Below are positions 1 to 64,000 of a stretch of 64,000 bases of DNA, in pieces (the first letter of the stretch is position 1; each line of letters opens with the position of its first letter). The DNA comes from an uncultured Candidatus Binatia bacterium (lineage in GTDB: Bacteria; Desulfobacterota; Binatia; UBA9968; JAJDTQ01). The notes beneath the pieces were generated by a model. That model searched no databases. It was not told the DNA's origin and worked only from the letters and a program-made list of their open reading frames with translations. A program made the position numbers and the translations under genes. The stretch lies in contig OZ219754.1 in the NCBI GenBank assembly GCA_964291295.2, positions 576,001 to 640,000 on the forward strand, read 5' to 3'.

Positions 1-1485
1 GCCCAAACGGACTTTCGGCCCGTGCAGCGCCAATCGGCGAAACCTGGCGCGATCGATCTTGAACGCCCGGAGATCGCCCTCCGGCCACTCGTAGAACGCG
101 TCGGGGACCTTGTAGCGCGGCAGTGTCCGCCCGAGCCATCGGGCCAGCGCCAGACCGCCGGGACAGCCGTCGCGCGGCTGGACGAACGCCACGCAACGCT
201 GGCCGAACTCCTCGTTCGGAATGGGCACCACCACCGCCTGGTCGACGCCGTCGTGATCGGTCAGGGCGCGTTCGATCTCCTCAGGGTGTATAGTCTCGCC
301 GCCCGAGAAGAACCGGTTGTCGCGGCGGCCGATCACGGTCAGGTACCCGTCGTCGTCCAGGCGCCCGAGGTCTCCGGTCGCGAACCAGCCGTCCTCGGTC
401 AACGGACGCCTCAGGCTCTCGCCTTCGACATAGCCCATGAACAGAGTCTCCCCGGCCAACTGGATCTCTCCCTCGGGGCCGATCCGAAGCTTCCGGTACG
501 GCAGCGGCTTCCCCGAGGTAAGCCGCTGGAGCGTGTTGGAACCGGGGCCGGTGGTGGCCACCTGCGAGGCCATTTCGGTGCAGCCGTAGCTCGCGAACAC
601 CGGCAAGCCGCGCTCGCCGGCCCGCTCAAGCAACTTCAAAGGGACCGGGCTGCCCCCCAGGATGATACAGCGAAGCGAAGGGTAATGCAGGGAGTCGGGC
701 CGCCGCAACAGCCGGTGCAGTTGCGTCACCACCACCGACAGGTGCGTCACCTGGCGGCGGCTCAAGACCTCATCCAGGGTCTCGCCCTCGTCCGGCATGA
801 CGACGGTGGCGCCGGCCAGCAGGCAGCGAAAGAGAATACCGAGGCCGCCCACGTGGTAGAGCGGCAGGTCCAGCAGCCAGCGGTCACCGGCCGCCAGCGG
901 CAGATTCCGGTTGGAGCCGAGAGCATTGTAGTAGTGGTTTCCGTAGGAGTGAAGCACCGCCTTGGGGGCGCCGGTGCTGCCGGAGGTGAAGACGATGGTG
1001 GCGGGCCGGTCCAGTGGCATGGCGGCGTCTCCGGGCGCCGCCCCGGGGGGTTCTTCGGATCCGACCGCGCCGCCATCCATGGCGACCTCAAGGTCGCGGC
1101 TCTGGATGACCCGCATGTCATGCCCCTCCAGCAGCCGCGCGCCGCCGGACGCCGCCGGCGCCGGCATCCGCACCACCATCCTGTGGCAGTCGACGCGACG
1201 CAGGAGGTCCGCCACCGTGCGGTTCGGGAGTCTCGTGTTCATCGGACAGCACACCGCCCCCAGGCGCAGCACCGCCAGCAACCAGGCGAGGTAGTCCGGG
1301 CTGTTGGGCGCCAGTATGGCCACGCGCTCGCCGCTACGGCAGCCGGCCCGTTCCAGCGCCGCCGTCACCCGCTCCACGCGCCGTTGAAACTCCCGGTAGG
1401 AGAACACGCGGGCGCCGCGGACCACCGCGGGCCGGTCCGCATGGCGCTCGGCCGCCTCTTCCAGGGGACAACGGACCTCAGCCAT
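1..1485 (-). CDS. menE: o-succinylbenzoate--CoA ligase (3' end runs off the window)
   Basis: Not in the ORF track because the stop lies outside the window. Manual translation from ATG 1485 gives MAEVRCPLEEAAERHADRPA..., the AMP-binding motif TIVFTSGSTGAPK, LPLYHVGG and C-terminal LPRYKVP. Lies downstream of menB/menA. Confidence 0.88.
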   Translation of the reverse strand, partial: MAEVRCPLEEAAERHADRPAVVRGARVFSYREFQRRVERVTAALERAGCRSGERVAILAPNSPDYLAWLLAVLRLGAVCCPMNTRLPNRTVADLLRRVDCHRMVVRMPAPAASGGARLLEGHDMRVIQSRDLEVAMDGGAVGSEEPPGAAPGDAAMPLDRPATIVFTSGSTGAPKAVLHSYGNHYYNALGSNRNLPLAAGDRWLLDLPLYHVGGLGILFRCLLAGATVVMPDEGETLDEVLSRRQVTHLSVVVTQLHRLLRRPDSLHYPSLRCIILGGSPVPLKLLERAGERGLPVFASYGCTEMASQVATTGPGSNTLQRLTSGKPLPYRKLRIGPEGEIQLAGETLFMGYVEGESLRRPLTEDGWFATGDLGRLDDDGYLTVIGRRDNRFFSGGETIHPEEIERALTDHDGVDQAVVVPIPNEEFGQRCVAFVQPRDGCPGGLALARWLGRTLPRYKVPDAFYEWPEGDLRAFKIDRARFRRLALHGPKVRLG

Positions 1486-1690
1486 GCCCGATCCCGCCCA
1501 TCGCGCACCCGCCGATGCGGTGCAGAGGGGTCACGGCGGCGCTCCATCCAACGACTCCGGCGCGGAGCGGAAAGCGCGGCTCGACCCAGTCCGCATGGAG
1601 CCGCCGGAAGGCGGCGGGAACTGCCGGCCCCAGGGCGGCCCATGCCAGCGGAAGGCGACAGCGAAAGATCCTGCGGTTCGACAGGGTCAC
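1478..1690 (-). pseudogene. possible internally deleted remnant of o-succinylbenzoate synthase (menC)
   Basis: 70-aa ORF at the position where menC often sits (between menA and menE). Its N-terminus MTLSNRRIFRCRLPL resembles MenC-type N-termini, and its stop overlaps the menE start (ATGGCTGA). Confidence 0.35.
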
Positions 1691-1864
1691 GGCGTGTCCG
1701 GGTTACGGATCCGGGTTACGTTAGATGCGGCCGGGTTCTCACCGACCTTGCATGGCGTTTCCCCATTGATAGCACTTGCCCGCCGCCATTTTGAACTGCC
1801 GTTGCCGGTTTCATGCCGGGGCCGGGCGCGAGGGGAACGGCCGGCGGCCCGAAGCACCGGCCCT

Positions 1865-2761
1865 TCACAGAATCCAGCCGGCAGAGAACACCGCGCTGTA
1901 GAGCAGCAGCAGACGCGCGGTGTAGGCAAGGACCGGGTTCAGCAGCGGGCCTTCGGAAGTGAAGAGACGGCGAAAAGCCGGCAGCGCCGCCACGGCGACA
2001 ACAACGGCGGCGACCGACCAGGGGTGCCGGCCCGAGGTGACGTAGAGGGCAAGGGGCAGCAGGCAGGCCCCCACGACGGCCGCGATGTATTCGCCTCGGG
2101 CAAAGCCCGCCCCGAAGCGGACCGCCAGCGTTCGCTTGCCCGTCCGGCGGTCTTCATCCACGTCGCGCAGGTTGTTGACCGCAAGGATGGCGACGGACAG
2201 AAGCCCCGGCGCGAGCCCGGCGATGATCACCGTGGCATTGACCGTCAAGGTCTGCACGTAATAGGTTCCGGCCACCGCCACCGGCCCGAAGAACACCAGC
2301 ACCAGCAGATCGCCCAGGCCCAGATAGCCCAGGGGGCGGGGTCCGCCGGTGTAGAGAATCCCGCACGCAACCGAAAGAACGCCGATGAAAATCGCCGGCC
2401 AGCCACCGCGCCAGACGAGGTAGAGGCCCCCGGACAAGGTGAGCAGCAGCACCACGAGGATGCCGCGCTTCATCCTCCCGGGCGTCACGAGTCCGGCCTG
2501 GGTGACCCGCAGCGGTCCCTGACGCGCTTCGGTATCGGCGCCTTTCTCGTAGTCGAAGAGGTCGTTGGCGAAATTGGTGGCGACCTGGATCAGCACCGAG
2601 CAGGCCAGCGCCACCAGCGCCGCAGGTGCGTGAAACCCGCCGTCGCCGAAAGCCATGGCGGTGCCCATCACCACCGGGGCCACGGATGCCCAGAGGGTCT
2701 TGGGTCGAGCCGCCAGGAGCCAGACGGAGGCGGGCGGGCGGGAGAGGGGGTCGTGGTTCAC
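1865..2761 (-). CDS. menA: 1,4-dihydroxy-2-naphthoate polyprenyltransferase
   Basis: Motifs WLLAARPKTL, NFANDLFDYEKGAD, NNLRDVDEDRRTGKRTLAVRFG and many hydrophobic segments. Start reassigned to GTG 2761. Confidence 0.93.
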   Translation of the reverse strand: MNHDPLSRPPASVWLLAARPKTLWASVAPVVMGTAMAFGDGGFHAPAALVALACSVLIQVATNFANDLFDYEKGADTEARQGPLRVTQAGLVTPGRMKRGILVVLLLTLSGGLYLVWRGGWPAIFIGVLSVACGILYTGGPRPLGYLGLGDLLVLVFFGPVAVAGTYYVQTLTVNATVIIAGLAPGLLSVAILAVNNLRDVDEDRRTGKRTLAVRFGAGFARGEYIAAVVGACLLPLALYVTSGRHPWSVAAVVVAVAALPAFRRLFTSEGPLLNPVLAYTARLLLLYSAVFSAGWIL

Positions 2762-2781
2762 GCGTTCCCTCGTCGCCGGGT

Positions 2782-3606
2782 TCAGGGGCGGCGGGGGAAT
2801 CGGGAGAAGTCCGGCTTGCGCTTCTCGACGAAGGCGTTCCGACCCTCCTGCCCCTCTTCGGTCATGTAGAACAGCATGGTGGCGTTGCCCGCCAACTCCT
2901 GCAGCCCCGCCTGGCCGTCGCAGTCCGCGTTGAACGCCGCCTTGAGGCAGCGGATGGCAATCGGCGAGTTGGCGAGAATCTCCCGGCACCACCCCACCGT
3001 CTCCTCCTCCAGCCCCTCGTACGGCACCACCGCGTTCACCAACCCCATCTCCAGCGCCTGCCCCGCGTCGTACTGCCGGCACAGGTACCAGATCTCCCGG
3101 GCCTTCTTCTGCCCCACGATACGCGCCAGGTAGGTGGCGCCGTAGCCCCCGTCGAACGAACCCACCCGTGGACCCGTCTGTCCGAAGATCGCGTTGTCGG
3201 CCGCGATGGTCAGGTCGCACATGACGTGCAGCACGTGCCCCCCACCCACCGCGTAACCCGCCACCATGGCGATGACCGGCTTCGGGCAACTTCGCATCTG
3301 ACGCTGGAACTCCAGTACGTTCAGCCGGTGCACCCCCGACTCATCCTTGTAGCCGGAGTCGCCCCGAACCTTCTGGTCCCCGCCGGAGCAAAACGCCTCC
3401 CGACCCTCCCCCGTCAGGATCACCACCCCGATGACCGGGTCATTCCGCGCATCGTCCAGCGCCCGGATCATCTCCTCCACCGTCAGCGGGCGGAAGGCGT
3501 TGCGGACCTCCGGCCGATTGATGGTGATCTTCGCGATGCCCTCGTCGGTCTTGTGATACCGGATATCGCTATATGTCCCCGCCTCGGTCCATTCGATCAT
3601 CGCCAT
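2782..3606 (-). CDS. menB: 1,4-dihydroxy-2-naphthoyl-CoA synthase
   Basis: Motifs [43 protein letters not shown]. Confidence 0.97.
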
Positions 3607-4341
3607 CCTCCGACTTCCCTCCCACCACCCCGTTCGCCCGCTGCCATGAAGGGATGGTCGCAGACGGCGGCGCTCCAGCGGCGTCTTTGCCGCCCGGCGA
3701 CGGCACCAACGACCGGGCTTCGCCCCCCGGTTCCCCTTTTCGCGGCTACGACGCCAGGATGATACCGGCCTCCCGGTTCGTCACCCACCGCTCACCAGAA
3801 ACCGCTCACCAGAAAATCCCGCAGGGTGCGTGGGAACGTCTCAAGGTTCTCGAAATGCGTGTTGTGCCCGCGTCCGGGATGGCCACGGGCCTGCCCTTCC
3901 AAGGAGGCTTACCATATCCCGCACGGCTTTTCTGTAGCGTGGATCCAACTCGCCGGCCACGGGAAAGTCAACAGCGGGAGTTGCCGCCAGAGGCCGGGCC
4001 GGGAGCCCGTGCCCATGAGGCGAAGCGAGCGGGCAGGTACGACCGCCACTCCATCCGCACCCTGAAACGGGCCTGGTCACGTGGCCCTGGTCACGGAATC
4101 TTCGTCACGGTCGATGGAACGGAACCGCGGCTGCCGGTATCTGCCTTCCGGAAAGGCCTCCGGTCCCGGCCCTTCCGACTCGCACGCCCCGGCCCCATTC
4201 CGCTCCCGCCGGCTCGCCTGTTCCGACTCCGACGCCAGCCCGGGGGAACCTGGATTCCACCACCAAGGTCCGGCTTCTGCCGCTGATCGGACGGGGCCGC
4301 GGCGAAATCCCTTCCCTCCAATCGCGGGCGGGGCGTTCTCC

Positions 4342-7300
4342 TCACCAGCGCAGCGCACCGCGCAGCATGAGGCTCTGCTCGCCGTTGGTCCAGGGCCGGC
4401 TTGTGCCCTCGATTCCCAGGGCGACCCCCGAGCCCAGGCGGTAGCGCGCACCCAGGCGCAGCGTGCGCTCGCCCGACTCCGCCAAGCTGAGCCCGGCATA
4501 AGGCGTCAGCAGCGCCGGGCCGGCGATGCCGATGCCGTGCCCCATCTCCGCCTCCAGACGGCTCTCCTCCGCCCCCGCCCCGCTGTCCGTGGCCGGACCG
4601 TAGTCGAACAACCCCCTCACACCGCTTGCCGTGCGACCGTGGGCCGGGCCGAAGCTCAGATAGCTCCCCCGACCGTCGGCCCCGGGGTCCAGGATCACCA
4701 GGGCGCTCACGCCCCATTCCTTCCGGTCCCGCTCGTGCACCGCCAGCATCCGGGCCCGCAACTCCGCGGTCAGACGGGCACCCGGGTCGCGCCAGATCAC
4801 GCCAGCCCCCACCTCCACCCCGCCGCCCTGCCCAACGTCGCCGTCGTCATGACGCACGCCCACTTCCAGCGCCGGCGTCAGCGTCGCATCGCCCCCGACC
4901 CGGTGCTCCCACGACCCCTCCACCATCAGCCGCAGTCGGCTCGCCTTCACCGTCAACTCCGTCAGACCGTCGCCGGCCTCCGTGCCCAGTTGGACCAGGG
5001 AGCCCTCCCCCTTCACCGCCACTCGCGTGGTGCCCCCTGCGATGATCTCCGGATCCTCCACCAGCACCCCGCGACCGCCCACCGCCCCAATCCACTGCGA
5101 CAGGTCCGCCGTGCGCGCCGCCGCTCCCGCCTCGGTGATCCGAACCTCGCCCCTCCCGTAACCCGCGCTGGCCCACAGCGTCGTGCCGTCCGCACGCAGC
5201 CACGCCAGATACGGATTCACCGACACCACCCGGCTCTCGTGCCTGCTTTTCGTCCGGTCGCCCCTCTTCGACACCGCATCCACCTTGCCCTTCGCATACG
5301 ACACCGCCGCCCCCGCCAGCAGGTCCGGGCGAACCCGAACGTCCGCCCCCAGATACCCCGACCACAGCCCGCCCTCCCAGGAAAGATCCCGCTCCGAACC
5401 CGACAGCGACCGCCACTCGCCCACTCCCCACAACGCCGGCGCCGCCGCCCCTCCCGCCCCCGAAGCACCCAGCGGCAGCGCGAAGGAGGCCCCGTCCAGC
5501 ATCTCCCGCAGGCCCGGTCCCCCTTGCCCCGGGTCTCCCAAGCCAACCCACTTCTCCTCCACCGCCTTCCCCGGCGCCGCTCCGAAGCGCACCGCACCGC
5601 CCACACCGCCATCCGACACCGCTTCGATCCGCCTCGTCACCGCCTCCAGCGTCTGCGACAGCGCCATCGCCGCCACCTGCGGCAGGATCGCACGGTTCAC
5701 CCGATCCGCCCCCTCCGACGAACCCTCTTCCAGAACTCCCTCCGCCTCCGCATCCACCCCCACCGCATAACCCTCCGCCGCGTTCAGCGTGATGCCGTAC
5801 GACTCCCGGCCTTCCACCTCTCCATCCGTGCGGGTGGGGATCATCACCAAACCCCTCCGGCTCGCCGTGGCGCCGAACACCGCATCCAACGAACGCGGCC
5901 CCAGTCCCCCCGGAAGATCCTCCGCATCGAAGCCACTGCCGTCGCGCGCCGCCAGCGTCAGACTCACCACCAGATTGCCCGTCAGCGCACGATCCGAGGT
6001 CACCGTGAGATGGATGTCCTCCCCCTCCGCCACCGCCGCCGGGTCCGTCTCCAGACTCAGCACCGGCGTCGTGTCCCTCACCCGCACCACCACCGAGGCG
6101 ATGCTCACCGAATCGTAGCCCCCGCCCCTCGCTCCGTGCGTCAGCGTCGCCCTGTCGTCCGCCGTGTCCGCATCACGAGCCGCGCTCACCGTCACCCGCT
6201 GCGGCTCGCTCCAGTTCGACACCGTGAAGCTCAGGCGCCGCGGCACCACCGTCACCTCCCCCGATGCCCCGCCCACCGTCACCGTCACCGTCCCCGTGGG
6301 CTCCGCACCCAGCACCACCGTGTAGCTCCCGGTGCCGCCCTCCTCCACCGTCAGCGCCGTCGGCGTCACCCGCACGCTCCCGCTCCCGCCCGCCGCGGGA
6401 GGCGTCGGCGTCGTCCCGGGAGGCGTGGAGGGCGGCGTGGCGCCCGTCGGCGTCGCGCTCACTGGCGCATCCGGGCCAGCGCCGTTGCCGGCCACGTTCA
6501 CCGCGCGCACCTCGAACTGATACGCGGTGCCGTTGGTCAGCCCGCTCACCTCGTAGCTGGTGGTGCTCGCTCCGGAGCCCCCAATGTCCGTCCACGCGCC
6601 CCAGGACTCGCCACCGGCCTTCTGCCGGTATTGCCACTTCGTGATGGTCGGATTGCCCGCGTCCGTCCAGCTCAGCGTCACCGAACCGTCCCCCGCCGCC
6701 GCCGCCAGGCCCGTCGGCTTCGCCGGCACCACGCCGCTCTCCGTCACGCTCACCACCACCGAGGCGATGCTCACCGAACCGTAGCCGCCCCCCGTCGCAC
6801 TGTGGGTCAGCGTCACGTCCGGGTCCGTCGTCGTGTCCCCGTCCTCCGCCGCGTTCACCGTCACCGTCTGCGGCATGTTCCAGTCCGAGGTGGTGAAGGT
6901 CAGCGGCGAGCCCGCCACCGTCACGTCCTCCGCCTCGCCCGCCACCGTGATCGTCACATCGCTCGACGGCACCGCGTTCAGCCGCATCGTGTAGCTGCCG
7001 CTGCTCCCCTCCGCCACCGTCAGCGCCGCCGTCGACACCGTCACCCCCGGCGCATCGGCCACCGTCACATCCACCGTGCCCGCATCCGGTATCGCATCCA
7101 CCGTCGCCCCCGTCAGCCGGAAGGCGTGGTTGATCGTCGCCGTGCCGTTCTTGACCCCGGTCACCGTCACATCCTGCGCCGTGTTGTAGTTGTCCGTGGT
7201 AAACGTCAGACTCGGCGGACTCACCGTCGCCGTCGCCGTGTCGTCGCTCGCGATCGACAGCGTTCCCGCATACGCCTTCTTCAGCGCCACCGTGTAGGTC

Positions 7301-10176
7301 GCCGTGGAACCGGGCTCAACCGTCACCGGGTCTCCGGTGATCATCAGCGCCGGCCTGTCATCATCATCATCGCTCAAGGTCACCGTGCGGATGTTGGACC
7401 AGAGGCCATTCCGATCATTGATCCCCCGTCCGCGAATCCTCACCTCCACCACCGCACCCTCCGGGTAGAAGGTGTCCAGCCCCCAGTCAACCGTCCGCGC
7501 CGAAAGTACCGCCGAAGCGCCAGTGCGAGAGGTTCCCCGCCAGTCCGTGCTCCCCCTGAGACGATGACCCATCTGCCAATGAAACCAGGTGGCTCCACTG
7601 GGGATAAGATCGCCGCTATGGGTCCACGTCAGTCGAACCCCCACAGCCAAGTTGGGCGCATTCGATGTCGCCCCGGTCAGCACCGGCGCCGCCAGCGCAT
7701 ACGGCGTCGCCGTCACCTCGTCCGACCACACCGACTGCACCCCAGGACTCACCGCCGCGAACAGCCGGAACGTGTATTCCGTCCCCCCCGTCAGCCCCGT
7801 CACCGTGGCGCTCGTCGTGCTCCCGCCCGTGACCGTCGTGGTGTCGCTCCAGCCGCCCGTGCTCTTGTACTGGTAGCCCCAGCTCGTTATCGGAATGCCC
7901 GACAGCGCGCTCCAGCTCAGGGTGACCGAACGGTCACCCCCGGCCGCCGTCAGCACCGGCTTGGGAACCGTATTCGTCGGCGTCGCCGTCACCTCGTCCG
8001 ACCACACCGACTGCACCCCCGGACTGACCGCGGCAAACAGCCGGAACGTGTATTCCGTCCCGATCATCAGCCCCGTCACCGTGGTGCTCGTCGCGCTGCC
8101 GTCCGAAATCGTCGTGGTCGCGCTCCAACTGCCGCCCCCGCTCTTGTACTGGTAGCCCCAGCTCGCCACCGTCACCCCCGACAGCGCGCTCCAGCTCAGG
8201 GTGACCCTGCCATAGCCCGCCGCCGCGGCGCTCAGCACCGGTTTGGGAACCGCCGGCGTCGCCCGCACCACCGCCGACGCGGCGCTGTTGCCGCCGCCGT
8301 TCTGCGCCCGGATGCGAAAACGGTACGCTCTGTCGTTGTCCAGACCCGTCACCGTGTGGTTCGTGGTGTCCGCGTCCGAACCGGAAATGTCGGTCCAGCT
8401 GCCCCAGGCGGCGCTCCCCTTCCTCTGCTGCACCTGATACCCCGTGATCGAATCGTCCTCCGGGTCCGTCCACGACAGCTCCACCTGACCGTTGCCCGCC
8501 TCCGCCGACAACCCCGTCGGCTTGGCGGGTTTGGCGGTGGTGCCATCATTGTCAACAATGGTGATGAGGATGGAGTCGCCCGACCAGCCCCCTGTGCTGG
8601 TGCTGGCCCGCATGGAGAAGTACTCATCCCCCTCCTCCAAGGTGTCCGGAAGAATGCCAACCGTCCTTGTGGCTGTTCTTTGCCCAGACTCTATGGGGAG
8701 GCTACTCGCGGAAGGGCCGCCGGGGAAGCAGATATCTGCTGTCGCGGGGGTCGGATTGCTGCAGTTGTCGGAACCTCCGTTATCATTGCCCACCAGGGTG
8801 CCGATACCCCCACCATAGCTGATGCTGACAAGAAACTCGTCCGGTGCATCCTCGCTGAGGGTAACGGTGAGGACTATGTTCTTCCTTTCCGTATCACCCT
8901 CCGTGATACGGTTATTGGGCTGATCGGTTGTGAGGGTGATGGTCTTGCTGCCAGTGGGGGTTGCCGTTGTCTCATTGGATACCGCACCGTTGCCGGAACT
9001 GTTCACCGCACGCACCTTGAACTTGTATTCCGTCCCGTTGCTCAAACCCGTCACCACATATCTGCCGTTATTGGGTTCACCTTCCGCCGAGTTGGAAATA
9101 TCGGTCCATGCGCCGTAGGCCGCCAACCCGGTCTTCTGCTGATACTGCCACTTGGTAATGGCCGGATTGGAATCCCTGACAGCCTCCCATATGAGCGTCA
9201 CCTTCCGATCCCCTGCATCCGAACCCAGTCCCGTTGTCGCGGCAGGAACGGCCGTGGTGGGGGGATCGTCGTCGTCGGTAATGGTCAGGGTGAGGCTGCC
9301 GTCGGTCCAGCCAGGATGCGCAGCCGAAGAAACGAGCTTGATGGTCTCGTTCGGCTCGTCCCGGGTGTCGGCGAGAATACGCACTTTCTTCGTGCCCATG
9401 GTCTCACCTTCGGCGATGGAGATGTTGGCCCCGTCCGGATGGCACCAGTCGGTGTCCGCCGGATTCAGCGGCGCCGTGCAGGGGTTTGCTCCCTTGCTGG
9501 AGCCTGTGGCCGTGCCGGGGGGACTGGCAGAAATAAGGGAGAGCGAAAAAATCCCCAAATCCGGATCCGCCGCCGGCGCCGCCTCGCCGAGCGTCACGGT
9601 GACCGTCACGTCCGTAAAGCCGGAGTTGCCCTCGGTGATCGAGGTCGATGTCGCCGACAGGGTGATCGTCTTGGTGGAAGTGGCCGCCGTTGGCGTCGCC
9701 GTGGCCCCGTTCGAGTACCCTCCCCCACTAGCGAAGACGGAAAAGTTAAGACCGGTACCTTCCGCCCTTGCCACCTGGAAGGTATAGGAGGTGCCGGGGG
9801 TCAACCCTGTGACCGTGTGGGTTCTGATGGTGGCGCCGCCCGGTATATCGATCCAGTCGCCGTAACCTCCTCCGGTGACCCCCTGTCGGTAAACCCAATA
9901 TCCAAATCCAGTGTTGCCGGTACGGGTCCAGTTGAGCGTGACACTGCCGACACCCGGGGTTGCCGTGAGCGCCGGCTTTTGCTGCGCCCGCGCGTCCTGC
10001 GGCGCGAGCACGGCGAGCGTCACCAGCGCGAAGAAGACGAGGGCGAATGCCGCCTTCAGGCGGCTGGCGGTTCTCCCGAGGGCGCCCACCGGACTAAGCC
10101 CCACAGCCGGTTTTCGGGGGGGGGGGGGGGGGGGCAATCTTACGCCCCAACCGAACCGCCGCGACAGGCCGCTCAT
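4342..10176 (-). CDS. large surface protein/adhesin: fibronectin type III and Calx-beta-like repeats with a C-terminal autotransporter-like beta-domain
   Basis: Signal-like segment ...ALVTLAVLAPQDARA/QQ; repeated FN3 signatures (VTLSW...YQY...VTGLTNGTxYxFxVRA); Thr/Ser-rich Ig-like modules; amphipathic beta-strand C-terminus ending in W. In-frame ATG at 10176. Confidence 0.8.
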   Translation of the reverse strand: MSGLSRRFGWGVRLPPPPPPRKPAVGLSPVGALGRTASRLKAAFALVFFALVTLAVLAPQDARAQQKPALTATPGVGSVTLNWTRTGNTGFGYWVYRQGVTGGGYGDWIDIPGGATIRTHTVTGLTPGTSYTFQVARAEGTGLNFSVFASGGGYSNGATATPTAATSTKTITLSATSTSITEGNSGFTDVTVTVTLGEAAPAADPDLGIFSLSLISASPPGTATGSSKGANPCTAPLNPADTDWCHPDGANISIAEGETMGTKKVRILADTRDEPNETIKLVSSAAHPGWTDGSLTLTITDDDDPPTTAVPAATTGLGSDAGDRKVTLIWEAVRDSNPAITKWQYQQKTGLAAYGAWTDISNSAEGEPNNGRYVVTGLSNGTEYKFKVRAVNSSGNGAVSNETTATPTGSKTITLTTDQPNNRITEGDTERKNIVLTVTLSEDAPDEFLVSISYGGGIGTLVGNDNGGSDNCSNPTPATADICFPGGPSASSLPIESGQRTATRTVGILPDTLEEGDEYFSMRASTSTGGWSGDSILITIVDNDGTTAKPAKPTGLSAEAGNGQVELSWTDPEDDSITGYQVQQRKGSAAWGSWTDISGSDADTTNHTVTGLDNDRAYRFRIRAQNGGGNSAASAVVRATPAVPKPVLSAAAAGYGRVTLSWSALSGVTVASWGYQYKSGGGSWSATTTISDGSATSTTVTGLMIGTEYTFRLFAAVSPGVQSVWSDEVTATPTNTVPKPVLTAAGGDRSVTLSWSALSGIPITSWGYQYKSTGGWSDTTTVTGGSTTSATVTGLTGGTEYTFRLFAAVSPGVQSVWSDEVTATPYALAAPVLTGATSNAPNLAVGVRLTWTHSGDLIPSGATWFHWQMGHRLRGSTDWRGTSRTGASAVLSARTVDWGLDTFYPEGAVVEVRIRGRGINDRNGLWSNIRTVTLSDDDDDRPALMITGDPVTVEPGSTATYTVALKKAYAGTLSIASDDTATATVSPPSLTFTTDNYNTAQDVTVTGVKNGTATINHAFRLTGATVDAIPDAGTVDVTVADAPGVTVSTAALTVAEGSSGSYTMRLNAVPSSDVTITVAGEAEDVTVAGSPLTFTTSDWNMPQTVTVNAAEDGDTTTDPDVTLTHSATGGGYGSVSIASVVVSVTESGVVPAKPTGLAAAAGDGSVTLSWTDAGNPTITKWQYRQKAGGESWGAWTDIGGSGASTTSYEVSGLTNGTAYQFEVRAVNVAGNGAGPDAPVSATPTGATPPSTPPGTTPTPPAAGGSGSVRVTPTALTVEEGGTGSYTVVLGAEPTGTVTVTVGGASGEVTVVPRRLSFTVSNWSEPQRVTVSAARDADTADDRATLTHGARGGGYDSVSIASVVVRVRDTTPVLSLETDPAAVAEGEDIHLTVTSDRALTGNLVVSLTLAARDGSGFDAEDLPGGLGPRSLDAVFGATASRRGLVMIPTRTDGEVEGRESYGITLNAAEGYAVGVDAEAEGVLEEGSSEGADRVNRAILPQVAAMALSQTLEAVTRRIEAVSDGGVGGAVRFGAAPGKAVEEKWVGLGDPGQGGPGLREMLDGASFALPLGASGAGGAAAPALWGVGEWRSLSGSERDLSWEGGLWSGYLGADVRVRPDLLAGAAVSYAKGKVDAVSKRGDRTKSRHESRVVSVNPYLAWLRADGTTLWASAGYGRGEVRITEAGAAARTADLSQWIGAVGGRGVLVEDPEIIAGGTTRVAVKGEGSLVQLGTEAGDGLTELTVKASRLRLMVEGSWEHRVGGDATLTPALEVGVRHDDGDVGQGGGVEVGAGVIWRDPGARLTAELRARMLAVHERDRKEWGVSALVILDPGADGRGSYLSFGPAHGRTASGVRGLFDYGPATDSGAGAEESRLEAEMGHGIGIAGPALLTPYAGLSLAESGERTLRLGARYRLGSGVALGIEGTSRPWTNGEQSLMLRGALRW
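7702..8252. repeat. tandem duplication of an FN3-coding module (276-nt offset)
   Basis: cggcgtcgccgtcacctcgtccgaccacaccgactgcac starts at both 7702 and 7978; GTEYTFRLFAAVSPGVQSVWSDEVTATP occurs twice in the protein. Confidence 0.9.
10116..10134. repeat. G19 homopolymer (C19 on the coding strand) at the 5' end of the autotransporter gene
   Basis: Directly visible: ttttc-G19-caatc; encodes the poly-Pro run. Confidence 0.9.
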
Positions 10177-10226
10177 CGCAGCCGACACAGCGCCACCGCC
10201 TTCAAGCTGTCACCCATCTTCGTCAT
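10173..10226 (-). other. short upstream ORF (17 aa) overlapping the adhesin start
   Basis: GAGGTGAG RBS precedes ATG 10226 (MTKMGDSLKAVALCRLR); its TGA overlaps ATG 10176 as ATGA. Confidence 0.4.
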
Positions 10227-10297
10227 GGCCTCACCTCTATCTTACTACCCGCAATCCCCTGCCGGCGCACACTCGAAGCGGCCCGCGGCGCAGGCTC

Positions 10298-10750
10298 CTA
10301 ACTCGCCGCGAGTTCCTTCTTGATGTTGTCGATGAACCGGTTGAGCATCTGGTCGGCTTTCTTGCGGATGATGGGTTGGCCGAACTCGCCGATCTTGCCC
10401 AGGATGTTGACGTCCGTCGCCACCGTGAGCTCGGTCTCCCGGGCGCTCAGTTCCTTGAGTTCCATGGTGGACTTGCCGCGCATGGCGCCGGCGACCCGCC
10501 GATCCTCGGCCTCGGCCCGGAGCGCTGCGCGCCAGGCATCCTGGTTCTTTTCTTCCAGGACGATCCTGCCCTGGAGACTCAACGAGATGGGACCCACCCG
10601 GACCTTCAGGGTTCCCTGGTAGGTCTCATCATCAAGCTGCTCGACGCCCTCGACGCCCGGAAGACAGGTAGCGACCCTGGGAATGTCCATAAGCAGCTGC
10701 CACAAGGGCTCGCGGCCCGCGGGCACGGTCACGCTCTGGCTGAACTTCAC
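10298..10750 (-). CDS. CoxG/SRPBCC-family protein
   Basis: W..LMDIPRVATCLPG, KVRVGPI, GKIGEFGQPIIRKKAD; follows coxM-like gene. Confidence 0.85.
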   Translation of the reverse strand: MKFSQSVTVPAGREPLWQLLMDIPRVATCLPGVEGVEQLDDETYQGTLKVRVGPISLSLQGRIVLEEKNQDAWRAALRAEAEDRRVAGAMRGKSTMELKELSARETELTVATDVNILGKIGEFGQPIIRKKADQMLNRFIDNIKKELAAS

Positions 10751-10761
10751 GCGTTCCTCCC

Positions 10762-11628
10762 TCAACTCGCGTTGGCGATGGCCTGCTCGAGCGCCCGCCG
10801 GACGAACACCGCGGCCATCTGTGTCTTGTAGGATCCCGAGCCGCGGAAATCGCTGACCGGGTCGGTGTGCCCCTTGGCCTGCTCCCCGGCTTCGCGAAGC
10901 CCCTCGGGCGTCACCGGCTGCCCCCTGAGCACATCCTCGGAAGCGGTGGCGCGGACGGGTGTGGTGTTGACGCTGCCCATGGCGATGCGAACATCCCGGA
11001 TGGTGGTCCTGGCGGCGTCAAGGGTGACCACCGCGGCCGCACTGACGGTGGCGTAGTCGTCGGCCGAGCGCGGCAGGAACTTGAGATAGGCCGCACCGCT
11101 GTTGGCGGCCATCAACGGCACGCTCACGCCGGTGACGATCTCTTCCGGCTCCAGCACGGTCTCATAGTAGTCGCTGAAGAAATCCTCGGCCGCCACCGAA
11201 CGCGTACCGGCGGCGGAGCCGATCTCGAAGCGGGCGCCCAAGGCAATCAGGGACGGCGGCGGATCCTGGTTGGGATCGGCGTGGGCCAACCCGCCCCCCA
11301 CCGTGGCCATGGTTCGCACGCGCTGCGTGGCCACGTGGTGGTAGGTCGCCCCCAGCACCGGCAGCTTCTCCTGGACCAGCGCGGACGCGTCCAGCGCCGC
11401 GTGGGTCACGAGGCCGCCGATGTGCACACTGCCGTTGTGCTCCGACACTTCGCTCAGCCCCGTCACGTTCCGCAGGCTGATGACGCAGTCCGGCTGCAGG
11501 AGCTGCTGCTTGATCATGATGACCAGCGCCGTGCCGCCGGCGATGAGCTTGCCGTCGGAGCCGAGCTCCCTGAGGTCGGCGTACGCCTCTTCGAGGCTTT
11601 CGGGAGTCCGGTAGTCGAAAGCGATCAT
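10762..11628 (-). CDS. xanthine/CO dehydrogenase family FAD-binding (medium) subunit, CoxM-like
   Basis: FDYRTPESLEEA, LIAGGTAL, VRTMATVGGGLAHADP, SDFRGSGSYK. Confidence 0.92.
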   Translation of the reverse strand: MIAFDYRTPESLEEAYADLRELGSDGKLIAGGTALVIMIKQQLLQPDCVISLRNVTGLSEVSEHNGSVHIGGLVTHAALDASALVQEKLPVLGATYHHVATQRVRTMATVGGGLAHADPNQDPPPSLIALGARFEIGSAAGTRSVAAEDFFSDYYETVLEPEEIVTGVSVPLMAANSGAAYLKFLPRSADDYATVSAAAVVTLDAARTTIRDVRIAMGSVNTTPVRATASEDVLRGQPVTPEGLREAGEQAKGHTDPVSDFRGSGSYKTQMAAVFVRRALEQAIANAS

Positions 11629-12119
11629 TCCTCAACCCCCTGCCGGGTGAACTCGTGCGCCTTCTCGATGGACTCGATGATCTTGTAGTAGCCGGTGCAG
11701 CGGCACAGATTGCCCATCATCCAGTCCTTGATCTCTTCCTCGTCGGGCCTGGGGTTGCGGTCCAGCAACGCCTTGGCCGCCACCACCTGGCCGGGGGTGC
11801 AGATGCCGCACTGGAAGCCGCCGTAGCGGATGAAGCTCTGCTGCACCGGGTGAAGCTCGCCGCCCTCGGCCAGCCCCTCGACCGTTGTCACATCGCGGCC
11901 GTCGGCGAACACCGCCAGGGCCAGACAGGAACTCACCATCTCGCCGTCGAGGAGTACCGTGCAGGCGCCGCACACCCCCACGCTGCAGCCTTCCTTGGTG
12001 CCCGTCAGGCCCAGATCGTACCGGAGCACGTCCACCAAAAGCCGGTTGGCGGGCACCTCCATCTCGTGCTCCGTCCCGTTGACGCGAAATTTGATCTGAA
12101 ACTTGGTCTTCTTGTCCAT
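11625..12119 (-). CDS. xanthine/CO dehydrogenase family 2Fe-2S (small) subunit, CoxS-like
   Basis: GTKEGCSVGVCGACTV, QCGICTPG, GNLCRCTGY. Confidence 0.95.
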   Translation of the reverse strand: MDKKTKFQIKFRVNGTEHEMEVPANRLLVDVLRYDLGLTGTKEGCSVGVCGACTVLLDGEMVSSCLALAVFADGRDVTTVEGLAEGGELHPVQQSFIRYGGFQCGICTPGQVVAAKALLDRNPRPDEEEIKDWMMGNLCRCTGYYKIIESIEKAHEFTRQGVEE

Positions 12120-12218
12120 GAAAAACCGTCTCCGATGGTGAGAGCCGTTGCTTGGCTTGGCGAGGTCCGTGCAGGCGCCCGGACGACGCCCTGTTTATAG
12201 GAAGAATCCGGTGGCCGG

Positions 12219-12839
12219 TCAACCCCCGACGGGCGGTGCCGGGCGGCCGTGCGGGACCGCCTCCACCGGCTTGCCCATGAAGCTGCCGATGCGCTCCGCG
12301 AGCTCGCCGAGCCGCTTTTCGCCGCCGCGGTCGAGCAGCACCGACCGCGATCCGGAAAGGACCAGGCGGAGGGATCGGGCGGGGAAAGATTTTCGGCCCG
12401 CCGTGGAACCGGCCACGGCGAAGCCGCTGTACACCTGGTCGTCGGCCACCCTCAGGGCGCGCACCTCCTCGAACCCGAGCGTCAACCGGCGCCGCCGGAA
12501 CAGGCTCGTGCGGGACATCTGCACCCGGCCGGTTCCGCGGTCGATCCGTATCACCCGCTTGAGGGTAAGCAGGAACGCCGCCACCGCGAACAACACCCCG
12601 TTCATGGCCGGAAAATACCACAGATTGCCCACCGCGCTGCCGAGTCCATGAATGCGGATGGCCAGAAAGACCGGAACGGAGAGCAGCAGCAGCAAGGAGG
12701 CGATGCCGAGACACAGGAGCGCGGGGAAGCGCCCGCCGCGCCACACCAGGCGGATCTCGTCGGCGCCCGAAGGTGCCGGGCGGAATCCGAGGCGGTTGCC
12801 GATGGATTCGAAGTGTCGCGGATCCCCTGTCATTGACAC
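12219..12839 (-). CDS. hypothetical membrane protein (two TM segments plus soluble domain)
   Basis: 206-aa ORF with two hydrophobic stretches, co-oriented with neighbours. Confidence 0.6.
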   Translation of the reverse strand: MSMTGDPRHFESIGNRLGFRPAPSGADEIRLVWRGGRFPALLCLGIASLLLLLSVPVFLAIRIHGLGSAVGNLWYFPAMNGVLFAVAAFLLTLKRVIRIDRGTGRVQMSRTSLFRRRRLTLGFEEVRALRVADDQVYSGFAVAGSTAGRKSFPARSLRLVLSGSRSVLLDRGGEKRLGELAERIGSFMGKPVEAVPHGRPAPPVGG

Positions 12840-12864
12840 CGACCGCGCGGTGGAGCCGTCGCGG

Positions 12865-13041
12865 CTATTTCTCCGGCTTGACTCCGTGCCTGCGCAGTTC
12901 CCGATCGGAGCGGTCGCGTAGGTCCCGTCGGGTTCCCCGGGCCTGGGCGCGAATCGTCTCGGTGCAAGGCTGGCAGATACCGCCGCTCAGGGCGGCGACC
13001 TTCGCACACACCATGCAGCGTTGGCGCGGCCGGTTCTCCAT
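12865..13041 (-). CDS. small hypothetical protein with CxxC...CxxC (possible zinc ribbon)
   Basis: MENRPRQRCMVCAKVAALSGGICQPCTETIR... followed by a basic helix. Confidence 0.55.
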   Translation of the reverse strand: MENRPRQRCMVCAKVAALSGGICQPCTETIRAQARGTRRDLRDRSDRELRRHGVKPEK

Positions 13042-13087
13042 GAGCGCGGAGCTTAACCGAAAACATCCGGCGATCCAACAAGACATG

Positions 13088-13579
13088 TCATGGAAGGGCC
13101 TTGATCTGCGCCGGGCTCTCCAGCACCATCTGCAACCCGTACTTGGGGTGGTCCCTGATCCTGCCGGTCAGCTCGACCTCCAGACCCTGGAACTGTTCCG
13201 GGTGGACGTTCCCGCGCAGGAAACCTTCCACGCTGGACGAGAAGATGACCGCGGTGAACGCGGCTCGGGAGGGGCCGAAGTCCAGGAACCAGGTATTGCT
13301 CCTGGACGAGTGCCCCACGCGGTGGACCCGGCCCCGTATCCGCGCCAGCACACCGTCCAGCGCCTGAAGCCGCTCCACTTCCATCACGTCCACCACCGGC
13401 GGTTCGGCGACAGCGGATGAACCGGCGGCGGAGGGCGGCGCTTCGGCCGGAACCTCCGCGCACCGGCATGGCCCGCTCCAACGCCCGTACACGAGATGGA
13501 CGAGGAAACCGGAAAGGAATGCTCCCAGCAGCAGCACCGCCGTTGGAACGGAGATCCGTCGCAAAAGTTCTGGCGCCAT
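13088..13579 (-). CDS. membrane-anchored OB-fold-like protein
   Basis: N-terminal TM, then RIRGRV...FLDFG...FTAVIF...GLEVELTGRI...LQMVLESPAQI, typical of nucleic-acid-binding OB modules. Confidence 0.6.
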   Translation of the reverse strand: MAPELLRRISVPTAVLLLGAFLSGFLVHLVYGRWSGPCRCAEVPAEAPPSAAGSSAVAEPPVVDVMEVERLQALDGVLARIRGRVHRVGHSSRSNTWFLDFGPSRAAFTAVIFSSSVEGFLRGNVHPEQFQGLEVELTGRIRDHPKYGLQMVLESPAQIKALP

Positions 13580-13649
13580 ACCCCGACTCCTTGCCCAAGA
13601 GAATCGGCAGAACCATCGGGTTCCTTAGGGAGGATCCGAACCACCCCGT

Positions 13650-13683
13650 GTTCGCCGGGGCCGCAACAACAGGTTGCGAGCAG
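13650..13683. repeat. copy 1 of bipartite intergenic motif GTTCGCCGGGGCCG-(N3/N12)-CAACAGGTTGCGAGCAG
   Basis: The 14-nt and 17-nt blocks recur exactly at 15142-15184. Confidence 0.8.
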
Positions 13684-13784
13684 ATCCAGGCCGCGACGCC
13701 GCCTTGTTCAGACGCCTTGTTCACACCGTCCCTGGCGTGGAGCCGGCGAGTCCGGCGCCTGGGAGTCATCGGCGCCCCGTCCGT

Positions 13785-15104
13785 TCACGGGCGGCACATC
13801 TCCAGGATCAGCCGTTCCATGACGGCCACGGGCTCATGGCCGGAGGACTTGAGGCGGGCATCGGCCTCCCGAACCAATCCCAGGAGGCTCTTGAGTTCGG
13901 CTGGGGTAAACCGCTCCGCCCGCTGCAATGTCAGGTAGTTGGCGTAGGGGCTCCGGGTGGGCAGACCTTGGGTGTCGGCCGGGACCCGTTGCTGAAACTC
14001 GCTGTAGGAGATGCGCCGGCGCCAGACCCCGGCCAGTTCATGGTCGAGAAGCTGGCGGGCGCTCAGGAGACGGCGGACCTGGCTGGCGATGGCGCCCAGC
14101 ACCCGCAACGGATACTCCCCGCTGGCCATGAGGCGCCGGAGAAAGCCCAGGGCTCGAAGCGCGTCCTTCTCTCCCAGCGAATCCGTCAGGTCGAACACCC
14201 AGCTCTCCGACTGGTCCGTGAAGATCTCCTCGACATCGGCGACGCCCACGGTGTCGGCGTCGCCTACGTAGAGCAGCAGTTTCTCGATCTCCTGGTGGAC
14301 GGCCCACAACTCGCTTCCGCAGCGGGACAACACGGCTTCCCGGGCCTGCGGATCGATGCGCTTGCGCGCGCGCCGGAGGCGCTGATCGAGAAAGGCGGCC
14401 AGGGACTCGCGGCGGATGCGGCCACTCCGGTCACGTTCCACCGAAAGGTCGAGGACGCAGCCCTGGCGGCTCAACTGCCGGTAGACGCGCCCGCGCTTGT
14501 CCACCTGGGGCGCCAGCAGCAACAGGCGGCACCCGTCCGGCAGCCCCCGCTCCAGGAGATCCAGGATGCGGCCCGGTTCGTTGGCCCCGGTATTTCCGGG
14601 AGTCAGTTTCTGCTCGCGGCAGTATTGCCAGACGGACTGAAGCACCCGCGCATGGGTCCGGTAGTCCCTGAGGGCGCCCGCCAATGCCGACGCATCCTCC
14701 CCCGCGTCCAGCCACCGCTCCCGCGTCCACCCTTCCGACCGCAGCAACGCCATGAAGACGCGCGCGCCGTCGTCGCGCCGGCCCTCCTCCCAGAGACTCA
14801 GACACTTGTCCAGCAAATCGCCCTTGCGCTCGGCGGGAGCGAACCAGGGAACGTTCTCCACCACCACGGTGCGGGCCGGGACGAACAGGGACCGCGTCAT
14901 TAGGGCGGCCTCCACCTCGCCCCACGCGGCCGCGCGGCCGTCGAAGGCCGCGATGCCAAGGCCGCGGTCGGAATCGGGCGCCAGGACACCCAGAATGGCG
15001 CGACTCGCCCCGCGGACGCGGAACCCGTCGCCGTGGAGCAGGATGAGCGCCGGTCCCTTGCCTTCGCGCAGGCTCCCAAGCAGCGTTTCCAGGTCTTGCG
15101 CCAT
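13785..15104 (-). CDS. holA: DNA polymerase III subunit delta
   Basis: LILLHGDGF, VDKRGRVYR, QEIEKLLLYVG, VFDLTDSLG, EADARLKSSG..LERLIL-type C-terminus. Confidence 0.85.
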   Translation of the reverse strand: MAQDLETLLGSLREGKGPALILLHGDGFRVRGASRAILGVLAPDSDRGLGIAAFDGRAAAWGEVEAALMTRSLFVPARTVVVENVPWFAPAERKGDLLDKCLSLWEEGRRDDGARVFMALLRSEGWTRERWLDAGEDASALAGALRDYRTHARVLQSVWQYCREQKLTPGNTGANEPGRILDLLERGLPDGCRLLLLAPQVDKRGRVYRQLSRQGCVLDLSVERDRSGRIRRESLAAFLDQRLRRARKRIDPQAREAVLSRCGSELWAVHQEIEKLLLYVGDADTVGVADVEEIFTDQSESWVFDLTDSLGEKDALRALGFLRRLMASGEYPLRVLGAIASQVRRLLSARQLLDHELAGVWRRRISYSEFQQRVPADTQGLPTRSPYANYLTLQRAERFTPAELKSLLGLVREADARLKSSGHEPVAVMERLILEMCRP

Positions 15105-15141
15105 CCGTCCGCACCGTCAAGAAAGGTCTGAAAAGCCTTGA

Positions 15142-15184
15142 GTTCGCCGGGGCCGAATCAATGGAATCAACAGGTTGCGAGCAG
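15142..15184. promoter_or_regulatory. copy 2 of the bipartite motif, containing an IHF-consensus match (AATCAACAGGTTG, 15165-15177)
   Basis: Matches WATCAANNNNTTR; upstream of holA. Confidence 0.5.
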
Positions 15185-15230
15185 TTGACTATTGCGCCCG
15201 CACCCGGATCAGACTTTCGTCAACGCGCGG

Positions 15231-15254
15231 TGGGTGTCAACGTTTTGACACCCA
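15231..15254. terminator. perfect 10-bp hairpin over the stop of the small upstream ORF
   Basis: tgggtgtcaa-cgtt-ttgacaccca; no clear U-tract. Confidence 0.35.
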
Positions 15255-15464
15255 CATCTGGCTCTTTTCACTCCAGGCGTAGTCCGATTTCCAGATCTTG
15301 AGGCCCACCGTGAAGTCGCCGCCCGATCGCGTGACAAAGACCTTCTGGGTCGAGTGGGGGACGTCCGCCCTGGCCACCAGCATGACCTGCCTGCGCATGT
15401 CGCCCTTCACCAGGACACGGTCTCCCACCGCCATGGCGGTACGCTGTCCCTTGATCCTTCTCAT
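15237..15464 (-). CDS. small hypothetical protein (75 aa)
   Basis: Protein-like C-terminal part of ORF 15237..15818 from ATG 15464 (MRRIKGQRTAMAVGDRVLVKG...). Confidence 0.5.
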   Translation of the reverse strand: MRRIKGQRTAMAVGDRVLVKGDMRRQVMLVARADVPHSTQKVFVTRSGGDFTVGLKIWKSDYAWSEKSQMWVSKR

Positions 15465-15845
15465 GCCCGAGAAGTTACCATCACCCACCCGGCCGCGCAA
15501 TTTCACGGCGCCGCGACCCGGGCACGACGGCAGGCAGGAGCAGCTTTCTTGTCGGCATGGTGAAGAAGGCCCGCACCGCCGCTGGTTCCGCCGCAAGCCA
15601 AACTCGGCGATAGCCATGCGCTGCCCGGCGGCAGCGGCCTGACACCGACGCTGGAAATCGGCGCGCGCCGCGATGGCCGCCACGCCGCCAGCCAAGGAGT
15701 GCATCCGGAACGGGAACCGGCTTCGAGGGCGGCTCCCGTACCCCGGGCATGATTCTCGGCGCGCGCGCCCTGCTCCACGGAAATCCCGACCCGCCGGACC
15801 ACGACATCGGGGCCGCACTCCACCAGGACCGCACTGGACGTCAGG

Positions 15846-15874
15846 TTGACAACGTTACGGTGCTTCTCTATGAG
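15846..15874 (+). promoter_or_regulatory. putative sigma70 promoter for the FAH-thiSGE genes
   Basis: TTGACA-17 bp-TATGAG. Confidence 0.4.
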
Positions 15875-15971
15875 GAGAGGAGTTTTCCCCGAACACCTGT
15901 ACCCATGACGCCGGAAGCGCGGAGTGACGCCGTGCGGAGGAATTCAACGGAAGCGGAGAGGGGGTTTGCCG

Positions 15972-16919
15972 ATGCGCTTCGTCACGTACAGTCTTCGCAG
16001 CAAGACCCGCCTCGGGATGATGATCGAGGATGACCAGATCATCGATCTCCGGGAGGTCAGCAGGCGCTATCTGCCCGGAAGCACGGCCTCCTACCTGGAC
16101 GGCATGCAGCCGTTCATCGAGGCGGGCGCCAAGGCGGTCAACACGGCAAGGAAGGCGGCCCGATACGTCGCGGGACTGGATTCCAAGGGCATCCGGAGAC
16201 TGGCGCAGGCGGACATGCTGGTGAAACGCAACCGTGTCCGGCTGCTGGCGCCGATTCCCGTGCCGCGCAAGAACGTGGTCTGTCTGGGAGTCAACTACCA
16301 GGAGCACATCGACGAGGGTGTGCGCGCCCGAGGCGTGCAACTCGACACGCCCGAGGTGCCGGTGTTCTTCACCAAACCGGCCACCGCGATCATCGGCGAC
16401 CAGGGTCGGCTCCTGGCCCATTCGGCCACCAGCAAAATCGACTGGGAGGTGGAGTTGGCAGTGGTCATCGGGCGGAAGGGACGCAACATCCCCCGGGCCA
16501 AGGCCAACGACTACATCTTCGGCTACACCATCTGTCTGGACATGACCGCCCGCGATCTGCAGCGCCGCCACCTTCAGTGGTGGAAGGGCAAGTCCCTGGA
16601 CACCTTCTGCCCTTTGGGGCCCGGCATCGTGCACAAGAGCGCCATGCCCGACCCGGGGAATGTAAGGCTTCAGTGCCGCGTCAATGGCGAGACCATGCAG
16701 GACGGCAACACCCGGGACATGATCTTCGATGTTCCCGCGACCATCGAACACCTGTCCGATGGTCTGACCCTGGAGCCTGGCGACATCATCAGCACCGGGA
16801 CACCCTCGGGCGTCGGTTTCGCCCGGACGCCGCCCATCTTCCTCAATGTCGGAGACAAGGTGGAAGGCGAGGTCGAGGGGATCGGCGTGCTGGAGATAAA
16901 GATCGCCGCGGCGCGCTAG
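15972..16919 (+). CDS. fumarylacetoacetate hydrolase family protein
   Basis: VCLGVNYQEH, FFTKP, DWEVELAVVIG, GKSLDTFCPLGP, LEPGDIISTGTPSGVG. Confidence 0.95.
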   Translation: MRFVTYSLRSKTRLGMMIEDDQIIDLREVSRRYLPGSTASYLDGMQPFIEAGAKAVNTARKAARYVAGLDSKGIRRLAQADMLVKRNRVRLLAPIPVPRKNVVCLGVNYQEHIDEGVRARGVQLDTPEVPVFFTKPATAIIGDQGRLLAHSATSKIDWEVELAVVIGRKGRNIPRAKANDYIFGYTICLDMTARDLQRRHLQWWKGKSLDTFCPLGPGIVHKSAMPDPGNVRLQCRVNGETMQDGNTRDMIFDVPATIEHLSDGLTLEPGDIISTGTPSGVGFARTPPIFLNVGDKVEGEVEGIGVLEIKIAAAR

Positions 16920-16953
16920 TGTCGCGGCGCGTATCCTGCAGGCTCCGGCCAGG

Positions 16954-17163
16954 GTGTCCGCTGTGGTCATTCGAATCAACGGCAAGGACAGCGAAGTGGC
17001 GCCGGACATCAGCGTCGCACGACTGCTGGAGGATCTGGAGGTTCGGCCCGGCCGCGTGGTGGTGGAGTTGAACGCCGAGGTGGTGGCCCGGGACGCGCAC
17101 CAGGCCACGCGGCTGAAGGAAGGCGACGAGGTGGAGATCGTTCACTTCGTCGGCGGCGGATAG
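16954..17163 (+). CDS. thiS: sulfur carrier protein ThiS
   Basis: IRING...[16 protein letters not shown]; upstream of thiG. Confidence 0.95.
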
Positions 17164-17167
17164 CGCC

Positions 17168-17977
<810 letters not shown>

Positions 17978-18014
17978 GCGCGGGCGGGAGGCCGCCGTCG
18001 GGGAAACGCAGACC

Positions 18015-18641
18015 TTGAGTGCCATCGAGTTCGACCTGTATCTGGTCACCGACCGCAACCGCACCGCGGGGCGCTCTCTCCCGTGGGTGCTGGAGCAGGC
18101 CCTGGAGGCGGGCGTCCGGGCCGTGCAGCTCCGGGAGAAGGATCTGGGGGGAGCGGCGTTGCTCGAACTGGCCGGCCGCGTGAAGCGGTTGTGCGACCGC
18201 CACGGCGCCGCACTCTTCATCAACGACCGCGTGGACGTAGCCTTGGCCGCGGGCGCCGCCGGCGTGCATCTGGCGTCCCGTTCGATGCCGGTGGAGGTGG
18301 CCCGCGCACTTCTCGGCCCGGACCGGCGGATCGGCGTCTCCACCCATTCCGCGGAGGAGGTTCTCGCCGCCGCCGAGGCAGGCGCCGACTTCGTGCTGTT
18401 CGGACCGATCTACCCCACTTCTTCAAAGCTCCCCTTGGGAGCCCCGCAAGGCCCGGCCGCCCTCAAGGCCGTCACCGGCGCCGCGTCCATACCGGTCTTC
18501 GCCATCGGCGGCATCAAGCCGCGTCACCTGCCGGAGATCAAGGCCCACGGCACCGCCAGCGTCGCCATCATCTCCGCCATCTCCGAAGCATCCGACCCCA
18601 GGGCCGCGGCCCGGGACATGCTGGCGGCGCTGCGGGCCTGA
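18015..18641 (+). CDS. thiE: thiamine-phosphate synthase
   Basis: LYLVTDR, VQLREK, INDRVDVA, GVHL, GVSTHS, FAIGGI. Confidence 0.92.
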   Translation: MSAIEFDLYLVTDRNRTAGRSLPWVLEQALEAGVRAVQLREKDLGGAALLELAGRVKRLCDRHGAALFINDRVDVALAAGAAGVHLASRSMPVEVARALLGPDRRIGVSTHSAEEVLAAAEAGADFVLFGPIYPTSSKLPLGAPQGPAALKAVTGAASIPVFAIGGIKPRHLPEIKAHGTASVAIISAISEASDPRAAARDMLAALRA

Positions 18642-18751
18642 GCCGGTGCGGTGGAACCGAGGCGGCGCGGACGCAACGCCGCGCCAGCGTCCAGATTCCC
18701 GCGCCCGCGCCTGGGCGGTCATTTCCGGGAATGCGGCAATCCGGGCGGGAC

Positions 18752-18811
18752 AGGATGCGTCGGAACGGAATGCGTCAGGGCCAAATGCGTCGGAGCGGAA
18801 TGCGGTTGTTG
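18752..18811. repeat. four degenerate 15-bp tandem repeats (core ATGCG)
   Basis: aggatgcgtcggaac/ggaatgcgtcagggc/caaatgcgtcggagc/ggaatgcggttgttg. Confidence 0.6.
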
Positions 18812-18875
18812 CCGAACCACGTTTGAGTGTCATCCGCCGCTTGCGTTATGGTTGCAGCCCGGAAGGAGACCCGCC

Positions 18876-19583
18876 ATGCGCGATTGGGAGAAGATCGTCC
18901 CCACCTACGACCGCCAAGTATATGAAAAGGCCGGATACAAGGGCAGGCAGGCCTTCGGGCGGCGGCCGGCGCTGCTGATCATCGACGTCATCATGGCCTT
19001 CACCGGGACGAAACCGATGGAGACCCTCGACGCCATCGACGAGTTCCGATCAAGCTGCGGCACAGCCGCGTGGCAGGCGCTGCCGCACATCCGGAAGCTG
19101 CTGGTGGCGTGCCGCAGGAACAAGGTGCCGGTGATCTACTCCACCAGCGACCCCGAGTTCAAGGCGGTCTTCGGCAACGCCACCAAGCGGGCCGCGGAGC
19201 CCACCACCGCCGGCGGCACGGCCATGGAGTTCCCGCAGGCGATCCGCCCCCGAAAGGACGAGTACGTGGTGCGCAAGGCCCGCGCCAGCGCGTTCTTCGG
19301 CACCCACCTGATCACCTGGCTGACGCGCCGGAACGTGGACTCGCTGATCGTTACCGGCGCCTCCACCTCCGGCTGCGTCCGCTCCACGGTCATCGACGGT
19401 TATTCCTACGGCTTCCCCGTGTTCGTGGTGGAGGAGGGCACCTTCGATCGCTCGCAGTTCTCGCACCTGGTGAACCTCTACGAGATGAACAGCCGGTACG
19501 CGACCGTGGTGACCCGTGCGGAGGCGCTGGCGCACGTGGAGTCGCTGCGGGTCGTCCCGAAGCTCCGGGCGGCGCAGCGGTAG
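18876..19583 (+). CDS. isochorismatase-family cysteine hydrolase (N-carbamoylsarcosine/maleamate amidase-like)
   Basis: RBS GGAG; GRRPALLIID, RKARASAFFGT, GASTSGCVRSTVID. Confidence 0.9.
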   Translation: MRDWEKIVPTYDRQVYEKAGYKGRQAFGRRPALLIIDVIMAFTGTKPMETLDAIDEFRSSCGTAAWQALPHIRKLLVACRRNKVPVIYSTSDPEFKAVFGNATKRAAEPTTAGGTAMEFPQAIRPRKDEYVVRKARASAFFGTHLITWLTRRNVDSLIVTGASTSGCVRSTVIDGYSYGFPVFVVEEGTFDRSQFSHLVNLYEMNSRYATVVTRAEALAHVESLRVVPKLRAAQR

Positions 19584-19727
19584 GAGGGCGAGAGAAGGGA
19601 TCGACGCCGGGAATCGGCGCTGAGCACCGCGGGCGCGCCTGACTGCGCGCGGCGAGCCGAGAATTTCAACAACGGACAATTGGCGGACAGGGTTCCATAC
19701 CGGGGAAGTTCAATACGGAGAAGTTCA

Positions 19728-20525
19728 ATGAGAGAACTCGGACTCAAGGACAAGGTGGTGTTGATTACCGGCGGCGGCGGCGTGCTCGGCACGGCCTTCT
19801 CGCAGGGCTTCGCCGATCACGGCGCGAAGCTGGCCATCAACGACCTCAAGGAAGAAAAGGCCCTCGAGTGCATCGGCAGGCTGACGGGCGAGGTGGAGGC
19901 GATTCCCGCCCCCTGCGACGTTTCCGATGACGCGGACGTGGCCCGCATGGTCCACGGCGTGGTGGAGCGGCTCGGCGGCATCGACGTGCTGGTCAACGCG
20001 GCCGCCGTGCAGGTCTACCCGCCCAAGAGCATCATCGACATGGAGCCCGGCGAATGGGACTTCGTGCTGGACATCTGCCTCAAGGCCGCCTATCTGTGCA
20101 CCCGCCACGCGGCGCCGGTGATGCGGCGGCGGGGCGGCGGGAAGATCGTCAACATCGCCTCCATCGCCGGTCACCGGGGCACCGCCGGCGGCTCCGCCTA
20201 CAGCGCCGCCAAGGGCGGCGTCGTCATGCTCACCCGGCAGATGGCCGTGGAACTCGGCCGCGACAACATCAATGTCAACTCCGTCAGCCCGGGCTTCACC
20301 CCCAACCGCCTCACCACCATCTACGAGTACGAAGCCATGGCCAAAGGTGCCCCTGAGGGTCCCGCGCCCGCACACGCCGCCGGCGAGTTCACGCCGCCCG
20401 CCCTGGGCCGCAAGGGCGAGGTCGAAGATTTCGTCGGCCCGGTGCTGTTCCTGGCTTCCCGATGGGCCGACTACATCACCGGCACGGACCTGCCGGTGGA
20501 GGGAGGGCGGATGGCGGCGCGGTGA
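19728..20525 (+). CDS. SDR family oxidoreductase
   Basis: ITGGGGVLG, YSAAKGG (YxxxK), VNSVSPG. Confidence 0.93.
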   Translation: MRELGLKDKVVLITGGGGVLGTAFSQGFADHGAKLAINDLKEEKALECIGRLTGEVEAIPAPCDVSDDADVARMVHGVVERLGGIDVLVNAAAVQVYPPKSIIDMEPGEWDFVLDICLKAAYLCTRHAAPVMRRRGGGKIVNIASIAGHRGTAGGSAYSAAKGGVVMLTRQMAVELGRDNINVNSVSPGFTPNRLTTIYEYEAMAKGAPEGPAPAHAAGEFTPPALGRKGEVEDFVGPVLFLASRWADYITGTDLPVEGGRMAAR

Positions 20526-20630
20526 CACGACCGCGGCCGGTGGGATGGAGGCGTGACGGGCGGCCATTGGCTTGCCCACACGCGCACCGGGCTGTTAGAT
20601 TGGAACTTTCCAATGGGCATTTTCCCCCTC

Positions 20631-20674
20631 GCGTAACCTTTGCGTATCACTTGCGTAACCCTTGCGTAACCCAT
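20631..20674. repeat. four 11-bp direct repeats (GCGTAACCCTT-like) immediately upstream of tRNA-Thr
   Basis: gcgtaaccttt/gcgtatcactt/gcgtaaccctt/gcgtaacccat. Confidence 0.75.
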
Positions 20675-20680
20675 TCCTCG

Positions 20681-20756
<76 letters not shown>

Positions 20757-20787
20757 GCCTTTTCCATGACCCGGGCGGGAGGAGCGG

Positions 20788-22008
20788 TCAGTCGTACCTC
20801 GTCTCCAGGTCCACGTCCGCCCAGTTCCCGGCATCCATCATCATGGCCCGGCGGGCATAGAACTGGCGGAGGCGCTTGCCGCCGCCGAAAGCGCCGGACT
20901 TCTCTTCGTATCCGAGGTGGGCCTGAAGGTTCTGCGGGTAGCGCCGGGCAATGACGCCGCGGGCCGTGCCGGTGCACTGCTCCCGGTTGTTCATGTCGTC
21001 CTGTTCCAGGTTGCCGCTGGAGCCGAAGGTCTGGGTAAGGTGGCGCCGCATGGCGGCCTTGACCTCCGGAGGGGCATCCTTGTCGACGACGCACCAGGAC
21101 CAGATCCCGGTCTTCTCGGGACCCCTGGGGTGCCAGACGCGGATCATGTGACGGATGAAGTTGGGCGAGACGTTGGGAAAGACCGTGGTGACGAGTCCGG
21201 CCTGTCGGGCGAGGCCGGGGCCGATGCGCTCCACCGCCTCGTCGAAGTGATCGAGCAGATAGTCCCGGATAATGCCGCCGGCGACCCGCGTGAAGCCGAT
21301 GTCATCGGCGTGGGGCCGGGGCTCCTCGTTGGTGCGAGTGTAGGAGAGATCGTCCACCGGCACCTGGCGCACCGAGGCGTGGGTTACCGTGTGGTGGCCG
21401 TCGTCGCCGAAGAAGTTGTCGGCGGCGTACTTCCAGTTGGCGTGCATCACCCACTTGTGCACGCCGCCGATGACCTCCGTGCCGCCGGCGCGCCGGTCGA
21501 ACATGATCCCCAATTCCCCATCCTGGCCGCCCAGATAGTCCATCAACCGCGGCGCCTCGGGATCGAAGGTGGCGAAGATCAGCCCCTTCCAGATGTCCAG
21601 CTGCGCCACCTCCACCAGCCCCCATTGCGTCATGTCCAGTTCGTTGCCGTAGATCTCCTTCATCCCCGGAACGCCCGTGAGCCTGCCGTCGCTGCCGTAG
21701 CACCAGCCGTGGTACGTACACATCAGCGACCCGGCGTTGCCCCGGTCGGCCCGGCACACCCGGTTGCCCCGGTGACGGCACATGTTGAGAAACGCCCGCA
21801 CCTTCCCGTCCTCCCCCCGCCACAACAGCACCGGGTCCTCGCCCATGTAGGCCGCAAGAAAATCACCGGCATCCGGGATCTGGCTCTCGTGCCCCAGAAA
21901 CAGCCAGCAGCGGGCGAAAATCCGCTCCAGCTCCTGCTCATGGATGTCCCGGGAAACGAAAATCTCGCGGTCCAGCAACCCCTGTTCCGTATCCACGAAT
22001 CGGTTCAT
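20788..22008 (-). CDS. aromatic ring-hydroxylating Rieske dioxygenase alpha subunit
   Basis: Rieske motif NMCRHRG...CTYHGW, NWKYAADNFFGDDGHH..TH, EQDD; no beta subunit adjacent. Confidence 0.9.
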   Translation of the reverse strand: MNRFVDTEQGLLDREIFVSRDIHEQELERIFARCWLFLGHESQIPDAGDFLAAYMGEDPVLLWRGEDGKVRAFLNMCRHRGNRVCRADRGNAGSLMCTYHGWCYGSDGRLTGVPGMKEIYGNELDMTQWGLVEVAQLDIWKGLIFATFDPEAPRLMDYLGGQDGELGIMFDRRAGGTEVIGGVHKWVMHANWKYAADNFFGDDGHHTVTHASVRQVPVDDLSYTRTNEEPRPHADDIGFTRVAGGIIRDYLLDHFDEAVERIGPGLARQAGLVTTVFPNVSPNFIRHMIRVWHPRGPEKTGIWSWCVVDKDAPPEVKAAMRRHLTQTFGSSGNLEQDDMNNREQCTGTARGVIARRYPQNLQAHLGYEEKSGAFGGGKRLRQFYARRAMMMDAGNWADVDLETRYD

Positions 22009-22104
22009 GCGATCCATCCCGTTCCCCGGAGCGTTCCCCGGAGCATCCCGGCTCGGACCCGTCGAAAGAACCGGAGGGCCGGAGCAGCCTGATTCCACGG
22101 CGCG

Positions 22105-22135
22105 ATTATACAGGGATCCGCAAGATGCTTGTCAA
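22105..22135 (-). promoter_or_regulatory. putative sigma70 promoter of the Rieske gene (19-bp spacer)
   Basis: Minus strand TTGACA (22135-22130) and TATAAT (22110-22105), both perfect consensus. Confidence 0.55.
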
Positions 22136-22174
22136 CGTTCGCGCGTCAACCCTGCCTGTCAGCCAGCCAAGGGC

Positions 22175-22204
22175 GGCATGGGTTCAGGTCTGCCGGTGGC
22201 CGTC
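22175..22204. repeat. att-like direct repeat: displaced copy of the sthA 3' end
   Basis: ggcatgggttcaggtctgccggtggccgtc matches 38051-38080 at 28/30. Confidence 0.85.
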
Positions 22205-22405
22205 AACACAAGGCCGCCACGCTGTTTGAGTATGGCGCGCACGGTTGCCGCAGCCTCACGCCGCGTTCCCGTGTTGGCTTTGCACTCGATCGTTCCCGAC
22301 TCCCCGACGGCAACGATTGCGGCATTCTGCTCAGGCGTCACCGGCCATAATCGTCACAGAGCTTGGCTTCCGAAACCGCTGAACGATCTGCAAGGCACGC
22401 TACCT

Positions 22406-24313
22406 CTATGAGGGTTTCGCTTCCGAAGGCGCATTGGTCAGCGAAGAATCCGCGGGGCATACGATCTGCTCGAGAATACGGATTACTTCCCCGAAGTGGC
22501 GGAAGTCCTCGACCGTTCCGTGGCTCCTCAACCAGTCGCAGAGGTTCCTCTTCTCGTCGTCATTGACACTCCAGGATTCCGGAACACACTCTTCCTTTCC
22601 CCTTACAGTTTTGGTGTGCGATGAAGCGATATCGATAAACCTTGGGTGTTGCTGTTGAGCCCTCTCCAACGTTGCCTTGCCAAAAAGATTCTCGACTCCT
22701 TTATTTATGGGGTGTTCTCCGACGCGGGGAATCTTCCTCTTGTGAATGTTGCCTTTGTCGTCGTCGTCGAGTGGGCTTTCAGGATCATGCAGCAAAACTA
22801 CTGTCTTCTCAGACAGTCCGGGGATGCCTGCAAGCTTTTCAAGATTCGTCCAGATCGTCTTGAGTCTTCCATTACCCCCAGCAGCCTGCACTTCGAACTT
22901 CTCCAGGACGTCATTTTTCCCTAGCAACTCCGCCGCCCGCCGCAAGTAATCCCGGTCCGTTTTGCCTTCGACAAATAGAATCGGGCGTTGTGCCTTTTCG
23001 ACCTGCGCCCGGATTGCCTTCGAGAACTCGGTAGTAACCTTGAATGCTTGAAACGCCTGCCCGAACTCATCAAAGTCTTCTGGAGCAATGCGAGAGCCGT
23101 TCGGCAGGTCGTAGACCTCGAAATCGTCTTCTCCGAATACCTTTGCCATTCCGAGGACGACCAGTGGCGAGTGCGTGGTCATTACAAACTGAATTTGGGG
23201 AAACATATGCACCAAACTCGGGAGTATGTCATGCTGATGCCGTGAATGGAGGTGAAGGTCTATTTCATCAATTACTACGATCCCTTTCACATCTTTGGTT
23301 GCCGCGAAAGACACATTGCGTGCCTCTCTTAAGTCATAGTCTCTTAGTATGGAAAGAAACAGCGCCAATAGAGCCATCTCTCCACTGGACAACTGGAATA
23401 GATTCGGCACCACCGTCTGCTGATCGGACTCCAGGGTTATGATGCGATTATGTCTTCCGCCAATGCCAAACCGAAGATTTTTCTCTATGGCCAATTCTCG
23501 TATGATCATCTGCAAGATGTTGCGCGCCAATTGGTACACATTAGTAGCATCACCACTATATCCCATAAAAACGGGAAGATTCAAATTTCTGGATCGGGTA
23601 CTACCCGGTGTAGAAGCAAGAATAGAGAATGACGGGGATTGTACTTCGAAAGCTGCACGATCATAGGCAACGTCGTACAGCCAGTCGTGGATGTCTCGAA
23701 GTGGTGAATGAGCGATTAGCCGGCGTCGAGTCTCACCTTTTCGGTGGACTCCCTGCTTATAGTGCGGCTTGGCGCGCAGATTTTCCTGATTCAGCCAAGC
23801 CGGTTCTTCGGCGCGATTGGACGGGAAGTAGAGCAGACAGTTAGCCGATACCATCTCCTTTATGAGTGCAGCCTGCGACCGCTCCAGTATATTGGTCTCG
23901 ATATGGTCCATCTCGTCACTGTCAAATTTTCCCGTCCAAGCATCAGAACCGAGTCCGTCCACGCCCATCGGTGGCTCGGTATACTCATGCTTGGGTTTTG
24001 TCAGGCGAAGTTCCCGAACGAAGTGCCCGGACTGGAAGTCACACCGGGCGTAGTAGTACTCGGCGCCGACCGAGACGTAGAAGCCGCTGCGTAGCTTGAA
24101 TACTTTTCCGACATCCACTTCACTTGAGTCTTGGTAAGCCGTGTCCTTGGCCATGAGCATGGCGTTGACTATGTGGGAAAGAACTATGGTTTTGCCGGAC
24201 CCGTTCTCGCCGACCAGTAAAACAGGCTTTGGGCGTGCGTCATCGAACGGGAAGCGGATGTCCAGATCCCGGAGCGGCCCGTAGTTCGTCAGTTGAAGTC
24301 GCGTCAGGTACAT
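22406..24313 (-). CDS. ABC-type (AAA_15/AAA_21-like) ATPase fused to a C-terminal TOPRIM-like domain; putative defence protein
   Basis: Walker A VGENGSGKT, signature QLSSGE, Walker B VIDEIDLHLH, TTHSP; then ILFVEGKTD, GG loop, LLHD and GVENLF. Confidence 0.8.
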   Translation of the reverse strand: MYLTRLQLTNYGPLRDLDIRFPFDDARPKPVLLVGENGSGKTIVLSHIVNAMLMAKDTAYQDSSEVDVGKVFKLRSGFYVSVGAEYYYARCDFQSGHFVRELRLTKPKHEYTEPPMGVDGLGSDAWTGKFDSDEMDHIETNILERSQAALIKEMVSANCLLYFPSNRAEEPAWLNQENLRAKPHYKQGVHRKGETRRRLIAHSPLRDIHDWLYDVAYDRAAFEVQSPSFSILASTPGSTRSRNLNLPVFMGYSGDATNVYQLARNILQMIIRELAIEKNLRFGIGGRHNRIITLESDQQTVVPNLFQLSSGEMALLALFLSILRDYDLREARNVSFAATKDVKGIVVIDEIDLHLHSRHQHDILPSLVHMFPQIQFVMTTHSPLVVLGMAKVFGEDDFEVYDLPNGSRIAPEDFDEFGQAFQAFKVTTEFSKAIRAQVEKAQRPILFVEGKTDRDYLRRAAELLGKNDVLEKFEVQAAGGNGRLKTIWTNLEKLAGIPGLSEKTVVLLHDPESPLDDDDKGNIHKRKIPRVGEHPINKGVENLFGKATLERAQQQHPRFIDIASSHTKTVRGKEECVPESWSVNDDEKRNLCDWLRSHGTVEDFRHFGEVIRILEQIVCPADSSLTNAPSEAKPS

Positions 24314-24345
24314 GCGCTTTTTCTACCGGGTGGTCAGTGTCCCGG

Positions 24346-27251
24346 TCAATCATCCTTGATGAGGCCGAGTTCGCGAAGGGGCTCGAGCACGCCGTTCTCC
24401 AACTTGGCCTTGTCGTATCCTTCCGGGGCGGTTGCCGATGCGTTGATGGAAATGGTGCCTGTCATCTCTGCGAGATTGGCCAATGCGTTCCATGCGTCGT
24501 ATACCACGTTCCGGTCAGCCACGAAGGAGACCGTGATCTCACGGCTGCCGGTGGGGTAGTCCCCGCCCGATCCTCCTTCGGGAGAAGAGCCCTCGCCGGA
24601 ATCGCCGCTCTCACCATGTTGCCCGGTGCCCTCTCCTTTTCCCTCTCCTTCTCCGGTGCCGCCGGTCGTCTCGTTGTCGGGTGCCGGCGCCTGTTCGGGA
24701 ATAGCCGCGGGGGCAATCAGAAAGCCAGCGTCCAGGTCGATTTCGTCGTCCGCCACACTGCGGTCGAATGCGACACGGTTCCGGTCAATGAGGTAGCGCC
24801 CGTCGTCTCCGAGTTGCGGCCGGCCGGTGGCGTAGCCGAACAGACGGCTCTCCACTCCACGAGCGACCGCCTTGCGCACGGCGTCGGACGAGAGCAGACG
24901 GGGGAAGCCCAGGAACTCGTAGAACCCTTTCAACACTTGGGCCGTGGTGATTCCGGCAACGTAGCGTCCCGGTTCTCCGAGCCTGAACAGTTCGGCGATC
25001 TTGCCGGGAGCGAGCGTTACGAATACCCGCTTCTGGACCTTGGTGAGCAGCTCCATCAGGCGCTGCTGGATGAGGGCGCATTTCTTGTCGTCAAGGGTCG
25101 TCTGGAGCGGGCGGCCGCCGATGCGGACGGTGTCCAGCGTCAAACCTCCGTTGCCGGATACCGGGAGCCGGACTTCGCCGTAGAGCTTGAGCAGGGCCGA
25201 CTCGGTTGCCGTCTTCTCGGTGGCGAGGCGCTCCCGAAGCTGGTTTCGCTGCGCATCCGTGAGATTGTGCTCGCGCCACTTGCCCTGTATTCGCTCGACC
25301 GCCAGGAGGTAGCGAACGCCGCGGCGCAGAATCTCCACCTGATCGGCTGATGGGACGGCCAGCCCCAGGCCGTTGCGGAACTCGCGCTGGCGGTTCCCGT
25401 ACTGCTCGCAAATCGCCAGCGCGGTGCGATTCTGCGTCGCGGGCGCTTGCGTCGCGAACTCAAGCGGCAGGTACGCCAGGAGAAACTGCGGTTCCCGGTC
25501 CGGCACGTCGCCCGGTTTGGCGGGCCAGACGATGGCGGGCTGTCCGGCCAGCCGCTCCTCGATCATCTGCCGGACACGAGCCATGATGTTGCCGTCGTCG
25601 CGCCCGACCGTTTCGGCCTCCTGCTCGACCAGCAGCGTGACATTGGGATCCTTCTTGAAGCAGTAGCGCACGCCGTCGAAGTGCAGATAGACGCACTGCT
25701 CCCTGAGTTCCTTGAGGCACGCCTGAATGGTGGTGGTATCAAGGTCCGGCCCGATGCACGCCGCCAGCAGGTCGGGCTCGCCGATCCCCGGTGGAAGGAG
25801 TTCACCCGGGTCGCCCTCCCCACGCCGCAGACCACCGAACGAGTAGAGCAGCATCGCGGTGGCAAGGCGCATGGCCGGTTGCTTGCCGGACTCCGTCGTC
25901 ACTTCGTGCGCGCGCCGTTCGTCGATGCGGCGAGCCCGTGCGTTTGCGCCCGTGAAGTCCTGCTCCAGGCAGGCCTGGAAGTCCTCGCGCTGGCCGACCT
26001 CCTTGAAGAAAGCGAGGCGGACGGCATCATCATGGATGGGAACGTCGCCCGGACCGAGCAGCGGTCGGGAACCGCCTGCCCGGTGGGCGGCGCGCAGGCA
26101 CGAAGCAAGGAAGCGCAGTGCCCCGCGGGTGCGCTGGAATTCGGGGATGGCGGCCCAGCGCTCGCGCATCAGATCGATCAACGCCGGATGGAAGGGGTAG
26201 GACGCCCTGATTCGCCTGCGCAGGGCCTGTCCATCTTCTTCGGCCTGCCGCCGCTCTCCCTGGCCGTGTGCGCTGGCGCGGCGCATCTTCGTGAACACCT
26301 GTACATGGGCATCCACCGTCGCTGCGGCCGCACCCGCGTCGGGCGTGCCGGCGAGCAGCCGGCGCTGGATCACGTTCAGTATCTCGTTGCCCTCGACCGG
26401 CTCCCGGCGCTGGCCCTTGCGTGAGGCAAGGTGCTCGACGGTTTGCAGCAGGCCCGTGTATTCAAGGGATTCGCGTTTGCTGGACTGAAGGGAAAAGACG
26501 AGCGCCGCGTTGTCCACGCTCCCCACCGCCACCGTCAACCGCTGAAGGAACGACAGCGTCTCGTCCCGGAGGGTGGTCTGTTCGATGCGGATTCCGCCGG
26601 CGCTGATGAGGTATTGCAGCAGTTCGTCGAGCAGGATCAGACTCGGTCCGCCCTTGAGCAGTTCGACGAGCGCATCGCCGCCCGGTGCGACCCGGGCTTC
26701 GTCCTGTGCGCGCACCAGGTCGTAGCCGTCCCGCCCTCCGAGGGACCATGCGACCCAGCCCCAGATCGTTCTTGCGGAGATGTCCCCGGCCGGGGACTGC
26801 TTGCCATTTGTCGGATCGAAGAACTGCCCGTCCACCACGGCCACCCGTACCCCTCCAGGCCGCGGCAGGCCGGCCGCCTCCGGCAGCGCTTCAAGCGCGG
26901 CGCGCGACCGGGCAGCGTACAGCAGGGCGGCAAGGGTGTGGGACTTGCCGCCGCCGAAGGGTGTCTGAAGCCTGAGAACCCGATTCCCTTCGGCTCCGGC
27001 AAGGCGGCCAAGCACATCTTCGAGAAGAGACTTGAGGCCGCTCGTCAGGTATGACGCGGCAAAGAAACTGTCGGCATCCCGGTAGACCGGGGGGACTCGC
27101 CTCAATTCGGCTTCCGGCCGTCCGAGATCCCTGGCGATCAGGTAGTCGGACAGGGGACCCAGGTCCAGTGCGAAGATGTCTTCGGAGAAGTCGTCGGCAA
27201 GCACGTCGGGATGCAGGGCAACGCACTGTAGCCAGGGGCGGCAATCGGGCT

Positions 27252-27255
<4 letters not shown>
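24346..27255 (-). CDS. DUF499 family AAA+ ATPase
   Basis: LRLQTPFGGGKSHTL, LILLDE, SYPFHP, FQRTRGALR; ATGA overlap with the methylase stop. Confidence 0.9.
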
Positions 27256-30074
<2,819 letters not shown>

Positions 30075-30078
<4 letters not shown>

Positions 30079-32024
30079 GACACGCTCCCTGCTTTCAGTG
30101 CTTCATTGGAGCGGGTGCCCATCAAGCCCATTTCCCCAAGAAAGCGGGACGGTGCTTTTGACCATCCCTTGTACTGCTGTGCCCTTGACAGGATCAACCG
30201 CGTCTTCGTGCGGGTGATGGCGACGAAGCAACTGCGGCGCTCCTCCTCGATGGCCGCACTGTCGTTGCCTTTCCCGACGCTGTACCAGGAGGGGAAGACC
30301 TCTTCCGCGAGACCGATCAGGTAGACCCTGTCGAACTCCAGCCCCTTGGCCGCGTGAACCGTGCTCAACGAAACCGCGTTCGGTGCCGGTGGCGGTTCCT
30401 TGGAGCGCAATTCCATTTCCTGGAGGAACTGGTCGAGCGGAATGGCGCCCCGAGCCTGCCTTATCTCCTTTTCGATGTGCCGCCATGCGCTCAGGTCGTC
30501 TTTCAGGTCGCCGCCCGCATCTTCGGTCTCAAAGTGCTTCTTGACCTCTGCCACGGTCCCGGCCAAGCGTACGTTGCCGGACGCGAGGCCCGCCATCGCT
30601 TCGACCACTGACGGCAACGCCGAAGGTGTTGCCTGCCTGACAGCGTCGAACCAGGCGGCCAGCAGCGTGATCCGGTTCGCCTCCGAACGTGCGATCACTT
30701 CCTCGACCTCCACGGGAACTCCGGCAAAGTCCTCGAATGTTGCCGCCAGCACAGCCATGTTGCGCCGGTCGAGCGGTCGATTGATTTGCTTCAGGCAGGC
30801 GACAAGCCAGCGCAGTTGCGGCGACACGAAGTCGTCGCGCCGCGCCAGAAGCGCCGCAGGTACGTTCAACGCCTCCAGCGTGGCCCGGACAGGCTCCAGC
30901 AGCGCGCGACTGCGCGCCAGCACCACGGTTCCCCGGCGCTGTACCACATCCAGACCGGCAATCTCGGCGGCGATGCACGAAGCTTCGCCTCCATCATCGG
31001 AGAAAACCTTGCATTCGATTTCGTCCTCGCCTTGGCGGCGCGGCACGGCAGGCTCCACTGGCGCCTTGGAAACGTCTCTCCGGACGTTGTAGACGACAAG
31101 CCGGTTGGCAACATCCACGACGCCGGGAGGGCAGCGGAAGTTGTCCGTAAGCTGTATGACCTCGCACCTGAAGTCGTCCACCAGGCTTCGAATACGGCGC
31201 ACATTCGCACCGTTCCACTCGTAAAGGGTCTGGTCGTCATCGGCCACCGCGAACAATCGGTGGAAACTGCCGCCCGCCATCCGCCTGAGCAGTTCGTATT
31301 GAGGGCCGTTGGCGTCCTGAAACTCGTCGATGAGCCAGTACCGGTACATCGTCCGGCAATGTCGGGCCAGTACCGGATGACCCAGGAGTTCGAAGGCCAG
31401 GCGAATCAGCGAATTGAAGTCGAGGGCGTTGGCTCGAACCAGCTCTTCTTCGTACAGCCGGTAGGAAAGCCCGATGCGATCCACCCCCAGGCGATCCACA
31501 AGGCCCGGCGCCAGACGAGGATTGCTCCGCAAATACGACGCGGCCCGCTCCGGGCCTACCAGGCGCTTCTTCAGTTCGTCGATGGCGGGCAACAGCCCAT
31601 CATCGTCACACTCGAAACAGGCCCCGCGGTGCCGCAAGGCATCTGCCAGCACCGCCTGCCGGTCGGCGGTCCGGGAATAGATCGCAAAGTTCGGCTTGAT
31701 GCCACAGTGGCTGCCATGCTGGCGCAGAAGTTGGGCGCAGAATCCGTGGAAAGTGTCGATATCCGCGCGTTCCTCAGCGCCGGGAACCAGCGCGGCAATC
31801 CGTGTTCTCATTTCATGGGCCGCCTTGTTGGTAAAGGTCAGTCCGAGAACGCGGAAGCGCTGGTCCGGAGAAGTCTCCAGCAATCGGGCGGCGCGGCAGG
31901 TCAGCACCCTTGTCTTGCCGGACCCGGGACCGGCCAGCACCAGCAGGGGGCCGTCATCCCACTCGACGGCCTTGCGCTGCATGGCCGTCAATTCCCGCAG
32001 TGTGCTTTCGAGAGGGCTCGCCAT
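30075..32024 (-). CDS. UvrD/PcrA-like helicase, Gabija GajB-like
   Basis: LAGPGSGKTRVL, LTFTNKAA, IDEFQD, STVHAAKGLEF, EEERRSCFVAITR; TGATG overlap with the upstream OLD nuclease. Confidence 0.88.
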
Positions 32025-33940
32025 CACGTCAATCCCGGCAGTTGGTTGATTGCAGCACGGAACGCCTCGGGCGCGCGCTGCGCCAGATCCTTGTCGTCAC
32101 GAATTCGCGCCGCGAGTTCTGCCGCATAGGCCGTCTTGTTCCCGCGCAAGCAGGCAACAAGGCCATCCTTGTCCATTTCATGGGCGTCGTGGACGCTCAA
32201 TGTCGCCAACACTTCCCGCAACTCCGGCTCGAGTCCGTCTGCAACAAGCTGTGCCTCAAGGTCACCGTTCGGATGTTTGCGACAACGCGTGGCCACCTCG
32301 TCCTTGGTGAAGCCACGTCCTTCGATGTTCCGAACGAACCCCTCGCCTGCCTCGTCACCATCGAACACGGCAAGCCAGGGAATGTCCAGTGCTCGGGCCA
32401 GCGCAACGAAGGTGGCCGGATTGCCGTTGTTCTGAGCGTCGATGACGGAAACACCGTACCGGTCAAGGTCGTAGTCCAATGCATGCGCGATGGCATGAAC
32501 GAGCAGATGGTCGGCCTGCCCTTCGACAATCAGCCATCGTTCCGCGAAGAAAATCTCCCCGCGCATGCGCCGGGCGAAGGTTTCCAGCGCCAGCAACTCG
32601 CCATCGGCCACATGCAGGGAAGAGCGCTCCTTCAGGGCGCGAAGCCGCGATTCGAGATCGGAACGCCTCTCGTGTTGCGTGCAGCATCGGAGCAGCGCCC
32701 GATAATGACTCTCTTTCAGCGAGCCATGAACCATCAGCTTTCCTGATGCGCTTTCGTAGGACAACAACCCTCCTGCCTCATTCACCACCGCATCAAGGCC
32801 ATCCACATGCGGAAATGACTCGGAGAAGCTGGCCGGGAGCGACCGCACTTCGGTTCCCTTCGCGGTCAGGCGCACCAGGCGCAGATCGCGAAACGGAACG
32901 AGCTGAACAAAGTACGGCGAGTGGGTCGTCACGATCTTCTGACCCGGCAGGGCTTCGACTTCATGCCAAAGCGTACGCACGGCTTGCGGGTGCAGATGTG
33001 TTTCCGGCTCTTCCAGAGCCAGCACCGGCTCGCTGTCCGGCTCGTACAGCTCAGCGAGCAGATGATCCACGAAAGCCTGGAACAGGAAGATGACCGAAAG
33101 GCTCTGAATGCCTTGACCCTGGCGCCTCAGTGGGAGCCACGGCAGATCCGGTTCGTTGCGCAGGATGATTTCGGCCCGCGAAAGCAGATCCCAGGTCTTG
33201 AGCGGCACCATCCGCAGATCAAGGCCGCCCTCCCGATCCCGGGCCGCGACGCGGGTTGCGCCCGACAACGTCTTGGCCATCTCCGCCAGACGCGGATCGG
33301 CCTTCAGGAGACGTCGGTTGAGCAGATCCAGAACCCGCAATGCGCGGGCCTCAAGTGCCGGTGGAATGTTCAGGTCCTTGAGCAGCCGCGTCCAGAACTG
33401 GGATGATCGCGTCGAAAACTCATCCCCCACATCGCGCAATGCCCCAAGGTAGAATACCGGCAGGTAACGCCAGAACCGTTCGAGATTGAGTCGGCGTCCG
33501 CCGAAACCGACCAAGGGCTCGCCATCAGAGGCAAGGAACTCCCAAGTCGGTTCGAAGCTGTCCGTGTCCTCATTCCAGCTGCACCGCGTTCGCAGGGAAA
33601 CGAAGCGCCGGCCGGTGGCCGTATCCAACTGCACGATGTTGCCGAGGTCTGCGGTGATGTCATCGGACCATTCACCGGGTTCTCGCTCCTCGGATTTCAA
33701 CTCGATGCGGACGCCGCTCGAAGTCCTGGGATCGGCCGCCTCGCCGGCCATATGGATGTCGTACTCGCTGAAACCGGTGCCGCGCTGGCCCCAGCGGCGC
33801 GTGAGGGCAATGCGCAGTGCGTCGAGAATTGCCGTTTTGCCAGCGTTGTTCGGGCCGACAAATACGGTCGTATCGCCGAGATCGACGGTCAGATGCCGGA
33901 TCGACCGGAAGTTCTCGATCTCGATGCGGCTTATGCGCAT
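32024..33940 (-). CDS. OLD-family ATP-dependent endonuclease (ATPase + TOPRIM), Gabija GajA-like
   Basis: MRISRIEIENFRSI, VGPNNAGKT, GQGIQSL, LEEPETHLHP, TTHSP, IVEGQAD, FDGD. Start reassigned to ATG 33940. Confidence 0.9.
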   Translation of the reverse strand: MRISRIEIENFRSIRHLTVDLGDTTVFVGPNNAGKTAILDALRIALTRRWGQRGTGFSEYDIHMAGEAADPRTSSGVRIELKSEEREPGEWSDDITADLGNIVQLDTATGRRFVSLRTRCSWNEDTDSFEPTWEFLASDGEPLVGFGGRRLNLERFWRYLPVFYLGALRDVGDEFSTRSSQFWTRLLKDLNIPPALEARALRVLDLLNRRLLKADPRLAEMAKTLSGATRVAARDREGGLDLRMVPLKTWDLLSRAEIILRNEPDLPWLPLRRQGQGIQSLSVIFLFQAFVDHLLAELYEPDSEPVLALEEPETHLHPQAVRTLWHEVEALPGQKIVTTHSPYFVQLVPFRDLRLVRLTAKGTEVRSLPASFSESFPHVDGLDAVVNEAGGLLSYESASGKLMVHGSLKESHYRALLRCCTQHERRSDLESRLRALKERSSLHVADGELLALETFARRMRGEIFFAERWLIVEGQADHLLVHAIAHALDYDLDRYGVSVIDAQNNGNPATFVALARALDIPWLAVFDGDEAGEGFVRNIEGRGFTKDEVATRCRKHPNGDLEAQLVADGLEPELREVLATLSVHDAHEMDKDGLVACLRGNKTAYAAELAARIRDDKDLAQRAPEAFRAAINQLPGLT

Positions 33941-33965
33941 GGGCGGCCTTCCCCGGTGCGCGCGG

Positions 33966-37514
<3,549 letters not shown>

Positions 37515-37579
37515 TCGATGACCCCTCCCTGCTGTTGCGATTCGCCGGGCCACGTGAGTGGTCGCGGGGGTATCGCTGC

Positions 37580-37752
37580 TGCCGCTGCGGACCCAGTCGT
37601 CAACCTGCGAGAGTCCGGAAGCCAAACAGGCATCCAACGCGGCACGCCGGCAAACCCCGCGTGTCGACCCGGCGGTACACCGTGTCCCTGGAAACCTGCA
37701 GGAGAGCGGCCGCTTCGGGGATGCCGAAACGAGGTTCGCCAGATATGTTCAT
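37580..37752 (-). pseudogene. frameshifted excisionase-like helix-turn-helix (HTH_17-type) gene
   Basis: IPEAAALLQVSRDTVYRRVDTRGLPACRVGCLFGFR continues as LSQVDDWVRSG if one base near 37614 is removed. Confidence 0.75.
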
Positions 37753-38050
37753 TGCGCCGACATGACTTGATCGAACAGGCTGATTCGCACCGAAGTCTGC
37801 CAAACGACACCCACACGGTCAATTCCGGGATGCTTCGACAAGGGCGTGCGGACTTGGCGACCGGGGCGCTCCCCGGAACATCCGCGCAAGTGTGCCGGCT
37901 GAACACGGGACGCGGCGTACGCATCCGCATGACCGTCCACAGCAAGGGTGCGGCAATGTCGCCGGGGTTTGGCCCATCGAAGCGTGCGACGGCCTGTCGA
38001 GGAAGCGTGCCAGTACGGATGGCCTTCGTTCTCGACCGCTCGATCACCAT

Positions 38051-38080
38051 GGCATGGGTTCAGGCCCGCCGGTGGCCGTC
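38051..38080. repeat. att-like direct repeat overlapping the sthA stop codon
   Basis: ggcatgggttcaggcccgccggtggccgtc; pairs with 22175-22204. Confidence 0.85.
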
Positions 38081-39505
38081 GATGAACGTCCTGGCTTGGC
38101 TCACCAGGGCGAGCTTGTTGGCGGCGTGAAAGGCGGCGGTCTTGTAGCACTCGGCCAGTGTCGGATAGTTGAAGACCGTCTTGAGAAAGTAGTCCAGCCC
38201 GCCGCCCAGTCCCAGCACGGCCTGCCCCACGTGAATCAGTTCGGTGGCGCCGCTGCCGATGCAATGGCAGCCGAGGAGACGACCGTCGTCACGGTGGAAC
38301 AGCATCTTGAACATGCCCGAGTCGTCACCGAGAATGATGCCGCGGGAGATCTCCTTGTACCGCGCGACGCCGGTCTCGTAGGGAATCTTCCGACTCGTCA
38401 GCTCCTCTTCGGTGGCGCCCACCGAAGACAGTTCGGGGATGGCATAGATGCCGATGGGACAGTGATGGCCGATGGGCTCCGCGTCCACACCGAACATGCG
38501 GCAGGCCGCCAGCCGGCCCTGCTCCGAGGAGGTGGCAGCCAGGGCGGGGAAGCCGATGAGATCGCCGGCTGCCCAGATGTTCTCCACGGGCGTCCGGAAG
38601 TTTTCGTCGACCTGGAGGCGCCCGCGCTCGTCCGCCTCAAGACCCACCGCCTCCAGGTTCAGCGTGGACGACGCTCCCTGCCGTCCCGAGGAGATGAGGA
38701 TCACGTCGGCCACCAGGAACTTGCCCGAGGCCAGCTTCAGCAGGCCCTGACGGCGGGGGGTCTCGACGATCTCCACCTGCTCCACCGCGTCACCGCAACG
38801 AAACGTCACGTCGGCCTTGCGCAGCTGGTGCAGCAACTCGTCGATGATCTCGTGGTCCATGAACTCCAGCGGCCGCTCGCGCGCGTCGATGAGCGTGACG
38901 CGCACCCCCAGCGCCGCGAACATGGAGGCGTACTCGATGCCGATGACGCCCGCGCCCACCACCGCCATGGTTTGCGGCAACTCCTCGATGGCGAGAACGT
39001 CGTCCGACGTGATCACGGTGCGACCGTCGGGAGCCATGCCCTCAAGCGCTCCGGGTCGTGTGCCCACCGCCACCAGCACCTTGTCCGTAGTGATGACGCG
39101 CCGCTCACCCTCGGCCACCAGTCGGATCGTATGGGGGTCGACGAACTCCCCGCGCGCGTGGAGAATCTTGACGTCATTGCGGGTGAGGGCATCGTCCACC
39201 ACCGCGATCTCCCGCTGGATCACCCGGTGCACGTGGCCCACCAACTGCTGCATGGTGGGCCGGCTCCTGCCGTTGGTGGAGAACGGGTCCATCACCTCCA
39301 GCCCGGGCCTCGAATAGACCCGGCGCACCGCCTCGCGAAAGGTCTTGGACGGGATGGTGCCGTTGTCAACGCAGATACCGCCGACAAAGCGCTGCTTCTC
39401 CACCACCGCCACCCGCTTTCCCACCTTGGCCGCCTGGATGGCCGCGCGCTGGCCCGCGGGTCCGCTGCCGATGCAAACCAGGTCATAGTCGTAACTCGAC
39501 ATCAT
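38060..39505 (-). CDS. sthA: soluble (Si-specific) NAD(P)+ transhydrogenase
   Basis: YDLVCIGSGPAG, GTIPSKTFREA with no redox CxxxxC pair, GIYAIPE, VFNYPTLAECYKTAA. Confidence 0.92.
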   Translation of the reverse strand: MMSSYDYDLVCIGSGPAGQRAAIQAAKVGKRVAVVEKQRFVGGICVDNGTIPSKTFREAVRRVYSRPGLEVMDPFSTNGRSRPTMQQLVGHVHRVIQREIAVVDDALTRNDVKILHARGEFVDPHTIRLVAEGERRVITTDKVLVAVGTRPGALEGMAPDGRTVITSDDVLAIEELPQTMAVVGAGVIGIEYASMFAALGVRVTLIDARERPLEFMDHEIIDELLHQLRKADVTFRCGDAVEQVEIVETPRRQGLLKLASGKFLVADVILISSGRQGASSTLNLEAVGLEADERGRLQVDENFRTPVENIWAAGDLIGFPALAATSSEQGRLAACRMFGVDAEPIGHHCPIGIYAIPELSSVGATEEELTSRKIPYETGVARYKEISRGIILGDDSGMFKMLFHRDDGRLLGCHCIGSGATELIHVGQAVLGLGGGLDYFLKTVFNYPTLAECYKTAAFHAANKLALVSQARTFIDGHRRA

Positions 39506-39550
39506 CCGTCTCCCTTGATTCACCGCCGGCCGCCGCCCAGCCTGTCACCC

Positions 39551-39578
39551 ATTATAGCCGAATGGAACTCCGGGTAAA
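39551..39578 (-). promoter_or_regulatory. putative sthA promoter
   Basis: Minus strand TATAAT at 39556-39551 with a weak -35 (TTTACC). Confidence 0.4.
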
Positions 39579-39655
39579 TTTGCGCCCCTTGCCTTTTCAC
39601 CGGACAAGGGCAAGAAACGGATGAGGGCCTGCCGCACCGCACGCATGAATACGCC

Positions 39656-41056
39656 ATGGAAACACCTTCACGGGAACAGACCAGGGACCGCTCTCTGCCG
39701 CGCGACGTGGCACTGGAGAACATCGTCATGTGGACGGGCCCGGGCCGCCATGACGACATGCGGCGCCTGCTGGCCGACCTGCATCCCGCAGATCTTGCCG
39801 AATTGCTGGACCACCTCGACGAACCGCGGGTGCGGCAACGGGTGTTCCGCCTGCTGCCGCCGGGCGCCACCTCCGCCGTACTGAGCCTCGTCTCGCCGGC
39901 GGTGCGCGACGAACTGGCGACGCGCCTCTCGGACCGGGAACTGGCCGAGTTGGTGGAAGAACTCGACACCGACGATGCCGCAGACCTGCTTGAGACCCTC
40001 CCGGAAGAACGCACCCCCACGGTCCTTGCGGCAATGCCGCCGGACCTGGCGGAGGAGATCGGCGTCCTGCTGGATCATCCCCCGGACACCGCCGGCGGCA
40101 TCATGCAGACGGAGTATGTGTCCGTGCCGCCGTACGCCACCGTGGAGCAGGCCATCGGCATCATCCGGCGAGCCCGGGACGAGGTGCCCGATGTGCACGA
40201 TGTCTTCGTGGTGGACGCGGAGAGACACGTCACCGGCATCCTGCCCCTCAGCAACCTGGTGCTGGCGGCCCCGGACGACGCCGTCGCCAACATCATGGAG
40301 CGGCCGGTGATCTCGGTGCCCGTGGAGATGCCGCAGGACGAGGTCGCCCGCGTCCTGCAGAAGTACGACTTCGTGTCCGTTCCCGTCCTGGACACACAGG
40401 ACCGGCTTGTGGGCCGCGTCACCATCGACGACGTGGTGGATGTCATCGAGGAGGAGGCCAGCAAGGACATCTACGCCATTGCCGGCGTGGAGGGCGAATC
40501 CATCAATCTGGCCCGCGACTCCGTGCTCAAGCGCGTGGGCGAACGGTTCTCGTGGGTGGCGATCACGGTGCTGCTGGGGCTCGTGGTGGCGCTGGTCATC
40601 TCCAAGGTCTTCGTCGCCACCTTCGAGAAGATGGCGCTGCTGGCCGCTTTTCTGCCCGTGATCATCGCCGCCGCCGGTGCCGTGGGCCTGCAGTCGTCCA
40701 CCCTGGTGGTGCGCGCCATCGCCCTGGGCACCCTCTCCTTCCAGCGCGTTCTGTCCGTTATCGCCTGGGAAACCGCCACCGGGCTGGCGTTGGGCACCCT
40801 CTGCGGCCTCATCACTGCCGCCGCCAGTTACCTCATCAACATGGGCAGCCCCGATATTCTCGGTCTGTCCCTCGCCGTGCTCGTCGGCATGGTCATTTCC
40901 GTCACCACCGCCGCCTGTATCGGAACCGTGCAGCCCATCGTCTTCCACCGGCTCAACCGCGACCCCGCCGTTGCCGCCGGCCCCCTGGTCACCGCCTTCA
41001 ACGACCTGATCGGCACCACTCTCTACCTGGTTGTGGCAACGGCGTTTCAGGCGTAG
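39656..41056 (+). CDS. mgtE: magnesium transporter MgtE
   Basis: LHPADLAE, TAGGIMQTEY, CBS pair, GRVTIDDVVD, DPAVAAGPLVTAFND. Confidence 0.95.
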   Translation: METPSREQTRDRSLPRDVALENIVMWTGPGRHDDMRRLLADLHPADLAELLDHLDEPRVRQRVFRLLPPGATSAVLSLVSPAVRDELATRLSDRELAELVEELDTDDAADLLETLPEERTPTVLAAMPPDLAEEIGVLLDHPPDTAGGIMQTEYVSVPPYATVEQAIGIIRRARDEVPDVHDVFVVDAERHVTGILPLSNLVLAAPDDAVANIMERPVISVPVEMPQDEVARVLQKYDFVSVPVLDTQDRLVGRVTIDDVVDVIEEEASKDIYAIAGVEGESINLARDSVLKRVGERFSWVAITVLLGLVVALVISKVFVATFEKMALLAAFLPVIIAAAGAVGLQSSTLVVRAIALGTLSFQRVLSVIAWETATGLALGTLCGLITAAASYLINMGSPDILGLSLAVLVGMVISVTTAACIGTVQPIVFHRLNRDPAVAAGPLVTAFNDLIGTTLYLVVATAFQA

Positions 41057-41249
41057 CGGCGTCCGGGACAGTCGCGAACCAGAGGGCGTCGCGAACCAGA
41101 GGGCCGACCGCGTCCGTCCGGTGGAACCGAAAGACCCTCGGACCCGGACGCAGACCCGGGATCCGAACCCGGAACCAGGCTCGGAACCCGGGCGCCGCGG
41201 CCACCGTCCGCCGCGTCCGCCCCGCGTCACGAACAAGGGCGGGCGCAGG

Positions 41250-42419
41250 CTACTTCAAGGCGCATCCCTGGCGCTCGCGGCGCAGGCACGCGAGGTTGTG
41301 ATGGAAGACATCGGCCTGCGCGCGGGCGAAGCCAACCGGGCCGTCGCCGTTCGACACGCTGCGCTGGTAGCGCGCCCAATCCCCGTCGTGGCCCTGGCGC
41401 CAGTACCCGTCCAGGATCTGCGCCGGCAACGGCTTGAGTTGCGGCAGCGTGTTGTAGCGCGCCCCTGGCGGACCATCGCGGCCGGGCAACCGGCGCCTTG
41501 CGCCGAGGAAGCCGTGGAAGGCATAGAACGCATCGGCACCGGGGAGGAACGCGAGTTCGAAGTCCACGGAACGGTACGGGTCGGTGATGTCGTCCGCCGA
41601 CATCAGCGGCCGCGTGCCGAATCCCATCATGAAGGCCCTGGCGTCGGAGTCCAGGAAGCGCACCGCGCGCCGGACCGTCCGGCCAGGGGCGTGCGGATAC
41701 AGCTCGTTGGAACGGATGGCGATGTCGATGTCGAAACGCCCGTCGCGCCCCGGCTCCACCGACTCTCCCACCAGGTAGGTGCGCAGGTAGTTGTGCTGCT
41801 GCAGGGTCAGGGCGACGGGACGCTCGGCCGCGTCCAGCACCACGAATGCCGCGGTGTAGTGATCGAGTTGATGCCAGTCGTCCAGGTCCGCCACCAGTCG
41901 GAGCGGAATGGCCGCAGCCAGGGACAGTCCCGCGGGCAGACCGCTCACCCGGAACACCAGGTGGTAGGTAACCACGGTGAACTCCTCGGCGCTCCGTCCG
42001 GCCTTGCCCGGCGCCCACAGGCCGGTTCGTTCTACCGCGGCGTAGACCACCGGGCGCGGCGGCGGCGAGCCGGGCACATGCGTGAATCTGGCCCGGGCGT
42101 CGTCCCGGTAGCGATTGAGATCTTCCGGAGTCGGTCCATCGATCCGGACCCCGTCTCCGGCCACCAGATAGCCGTGGGCGACGTAGTCCCGATAGAAATC
42201 GATGGGGCCCTCGTGACCGTCGGGCAGGTGGAAGCGCGGCGCGTGGCGACGGGCCAGCGCCTGATCCACCGGACCGGCGGCGGCGGCCGGCGGATTGGCC
42301 TCGAAATACTCGGCAAAGCCCGGGTACTGGGAGAAATTCCGGTCTGCGGCGATGACCGGTGTGGACCCGCAGATCAGCACGAACCACGCAAGAACGCCAG
42401 CCGTGCGGAGGGCCGTCAC
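41250..42419 (-). CDS. hypothetical secreted protein
   Basis: Signal-like hydrophobic N-terminus then ADRNFSQYPGF..., protein-like composition; start (GTG 42419) uncertain. Confidence 0.6.
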   Translation of the reverse strand: MTALRTAGVLAWFVLICGSTPVIAADRNFSQYPGFAEYFEANPPAAAAGPVDQALARRHAPRFHLPDGHEGPIDFYRDYVAHGYLVAGDGVRIDGPTPEDLNRYRDDARARFTHVPGSPPPRPVVYAAVERTGLWAPGKAGRSAEEFTVVTYHLVFRVSGLPAGLSLAAAIPLRLVADLDDWHQLDHYTAAFVVLDAAERPVALTLQQHNYLRTYLVGESVEPGRDGRFDIDIAIRSNELYPHAPGRTVRRAVRFLDSDARAFMMGFGTRPLMSADDITDPYRSVDFELAFLPGADAFYAFHGFLGARRRLPGRDGPPGARYNTLPQLKPLPAQILDGYWRQGHDGDWARYQRSVSNGDGPVGFARAQADVFHHNLACLRRERQGCALK

Positions 42420-42970
42420 AACGCGCCGGTGGTGAAGCTCATGGCGCGGGCCGGCGACATGGACCGTGCCGCTGTCAGGGCGACCGCAGGGCTTCTCGAC
42501 GGTCGGGCAGACCCTGCCCCTCGATCTTCGAGTCGAACCGGTTGCGCGGCGGCCCGCTGGTCCACGGCGGCCAACAGATGAACCTGCGGGCGGCCGGCAC
42601 GGTCGGACACACACTTCGTCGAGGCGTCTTCCATGCCGGCTCGCAAGCTGTCGTTGGTGGCGTTGGCCATGACCTTTCGCTTGTCCTTCCGATTTTCCTC
42701 CGATTTCCTTCCGATGGACTCGTCCCGTACGTCAACAGAAACCGCGTGAGGTGTCAAGTTTGCCCGTTCGGCGGAGGCCGAAGGCACCCGGCACCGGGTC
42801 GCAGCGCGGCTCAACGGGCGGCCAGCCAGCTATAGTATACGTGCCGGCTGCCGACAGGTATTCATGTGCGCACCGATTCTTGATCGATCGATACCGGACT
42901 TGACATCTCCGCCCTTTCCTGGTGCGATGACCTTCGCATCCGGCGCGGGGCATATTCGGAGACCGACCCG

Positions 42971-43423
42971 ATGAGCTTGATGGTTACAGAAGTGTACGAT
43001 GCCCTGATTGCCGCCGGAGTTCCCGACGAGAAGGCCCGGGCGGCCGCAGGCGTAATCCCGATGACTGAAACCCTCGCCACCAGACAAGACCTCGCCGAGT
43101 TCAAGGCCGCAACCGACAAGGACGCCGCGGTATTCAAGACTGAGATGCAGCAAGACTTCGCGGCATTCAAGGCGGAGATGCGGCAGGAGTTCGCCGAGTT
43201 CAAGGCCGAGATGCGGCGGGAGTTCGCCGAGTTCAAGGCCGAGATGCGGCAGGAGTTCGCCGAATTCAAGGCCGAGATGCGGCAGGAGTTCGCCGAATTC
43301 AAAGCGGAGATTCGCGAAGAAATCGGTGTGCTGAAGCGGGATATTGCCGTTCTGAAGCTGGCGGTGTTCGGCTTTGGCCCCGCTATTCTGGCTCTGCTGG
43401 TCAAGCTGGTCTTCTTTCCCTGA
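42971..43423 (+). CDS. DUF1640/CCDC90-like coiled-coil protein with 11-aa repeats and C-terminal TM anchor
   Basis: VYDALIAAGVPDEKARAAA, LATRQDL, (EMRQEFAEFKA)n, hydrophobic C-terminus. TTGACA at 42900 upstream. Confidence 0.8.
   Translation: MSLMVTEVYDALIAAGVPDEKARAAAGVIPMTETLATRQDLAEFKAATDKDAAVFKTEMQQDFAAFKAEMRQEFAEFKAEMRREFAEFKAEMRQEFAEFKAEMRQEFAEFKAEIREEIGVLKRDIAVLKLAVFGFGPAILALLVKLVFFP
43142..43306. repeat. five tandem 33-bp coding repeats (VNTR)
   Basis: Unit gagatgcggcaggagttcgccgagttcaaggcc. Confidence 0.92.
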
Positions 43424-43538
43424 TCCTGTTTCCGCCGACGCCCGCGTCTCCGCCGAACCCCCGCCGGTTGCCTCGAACCACCCGGTGACAACGGTGACAG
43501 TATGCATGGGAGGACAACTCACCTGAGGTGGCGTCTCC

Positions 43539-44549
43539 ATGGAAACCCTGTTCAACAGTCCGGACAAGTTCAAGAGCCGCTTCGCAACCGTCGACGGCTA
43601 CAAGACCCACTACATCGAGGCCGGCGAAGGGAACCCCCGGAAGCTGTTGCTGGTGCACGGCGGTGCCATCGAAGCAGGTATGGGGTGCTACCGCTGGTAC
43701 GCCAATATCATTCCGCTGGCGAAAAGATTCCATGTGTTCGCCATCGACGAACTGGGCCACGGTTACACCGACCCGCCAAGGAACCTCGACGACCTCAGCC
43801 ACATCCGGGTGCGCGCGGACCACGTGCTGAACTTCATCGAGACACTCGGGTTGAGGCCCGTCAATCTCGTTGGCCAGTCTCAGGGCGGCTGGATCGTCAC
43901 CTACATCACCCTCCTGCGGCCCGACCTCGTCCAGAAGCTTCTTCTTGTGGACAGCGGCAGTACCGCTGGACGTCCCTCGGAGGTGGCTTCGCTTCAGTCC
44001 ACGGAGGTGGACGGCGTAGTCGTGGCCGGCGACACCAACGAACTGCCCTACCAGAAGGAGCTCTTCGAGCCCGGCACCATGCACCCGAAGAGAGAGCTGA
44101 TCAACACCCGCGAAGGCCTGCGCAAGTACGCCAGCGCTTTCTTCTACGACCCGTCCATGGTCACCGAGGAATTCCTGGACCATCTGATGGAACTGTCCGG
44201 AAGATGGAGCCAGCTATACGAAGAGCACCGGGGTGAGAAGTACTGGGCCAAGACCAGCCTGGCCGACCAGCGCCGCCAACTGCAGATAGACGGCAAGCAC
44301 ATACGCGAACACGTGCACAAGATCCAGACGCCCACCTTGGTGATATGGGGCAGGAACTCCAACAAGGGACTCGACTTGGGCTTCCTGCTCTACAAGCTGT
44401 TTCCGAATGCTCAGATGCACATCCTCGACAAGGCCAACCACTTCTTGTGGCTGGACCAGTGGGAGGATTTCAACGCACTGGTGGGGTGGTTCGTCGGCAA
44501 GGAGCAGGGACGAACCGGAATGAGCTTCGTACGGTTTCCGGAAGAGTAA
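43539..44549 (+). CDS. alpha/beta hydrolase, paralogue 1
   Basis: HGG, IDELGHG, nucleophile GQSQGG, DKANHF. Confidence 0.9.
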   Translation: METLFNSPDKFKSRFATVDGYKTHYIEAGEGNPRKLLLVHGGAIEAGMGCYRWYANIIPLAKRFHVFAIDELGHGYTDPPRNLDDLSHIRVRADHVLNFIETLGLRPVNLVGQSQGGWIVTYITLLRPDLVQKLLLVDSGSTAGRPSEVASLQSTEVDGVVVAGDTNELPYQKELFEPGTMHPKRELINTREGLRKYASAFFYDPSMVTEEFLDHLMELSGRWSQLYEEHRGEKYWAKTSLADQRRQLQIDGKHIREHVHKIQTPTLVIWGRNSNKGLDLGFLLYKLFPNAQMHILDKANHFLWLDQWEDFNALVGWFVGKEQGRTGMSFVRFPEE

Positions 44550-44553
44550 CCAA

Positions 44554-45033
44554 TTGGAGACGTTGTTCAACAGCCCCGACAAATTCGAGAAACGCTACGG
44601 GACCATCGACGGTTCCCGGACCCACTTCATCGAAGCAGGCGACCCGGCCGCCGACCGGCTGCTGCTGGTACATGGATGCAGCGCCGCGCTGGGGGCAGGC
44701 CTTTACCGGTGGTATCCTACGGTGCTCCCTTCGGCCGAGAAGCTCCACATTTTCGCCGTAGACGAACCGGGAGACGGCTTTACCGACCCACCACGAGAGA
44801 TCGCCGACCTGGGCCACGTACGTGTGCGCGCCGAACATGTCATCCACTTCATCGAGGAACAGAGCCTGGCACCCCTCAACCTGTGCGGACAGTCCCAGTG
44901 CGGCTGGATCGCCACCTACATCACCATCACGCGTCCGGACCTGGTGGACAAGGCCAGCCATTTCTGCTGGTGGGACCAGGTGCAGGACTTCAACGACCTG
45001 GTGCTCTGGTTCATCACGAAGAGAGAGGCGTAG
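44554..45033 (+). pseudogene. alpha/beta hydrolase, paralogue 2, with in-frame internal deletion
   Basis: 159 aa; RPDLV is joined directly to DKASHF, missing ~170 aa present in the sisters. TTG start and degenerate motifs (HGC, GQSQCG). Confidence 0.85.
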
Positions 45034-45036
45034 TCA

Positions 45037-46014
45037 ATGGAAACCATCTTCAACAGCCCGGACAAGTGGGACAGCCGCTTCACTACGGCGGGCGGCTACA
45101 AGACCCACTACATCGAGGCCGGCGCGGACAGACCGGAACGGGTGGTGATGTGTCACGGGGGTGCCAACGAGATCGGCATGGGCAACTACCGCTGGTATCC
45201 GAACATCGTGCCGCTGGGCGAACATTTCCACGTCTACGCCATCGACGAACTGGGCCACGGCCGGACCGACCCGCCGCGAAACCTGGACGACCTGGGTCAT
45301 GTGCGCGTGCGCGCCGAACACGTCATCCGCTTCATCGAGGCCCTGGACCTGGCACCGGTGAACCTCATCGGTCAGTCGCAGGGAGGTTGGATCGTCACCT
45401 ACATCACCTTGAGACGGCCGGAACTGGTCCGGAAGTTGATCCTCATCGACAGCGGCAGCACCGCGGGATCGGGCATCCGGAAAGAGGGCGCGGGGCGACA
45501 GGTCATCGACGTGGACGGCCGGCAGGTGGAGGTGGACGGCAGCGGCGACCTCCCCTACTTCAAGGACGTTTTCGAGCCCGGCACCATGATGCCCAAGGAG
45601 GGTCTTACCACCACACGGGACGGACTCCGCAAGTACGTCGGGGCGTTCGTCTACAACAAGGACATGATCACCGAAGAGTACCTGGACCACCTGATGGAGT
45701 TGTCCGCCCGCTGGAACGACATCTACATGGCGCACAAGGGGAAGGAGTACTGGGAGAAGAACGGAATGCAGGGCGCCAGCGAGATGTACTACTTCGACGG
45801 CGCTCACATCCGCGACCACGTCCACAAGATCCGCGTACCGACCCTGGTCATGTGGGGCCGCAACTCCAACAAGGGAATCGACCCCGGCTACGAACTCTAC
45901 AAGAGCATCCCCAACGCCCAGATGCACATCTTCGACAAGGCCAATCACTTCGTGTGGCTGGACCAGCCGGAGGACTTCAACCACTTGGTGACGTGGTTTC
46001 TGGAGAAGACATAG
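45037..46014 (+). CDS. alpha/beta hydrolase, paralogue 3
   Basis: HGG, GQSQGG, DKANHF. Confidence 0.9.
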   Translation: METIFNSPDKWDSRFTTAGGYKTHYIEAGADRPERVVMCHGGANEIGMGNYRWYPNIVPLGEHFHVYAIDELGHGRTDPPRNLDDLGHVRVRAEHVIRFIEALDLAPVNLIGQSQGGWIVTYITLRRPELVRKLILIDSGSTAGSGIRKEGAGRQVIDVDGRQVEVDGSGDLPYFKDVFEPGTMMPKEGLTTTRDGLRKYVGAFVYNKDMITEEYLDHLMELSARWNDIYMAHKGKEYWEKNGMQGASEMYYFDGAHIRDHVHKIRVPTLVMWGRNSNKGIDPGYELYKSIPNAQMHIFDKANHFVWLDQPEDFNHLVTWFLEKT

Positions 46015-46185
46015 GAAGGGATGAGCAGCCGGGTCAGCGCCGCGCTCGGATGGCGTCGGACACGTCCTTGCTCGTGTTGCCCCGGACGCATGCACGCGAT
46101 GCCTGCCATCAGCCCCTCGTACACCGCATTGTAGATATTCTTCTGCATCAGACGTCGCAGAGGGAGGCCGCCCGCAGTTTCCGCC

Positions 46186-47334
46186 TCAGTTTTCGGGGCC
46201 GGAGACGTCGTACAGACGGGCGCAGTTGTCCCACAGGATCTTCCTGCGCGAGCCGTCGGTCACCCCGTCGATGGCCAGGAACGTCTCCATGGCGTGGGGC
46301 CAGTGGGCGTCGTCATGGGGGTAGTCGGTGGAGATCACGAGGTTGTCGTCTCCCACCCGGCTGATGACGTCGGTGACGAGGCTCTCGTCCGGATCCACGG
46401 ACACGAAACACTGGCGCATGAAGTAGTCGCCTGGCCTGTGGCTCAAGGGCTCGTCGAGTTGGTCCTTGCGGTCCTGCCAGCGCTCGTCCATGCGGTAGAG
46501 GAGCCACGGCAGCCAACTGCAGTTGCCCTCCAGGAACACCGCGCGCAACCGGGGAAAGCGCTCCAGCACCCCACCACCGCAGAAACTGCCGATGGCCATC
46601 ATCAGTTCCACCGCCTTGCTGTAGGTGCTGACCAGAAATCCGTCGTTGGGGTGGCCGACGAAACGAAGAGCCGCGTGTTCCTGCCTGGGAAAGCCCGCGG
46701 GATGGAAGCAGACGGGGACCCCCGTCCGTTCCGCCTGAGCCCACAGCGGATCGAAGCAGTGGTCGTGGATGTGATTGCCGTTGACCGGCTCGGGGACGAG
46801 GCAGAGCCCCGCGGCCCCGAGTTGCTCCACCGCACGCCGGGCCTCCTCCACCGCCAACTCCACGTCGTGGAGGGTGATCAGCGCGGCGAACTTCATGCGC
46901 ACCGGATCCTCCTTGCAGAAGTCGAAGATCCAATCGTTCCAGGCCCGGCACAGCGCCATGGCGTACTCGGCTTCGAGACCGTCGTCGCAGTGAAGCGGGA
47001 AGGTGCGGAACAGAACGGCCACGTCCAATCCTTCCACGTCCATGGCGTCGAGCTGCGAGACGGGGTCATAGTCGCGGGCCAGGGAGTTCCGGTAGTGGGG
47101 CGCAACCTTCTCGAAGCGCTGTTCCTGCGCGTTCCGGGGCGACCGGAGCCGCCCGCCCCCGGACCGGACCGGTGTGCCGTCGGCGAAGGTAAAGCGGATC
47201 TGGCCGTGGCGTCTGCGCGGCTCGCCGCGCGGAATCCGGTTACCCCACTTGGGGTCCATATACTTGAGATACAGGTCGTGGGGCTCGAAAACGTGCATGT
47301 CGCTGTCGAGCACCTTGAAGCCGTTCTTTGCCAT
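46186..47334 (-). CDS. amidohydrolase_2 family metal-dependent hydrolase/decarboxylase
   Basis: LDSDMHVFEP, AWNDW, CFHP, FLEGNCSW, STDYPH. Confidence 0.9.
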   Translation of the reverse strand: MAKNGFKVLDSDMHVFEPHDLYLKYMDPKWGNRIPRGEPRRRHGQIRFTFADGTPVRSGGGRLRSPRNAQEQRFEKVAPHYRNSLARDYDPVSQLDAMDVEGLDVAVLFRTFPLHCDDGLEAEYAMALCRAWNDWIFDFCKEDPVRMKFAALITLHDVELAVEEARRAVEQLGAAGLCLVPEPVNGNHIHDHCFDPLWAQAERTGVPVCFHPAGFPRQEHAALRFVGHPNDGFLVSTYSKAVELMMAIGSFCGGGVLERFPRLRAVFLEGNCSWLPWLLYRMDERWQDRKDQLDEPLSHRPGDYFMRQCFVSVDPDESLVTDVISRVGDDNLVISTDYPHDDAHWPHAMETFLAIDGVTDGSRRKILWDNCARLYDVSGPEN

Positions 47335-47349
47335 GGGCAACTCCCGGTC

Positions 47350-48405
47350 TTATGACTCGATCTCGGTCCAGCCGTCGCCGCCGAAACGTACCGCATCCAT
47401 GATCTGCTGGCAGCGGTAGGCGTCCTCGAAGTCAGGGGCGAGCGAGATTCCCTCCTCGATGCCGCGACGGAACCTGCCTGCCAGCACGCGAAAGGCCCCC
47501 AGGCGCGCGTCCCGTTCGTCCAGTTCCACGTGGAACCGATCGGGCACCGGCAACTCACGCAACGCCTTGTCCTCTGCGTACCGCGCCCCGAGGACAGTCC
47601 CGTCGGGCGGCGGGTTCGGGCCCGCATGGGAAAGACTCAGGCTCCCCTCGGTGCCGTGAATCTCCATGCGCACCTTCGAGCCCAGGGGCGCGGCGAAGTT
47701 GGCGGCGAGCGACGACCAGCCACCCTTCGCGAAAGTCATCAGCAGGCCGAAGGCGTCGTCGGAGGTGTCGGCACCGTGGGCACCGTTCTCCGGCGTGAAC
47801 ACCCGGCCGCTGACCTTGGTGACCTCTCCGAACCAGTCCCGCAGGCAATCGATGTAGTGGGACCCCAAGCCCCCAAGTTGTCCGCCGCCGCAGGAATACT
47901 GCTGGCGCCAGTCGAAACCGGGACGACCGCCGGGCGGGCCGCCCCTCATGAACAGCGTTACGGCCGCACTCTGCAAACCGCCGATGTAGCCCTGCTCCAG
48001 CAATGCCTTCACGTAAGCCCGGGCCGGCGCGAAGCGAAACTCGTGTGCGACCATGGCAGTCAAGCCGCTGTCGCGGGCCTTGTCGAGCATCGCCCTGGCC
48101 TCCGTCCGATCCATGGCGAAGGGCTTTTCGCACAGCACGTGCTTGCCGGCTTCCAGCGCCGCGACGGTCATCTCTTGATGAAGGTCGGGTGGCGTCACGA
48201 TGCTCACCGCGTCCAGGTCCGGCTGTTCCAGCAACTTGCGGTAGTCGGTGTACGCATGCGGGATGCCCAGGCTGACCGCCGCTTCCCGGACCCGTTCTTC
48301 TCTCCGGGAGCAGATCGCCACCACCTCGAATCCTTCGGCCTGAAAGGCCGGAGCATGCACCTTCGCACCGAATCCCACGCCAATGACGCCGATACGAACC
48401 ACCAT
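47350..48405 (-). CDS. Gfo/Idh/MocA family oxidoreductase
   Basis: IGVIGVGFG, GKHVLCEKPFA, GSHYID. Confidence 0.93.
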   Translation of the reverse strand: MVVRIGVIGVGFGAKVHAPAFQAEGFEVVAICSRREERVREAAVSLGIPHAYTDYRKLLEQPDLDAVSIVTPPDLHQEMTVAALEAGKHVLCEKPFAMDRTEARAMLDKARDSGLTAMVAHEFRFAPARAYVKALLEQGYIGGLQSAAVTLFMRGGPPGGRPGFDWRQQYSCGGGQLGGLGSHYIDCLRDWFGEVTKVSGRVFTPENGAHGADTSDDAFGLLMTFAKGGWSSLAANFAAPLGSKVRMEIHGTEGSLSLSHAGPNPPPDGTVLGARYAEDKALRELPVPDRFHVELDERDARLGAFRVLAGRFRRGIEEGISLAPDFEDAYRCQQIMDAVRFGGDGWTEIES

Positions 48406-48456
48406 GAATCTCCCGTAAACGGACCGCCCCCGACCCGTCAGTGAGACCGGGCCGGC

Positions 48457-49938
48457 TCAGGGACCGGCTTCAAGGAAGGCCCCCGCCACCGCGTCCTCGC
48501 ACACGGTGCCGGCAAAGAAGTTCGGATTCATCTCCGTGTAGAACCGGGCCGCATTGGTGAATGCGAAATCGCGGAAATCTTCGTCGGTAAGGAGCCCCCG
48601 CTCCCTCAACTCGTAAGCCTCGGGGACCACCTCCCGCATGTCGGCCACGTCCCAGTGACCCAGGTCCGAACTCATCATGGCGTTGAGCCGCGCGCCGAAC
48701 GGGTTGACCCGCGCGCTGAAGGCCCAGACCACAGTGGGGTCATCCCCCTCGCAGCCGAAAAAGAAATGCGGCACGAACAGATCCCGGATCTGCTCGGCCT
48801 CACCGATCTCGCACCGGGCCCAGTCGTCGAGGTTGTCCGGGTGTCTCAACTCGTGGGCCTTTCGGTAGTTGCCGATGGCGGAGGCGTCCGTGCCTTCGAA
48901 GAACCTGCGGATGTCCTCGAGCCGCAACCGAACCCGGTCGCTGCCGTATTCATCCACCAGCCGCAGCAACTCGTCCTTGTCAAGATTTTCCGGGTTGAGA
49001 TTCTGTATCCCTCCGGGTCCGCGCTTCGTCCAGTGGCCCACCAGGTCCGCGTACAGCACGCAGGCCCAGCCCACGCCGCATTCGAGAAAGCCCAGCCGGA
49101 TCCCGGGAAAGCGCCGGGTAACGCCGCCCATGAACAGCGACTTGCAGATGGCCTCGTTGGCCGCGGCGAAGTGGCCGATATGGTTGTACGCGTAGTTGGA
49201 GATGGACTGGCGGGTACCGATGCCCTGGGAGCCGGCATGGGAGGTGGGAACCGCCCTCAGTTCGATGCATTTGGCCCAAACCGGGTCGTAGTCGTACTCG
49301 CTGTCCAGCCCGAACGTATCGAGACGATAGGCATACCGAGCCGCTTCCGACGCAACGCCCTGTCCCCTGGGTATGGGGCGCCGCTGATGCGTGAAGACGA
49401 TGACCTTGAGCCCCAGCACGCGGACCGCGTGTTCCATCTCCTCAATGGCCTCCCACGGGTTCTGGAAAGGAATCACCGCCGCCGGGGTCATGCGGTCGGC
49501 GTAGTCCCGATAAATGTCGGCATGGAACGTGTTGAGCGCCCGGCACGCTGCCCTGCGGAGATCCTCGTCCCGGAAGACCGGCGGCCCGCCCATGCCCTCG
49601 GTGGGATACAGAACCGTGAAGTCCAGCCCCAACTCGTCCATCCGCTCGTGCAGCAGACGCGGCAGCGAGGCCGTTGCCCGGTCCAGCGTCCCTGTTGGCC
49701 GCGCCCACCACGGCGGACAACGCGTCCAGTCGTGGCGTCGCTCGCTCTCCGACATGTCGTGCCAGCGGTTGGTTCCGCGGGCCGCGGTAGCCTTCACGTA
49801 ACGGTCGACGATATCCGGGCCACCGACCTGCTTGAGATAGTCGAGGTAAACCGGCGTAAGCTCCACCGTATGTCCGTCGGAGTCGATGATCGGGTGGCCG
49901 AGCCGCGCGCGGATCTGCTGTGACCTTGAAGTCGGCAT
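48457..49938 (-). CDS. amidohydrolase_2 family protein (long type)
   Basis: IIDSDGHTVE, YDPVWAKC, GFLECGVGW, SSDLGHWDV; start reassigned to ATG 49938. Confidence 0.88.
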   Translation of the reverse strand: MPTSRSQQIRARLGHPIIDSDGHTVELTPVYLDYLKQVGGPDIVDRYVKATAARGTNRWHDMSESERRHDWTRCPPWWARPTGTLDRATASLPRLLHERMDELGLDFTVLYPTEGMGGPPVFRDEDLRRAACRALNTFHADIYRDYADRMTPAAVIPFQNPWEAIEEMEHAVRVLGLKVIVFTHQRRPIPRGQGVASEAARYAYRLDTFGLDSEYDYDPVWAKCIELRAVPTSHAGSQGIGTRQSISNYAYNHIGHFAAANEAICKSLFMGGVTRRFPGIRLGFLECGVGWACVLYADLVGHWTKRGPGGIQNLNPENLDKDELLRLVDEYGSDRVRLRLEDIRRFFEGTDASAIGNYRKAHELRHPDNLDDWARCEIGEAEQIRDLFVPHFFFGCEGDDPTVVWAFSARVNPFGARLNAMMSSDLGHWDVADMREVVPEAYELRERGLLTDEDFRDFAFTNAARFYTEMNPNFFAGTVCEDAVAGAFLEAGP

Positions 49939-50330
49939 GGGACCCCATGTTAGCCCATCGTCCGCGGTAGTCAACGTCCGCGAGCGGCATGTCAGAAGCC
50001 CATCGTCTGTCCGGTATCGCGGCACCCGAGTTGTCCGGCTCGGCAAGCATCGAGGGGGTGCCTCATGACCAGGACGCGCGTGCCGCAGGAAATCCGACAG
50101 GCGCGATTCGAGGAAGTCCACGGCGCCGGGCGCTTCCGCATCCATCCCCCGTGCAGACGACCTCGAGTTGCATGAACTCGAAATCGTCCCGTCCGGACCT
50201 CACGGAGACCTGCCCTCGCGAGCACGCGACAACACCCGCCACAAAGGACGAATTGCCTTGACGGCGGGCTGGCGAAGGCGATATGTGAGCCGTACTGTTC
50301 GGGTGGGCTTGAAGACGTCGGGCAATTCTC

Positions 50331-51251
50331 ATGTCCAACGACACCGGTGCGGAAGCAGCAACCATGACGCGGGTCGGACGCGCCGCGGGCGTCTACGTTT
50401 CGGTACGTGACTGGTTCATCCGGTTTTCGGACAACCGCATGGCCGTGGCGGGCTTCGCGTTCGTGACGTTTGTCTTCGTCGTGGCGGCCTTCGCGCCGCA
50501 GATTGCCCACCACGACCCCGACGAAGTGGACCTGACGGCACGGTTGGTGCCACTTTCCATGGACCACCCCTTCGGCACGGACACCTTCGGGCGGGACATC
50601 TTCTCGCGCGTCGTTTACGGCGCGCGCATCTCCGTCCTCGCAGGGCTCGGCTCGGTTACGCTGGCACTGGCCGCGGGGATCTTTCTCGGCGCCGTGGCGG
50701 GCTTTGCCGGACGGACCCTCGACAACGCATTGATGCGGATCATGGACGCGGTGATGGCGTTCCCGGGACTGCTGCTGGCCATTGCGCTGATGTCCGCCCT
50801 GGGTGCCTCCCTCACCAACGTGTGCATCGCGCTGGCCATTCGCTACACCCCCAACTTCGCCCGCCTGGTCCGTGCCTCCGTACTCAAGGAACGGGAGAAG
50901 GAGTACGTGGAAGCGGCCATGGTCCAGGGCGAATCGGATTTTCGAATCCTGTTCCGTCAGATCCTGCCCAACTGCATGGCGCCGGTTCTGGTCCAGGCCA
51001 CCCTCGATTTCGCCCACGCCATCATTGCCGAGGCGTCATTGAGCTTCTTGGGCATCGGCGTGCCGCCACCCACACCGAGCTGGGGCAGCATCCTGCATGC
51101 CGCGCGCTCCACCATGGAGTTCTATCCCTGGGCCGCCATCTTCCCGGGTCTCGCCATCTGCTTTTCCGTGCTGGGTCTCAACCTTCTCGGGGACGGCCTT
51201 CGCGATGTGCTGGATCCGCGCTTGAGCGAGGAAAGGTCCGGCCGTGCCTGA
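50331..51251 (+). CDS. peptide/nickel-type ABC transporter permease (DppC/OppC-like)
   Basis: HPFGTDTFGRD, EYVEAA, AEASLSFLGIG, NLLGDGLRDVLDPR. Confidence 0.95.
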   Translation: MSNDTGAEAATMTRVGRAAGVYVSVRDWFIRFSDNRMAVAGFAFVTFVFVVAAFAPQIAHHDPDEVDLTARLVPLSMDHPFGTDTFGRDIFSRVVYGARISVLAGLGSVTLALAAGIFLGAVAGFAGRTLDNALMRIMDAVMAFPGLLLAIALMSALGASLTNVCIALAIRYTPNFARLVRASVLKEREKEYVEAAMVQGESDFRILFRQILPNCMAPVLVQATLDFAHAIIAEASLSFLGIGVPPPTPSWGSILHAARSTMEFYPWAAIFPGLAICFSVLGLNLLGDGLRDVLDPRLSEERSGRA

Positions 51252-52212
51252 GCCTCTTCTGGACGTCCGGGAACTCGAGACTCGCTTCTTTCTCCGCAAG
51301 GGGATCCTCACGGCCGTGGACCGGGTCTCATTCCAACTCGAAGAGAGACAGACGCTGGGCATCGTGGGCGAGACCGGCTCGGGGAAGAGCGTGCTGGCCC
51401 TTTCCCTCATGCGGCTCATAGCCCAGCCTCCCGGCAGGATCACCAACGGGCAGATTCTTTTCAAGGGCGAAGACCTGCTGGCCAAGACCGAGGCGGAGAT
51501 GCGTTCCTACCGTGGCAGCCGCATCTCCATGATCTTCCAGGAACCCATGGTGGCATTGAACCCTGCGTACACGGTCGGCGACCAGGTGGCGGAGGGATAC
51601 GTCGTCCACGAAAAGCTGGGAAAGAAAGAGGCCTACGCAAGGGCGGAGGACATGCTCCACAAGGTGGGCATCCCCAGTCCCGGGGAACGCCTCGACAGCT
51701 ATCCTCACGAATTCAGCGGCGGCATGCGCCAGCGCGTCATGATCGCCATGGCGCTGGCGTGCAATCCCGACCTGTTGATCGCCGACGAGCCCACCACCGC
51801 CCTGGACGTGACCATCCAGGCTCAGATCCTCGACCTCCTGCGGGGACTGTTGGAGCAGTTGGGCAAGTCGCTGATCTTCATTACCCACGATCTCGGTGTG
51901 GCCGCCGTGCTGTGCGACCACATCGCGGTGATGTATGCCGGCAACATCGTGGAACTGGCGGACCGGAAGTCCATCTTCGAAAACCCCCTGCATCCCTACA
52001 CCCAGGGGCTGCTGCGGGCGCTGCCGCGCCGGGGCGAACGCGACCGGCTGCTGGATCCCATACCGGGGGTCGTGTGCAACCTGCTGGATCCGCCCCAAGG
52101 CTGCAACTTCCGGCCCCGGTGCGATCAGGCGATGGAGGTATGCGGTCGCGAGGATCCACGGCTCACTCCGGCCAAGGCCAGACAGGTGGCCTGTCATCTC
52201 CACACCGCTTGA
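51244..52212 (+). CDS. ABC transporter ATP-binding protein (DppD/OppD-like)
   Basis: [33 protein letters not shown]. Confidence 0.95.
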
Positions 52213-52219
52213 GGACGAC

Positions 52220-53191
52220 GTGCGGGAAGAGATCCTAAGAGTTGACGACCTCGCGAAGTATTTCTCCCTGACTTCATTCTTCTCGCTGTTCGGCGGCAGC
52301 GGCGCGGAACTCAAGGCGGTGGACGGGGTCAGCTTCTCCATCGACAAGGGCGAGACGTTTGGTCTGGTGGGTGAAAGCGGCAGCGGCAAGTCCACCACCG
52401 CCCGGTTGATTACCCGGCTCCTGGACGCCACCCGGGGCAGGGTGCATTTTGATGGACAGGAGATCCTGGGGATGCACCGTTCCGTGTTTCACAAGTACCG
52501 CCGACGCATCCAGATGGTTTTTCAGGACCCCTACACGTCCCTGAATCCCCGCATGCGGATCCGGGATATCCTCGGCAACCCGCTCAAGCTCCACGACATT
52601 GTTCCCGCCAGACAGGTACCGGACCGGGTGGTGGAGTTGTTGGAGCTCGTCGGCCTCCAGGCGGAGCACCGGGATCGCTATCCCCACGAGTTCAGCGGCG
52701 GACAGCGCCAGCGGATCAGCATCGCCCGCGCCATGGCGCTGGAACCCGACATCATCATCGCCGACGAAGCGGTTTCGGCCCTGGACGTGTCGGTGCGCGC
52801 GCAGATCCTCAACCTGTTCCGCCGGCTGCAACAGACCAAGGGGTTGACATACCTGTTCATCGCCCATGACCTCAGCGTGGTGGATTATTTCTGTGAGCGG
52901 GTCGCGGTCATGTACGGCGGCAAAATCGTCGAGGTGGGCGCGGTCGAGGAGCTGTTCCACAAGCCGGCGCACCCCTACACGGAAGCGCTGGTTTCGGCCA
53001 TCCCCGAACCCGACCCCCATCGCGAGTTTCGCCCCCGGGTACTGGCGGGGGAGATGGTGAACCTGATCGACCGCCCCCCGGGGTGCGTATTCCACGGACG
53101 CTGCCCCATCGCCGAGCCGGTGTGCGCCGAGGTGGAGCCGCCGCTGGAGAGAACGGCCGGAGGACGCCAGGTAGCGTGCCATATGCGCTGA
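52220..53191 (+). CDS. ABC transporter ATP-binding protein (DppF/OppF-like)
   Basis: [31 protein letters not shown]; GTG 52220 start. Confidence 0.95.
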   Translation: MREEILRVDDLAKYFSLTSFFSLFGGSGAELKAVDGVSFSIDKGETFGLVGESGSGKSTTARLITRLLDATRGRVHFDGQEILGMHRSVFHKYRRRIQMVFQDPYTSLNPRMRIRDILGNPLKLHDIVPARQVPDRVVELLELVGLQAEHRDRYPHEFSGGQRQRISIARAMALEPDIIIADEAVSALDVSVRAQILNLFRRLQQTKGLTYLFIAHDLSVVDYFCERVAVMYGGKIVEVGAVEELFHKPAHPYTEALVSAIPEPDPHREFRPRVLAGEMVNLIDRPPGCVFHGRCPIAEPVCAEVEPPLERTAGGRQVACHMR

Positions 53192-53215
53192 CTGCATGTA
53201 GAAGGACGGACTGCA

Positions 53216-54166
53216 TTGCGCCAGTACATCATGAATCGCCTGCTGATCCTGATCCCGGTGCTCTTCCTGGTGTCGGTGATCGTCTTCTCTCTGCTGCATC
53301 TGATCCCGGGTGACCCGGTGGACTACATTTTCGCGGAAGAGGACCTTGATGACCCTTCCACGCGCGCCTACTTCGAGAAATTCCTGGGTCTCGACAAACC
53401 GCTGTACGTGCAGTACCTGGCATGGATCGGAAAGGTCCTGGTAGGCGACTTCGGCGAATCGATCCACTATCACAGGTCGAATCTCGCCTTGATCGCCGAA
53501 CGTTTCCCGGCCACCATCCTGCTGACCCTCGTCTCCACCCTCGTATCCATCCTGATCGCCATCCCCGCCGGGGTCATCGCCGCCATCCGGCGCAATACCG
53601 CCAGCGACTACACCGCCATGTCGTTCGCGCTGCTGGGCATCTCGATTCCCAATTTCTGGCTCGGCATCCTGCTGATCCTCGCCTTCAGCCTGTACATCCC
53701 CATCCTTCCTTCGTCCGGATACGAAGCCTCCTTCAGCGCTCCGTTGACGACGTTATCGTATCTGATACTTCCCTCCATCACACTGGGTACGGGCATGGCG
53801 GCAATCGTGGCGCGCATGACCCGCTCGGAGATGCTGGAGGAAATCGGCAAGGAATACGTGCGAACGGCGCGAGCCAAGGGCTTGGCCGAGAGGCGGGTGA
53901 TCTTCAAGCATACGCTCAAGAACGCACTGGTGCCGGTCGTTACGGTCATCGGCCTTCAGTTCGGTCGGCTGCTCGGTGGCACCGTCATCGTCGAGCACGT
54001 GTTCGCCTGGCCCGGCGTGGGCAGCCTGGTGGTGGGTGCGGTCTACAGTCGGGACTATCCGCTGGTACAGGCCCTCATCCTGATCTTCGCAGTGATCTTC
54101 GTGGCAGTGAACTTCTTCGTGGACATTCTCTACAAGTATGCCAATCCCAGGATCAAGCTGGACTGA
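53216..54166 (+). CDS. ABC transporter permease (DppB/OppB-like)
   Basis: PGDPV, GLDKPL, YVRTARAKGL, VFAWPGVG, RDYPLVQ. Confidence 0.95.
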   Translation: MRQYIMNRLLILIPVLFLVSVIVFSLLHLIPGDPVDYIFAEEDLDDPSTRAYFEKFLGLDKPLYVQYLAWIGKVLVGDFGESIHYHRSNLALIAERFPATILLTLVSTLVSILIAIPAGVIAAIRRNTASDYTAMSFALLGISIPNFWLGILLILAFSLYIPILPSSGYEASFSAPLTTLSYLILPSITLGTGMAAIVARMTRSEMLEEIGKEYVRTARAKGLAERRVIFKHTLKNALVPVVTVIGLQFGRLLGGTVIVEHVFAWPGVGSLVVGAVYSRDYPLVQALILIFAVIFVAVNFFVDILYKYANPRIKLD

Positions 54167-54318
54167 TGGCATCGACGATCCAACGCACCCGACCTGCAGG
54201 CACCGTTCCTGGCCGCCCGAAACGGGCAGAACGGGTGTTTGACGCGCAGGGCCAAATGTGTGATGTGACGGTTTTCCCGTACTCGAAAGCCAAGGGACGC
54301 AAACAAAGGAGGAACCAC

Positions 54319-55869
54319 ATGAATACGAAGCTTTCGCTCTCGTTGGCCGCCTTGCTGCTGGCACTCGGCTTGGCCGCACCCGATGAAGGGGCCGCCCAGA
54401 AGTACGGCGGAACCCTGAATCTCGGCATGTACGCGGACCTGCATACGCCGGATCTGCATCGCACCGTCGGCAACCCCACCGCTCAGATGGGCATCCTCGT
54501 GGCCGAGAGCCTGGTGGATTACGACGAGAAGTGCGACATCGTGCCGGGTCTGGCGGAGTCCTGGGACGTCACTCCCGACGGCAAGGCCTATACGTTCAAC
54601 CTGCGCAAGGGCGTCCTGTTCCACAACGGCAAGGAGTTGACGGCCGAGGATGTCAGGAAGAACTACGCGCACTTCCTGGACAAGAAGACCAAATCCCCGC
54701 GGCGTGGCAACTTCAACTCCATCAAGGACATGGAAGTCCTCGACAAGTACCGGATCAAGTTCACGCTCGACAGGCGGGATGCCGGTTTCCTCGTGAAATT
54801 CCGTCCGCTGGTGGCGTTCATTACCCACTCGGACAGCTTCGAGTCCAAGCCGCCGAAACCCATCGGCACAGGCGCGTTCGAATTCGTGGAGTGGAAACCC
54901 AAGCAGTACGTGAAGTTGAAACGCTTCAAGAACTATTGGAAAAAGGACGCCAAGGGGAACTCGCTTCCTTACGTGGACGAGGTCATCCTGCGGCCCATCA
55001 CCGACGCCACCGTGCGGTACACGGCACTGAGAACCGGTGACGTCGACTGGGTATGGACGGTGCCATTCGAGCAGTTGCAGACAATCCAGGCGAAACCGCC
55101 CAAGGGCATCACACCTTCGTTCAAGCCCGGCGCGCGCTGGTTCTACCTGAACCTGAACCTCTCGAAGGGTCCCCTCAAGGACATTCGCCTGCGCCAGGCC
55201 CTCGCCTACGCCATCGACAAGAAGGCGCTGATGGACGGCATCACCTGGGGCATTGCGACACCGGAGGCACAGGCGTACTACCCGGGCTCCACCTGGCACT
55301 TCAAGGACGTCGCGGATCCCTACGCCGAGGCGAATCTGGACAAGGCCAGGGCGTTGATGAAGGAGGCGGGCTACGAAAAGGGCGTCGACCTCGTTACCAT
55401 CGTCCGCAACGAAACCGTCATCCTGAATCTGTCCACGCTGGCGCAGGCGCAACTCAAGAAGGTCGGTATCAACCTGAAGTTCCAGGTGATGGACCGCGCC
55501 GCGCACCGGAAACGGCAGGGCAAGGGTGAGTTCGACGTCAACCCCGGCCATCTCACCTACGTCCCGGACCCCGACGGCCTGTACTACCGGTTCTTCCGCA
55601 AGGGCCAGCGGAACAACTACGCGAAGTGGGACAACGCCGAGTACAACAAACTCGTGGATGAAGGGCGCGCGACCGCGGACAACACCAAGCGCAGGGGCAT
55701 CTACCGCAAGGCCGTCGACCTGATCAACCAGGACCTGCCCCATCTGTTCCTGGGCCATCTTCCGATCTTTCAGGCGGCCCGTACGCACCTCAAGAGCATG
55801 AACACCAACTGCCGCGGCGACGTGCGTTGGTCGGACGGCGGCGTGACTCATGCCTGGCTGGAACAATAG
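54319..55869 (+). CDS. family 5 extracellular solute-binding protein
   Basis: AGGAGG RBS, signal peptide, PGLAESW, YTFNLRKGVLFHNG, PIGTGAF, RQALAYAID. Confidence 0.95.
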   Translation: MNTKLSLSLAALLLALGLAAPDEGAAQKYGGTLNLGMYADLHTPDLHRTVGNPTAQMGILVAESLVDYDEKCDIVPGLAESWDVTPDGKAYTFNLRKGVLFHNGKELTAEDVRKNYAHFLDKKTKSPRRGNFNSIKDMEVLDKYRIKFTLDRRDAGFLVKFRPLVAFITHSDSFESKPPKPIGTGAFEFVEWKPKQYVKLKRFKNYWKKDAKGNSLPYVDEVILRPITDATVRYTALRTGDVDWVWTVPFEQLQTIQAKPPKGITPSFKPGARWFYLNLNLSKGPLKDIRLRQALAYAIDKKALMDGITWGIATPEAQAYYPGSTWHFKDVADPYAEANLDKARALMKEAGYEKGVDLVTIVRNETVILNLSTLAQAQLKKVGINLKFQVMDRAAHRKRQGKGEFDVNPGHLTYVPDPDGLYYRFFRKGQRNNYAKWDNAEYNKLVDEGRATADNTKRRGIYRKAVDLINQDLPHLFLGHLPIFQAARTHLKSMNTNCRGDVRWSDGGVTHAWLEQ

Positions 55870-56102
55870 GAACGGTTATCGGAAGTTCGCGTTGGAGCCT
55901 TCGGGCACCGACGCGAACCGGGCCACCAGGGACCCATGGAAGCACCAGGGTCCGGCATCGCCGAGGGTCCGGCCGGCTTTCGCCATCCGGGCCTTCAAGA
56001 CCACCCGGGAGCCTGCTGGACGACGAGGGTGCAGGGCCGGTTGCAGACCGGCCGCCCCCTTGTCGCGAGTGACCGCTACCGGCTCCCGGCGAGGGCAGCC
56101 TC

Positions 56103-57089
56103 ATGGAAACGCCAACCCTGTTCAACAGTCCCGACAAGTTCGAGAGCAGGTTCGTGACCGCCGACGGCTACCGCACCCACTACATCGAGGCGGGCAAGGA
56201 CAATCCCGACAGCCTGCTGCTGGTTCATGGCGGCGGCATCGACATCGGCATGGACCTGTACCGTTGGTACCCGGTGGTGCTGCCGCTGGCCGAGCACTTT
56301 CACGTCTTCGCCATCGACGAGTTGGGTCACGGTGAGACCGACCCGCCGCGGGATACCAGGGACCTCTGGCGGCCCATCGTGCGCGCGGAGCACGTCATCC
56401 GCTTCATCGAAACCATGGGGCTGGGGCCGGTCCACCTGATGGGCCAGTCCACAGGTGGCTGGATCGTCACCTACATCACCCTCAAGCGGCCGGATCTGGT
56501 GAAGAAACTGGTTCTCATCGACAGCGGCAGCACCGCCGGCTCGGCCCTCGACACCGGAGAAGAGTCCGACGCTCCCAGGCAGGTGGAGGTGGACGGCGCC
56601 ATGGTGCAGGTGAAGGACGGTGTCCTGCCCTACATGAAGGAGGTCTTCGAAGAAGGCACCATGCATCCCAAGGAAGGCCTCACCAACACCCGCGAAGGCA
56701 TCCGGAAGTTCGTCGGCACCTACATCTACGCCAAGGACATGGTCACCGACGAATGGGTCGAGCATCTCTACAAGTTCGCCCGGAAATGGAACGACCTCTA
56801 CTTCACCCACAAGGGCAAGGCGTTCTGGGACCACACCAACATGAAAGAGCACTCCAGGGAGTTCTACGTGGACGGGGTGCACATCCGGGACCGAGTCCAC
56901 GAGATCCGCACCCCGACCCTGGTTATCTGGGCCAAGAACTCCAACAAGGGAGTCGACCCCGGCCTTGCCTTGTACAAGCGCATCCCCGACGCTCAACTCC
57001 ATATCTTCGACAAGGCCAACCACTTCCTGTGGCTGGACCACCCGAGGGATTTCGTCAGCCTGGTAACCTGGTATCTCTCCAGGAGTTGA
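56103..57089 (+). CDS. alpha/beta hydrolase, paralogue 4
   Basis: HGG, GQSTGG, DKANHF. Confidence 0.9.
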   Translation: METPTLFNSPDKFESRFVTADGYRTHYIEAGKDNPDSLLLVHGGGIDIGMDLYRWYPVVLPLAEHFHVFAIDELGHGETDPPRDTRDLWRPIVRAEHVIRFIETMGLGPVHLMGQSTGGWIVTYITLKRPDLVKKLVLIDSGSTAGSALDTGEESDAPRQVEVDGAMVQVKDGVLPYMKEVFEEGTMHPKEGLTNTREGIRKFVGTYIYAKDMVTDEWVEHLYKFARKWNDLYFTHKGKAFWDHTNMKEHSREFYVDGVHIRDRVHEIRTPTLVIWAKNSNKGVDPGLALYKRIPDAQLHIFDKANHFLWLDHPRDFVSLVTWYLSRS

Positions 57090-57132
57090 CGGCGGAGAGA
57101 GACCCGCGGCACGAATCGCACAGGAGGAATCC

Positions 57133-58146
57133 ATGGAGACCCTGTTCAACAGTCCCGACAAGTTCGAGAGCAAGTTCGTGACCGCCGACGGTTACCGGAC
57201 TCACTACGTGGAAGCCGGCGACAAGGATGCGGACCGGCTGCTGCTGGTGCACGGCGGCTCCATCGAGGTGGGCATGGGCCTCTACCGATGGTATCCCAAC
57301 GTCATTCCATTGTCCGAGCACTTCCACGTCTTCGCCATCGACGAACTGGGACATGGCGACACGGATGCGCCCCGGGACCTCGACATGCTGGGACATGTGC
57401 GGGTGCGCGCCGAGCATGTCATCCGCTTCATCGAAGCGCTGGACATCGGCCCCATCAACCTGGCTGGCCAGTCACAGGGCGGCTGGATCGTCACCTACAT
57501 CACCCTCAAGCGGCCGGACCTGGTGAAAAAGCTCATCCTGATCGACAGCGGCAGCACGGCGGGCTCGGCCCTCAAGACCGAGAATGACACCGAGCCCCGG
57601 GATTTCGTCGAGATCGACGGCGTGAAGACGCCCGTTGGCAGCGGCGAATTGCCCTATTTCAAGGAAGTGTTCGAGCCCAACAGCATGATGCCCAAGGAGG
57701 GTTTGACCGATACCCGGGAAGGGCTGCGGAAGTACGCCAGTGTCTTCTTCTACAACAAGTCCATGGTGTCGGAGGAGTTCCTGGACTACCTCATGGAACT
57801 CTCCCGGAAGTGGAACAAGCTCTACATGGACCACAAGGGAAAGGAGTACTGGGGCGACCGGGGCCTCATGGGTCACTCGGACATGTACAGCTTCGATGGC
57901 AAGCACATCCGGGACCACGTCCAGGACATCCGCCGGCCCACGCTCGTGGTATGGGGCAAGAATTCCAACAAGGGCGTCGATCCCGGACTGTCATTGTACA
58001 AGCGCATCCCCGACGCCCAAATGCACGTGTTCGACAAGGCCAACCACTTCCTGTGGCTGGACCAGTGGCAGGAGTTCAACAGCCTGGTCACGTGGTTCCT
58101 GACCAAGGACCAGACGAAAGGATCCTCATGGAAGTCTTCAACGTAA
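57133..58146 (+). CDS. alpha/beta hydrolase, paralogue 5
   Basis: AGGAGG RBS; HGG, GQSQGG, DKANHF. Confidence 0.9.
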   Translation: METLFNSPDKFESKFVTADGYRTHYVEAGDKDADRLLLVHGGSIEVGMGLYRWYPNVIPLSEHFHVFAIDELGHGDTDAPRDLDMLGHVRVRAEHVIRFIEALDIGPINLAGQSQGGWIVTYITLKRPDLVKKLILIDSGSTAGSALKTENDTEPRDFVEIDGVKTPVGSGELPYFKEVFEPNSMMPKEGLTDTREGLRKYASVFFYNKSMVSEEFLDYLMELSRKWNKLYMDHKGKEYWGDRGLMGHSDMYSFDGKHIRDHVQDIRRPTLVVWGKNSNKGVDPGLSLYKRIPDAQMHVFDKANHFLWLDQWQEFNSLVTWFLTKDQTKGSSWKSST

Positions 58147-58511
58147 GGGACGTCGGCAAGTTCTCGGACCAGAATCCCGATCAGCCCTACTCGGAACGCG
58201 CCGAGGGCGGCTACATCCGGAACCGGGTCATCTCCAACGAAAAGTGTTCCGTCACCATCGCCTGTTTTCGCGACGGCGAAACCCCCGGAGAGGACCTGCA
58301 CAGCCATCCCGGCGCTGCCGAGATCTACTACGTGGTGGAGGGCAAGTGCGTGGGCATCGACAGCCAGCGCAACGAACAACTCTGCGGGCCGGGCTCGGTG
58401 TTGTATTTCGAAGCCGGCGAGCCCCACAACATCCACTCCGCGCCGGGCAGCGACGCCTTGGTGTACCGAGTCCAGGTCGGCGCGGACCGTAGCGTCAAGC
58501 GACCCGCGTAG
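58128..58511 (+). CDS. cupin domain protein
   Basis: HSHPGAAEIYYVVEG...GSVLYFEAGEPH; ATG 58128 overlaps the hydrolase end. Confidence 0.85.
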   Translation: MEVFNVRDVGKFSDQNPDQPYSERAEGGYIRNRVISNEKCSVTIACFRDGETPGEDLHSHPGAAEIYYVVEGKCVGIDSQRNEQLCGPGSVLYFEAGEPHNIHSAPGSDALVYRVQVGADRSVKRPA

Positions 58512-58620
58512 CCGGGAGGAGTGGGCCTGGAAACACCCCCCGGCACCCTTCCCGAGCCCCGGGGTCCCGCTTTCGGATAAACGACGTTTGCGGGCGTGCG
58601 CGAAGCCCATTGCTGCAATC

Positions 58621-59067
58621 ATGCCGATCCGGGTACTGGAACTGCACCACCACGGCATCCGCATGGCACCTACCGTGGATGCCATGGCCAAGGCCCGGCG
58701 CTTCTACGTGGACGTGCTGGGCATCCCCGTCGATTCCGGTCGGCCCGACATCCCCGGCGTGCCGGGGTTTTGGCTGGACGTCGGCGAGCCCCCGCATTCC
58801 GCCCAGATCCATCTCATGGGCGCCACGGGAAAGTCGCCGCCCGCGCGCAGCGACACGGAAGACCCGACCCTCCCCCACGTAGCGCTCGCGGTTGAAGACA
58901 TCGCCGAAACGCGCCGGGAGTTGGATGCGCACGGGGTTGCCTACTGGCAAGTCCACGGCCTTGTGGGCGCCGACTCGCAACAGATATTCCTCCGGGACCC
59001 CTTCGGCAACATGATCGAACTGCACCAAGTTGGCACCTGTCGCTGCAATCAGGCCGCCCGCGGGTAA
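58621..59067 (+). CDS. VOC/glyoxalase family protein
   Basis: LHHHGI, ARRFYVDVLG, HVALAVED, FLRDPFGNMIEL. Confidence 0.9.
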   Translation: MPIRVLELHHHGIRMAPTVDAMAKARRFYVDVLGIPVDSGRPDIPGVPGFWLDVGEPPHSAQIHLMGATGKSPPARSDTEDPTLPHVALAVEDIAETRRELDAHGVAYWQVHGLVGADSQQIFLRDPFGNMIELHQVGTCRCNQAARG

Positions 59068-59092
59068 CGCCGGTGCCCTGTCACACACGTCC

Positions 59093-60268
59093 ATGCTGAG
59101 TTTCCAGGTTCCAGAACAGTTTCGCGCCTGGGTTGTCCTGGCCGAAACACTGAGTCGCGAGAAATTCGCCGCCAGGGCACGGACCATCGACCAGGAGGCC
59201 CGGTTCCCCTTCGAGAACTACGAAGACCTGCGAGAGTCCGGCCTGCTGGGTCTCATGGTGCCCCGGAAACATGGCGGCATCGGCGCCGATTCCCTGACCT
59301 ACGCGGTGATCCTGTCCCGCATCGCCAAGGGGTGCGCGTCCACCGGGCTCACCTTCAACATGCACTGCGCCATCGTCGATTTCCTCCTGCAACTCGCCAG
59401 CCCCGAGCAACAGCAGCGTTTCTTCCAGGCGGTGGTGGATGATGGAGCCATCTTCGCCTCCATCACCAGCGAGCCCGGGAGTTCCTTTCGCGACAAGGGA
59501 GCCATCCGCACCTCCATCCGTGAGGAGAAGGGCCAGTACCGGCTCAACGGCACCAAGCACTTCTGCTCGCTTTCCACCGGCGCCACGTACTACTTCACAT
59601 GGAGCCTGCTGGACGGCACCGAGGACCTCCAAGACGGCCTCCTGAATGTGCTCGTTCGCTCCGACCAGCCGGGCATCGAGATCATCCACGACTGGGATAC
59701 CATCGGCATGCGCGGGACGGTTTCCAATTCCATCCGTTTCAACGACGTGGCGATCCTGCCGGAGAATGTCGTGGGCGCACCAGGAGCGATCCTCGGAAAA
59801 GACATGAGCATCTGGTCCACGGGCTACACCGGCGTGTATTTCGGCATTGCGGAAGCCGCCTACGACTTCTGTCTCGACTACGTCAAGAAGACCGCGTTTC
59901 GGGGCATGAGCGGCGTCCTCGCCTCCGACCTCCGGATACAGCGCCAGGTCGGCGAGATGGCGACACTCCTGGAGAGCGCCCGGAGGGCCGTGGAACGGCT
60001 GGGAATGTTGCGCGGGAACACCGACCGGGTCGAGTTGACATTCATCCTGAACCAGGCGAAGTACCTGGCCACGGAGGCCGCCAGGGAGATCGCCGAACGG
60101 GCCATCCGGCTGACGGGCGGCCGCGGCCTGCTCCGCTCGCTGCCGCTGGAACGCCATTTCCGTGATTCGCTGGCCGGCATCGTCATGCCGCCAGCCAACG
60201 ATCGCTGCATGGAGACCGTGGGCAAGATCGCCCTCGGCCTGGAGGCGAAGACGCTGGAGTTCGAGTAG
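59093..60268 (+). CDS. acyl-CoA dehydrogenase family flavoprotein
   Basis: FPFENYEDLRESG, SEPG, LNGTKHFCS, WDTIGMRGTVS, LERHFRD. Confidence 0.9.
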   Translation: MLSFQVPEQFRAWVVLAETLSREKFAARARTIDQEARFPFENYEDLRESGLLGLMVPRKHGGIGADSLTYAVILSRIAKGCASTGLTFNMHCAIVDFLLQLASPEQQQRFFQAVVDDGAIFASITSEPGSSFRDKGAIRTSIREEKGQYRLNGTKHFCSLSTGATYYFTWSLLDGTEDLQDGLLNVLVRSDQPGIEIIHDWDTIGMRGTVSNSIRFNDVAILPENVVGAPGAILGKDMSIWSTGYTGVYFGIAEAAYDFCLDYVKKTAFRGMSGVLASDLRIQRQVGEMATLLESARRAVERLGMLRGNTDRVELTFILNQAKYLATEAAREIAERAIRLTGGRGLLRSLPLERHFRDSLAGIVMPPANDRCMETVGKIALGLEAKTLEFE

Positions 60269-60272
60269 CGCC

Positions 60273-61565
60273 ATGGTGGAACGCCTCAAGACTTCCAGGC
60301 CCAGACCCCAAGCCGTCACGGACCAGATCCGAACCATCGTAAGCGAGATCCTGCGAGCGGTGGAGCACGAGGGCGAGGCCGCGGTGCGCAGGTACTCGGA
60401 GCGCTTCGACAAGTGGAGTCCTTCCTCGTTCCGGGTATCCCGGCAGGAGATCGGAGCGGCGGAAGCGGGGACCGACGACCCACTCAAGGAGCACATCCGC
60501 TTCGCCCAGGAGCAGGTGCGCAACTTCGCCAGCCTCCAGCGGGAAAGCCTCAAGGACTTCGAGCGGGAGACCCTGCCCGGTGTCGTACTCGGCCAGAAAT
60601 CCATTCCGGTGCGCTCGGTGGGCGCCTACACGCCGGGGGGCGCCTATCCGCTCATCGCCTCAGCGATCATGACTATCGTGACCCCCAAGACGGCAGGCGT
60701 TTCACGGGTTGTGGCCAGTGCGCCGCCGCGGCAGGGCCGGGGCATGCATCCGCCCCAGCTCTTCGCCATGGCCTCGTCCGGCGCCGACGAGATATTCTGC
60801 ATCGGCGGCGTCCAGGCCTTGGCCGCGTTGGCTTTCGGCATCGAGGACATGACCGCGGTGGACATGCTGGTGGGTGCGGGCAACGCCTACGTCGCGGAAG
60901 CCAAGCGGCAACTCTTCGGACAAACCGGCATCGATCTGCTGGCAGGCCCCACCGAGATACTGATCATCGCCGACGATGCCGCCGACCCCGAGGTGGTGGC
61001 AGCCGACCTGCTTGGGCAGGCGGAGCATGGTGCCACCTCCCCGGCGGCGCTGGTGACGACATCGCGGAAACTGGCCGAGGCCACGGCCCGCGAAGTGGAC
61101 CGCTGGCTGGAGACCTGGCCCACCGCGGACATTGCCGGGCAGGCGTGGCGTGACTACGGCAGCATCACGCTGTGCGACTCCGACGAAGACATGGTTCGGG
61201 AGGCGGACGCTTTCGCCCCCGAGCACCTGGAGGTCCAGACCCGCGACCCCGAGTGGTTCCTGGAGCGCCTCACCAACTACGGAACCCTCTTCCTTGGCCG
61301 GCATGCCACCGTGGTCTACTCCGACAAGTCCATCGGCACCAACCACGTGCTGCCCACCGCCGGCGCGGCACGCTACACCGGCGGCCTGTGGGTCGGGAAG
61401 TTCCTCAAGACCGTCACGTACCAGCGAGTCACGGCCGAGGGCTCGCACCGGTTGGTGCCGGCGGCAGAGGCCATCTCCGAGGCCGAGCACATGCAGGGGC
61501 ACGCCATCACGGCCCGGCTCAGACTCGACCCACGTCGCTTCGACGACGTGCCGGGAGAGGGATAG
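60273..61565 (+). CDS. histidinol dehydrogenase paralogue (HpsN/sulfopropanediol dehydrogenase-like clade)
   Basis: GAYTPGGAYPL, DLLAGPTE, LLGQAEHG, APEHLEV, YSDKSIGTNHVLPT, YTGGLWVGKFLKT; no his genes nearby. Confidence 0.85.
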   Translation: MVERLKTSRPRPQAVTDQIRTIVSEILRAVEHEGEAAVRRYSERFDKWSPSSFRVSRQEIGAAEAGTDDPLKEHIRFAQEQVRNFASLQRESLKDFERETLPGVVLGQKSIPVRSVGAYTPGGAYPLIASAIMTIVTPKTAGVSRVVASAPPRQGRGMHPPQLFAMASSGADEIFCIGGVQALAALAFGIEDMTAVDMLVGAGNAYVAEAKRQLFGQTGIDLLAGPTEILIIADDAADPEVVAADLLGQAEHGATSPAALVTTSRKLAEATAREVDRWLETWPTADIAGQAWRDYGSITLCDSDEDMVREADAFAPEHLEVQTRDPEWFLERLTNYGTLFLGRHATVVYSDKSIGTNHVLPTAGAARYTGGLWVGKFLKTVTYQRVTAEGSHRLVPAAEAISEAEHMQGHAITARLRLDPRRFDDVPGEG

Positions 61566-61583
61566 ATCTGCCAGGAGTCGTCC

Positions 61584-62372
61584 TTGAGCTCATCGACGCT
61601 GGCGGACAAGGTAGCCGTCGTCACCGGAGCCGGGCGCGGCATCGGGCGGGCGATCGCGGTCGCGCTGGCCCGGGAAGGGGCCGACGTGGCACTGGCGGCC
61701 CGTAGCGAAGCCGCCTTGGCGGAAACCCGCGCCCTTGTGGAAGGGCTTGGCCGACGAGCGCTCGTGGCGATAACGGACATCTGCGACGCCGCCGGCGTCG
61801 AGGAGTCGGCACGGAAAATCCTGGAACACTTCGGGCGCGTGGACCTGCTCGTCAACAACAGCGGCGTCGGAGGACCTTCCGCCGTCCTTTGGGAAACCGA
61901 TCCGTCGGCCTGGGAATCGACCTTCACCGTCAACGTCACCGGCACCTTCCTCTGCTGCCGGGCGTTCCTGCCGTCCATGATCGAACGCCGGTCGGGGGTG
62001 GTGGTGATCATCGGCTCCATGACCGGCAAGCGGCCACTGTGGGGAAGGACGCCCTACGCCGCCAGCAAGCTGGCCCTCGTGGGCCTGACACGGACACTGG
62101 CGCTGGAAACAGGGCCCTACGGCGTACGCGTAAACCTCATCTCTCCAGGTGCGGTGGAAGGAGAACGCATGGAGTGGGTGATGCGGAAGCAGGCGGAGGG
62201 ACGGGGCATCCGCGTCGGCGAGGTACGGGCCGAACTGGCGGGAGGCTCGCCGCTCAACCGTCTCGTGGAACCCGACGAGATAGCGGCGGCCGTGGTGTTC
62301 CTGGCGTCCGATGGGGCGCGGTCGATTACGGGTGAGGACATGAACGTATCTGCGGGACTGGTGATGTATTAG
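61584..62372 (+). CDS. SDR family oxidoreductase
   Basis: VTGAGRGIG, NNSG, YAASK, VNLISPG. Confidence 0.93.
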   Translation: MSSSTLADKVAVVTGAGRGIGRAIAVALAREGADVALAARSEAALAETRALVEGLGRRALVAITDICDAAGVEESARKILEHFGRVDLLVNNSGVGGPSAVLWETDPSAWESTFTVNVTGTFLCCRAFLPSMIERRSGVVVIIGSMTGKRPLWGRTPYAASKLALVGLTRTLALETGPYGVRVNLISPGAVEGERMEWVMRKQAEGRGIRVGEVRAELAGGSPLNRLVEPDEIAAAVVFLASDGARSITGEDMNVSAGLVMY

Positions 62373-62437
62373 GGGCCTGCGCTGCCGCAGCCCTCTGTTT
62401 TTCCCCACGCACAACAAGAATGCAAAGGAGGTGTTCG

Positions 62438-63127
62438 ATGGCTCGTCTGGTCGATTTGTCGGTAGAGATCTATCAAGGGATGAACGTCTATCCCGGTCAC
62501 CTGAAGACCGTCATCTTCCAGCACGCCACCCACGAGGAAACCCGGCAGCGATTCGAAGGCGGCTTCTCGTTTCAGACCACCGGCATCCTGCTGAACGACA
62601 ACGGGCCGACCCACGTGGATTCCTTCAGCCACCTGGACCCGAGGCCCGGGGCCGCCACCATCGACCAGATGCCCCTGGATCTGTTCTACGGCCCGGCCCT
62701 CTGCATCGACGTCTCCGACAAGGAGCCTTGCACCGACATCATGCCCGAGGAGCTGGATGCCGCGGTGGAGAAGTCCGGACAGGAACTCCGGAAGGGCGAC
62801 ATCCTGCTGCTCCACACCGGCACGTACGACCGCTACAAGGGTCGGCCGGAGTACCTCACGACCTTTCCGGGACTGGGCGAGGAAGGCAGCATGTGGTTGG
62901 TGGAGAAAGGCGTCAAGACCTTCGGAGTGGACACGCCGACCCCTGACAACCCCATCAGCAAGACTTATCCGTGCCACATGATGTGCCGTTTCCACCACAT
63001 CACGCACTACGAGAACCTGGCGCTGACCGAAGTGTCGGGCAAGCGCTTCACGTTCATCGGGTTCCCGCTACGGCTGCGCGGTTCGCATGGCGGGCCGACC
63101 CGGGCGGTGGCGCTCATGGATGACTGA
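62438..63127 (+). CDS. cyclase/kynurenine formamidase-like metal-dependent hydrolase
   Basis: AAGGAGG RBS; LVDLS, GPTHVDSFSH, GDILLLHTG, FPGL, HYENL, FPLRLRGSHGGPTRAVA. Confidence 0.88.
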   Translation: MARLVDLSVEIYQGMNVYPGHLKTVIFQHATHEETRQRFEGGFSFQTTGILLNDNGPTHVDSFSHLDPRPGAATIDQMPLDLFYGPALCIDVSDKEPCTDIMPEELDAAVEKSGQELRKGDILLLHTGTYDRYKGRPEYLTTFPGLGEEGSMWLVEKGVKTFGVDTPTPDNPISKTYPCHMMCRFHHITHYENLALTEVSGKRFTFIGFPLRLRGSHGGPTRAVALMDD

Positions 63128-63141
63128 GCCTCAAGGCCCAT

Positions 63142-64000
63142 TCAACAGATCTCGGAATTGTAGAGATTGGGCGGGCGCCGACCCTCCATGACGGCAATGA
63201 TATTCTCCGCCACGACAAGGGCCATCCCTTCCCGGGTTTCGGGCACCGCGCTCCCAAGGTGGGGCGTCAGCACGGCATTGCCGCACTCCTTCAGGTCCGG
63301 ATGAACCTCGGGCTCGTGTTCGTACACGTCCAGCCCCGCACCGGCGATGACCTGCTCTCGCAGAGCCGCGGCCAGCGCGGCTTCGTCCACCAGAGGCCCG
63401 CGCGCGGTGTTGATGAGGCAAGCCGTGGTTTTCATGGTCCGCAACTCCACGGCGCCGATGAGGTGATGGGTCTCGGGGGTGCTGGTGGCGTTGAGGGAAA
63501 CGAAATCGGCGCACTTGAGCAACTCCTTCAGGGAAACGTACTGTACGCCGAGTTCTTCCTCGCTCCGCGGGTCCAGGCGGCTCCGCTTGGTGTACAATAC
63601 GCGCATGTCGAAACCTCGGGCGCGCCGTGCCATGGCCTTGCCGATACGTCCCAGTCCGACAATCCCCAGAGTCTTGCCGTAAACCCCTTGCCCCACCAGA
63701 CGCATGGACTGGGACCCTGGGAAGATTCCCTCCCGAAGCGTGCGATCCCCCAGAGCGATGTTCCGGGCCGCCGCCACCATGAGCCCCCAGGCCAAGTCCG
63801 CTGTCTCTTCCGTTGCCATCGGCGGGATGGTCGTCACTGGAATCCTCCGGGCCGTGGCCTCGGCCACGTCGATGTTCGCGGGAATGATGGCCATGCTCGC
63901 GATCATCTTGAGTGCCGGATTGGCGACGATGACGTCCCGATCCACGGTGTCGTGCAACAGGCAGAAGAGGTAGTCGGACCGGGCCACGGCCACCGCCAAC
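63142..64000 (-). CDS. D-isomer-specific 2-hydroxyacid dehydrogenase (glyoxylate reductase-like); 5' end outside window
   Basis: GKTLGIVGLGRIG, INTARGPLVDE, GLDVYEHEP, LTPHLGSA. Confidence 0.92.
   Translation of the reverse strand, partial: LAVAVARSDYLFCLLHDTVDRDVIVANPALKMIASMAIIPANIDVAEATARRIPVTTIPPMATEETADLAWGLMVAAARNIALGDRTLREGIFPGSQSMRLVGQGVYGKTLGIVGLGRIGKAMARRARGFDMRVLYTKRSRLDPRSEEELGVQYVSLKELLKCADFVSLNATSTPETHHLIGAVELRTMKTTACLINTARGPLVDEAALAAALREQVIAGAGLDVYEHEPEVHPDLKECGNAVLTPHLGSAVPETREGMALVVAENIIAVMEGRRPPNLYNSEIC

Follow-up and report, generated by a model that had tools for sequence, protein, structure and literature searches.

Hma systems, which consist of the genes hmaA, hmaB and hmaC, are described as a hotspot for the embedding of other defence genes (Payne et al. 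2021, PMC8565338; Payne et al. 2024, bioRxiv 10.1101/2024.01.29.577857; Liu et al. 2024, PMC11232893). In the published count, 931 of 1485 Hma systems carry embedded genes, with 376 distinct cassettes, and Liu et al. (2024, PMC11232893) give insertions in 66.5% of Hma systems. The latter study also reports phage protection by a Halomonas HmaA, protection in E. coli by HmaA alone with no protective modification by HmaB seen, and 14.7% of hmaA loci without hmaB. A Type-1 DUF499-centred BREX-related system (NAR 2026, PMC12839542) is Hma under another name, and its published description already has OLD/Toprim (OLD-ABC) nucleases, placed within the locus, as a back-up to a primary restriction-like module. 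Thus, neither the nesting of defence genes in Hma nor the idea of an OLD back-up is new; both are published.

Here we describe one such locus in the window, by which we mean the whole 64,000-nt stretch of DNA that was analysed. Six minus-strand genes, all co-oriented, span positions 22406-37514. We consider it likely that they form one defence operon on an Hma scaffold, in which a Gabija pair was captured once and acts as a layer parallel to Hma, and in which a homopolymer run in hmaB serves as a switch. [quoted passage not shown] It matches the PADLOC HmaA profile (positions 40-1146 of 1176) with 607 bits, and its Pfam domains are SNF2-rel_dom, Helicase_C and NOV_C (56 bits); all 18 aligned relatives share Walker A GAGKT, DEAH and the nuclease residues D1075 and E1099-x-K1101. 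The methylase gene hmaB (27252-30078), of the DUF1156 N6 type, is out of frame as assembled. Its N-terminal piece, 65 aa upstream of the frame break, matches DUF1156 (50.7 bits), its C-terminal piece matches PADLOC HmaB (289 bits), and the motifs FAGGG and DPPY are both found. The DUF499 ATPase gene hmaC (24346-27255) scores 314 bits with PADLOC HmaC and 107 bits with Pfam DUF499. In NCBIfam, all eight of the proteins and protein pieces scanned score under the curated cut-offs.

The three hma genes lie on one strand in the order A-B-C, and the locus has the features that define membership in Hma: HmaA with NOV_C, a DUF1156 methyltransferase and a DUF499 ATPase in that order. On these sequence features, the outer genes are assigned to Hma, alias the Type-1 BREX-related system. 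Assignment to the Type-2 BREX-related systems (HKD/PLD-helicase with DUF3780) was considered and rejected: the helicase carries NOV_C and not PLD, with 99 bits for PLD_Helicase vs 607 bits for HmaA, and the NCBIfam anti-phage models for DUF1156, DUF499 and PLD are far under their cut-offs. The preliminary description was right that a DUF3780 gene is absent, the packed open reading frames leaving no room for an extra gene; the absence is expected, since DUF3780 defines the Type-2 (HKD-helicase) relatives and not Type-1/Hma.

Upstream of hmaA is a degenerate small HTH gene (37512-37752, minus strand), excisionase/MerR-like and MAD1-like. Position 37752, the upper end of the region given in the preliminary description, is the ATG of this gene and not the start of the helicase gene; the ATG of hmaA is at 37514. 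HTH_17 matches the first 50 codons with 32 bits, and in NCBIfam an excisionase domain (32.2 bits) and MAD1 (29.6 bits) are found under cut-off. The copy in the window has two frame changes and a stop at 37600-37602; intact copies of 78-80 aa overlap the hmaA start in five related loci (L006, L008, L016, L042 and L049). The longest exact repeat between the flanks of the island is a 14-nt direct repeat, with its left copy at 22175-22188 (plus strand) and its right copy at 38051-38064, for which chance would account with a probability of about 0.007 (4^-14 x search space). Predicted promoters and terminators in 21900-38300 are about as numerous as in shuffled sequence (2 vs 2.6 and 14 vs 13.6, respectively), and Rfam models found a tRNA alone in the 20-40 kb region.

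Two genes occupy the slot between hmaA and hmaB. The product of gajA (32024-33940), by PADLOC and Pfam a class-2 OLD family nuclease with an ABC ATPase and a Toprim domain, matches PADLOC GajA (PDLC00062) over its full length with 810 bits, and Pfam finds AAA_15 (99 bits), DUF2813 and OLD-like_TOPRIM (59 bits). All 18 sequences compared keep its Walker A, its EEPE Walker B and the Toprim residues E473-G and D527-G-D529. The product of gajB (30075-32027), a UvrD/PcrA-like SF1 helicase by the same two sources, matches PADLOC GajB (PDLC00114) with 715 bits and UvrD-helicase with 199 bits, and its Walker A and DEFQD motifs are invariant in 16 of 16. Profiles, catalytic residues and adjacency all fit the Gabija architecture that had been proposed for the two genes, and by these marks the class-2 OLD nuclease and the adjacent UvrD-like helicase are classed as a Gabija-like pair. 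The Gabija of Bacillus cereus is described as a 4:4 GajA:GajB complex with nucleotide-inhibited DNA nicking (PMC10568477). Compared with it, the pair in the window is very distant: the GajA match covers only 63 N-terminal residues (24.6 bits), and GajB resembles PcrA, its best solved relative (220 bits), more than the GajB of B. cereus (59 bits).

The genes are tightly chained, and the junctions given in the preliminary description hold at every position. The gajA stop overlaps the gajB start in TGATG at 32022-32026, gajB overlaps hmaB in GTGA at 30075-30078, and the hmaC start overlaps the hmaB stop as ATGA at 27252-27255; the gaps are 25 nt between hmaA and gajA and 32 nt between hmaC and the sixth gene. 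The 25-nt gap is spanned by a relay open reading frame of 12 codons (33931-33969, minus strand). Its start lies in the ATGA at the end of hmaA, and its own stop falls 7 nt into gajA. The chain of overlapping starts and stops is conserved. A stop in the relay frame at +7 to +9 of gajA is present in 20 of 22 embedded loci vs neither of two stand-alone pairs. At codon 3 of gajA, the rare ATA is used in 13 of 15 isoleucine cases vs 4.8% elsewhere in these genes. Judged from these sequences, the start/stop coupling is a putative device specific to the embedded copies of gajA, and a relay frame linking hmaA to gajA appears to be undescribed. If the device works as its layout suggests, the composite operon would be translated as a single relay through overlapping stops and starts.

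A survey of related loci, which had been suggested along with a comparison of gene trees, puts this arrangement in context. Fifty-seven loci were fetched, and two were dropped (L010, which is without its upstream part, and L057, which is not Hma), leaving 55 that could be assessed. The order hmaA-gajA-gajB-hmaB-hmaC recurs in 21 of them, across many phyla, and four more have Gabija remnants in the slot (L024, L036, L039 and L041), so that Gabija or its remnants account for 25 of 55 slots in this Hma clade. The slot is empty in 17 loci, has a short gap in three, and holds unrelated cargo in 10, including a kinase with an Aga-like protein, PDC-S03, DUF932 and a protease. Other slots carry pAgo, CBASS, Ietis, OLD-like genes and more.

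The trees give the embedded pair a single origin. In the GajA tree, the 21 embedded rows lie on one side of a branch with support 100/99, and in the GajB tree, 24 embedded rows lie on one side of a branch with support 100/100. Stand-alone relatives, in a comparison that covered a plasmid collection and comprises two plasmid pairs (65% and 50% identity, within plasmid backbones), fall opposite the embedded clade in both trees. The clades of GajA and GajB mirror those of HmaA, and pairwise distances are correlated between HmaA and GajA (r=0.71), GajA and HmaC (0.73), and HmaA and HmaC (0.91), each value being reached in 0 of 2000 permutations. The methylase, in contrast, correlates with HmaA and HmaC at 0.20 and -0.01. 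Loci with an empty slot are nested among Gabija-bearing loci. We read this as a single capture of the pair, co-inheritance with its carrier and repeated loss, and not as an obligate fusion.

Given the recurring order, the single clade of embedded copies, their co-divergence with HmaA and HmaC and the conserved coupling, the pair is not a chance neighbour of the hma genes, in agreement with the preliminary description. The same proposal went further and suggested that this may be one layered system. The association stands; obligate unity is not supported, given the 17 empty slots, the 10 with unrelated cargo, the four remnant loci and the relatives of the pair that stand alone on plasmids. The preliminary description had regarded unrelated cargo in the slot of relatives as the sign of a simple hotspot, and such cargo is what 10 of 55 closely related Hma loci contain. 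The pair could in that case be one of many interchangeable inserts with no special tie to this Hma clade, in line with the diverse cargo of the slots and with the published frequencies of embedding and insertion cited above. However, Gabija or its remnants take up nearly half of the slots in this clade, and the reading is already disfavoured by the co-divergence of the embedded copies with the scaffold and by their falling into one clade; we regard it as very improbable.

At the other extreme, Hma and Gabija could be an integrated layered machine in which the pair depends on or monitors Hma; for example, Gabija might be held inactive by Hma proteins and freed by a phage inhibitor, as PrrC is by EcoprrI, a precedent discussed by Payne et al. 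(2024, bioRxiv 10.1101/2024.01.29.577857). The embedded pair has a single origin and was retained over long divergence, GajA tracks HmaA and HmaC much more closely than the methylase, and the stop inside gajA separates embedded from stand-alone copies; indeed, functional integration accounts for co-divergence and coupling as readily as mere linkage. On the other hand, nearly a third of the related loci do without any cargo and others hold something else, the Gabija remnants speak of repeated loss, and related pairs stand alone on plasmids, so that we find integration unlikely and prefer parallel layers with a history of single capture.

The sixth gene (22406-24313) encodes a PtuA-like ABC ATPase with a C-terminal domain of about 190 aa. 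It matches PADLOC PtuA with 110 bits, and a profile of the protein finds solved PtuA ATPases in the PDB with up to 90 bits, over the ATPase part only. The family comprises 1777 relatives of about 620-640 aa. Of the ATPase-TOPRIM fusion that the preliminary description had seen in this gene, the PtuA-like ATPase stands and the TOPRIM part is not confirmed: Pfam and NCBIfam found nothing in the C-terminal 236 aa, PADLOC matches of Toprim regions there are weak (E 0.002-0.03), and hhalign of the family against the GajA family aligned the Walker A region alone. It is possible that the C-terminal domain is a Toprim. HEC-04 is described as an ATPase-Toprim fusion (Payne et al. 2024, bioRxiv 10.1101/2024.01.29.577857), and a HEC-04 model was absent from the 25 best PADLOC matches. 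Septu was rejected as an identity for it: there is no PtuB HNH partner, and the next gene downstream encodes a Rieske oxygenase in a core-like flank. The G+C content of the sixth gene is 53.5%, and its GC3 is 0.59 vs 0.76-0.79 for the other five genes.

We now turn to hmaB, the frame of which is broken by a run of 27 C (29882-29908, minus strand; G on the plus strand), read from the sequence after the DUF1156 domain. With 26 or 29 C the reading frame of hmaB continues, and with other lengths it closes at codon 67-71; at 27 C, translation ends at 29863-29865. Relatives read A-P-A-P at this place. In 52 of 56 hmaB genes, G/C runs reach 4-7 nt at most; the other four have runs of 17, 19, 27 and 31 nt, with none of 8-16 nt, where each length comes from one consensus per genome and exact run lengths in assemblies are unreliable. 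The four are the window and three surveyed relatives, and a fourth relative has a poly-proline trace. In 149 hmaA, hmaC, gajA and gajB genes, the longest run does not exceed 7 nt. The hmaB runs sit at three different sites, the four genes are otherwise open for 617-875 codons, and both flanks of each run continue hmaB in register. The first site, that of the window, differs between genomes: 27 nt, 19 nt, and at least eight prolines in P0242, a poly-proline N-terminal piece that represents a third allele and shares its contig with P0002, the closest relative of the C-terminal piece of hmaB. These alleles span 18-27% protein divergence. A giant surface-protein gene of the same lineage also contains a run, of 19 nt in the window and 27 nt in L052, at the same place.

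In hmaB, as in a contingency gene, a long simple repeat lies within the open reading frame and determines the frame by its length, and by analogy with pglX of Pgl the hmaB runs suggest phase variation. The runs, and their confinement to hmaB among the operon genes, appear to be undescribed. The window, L018 and L001 group together in the HmaB tree (supports 84 and 94), and the runs may go back to as few as two lineages. It is quite possible, and we hold this as a tentative view, that the Hma methylase gene evolved G/C switches of 17-31 nt at least three times, at three sites, with one site kept across deep divergence.

The in-frame (ON) state was not seen, since each of the five alleles with a run is assembled out of frame (by chance, (2/3)^5 = 0.13) and none of 120 full-length relatives listed has six or more prolines in its first 200 residues, a region that includes the first site. 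Plain loss of hmaB also happens: six genes on long contigs are broken in their 5' region without a run (P0244, P0246, P0247, P0250, P0255 and P0260). One could therefore take hmaB for a dying gene whose homopolymer is a by-product of slippage under tolerated loss, or the run for a sequencing artefact, in keeping with these alleles and frameshifts, with the published sufficiency of HmaA in E. coli and the hmaA loci without hmaB (PMC11232893), and with the degenerate HTH gene upstream. The end branches of the window, L018 and L001 are 0.20-0.42 vs a median of 0.15, and that of L018 is the long one, at 0.42. Against decay or artefact, the four frames are open apart from the run and keep their register on both sides of it, lengths are bimodal, long runs affect 4 of 56 hmaB genes vs 0 of 149 other operon genes, alleles of the first site persist across deep protein divergence, and comparable runs occur in a surface-protein gene of the same lineage. 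We consider decay or artefact rather unlikely and continue with a switch. Plasmid sequences offered no closer view, all 213 matches to HmaB being <60% identical. Two candidates found there were set aside: in two assemblies of a Rhodococcus opacus PD630 plasmid, the DUF1156 gene differs by a duplication of about 275 nt and not by a run, and the split DUF1156 genes of Geminocystis and Synechocystis plasmids carry insertions, not runs.

In the reading that we favour, the scaffold would be a methylation-based restriction-like system, with HmaA as an SNF2 helicase fused to a PD-(D/E)XK nickase, HmaB as a DUF1156 amino-methyltransferase and HmaC as a DUF499 ATPase. A self-sufficient class-2 OLD/Gabija pair would have been captured once, at the start/stop overlap of hmaA and hmaB in an ancestor of this Hma clade, and would then have travelled with the scaffold, with many losses or replacements. 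This pair would be a nucleotide-sensing nuclease-helicase complex and a possible back-up, so that Hma and Gabija would form parallel layers under common expression instead of one machine. The gene for the PtuA-like ATPase was probably acquired separately, at a further cargo site after hmaC. Slipped-strand mispairing at the poly-C run would toggle hmaB, and probably hmaC too via lost coupling, and hmaA and the Gabija genes would stay expressed because they lie upstream of the switch. With the switch downstream of these genes, a cell line could flip its methylation-dependent layer and its methylome and keep the nuclease layer constant. The results reported by Liu et al. (2024, PMC11232893) speak against the role that this assumes for HmaB.

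The nesting itself is one more example of a described pattern. What the locus adds is that a carrier can come to inherit its cargo system stably, and that the cargo may even gain a coupling device of its own; such stable capture sharpens the question of whether, and when, embedded systems are passengers or partners. Between loci that are otherwise 83-85% identical, hmaB is replaced like a cassette. Hypermutable runs and cassette swapping, both confined to hmaB, argue that HmaB is a specificity factor under diversifying selection; one published test of HmaB reports no restriction-modification-like protection. If the switch is real, it would, together with cassette replacement, single out HmaB as the part of Hma that determines specificity and evolves fast, Hma would join Pgl as a phase-variable BREX-type defence, and uncultured lineages with such a system would be expected to be heterogeneous in methylome and defence.

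Among known systems, Pgl of Streptomyces coelicolor (Type-2 BREX) is the parallel for the run: its methyltransferase gene pglX has a G/C homopolymer that fixes the reading frame through its length (PMC4365076, citing Sumby and Smith 2003). The tract given there for pglX is 8 G, whereas the hmaB runs are of 17-31 nt and lie at three sites in different relatives. PrrC in the EcoprrI type I restriction-modification locus, as presented by Payne et al. (2024), is likewise an ABC-ATPase nuclease nested in a methylation-based system; PrrC is controlled by its carrier, whereas such control of the pair in the window is hypothetical. The text of PMC12839542, in its account of these systems, says nothing on phase variation of the methylase, on translational chaining or on the history of one cargo. 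Published Hma systems have the same three genes on one strand, the same insertion site between hmaA and hmaB, and co-oriented embedded genes, the slot being a hotspot as it is here. The cargo named in the published text comprises Septu, PARIS, Ppl, GmrSD-like genes and HEC candidates, and Gabija enters its discussion merely as a possible embedded system; here, in contrast, the Gabija pair dominates the cargo of a whole clade, has a single origin and co-diverges with its carrier.

The six genes of the island are co-oriented on the minus strand, as the preliminary description stated, and every junction between them, overlap or gap, is exactly as reported there. The first, hmaA (33966..37514, -), carries the Pfam domains SNF2-rel_dom, Helicase_C and NOV_C and matches PADLOC HmaA with 607 bits. 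It is followed by the Gabija-like pair gajA (32024..33940, -; Pfam AAA_15, DUF2813 and OLD-like_TOPRIM; PADLOC GajA PDLC00062, 810 bits, full length) and gajB (30075..32027, -; UvrD-helicase, 199 bits; PADLOC GajB PDLC00114, 715 bits). The methylase gene hmaB (27252..30078, -) is split: its first 65 codons match DUF1156 (50.7 bits) and the other 833 match PADLOC HmaB (289 bits). Downstream lie hmaC (24346..27255, -; DUF499, 107 bits; PADLOC HmaC, 314 bits) and the sixth gene (22406..24313, -; Pfam AAA_21 and AAA_15; top PADLOC match PtuA, 110 bits). Intact catalytic motifs, without variation among the aligned relatives, are seen in HmaA (Walker A, DEAH and the D...ExK nuclease; 18/18 aligned rows), GajA (Walker A and B, Toprim E-G and DGD; 18/18) and GajB (Walker A and DEFQD; 16/16). 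Position 37752, which had been taken for the start of the helicase gene, is instead where a small HTH_17 gene begins (37512-37752, -). This gene is degenerate, changing frame twice, with a stop at 37600-37602 and with the stretch between the two shifts in the same frame as hmaA. It is intact (78-80 aa) and overlaps the hmaA start in five relatives (L006, L008, L016, L042 and L049).

Relatives of HmaB are numerous (7,235 matches among 8,000 scored candidates, the best 120 of these 68-82% identical), and a scan of species-representative genomes with the HmaB alignment returned 57 loci (L001-L057) from many phyla, onto which the window proteins were mapped by tblastn. The slot between hmaA and hmaB was scored in 55 of them, leaving out L057 (not Hma) and L010 (without its upstream part). 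The order hmaA-gajA-gajB-hmaB does recur, in 21/55 loci; elsewhere the slot holds Gabija remnants (4/55), is empty at <100 nt (17/55), has a gap of 321-552 nt (3/55) or contains other cargo (10/55), including a kinase with an Aga-like protein, PDC-S03, DUF932 and a ClpP-like protease. Among the 21, L046 has gajA in two pieces, and truncated or broken hmaA genes occur in L017, L028 and L046. The hmaB-hmaC junction of some loci contains PDC-S05, a CBASS cyclase or, in three, a long pAgo of ~1,120-1,190 aa (PADLOC pAgo >1,500 bits; L012 12829-16293, L015 12414-15974 and L036 12673-16041). After hmaC, a 653-691-aa OLD-like ATPase-Toprim gene is found in 12 loci, with or without embedded Gabija (L004, L006, L008, L009, L016, L019, L025, L028, L031, L042, L049 and L054), IetA with IetS in 6, and IetA in 4 more (scanned alone); ThsB, PD-Lambda-5 and Schlafen-type genes also occupy this position. 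Hma is thus a scaffold with three cargo sites. Interruptions within hma genes were also seen: a DDE transposase gene in hmaB of L034 (8558-10000, -), and in hmaA of L016 a 2.3-kb insert (6229-8495) whose sole sizeable ORF is antisense, with collagen-repeat matches.

The sixth gene of the window is the occupant of the third site. Its product is one of a large protein family (1,777 matches), 620-640 aa long; by tblastn it has no match at the 12 post-hmaC sites with the OLD-like gene, its sole match among the loci being L052. The ATPase part is PtuA-like, with solved retron and Septu PtuA structures matching at up to 90 bits. The last ~190 residues contain invariant E449-G450, D453, D510 and E541 and show only weak similarity to the Toprim regions of several models; the Toprim part of the preliminary description was not confirmed. 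No partner gene lies downstream. Its GC3 of 0.59 (total G+C 53.5%) lies below the 0.76-0.79 of the five hma/gaj genes, which argues that it was acquired separately.

Ordinary chromosomal genes flank the island, with thiG, thiE, isochorismatase, SDR and Rieske oxygenase genes on the left and sthA and mgtE on the right; GC3 is 0.85-0.91 in the genes directly beside it and 0.70-0.91 over the whole window. No integrase gene is present near or inside the island. A single tRNA-Thr is located past the Rieske gene, 1.6 kb left of the island, and a 14-nt exact direct repeat (22175-22188 and 38051-38064) encloses the whole island, its right copy overlapping the sthA 3' end.

In empty loci (10 of 17 looked at), the stop of hmaA and the start of hmaB share an ATGA or GTGA overlap. 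Gabija-bearing loci keep this ATGA/GTGA at the end of hmaA, and there it starts a short relay ORF (12 codons long in the window, 9-15 in 9/22 loci) whose stop codon lies 7 nt inside gajA. That stop is found in 20/22 embedded loci (exceptions L043 and L046), by four different codon solutions, and is absent in both stand-alone pairs checked (2/2); stops of this out-of-frame kind have a background rate of 1.8% per codon. Where codon 3 of gajA encodes isoleucine, it is ATA in 13/15 cases, although ATA accounts for 4.8% of the isoleucine codons in the rest of these genes. Together with the 1-4-nt overlaps at gajA/gajB, gajB/hmaB and hmaB/hmaC, the relay ORF suggests that the five genes would form an unbroken termination-reinitiation chain. 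Directly upstream of gajA, L012 (~3700-3916) and L017 (~5390-5830) contain an hmaB 5' fragment in the relay frame, a footprint of recombination between Hma loci. A PIN-domain gene likewise lies upstream of gajA in L017 (4301-4705).

On the 42-row HmaA tree, from which L049 (with a stop) and rows lacking one match over at least 85% of the query were left out, the Gabija state requires at least 9-10 changes, with empty or otherwise filled loci adjoining Gabija-bearing ones. HmaA clades recur in the GajA and GajB trees, and pairwise distances are correlated for HmaA-GajA (r 0.71, n=17), GajA-HmaC (r 0.73, n=19), GajA-GajB (r 0.83, n=21) and HmaA-HmaC (r 0.91, n=39), with 0/2000 permutations reaching r in each case. 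The top GajA matches in a plasmid collection, at 65% and 50% identity, belong to ATPase-helicase pairs that stand alone: one is flanked by conjugation and partition genes, the other adjoins IS66 and integrase genes, and neither has Hma genes nearby. Careful trees set all embedded rows (21 of GajA, 24 of GajB) apart from these two pairs (branch 100/99 and 100/100). The simplest history is one capture of the Gabija cargo, then co-inheritance across phyla and repeated loss or replacement. The proposal of one integrated system is only partly supported: the pair has a single origin and co-diverges with its host operon, but the slot can be empty or hold unrelated cargo, and related pairs exist by themselves.

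The nested arrangement is real and was correctly described, and its kind is already known. As far as the accessible text of the sources goes, Hma was named by Payne et al. 2021 (PMC8565338; 1,638 instances, 26 phyla), and Payne et al. 2024 (bioRxiv 10.1101/2024.01.29.577857) report embedded genes in 931/1,485 Hma systems; known systems account for 22.8% of these genes, and 376 distinct cassettes were counted. In their discussion, anti-restriction proteins would be trapped by an embedded PARIS or Gabija. In the corresponding portions of Liu et al. 2024 (PMC11232893), Halomonas HmaA by itself protects against T4 via its NOV_C nickase, protective modification by HmaB was not seen, and the region is termed a hotspot. 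PMC12839542 (NAR 2026), in the sections available, renames Hma as the Type-1 DUF499-centred BREX-related system, assigns DUF3780 to Type-2 only, likens HmaB to Type-3 BREX methylases and regards OLD-ABC/Toprim modules within BREX-type loci as a back-up layer; a review (PMC10568477, likewise in part) equates an OLD protein beside a UvrD-like helicase with class-2 OLD, or Gabija. Both the nesting and the layered reading are thus in print.

HmaB distances correlate much less well: r is 0.20 against HmaA (n=38; 114/2000 permutations reach r) and -0.01 against GajA (n=18; 1049/2000). L052, the closest relative, shares 83% DNA identity with the window from hmaA through gajB and 85% in hmaC, although window 27241-30037 (hmaB) has no alignable DNA in it; a second type of HmaB, with 43-45% identity, is found in L050-L055. 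The exchanged part of the operon is the methylase, swapped as a cassette bounded by gene ends.

What breaks the hmaB frame is 27 consecutive C (coding strand, 29882-29908), where relatives have A-P-A-P. The frame is open at 26 or 29 C; with 27, a stop follows at 29863-29865. The related loci, 1.2 Mb in all, contain six G/C runs of at least 9 nt, three of them in hmaB and each of these three with a frameshift: 19 C in L018 at the same site as in the window (site 1), 17 G in L001 at the FAGGG motif, and 31 G in L037 at a third site. The longest G/C run per hmaB gene (n=56) is 4-7 nt in 52 and 17, 19, 27 and 31 nt in the other four, and is 7 nt at most in 149 hmaA, hmaC, gajA and gajB genes from these loci. 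A short-protein search with the 71-aa N-piece of the window (the product upstream of the break) found P0242, which has eight prolines at site 1, then runs out of frame, and shares a contig with P0002, the closest relative of the C-piece among the matches listed. The runs are independent of Gabija, the slot being empty in L018 and holding other cargo in L037. The HmaB tree groups the window with L018 and L001 (supports 84 and 94), far from L037; site 1 was thus either inherited and kept over 18-27% protein divergence or arose repeatedly. As assembled, every one of the five alleles with a run is out of frame; no in-frame allele was found, and run lengths taken from assemblies are uncertain. Frameshifts near the hmaB 5' end also occur without runs in other relatives. 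Two N-pieces, P0246 and P0250, end exactly at FAGGG without a long glycine run, and this G-rich site may be slippage-prone in general.

A 1948-aa fn3-repeat surface-protein gene (4342..10188, -) contains a 19-nt G run (10116-10134, +; C on its coding strand) 54-72 nt downstream of its start, just ahead of a signal-peptide-like stretch, and L052 has a 27-nt run (22319-22345) in the same place near the 5' end of the homologous giant gene. From its sequence and position, the run is a candidate second contingency locus of this lineage.

Three features appear to be undescribed: a Gabija cargo of single origin that co-diverges with hmaA and hmaC and comes with a relay ORF, the swapping of methylase cassettes and, most notably, the recurrence of long homopolymers in hmaB; literature searches returned no report of such runs for Hma or DUF1156 methylases. 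By analogy, the hmaB runs would fit a contingency locus resembling pglX, whose tract, in the available part of PMC4365076, is 8 G, whereas the hmaB runs here are 17-31 nt.
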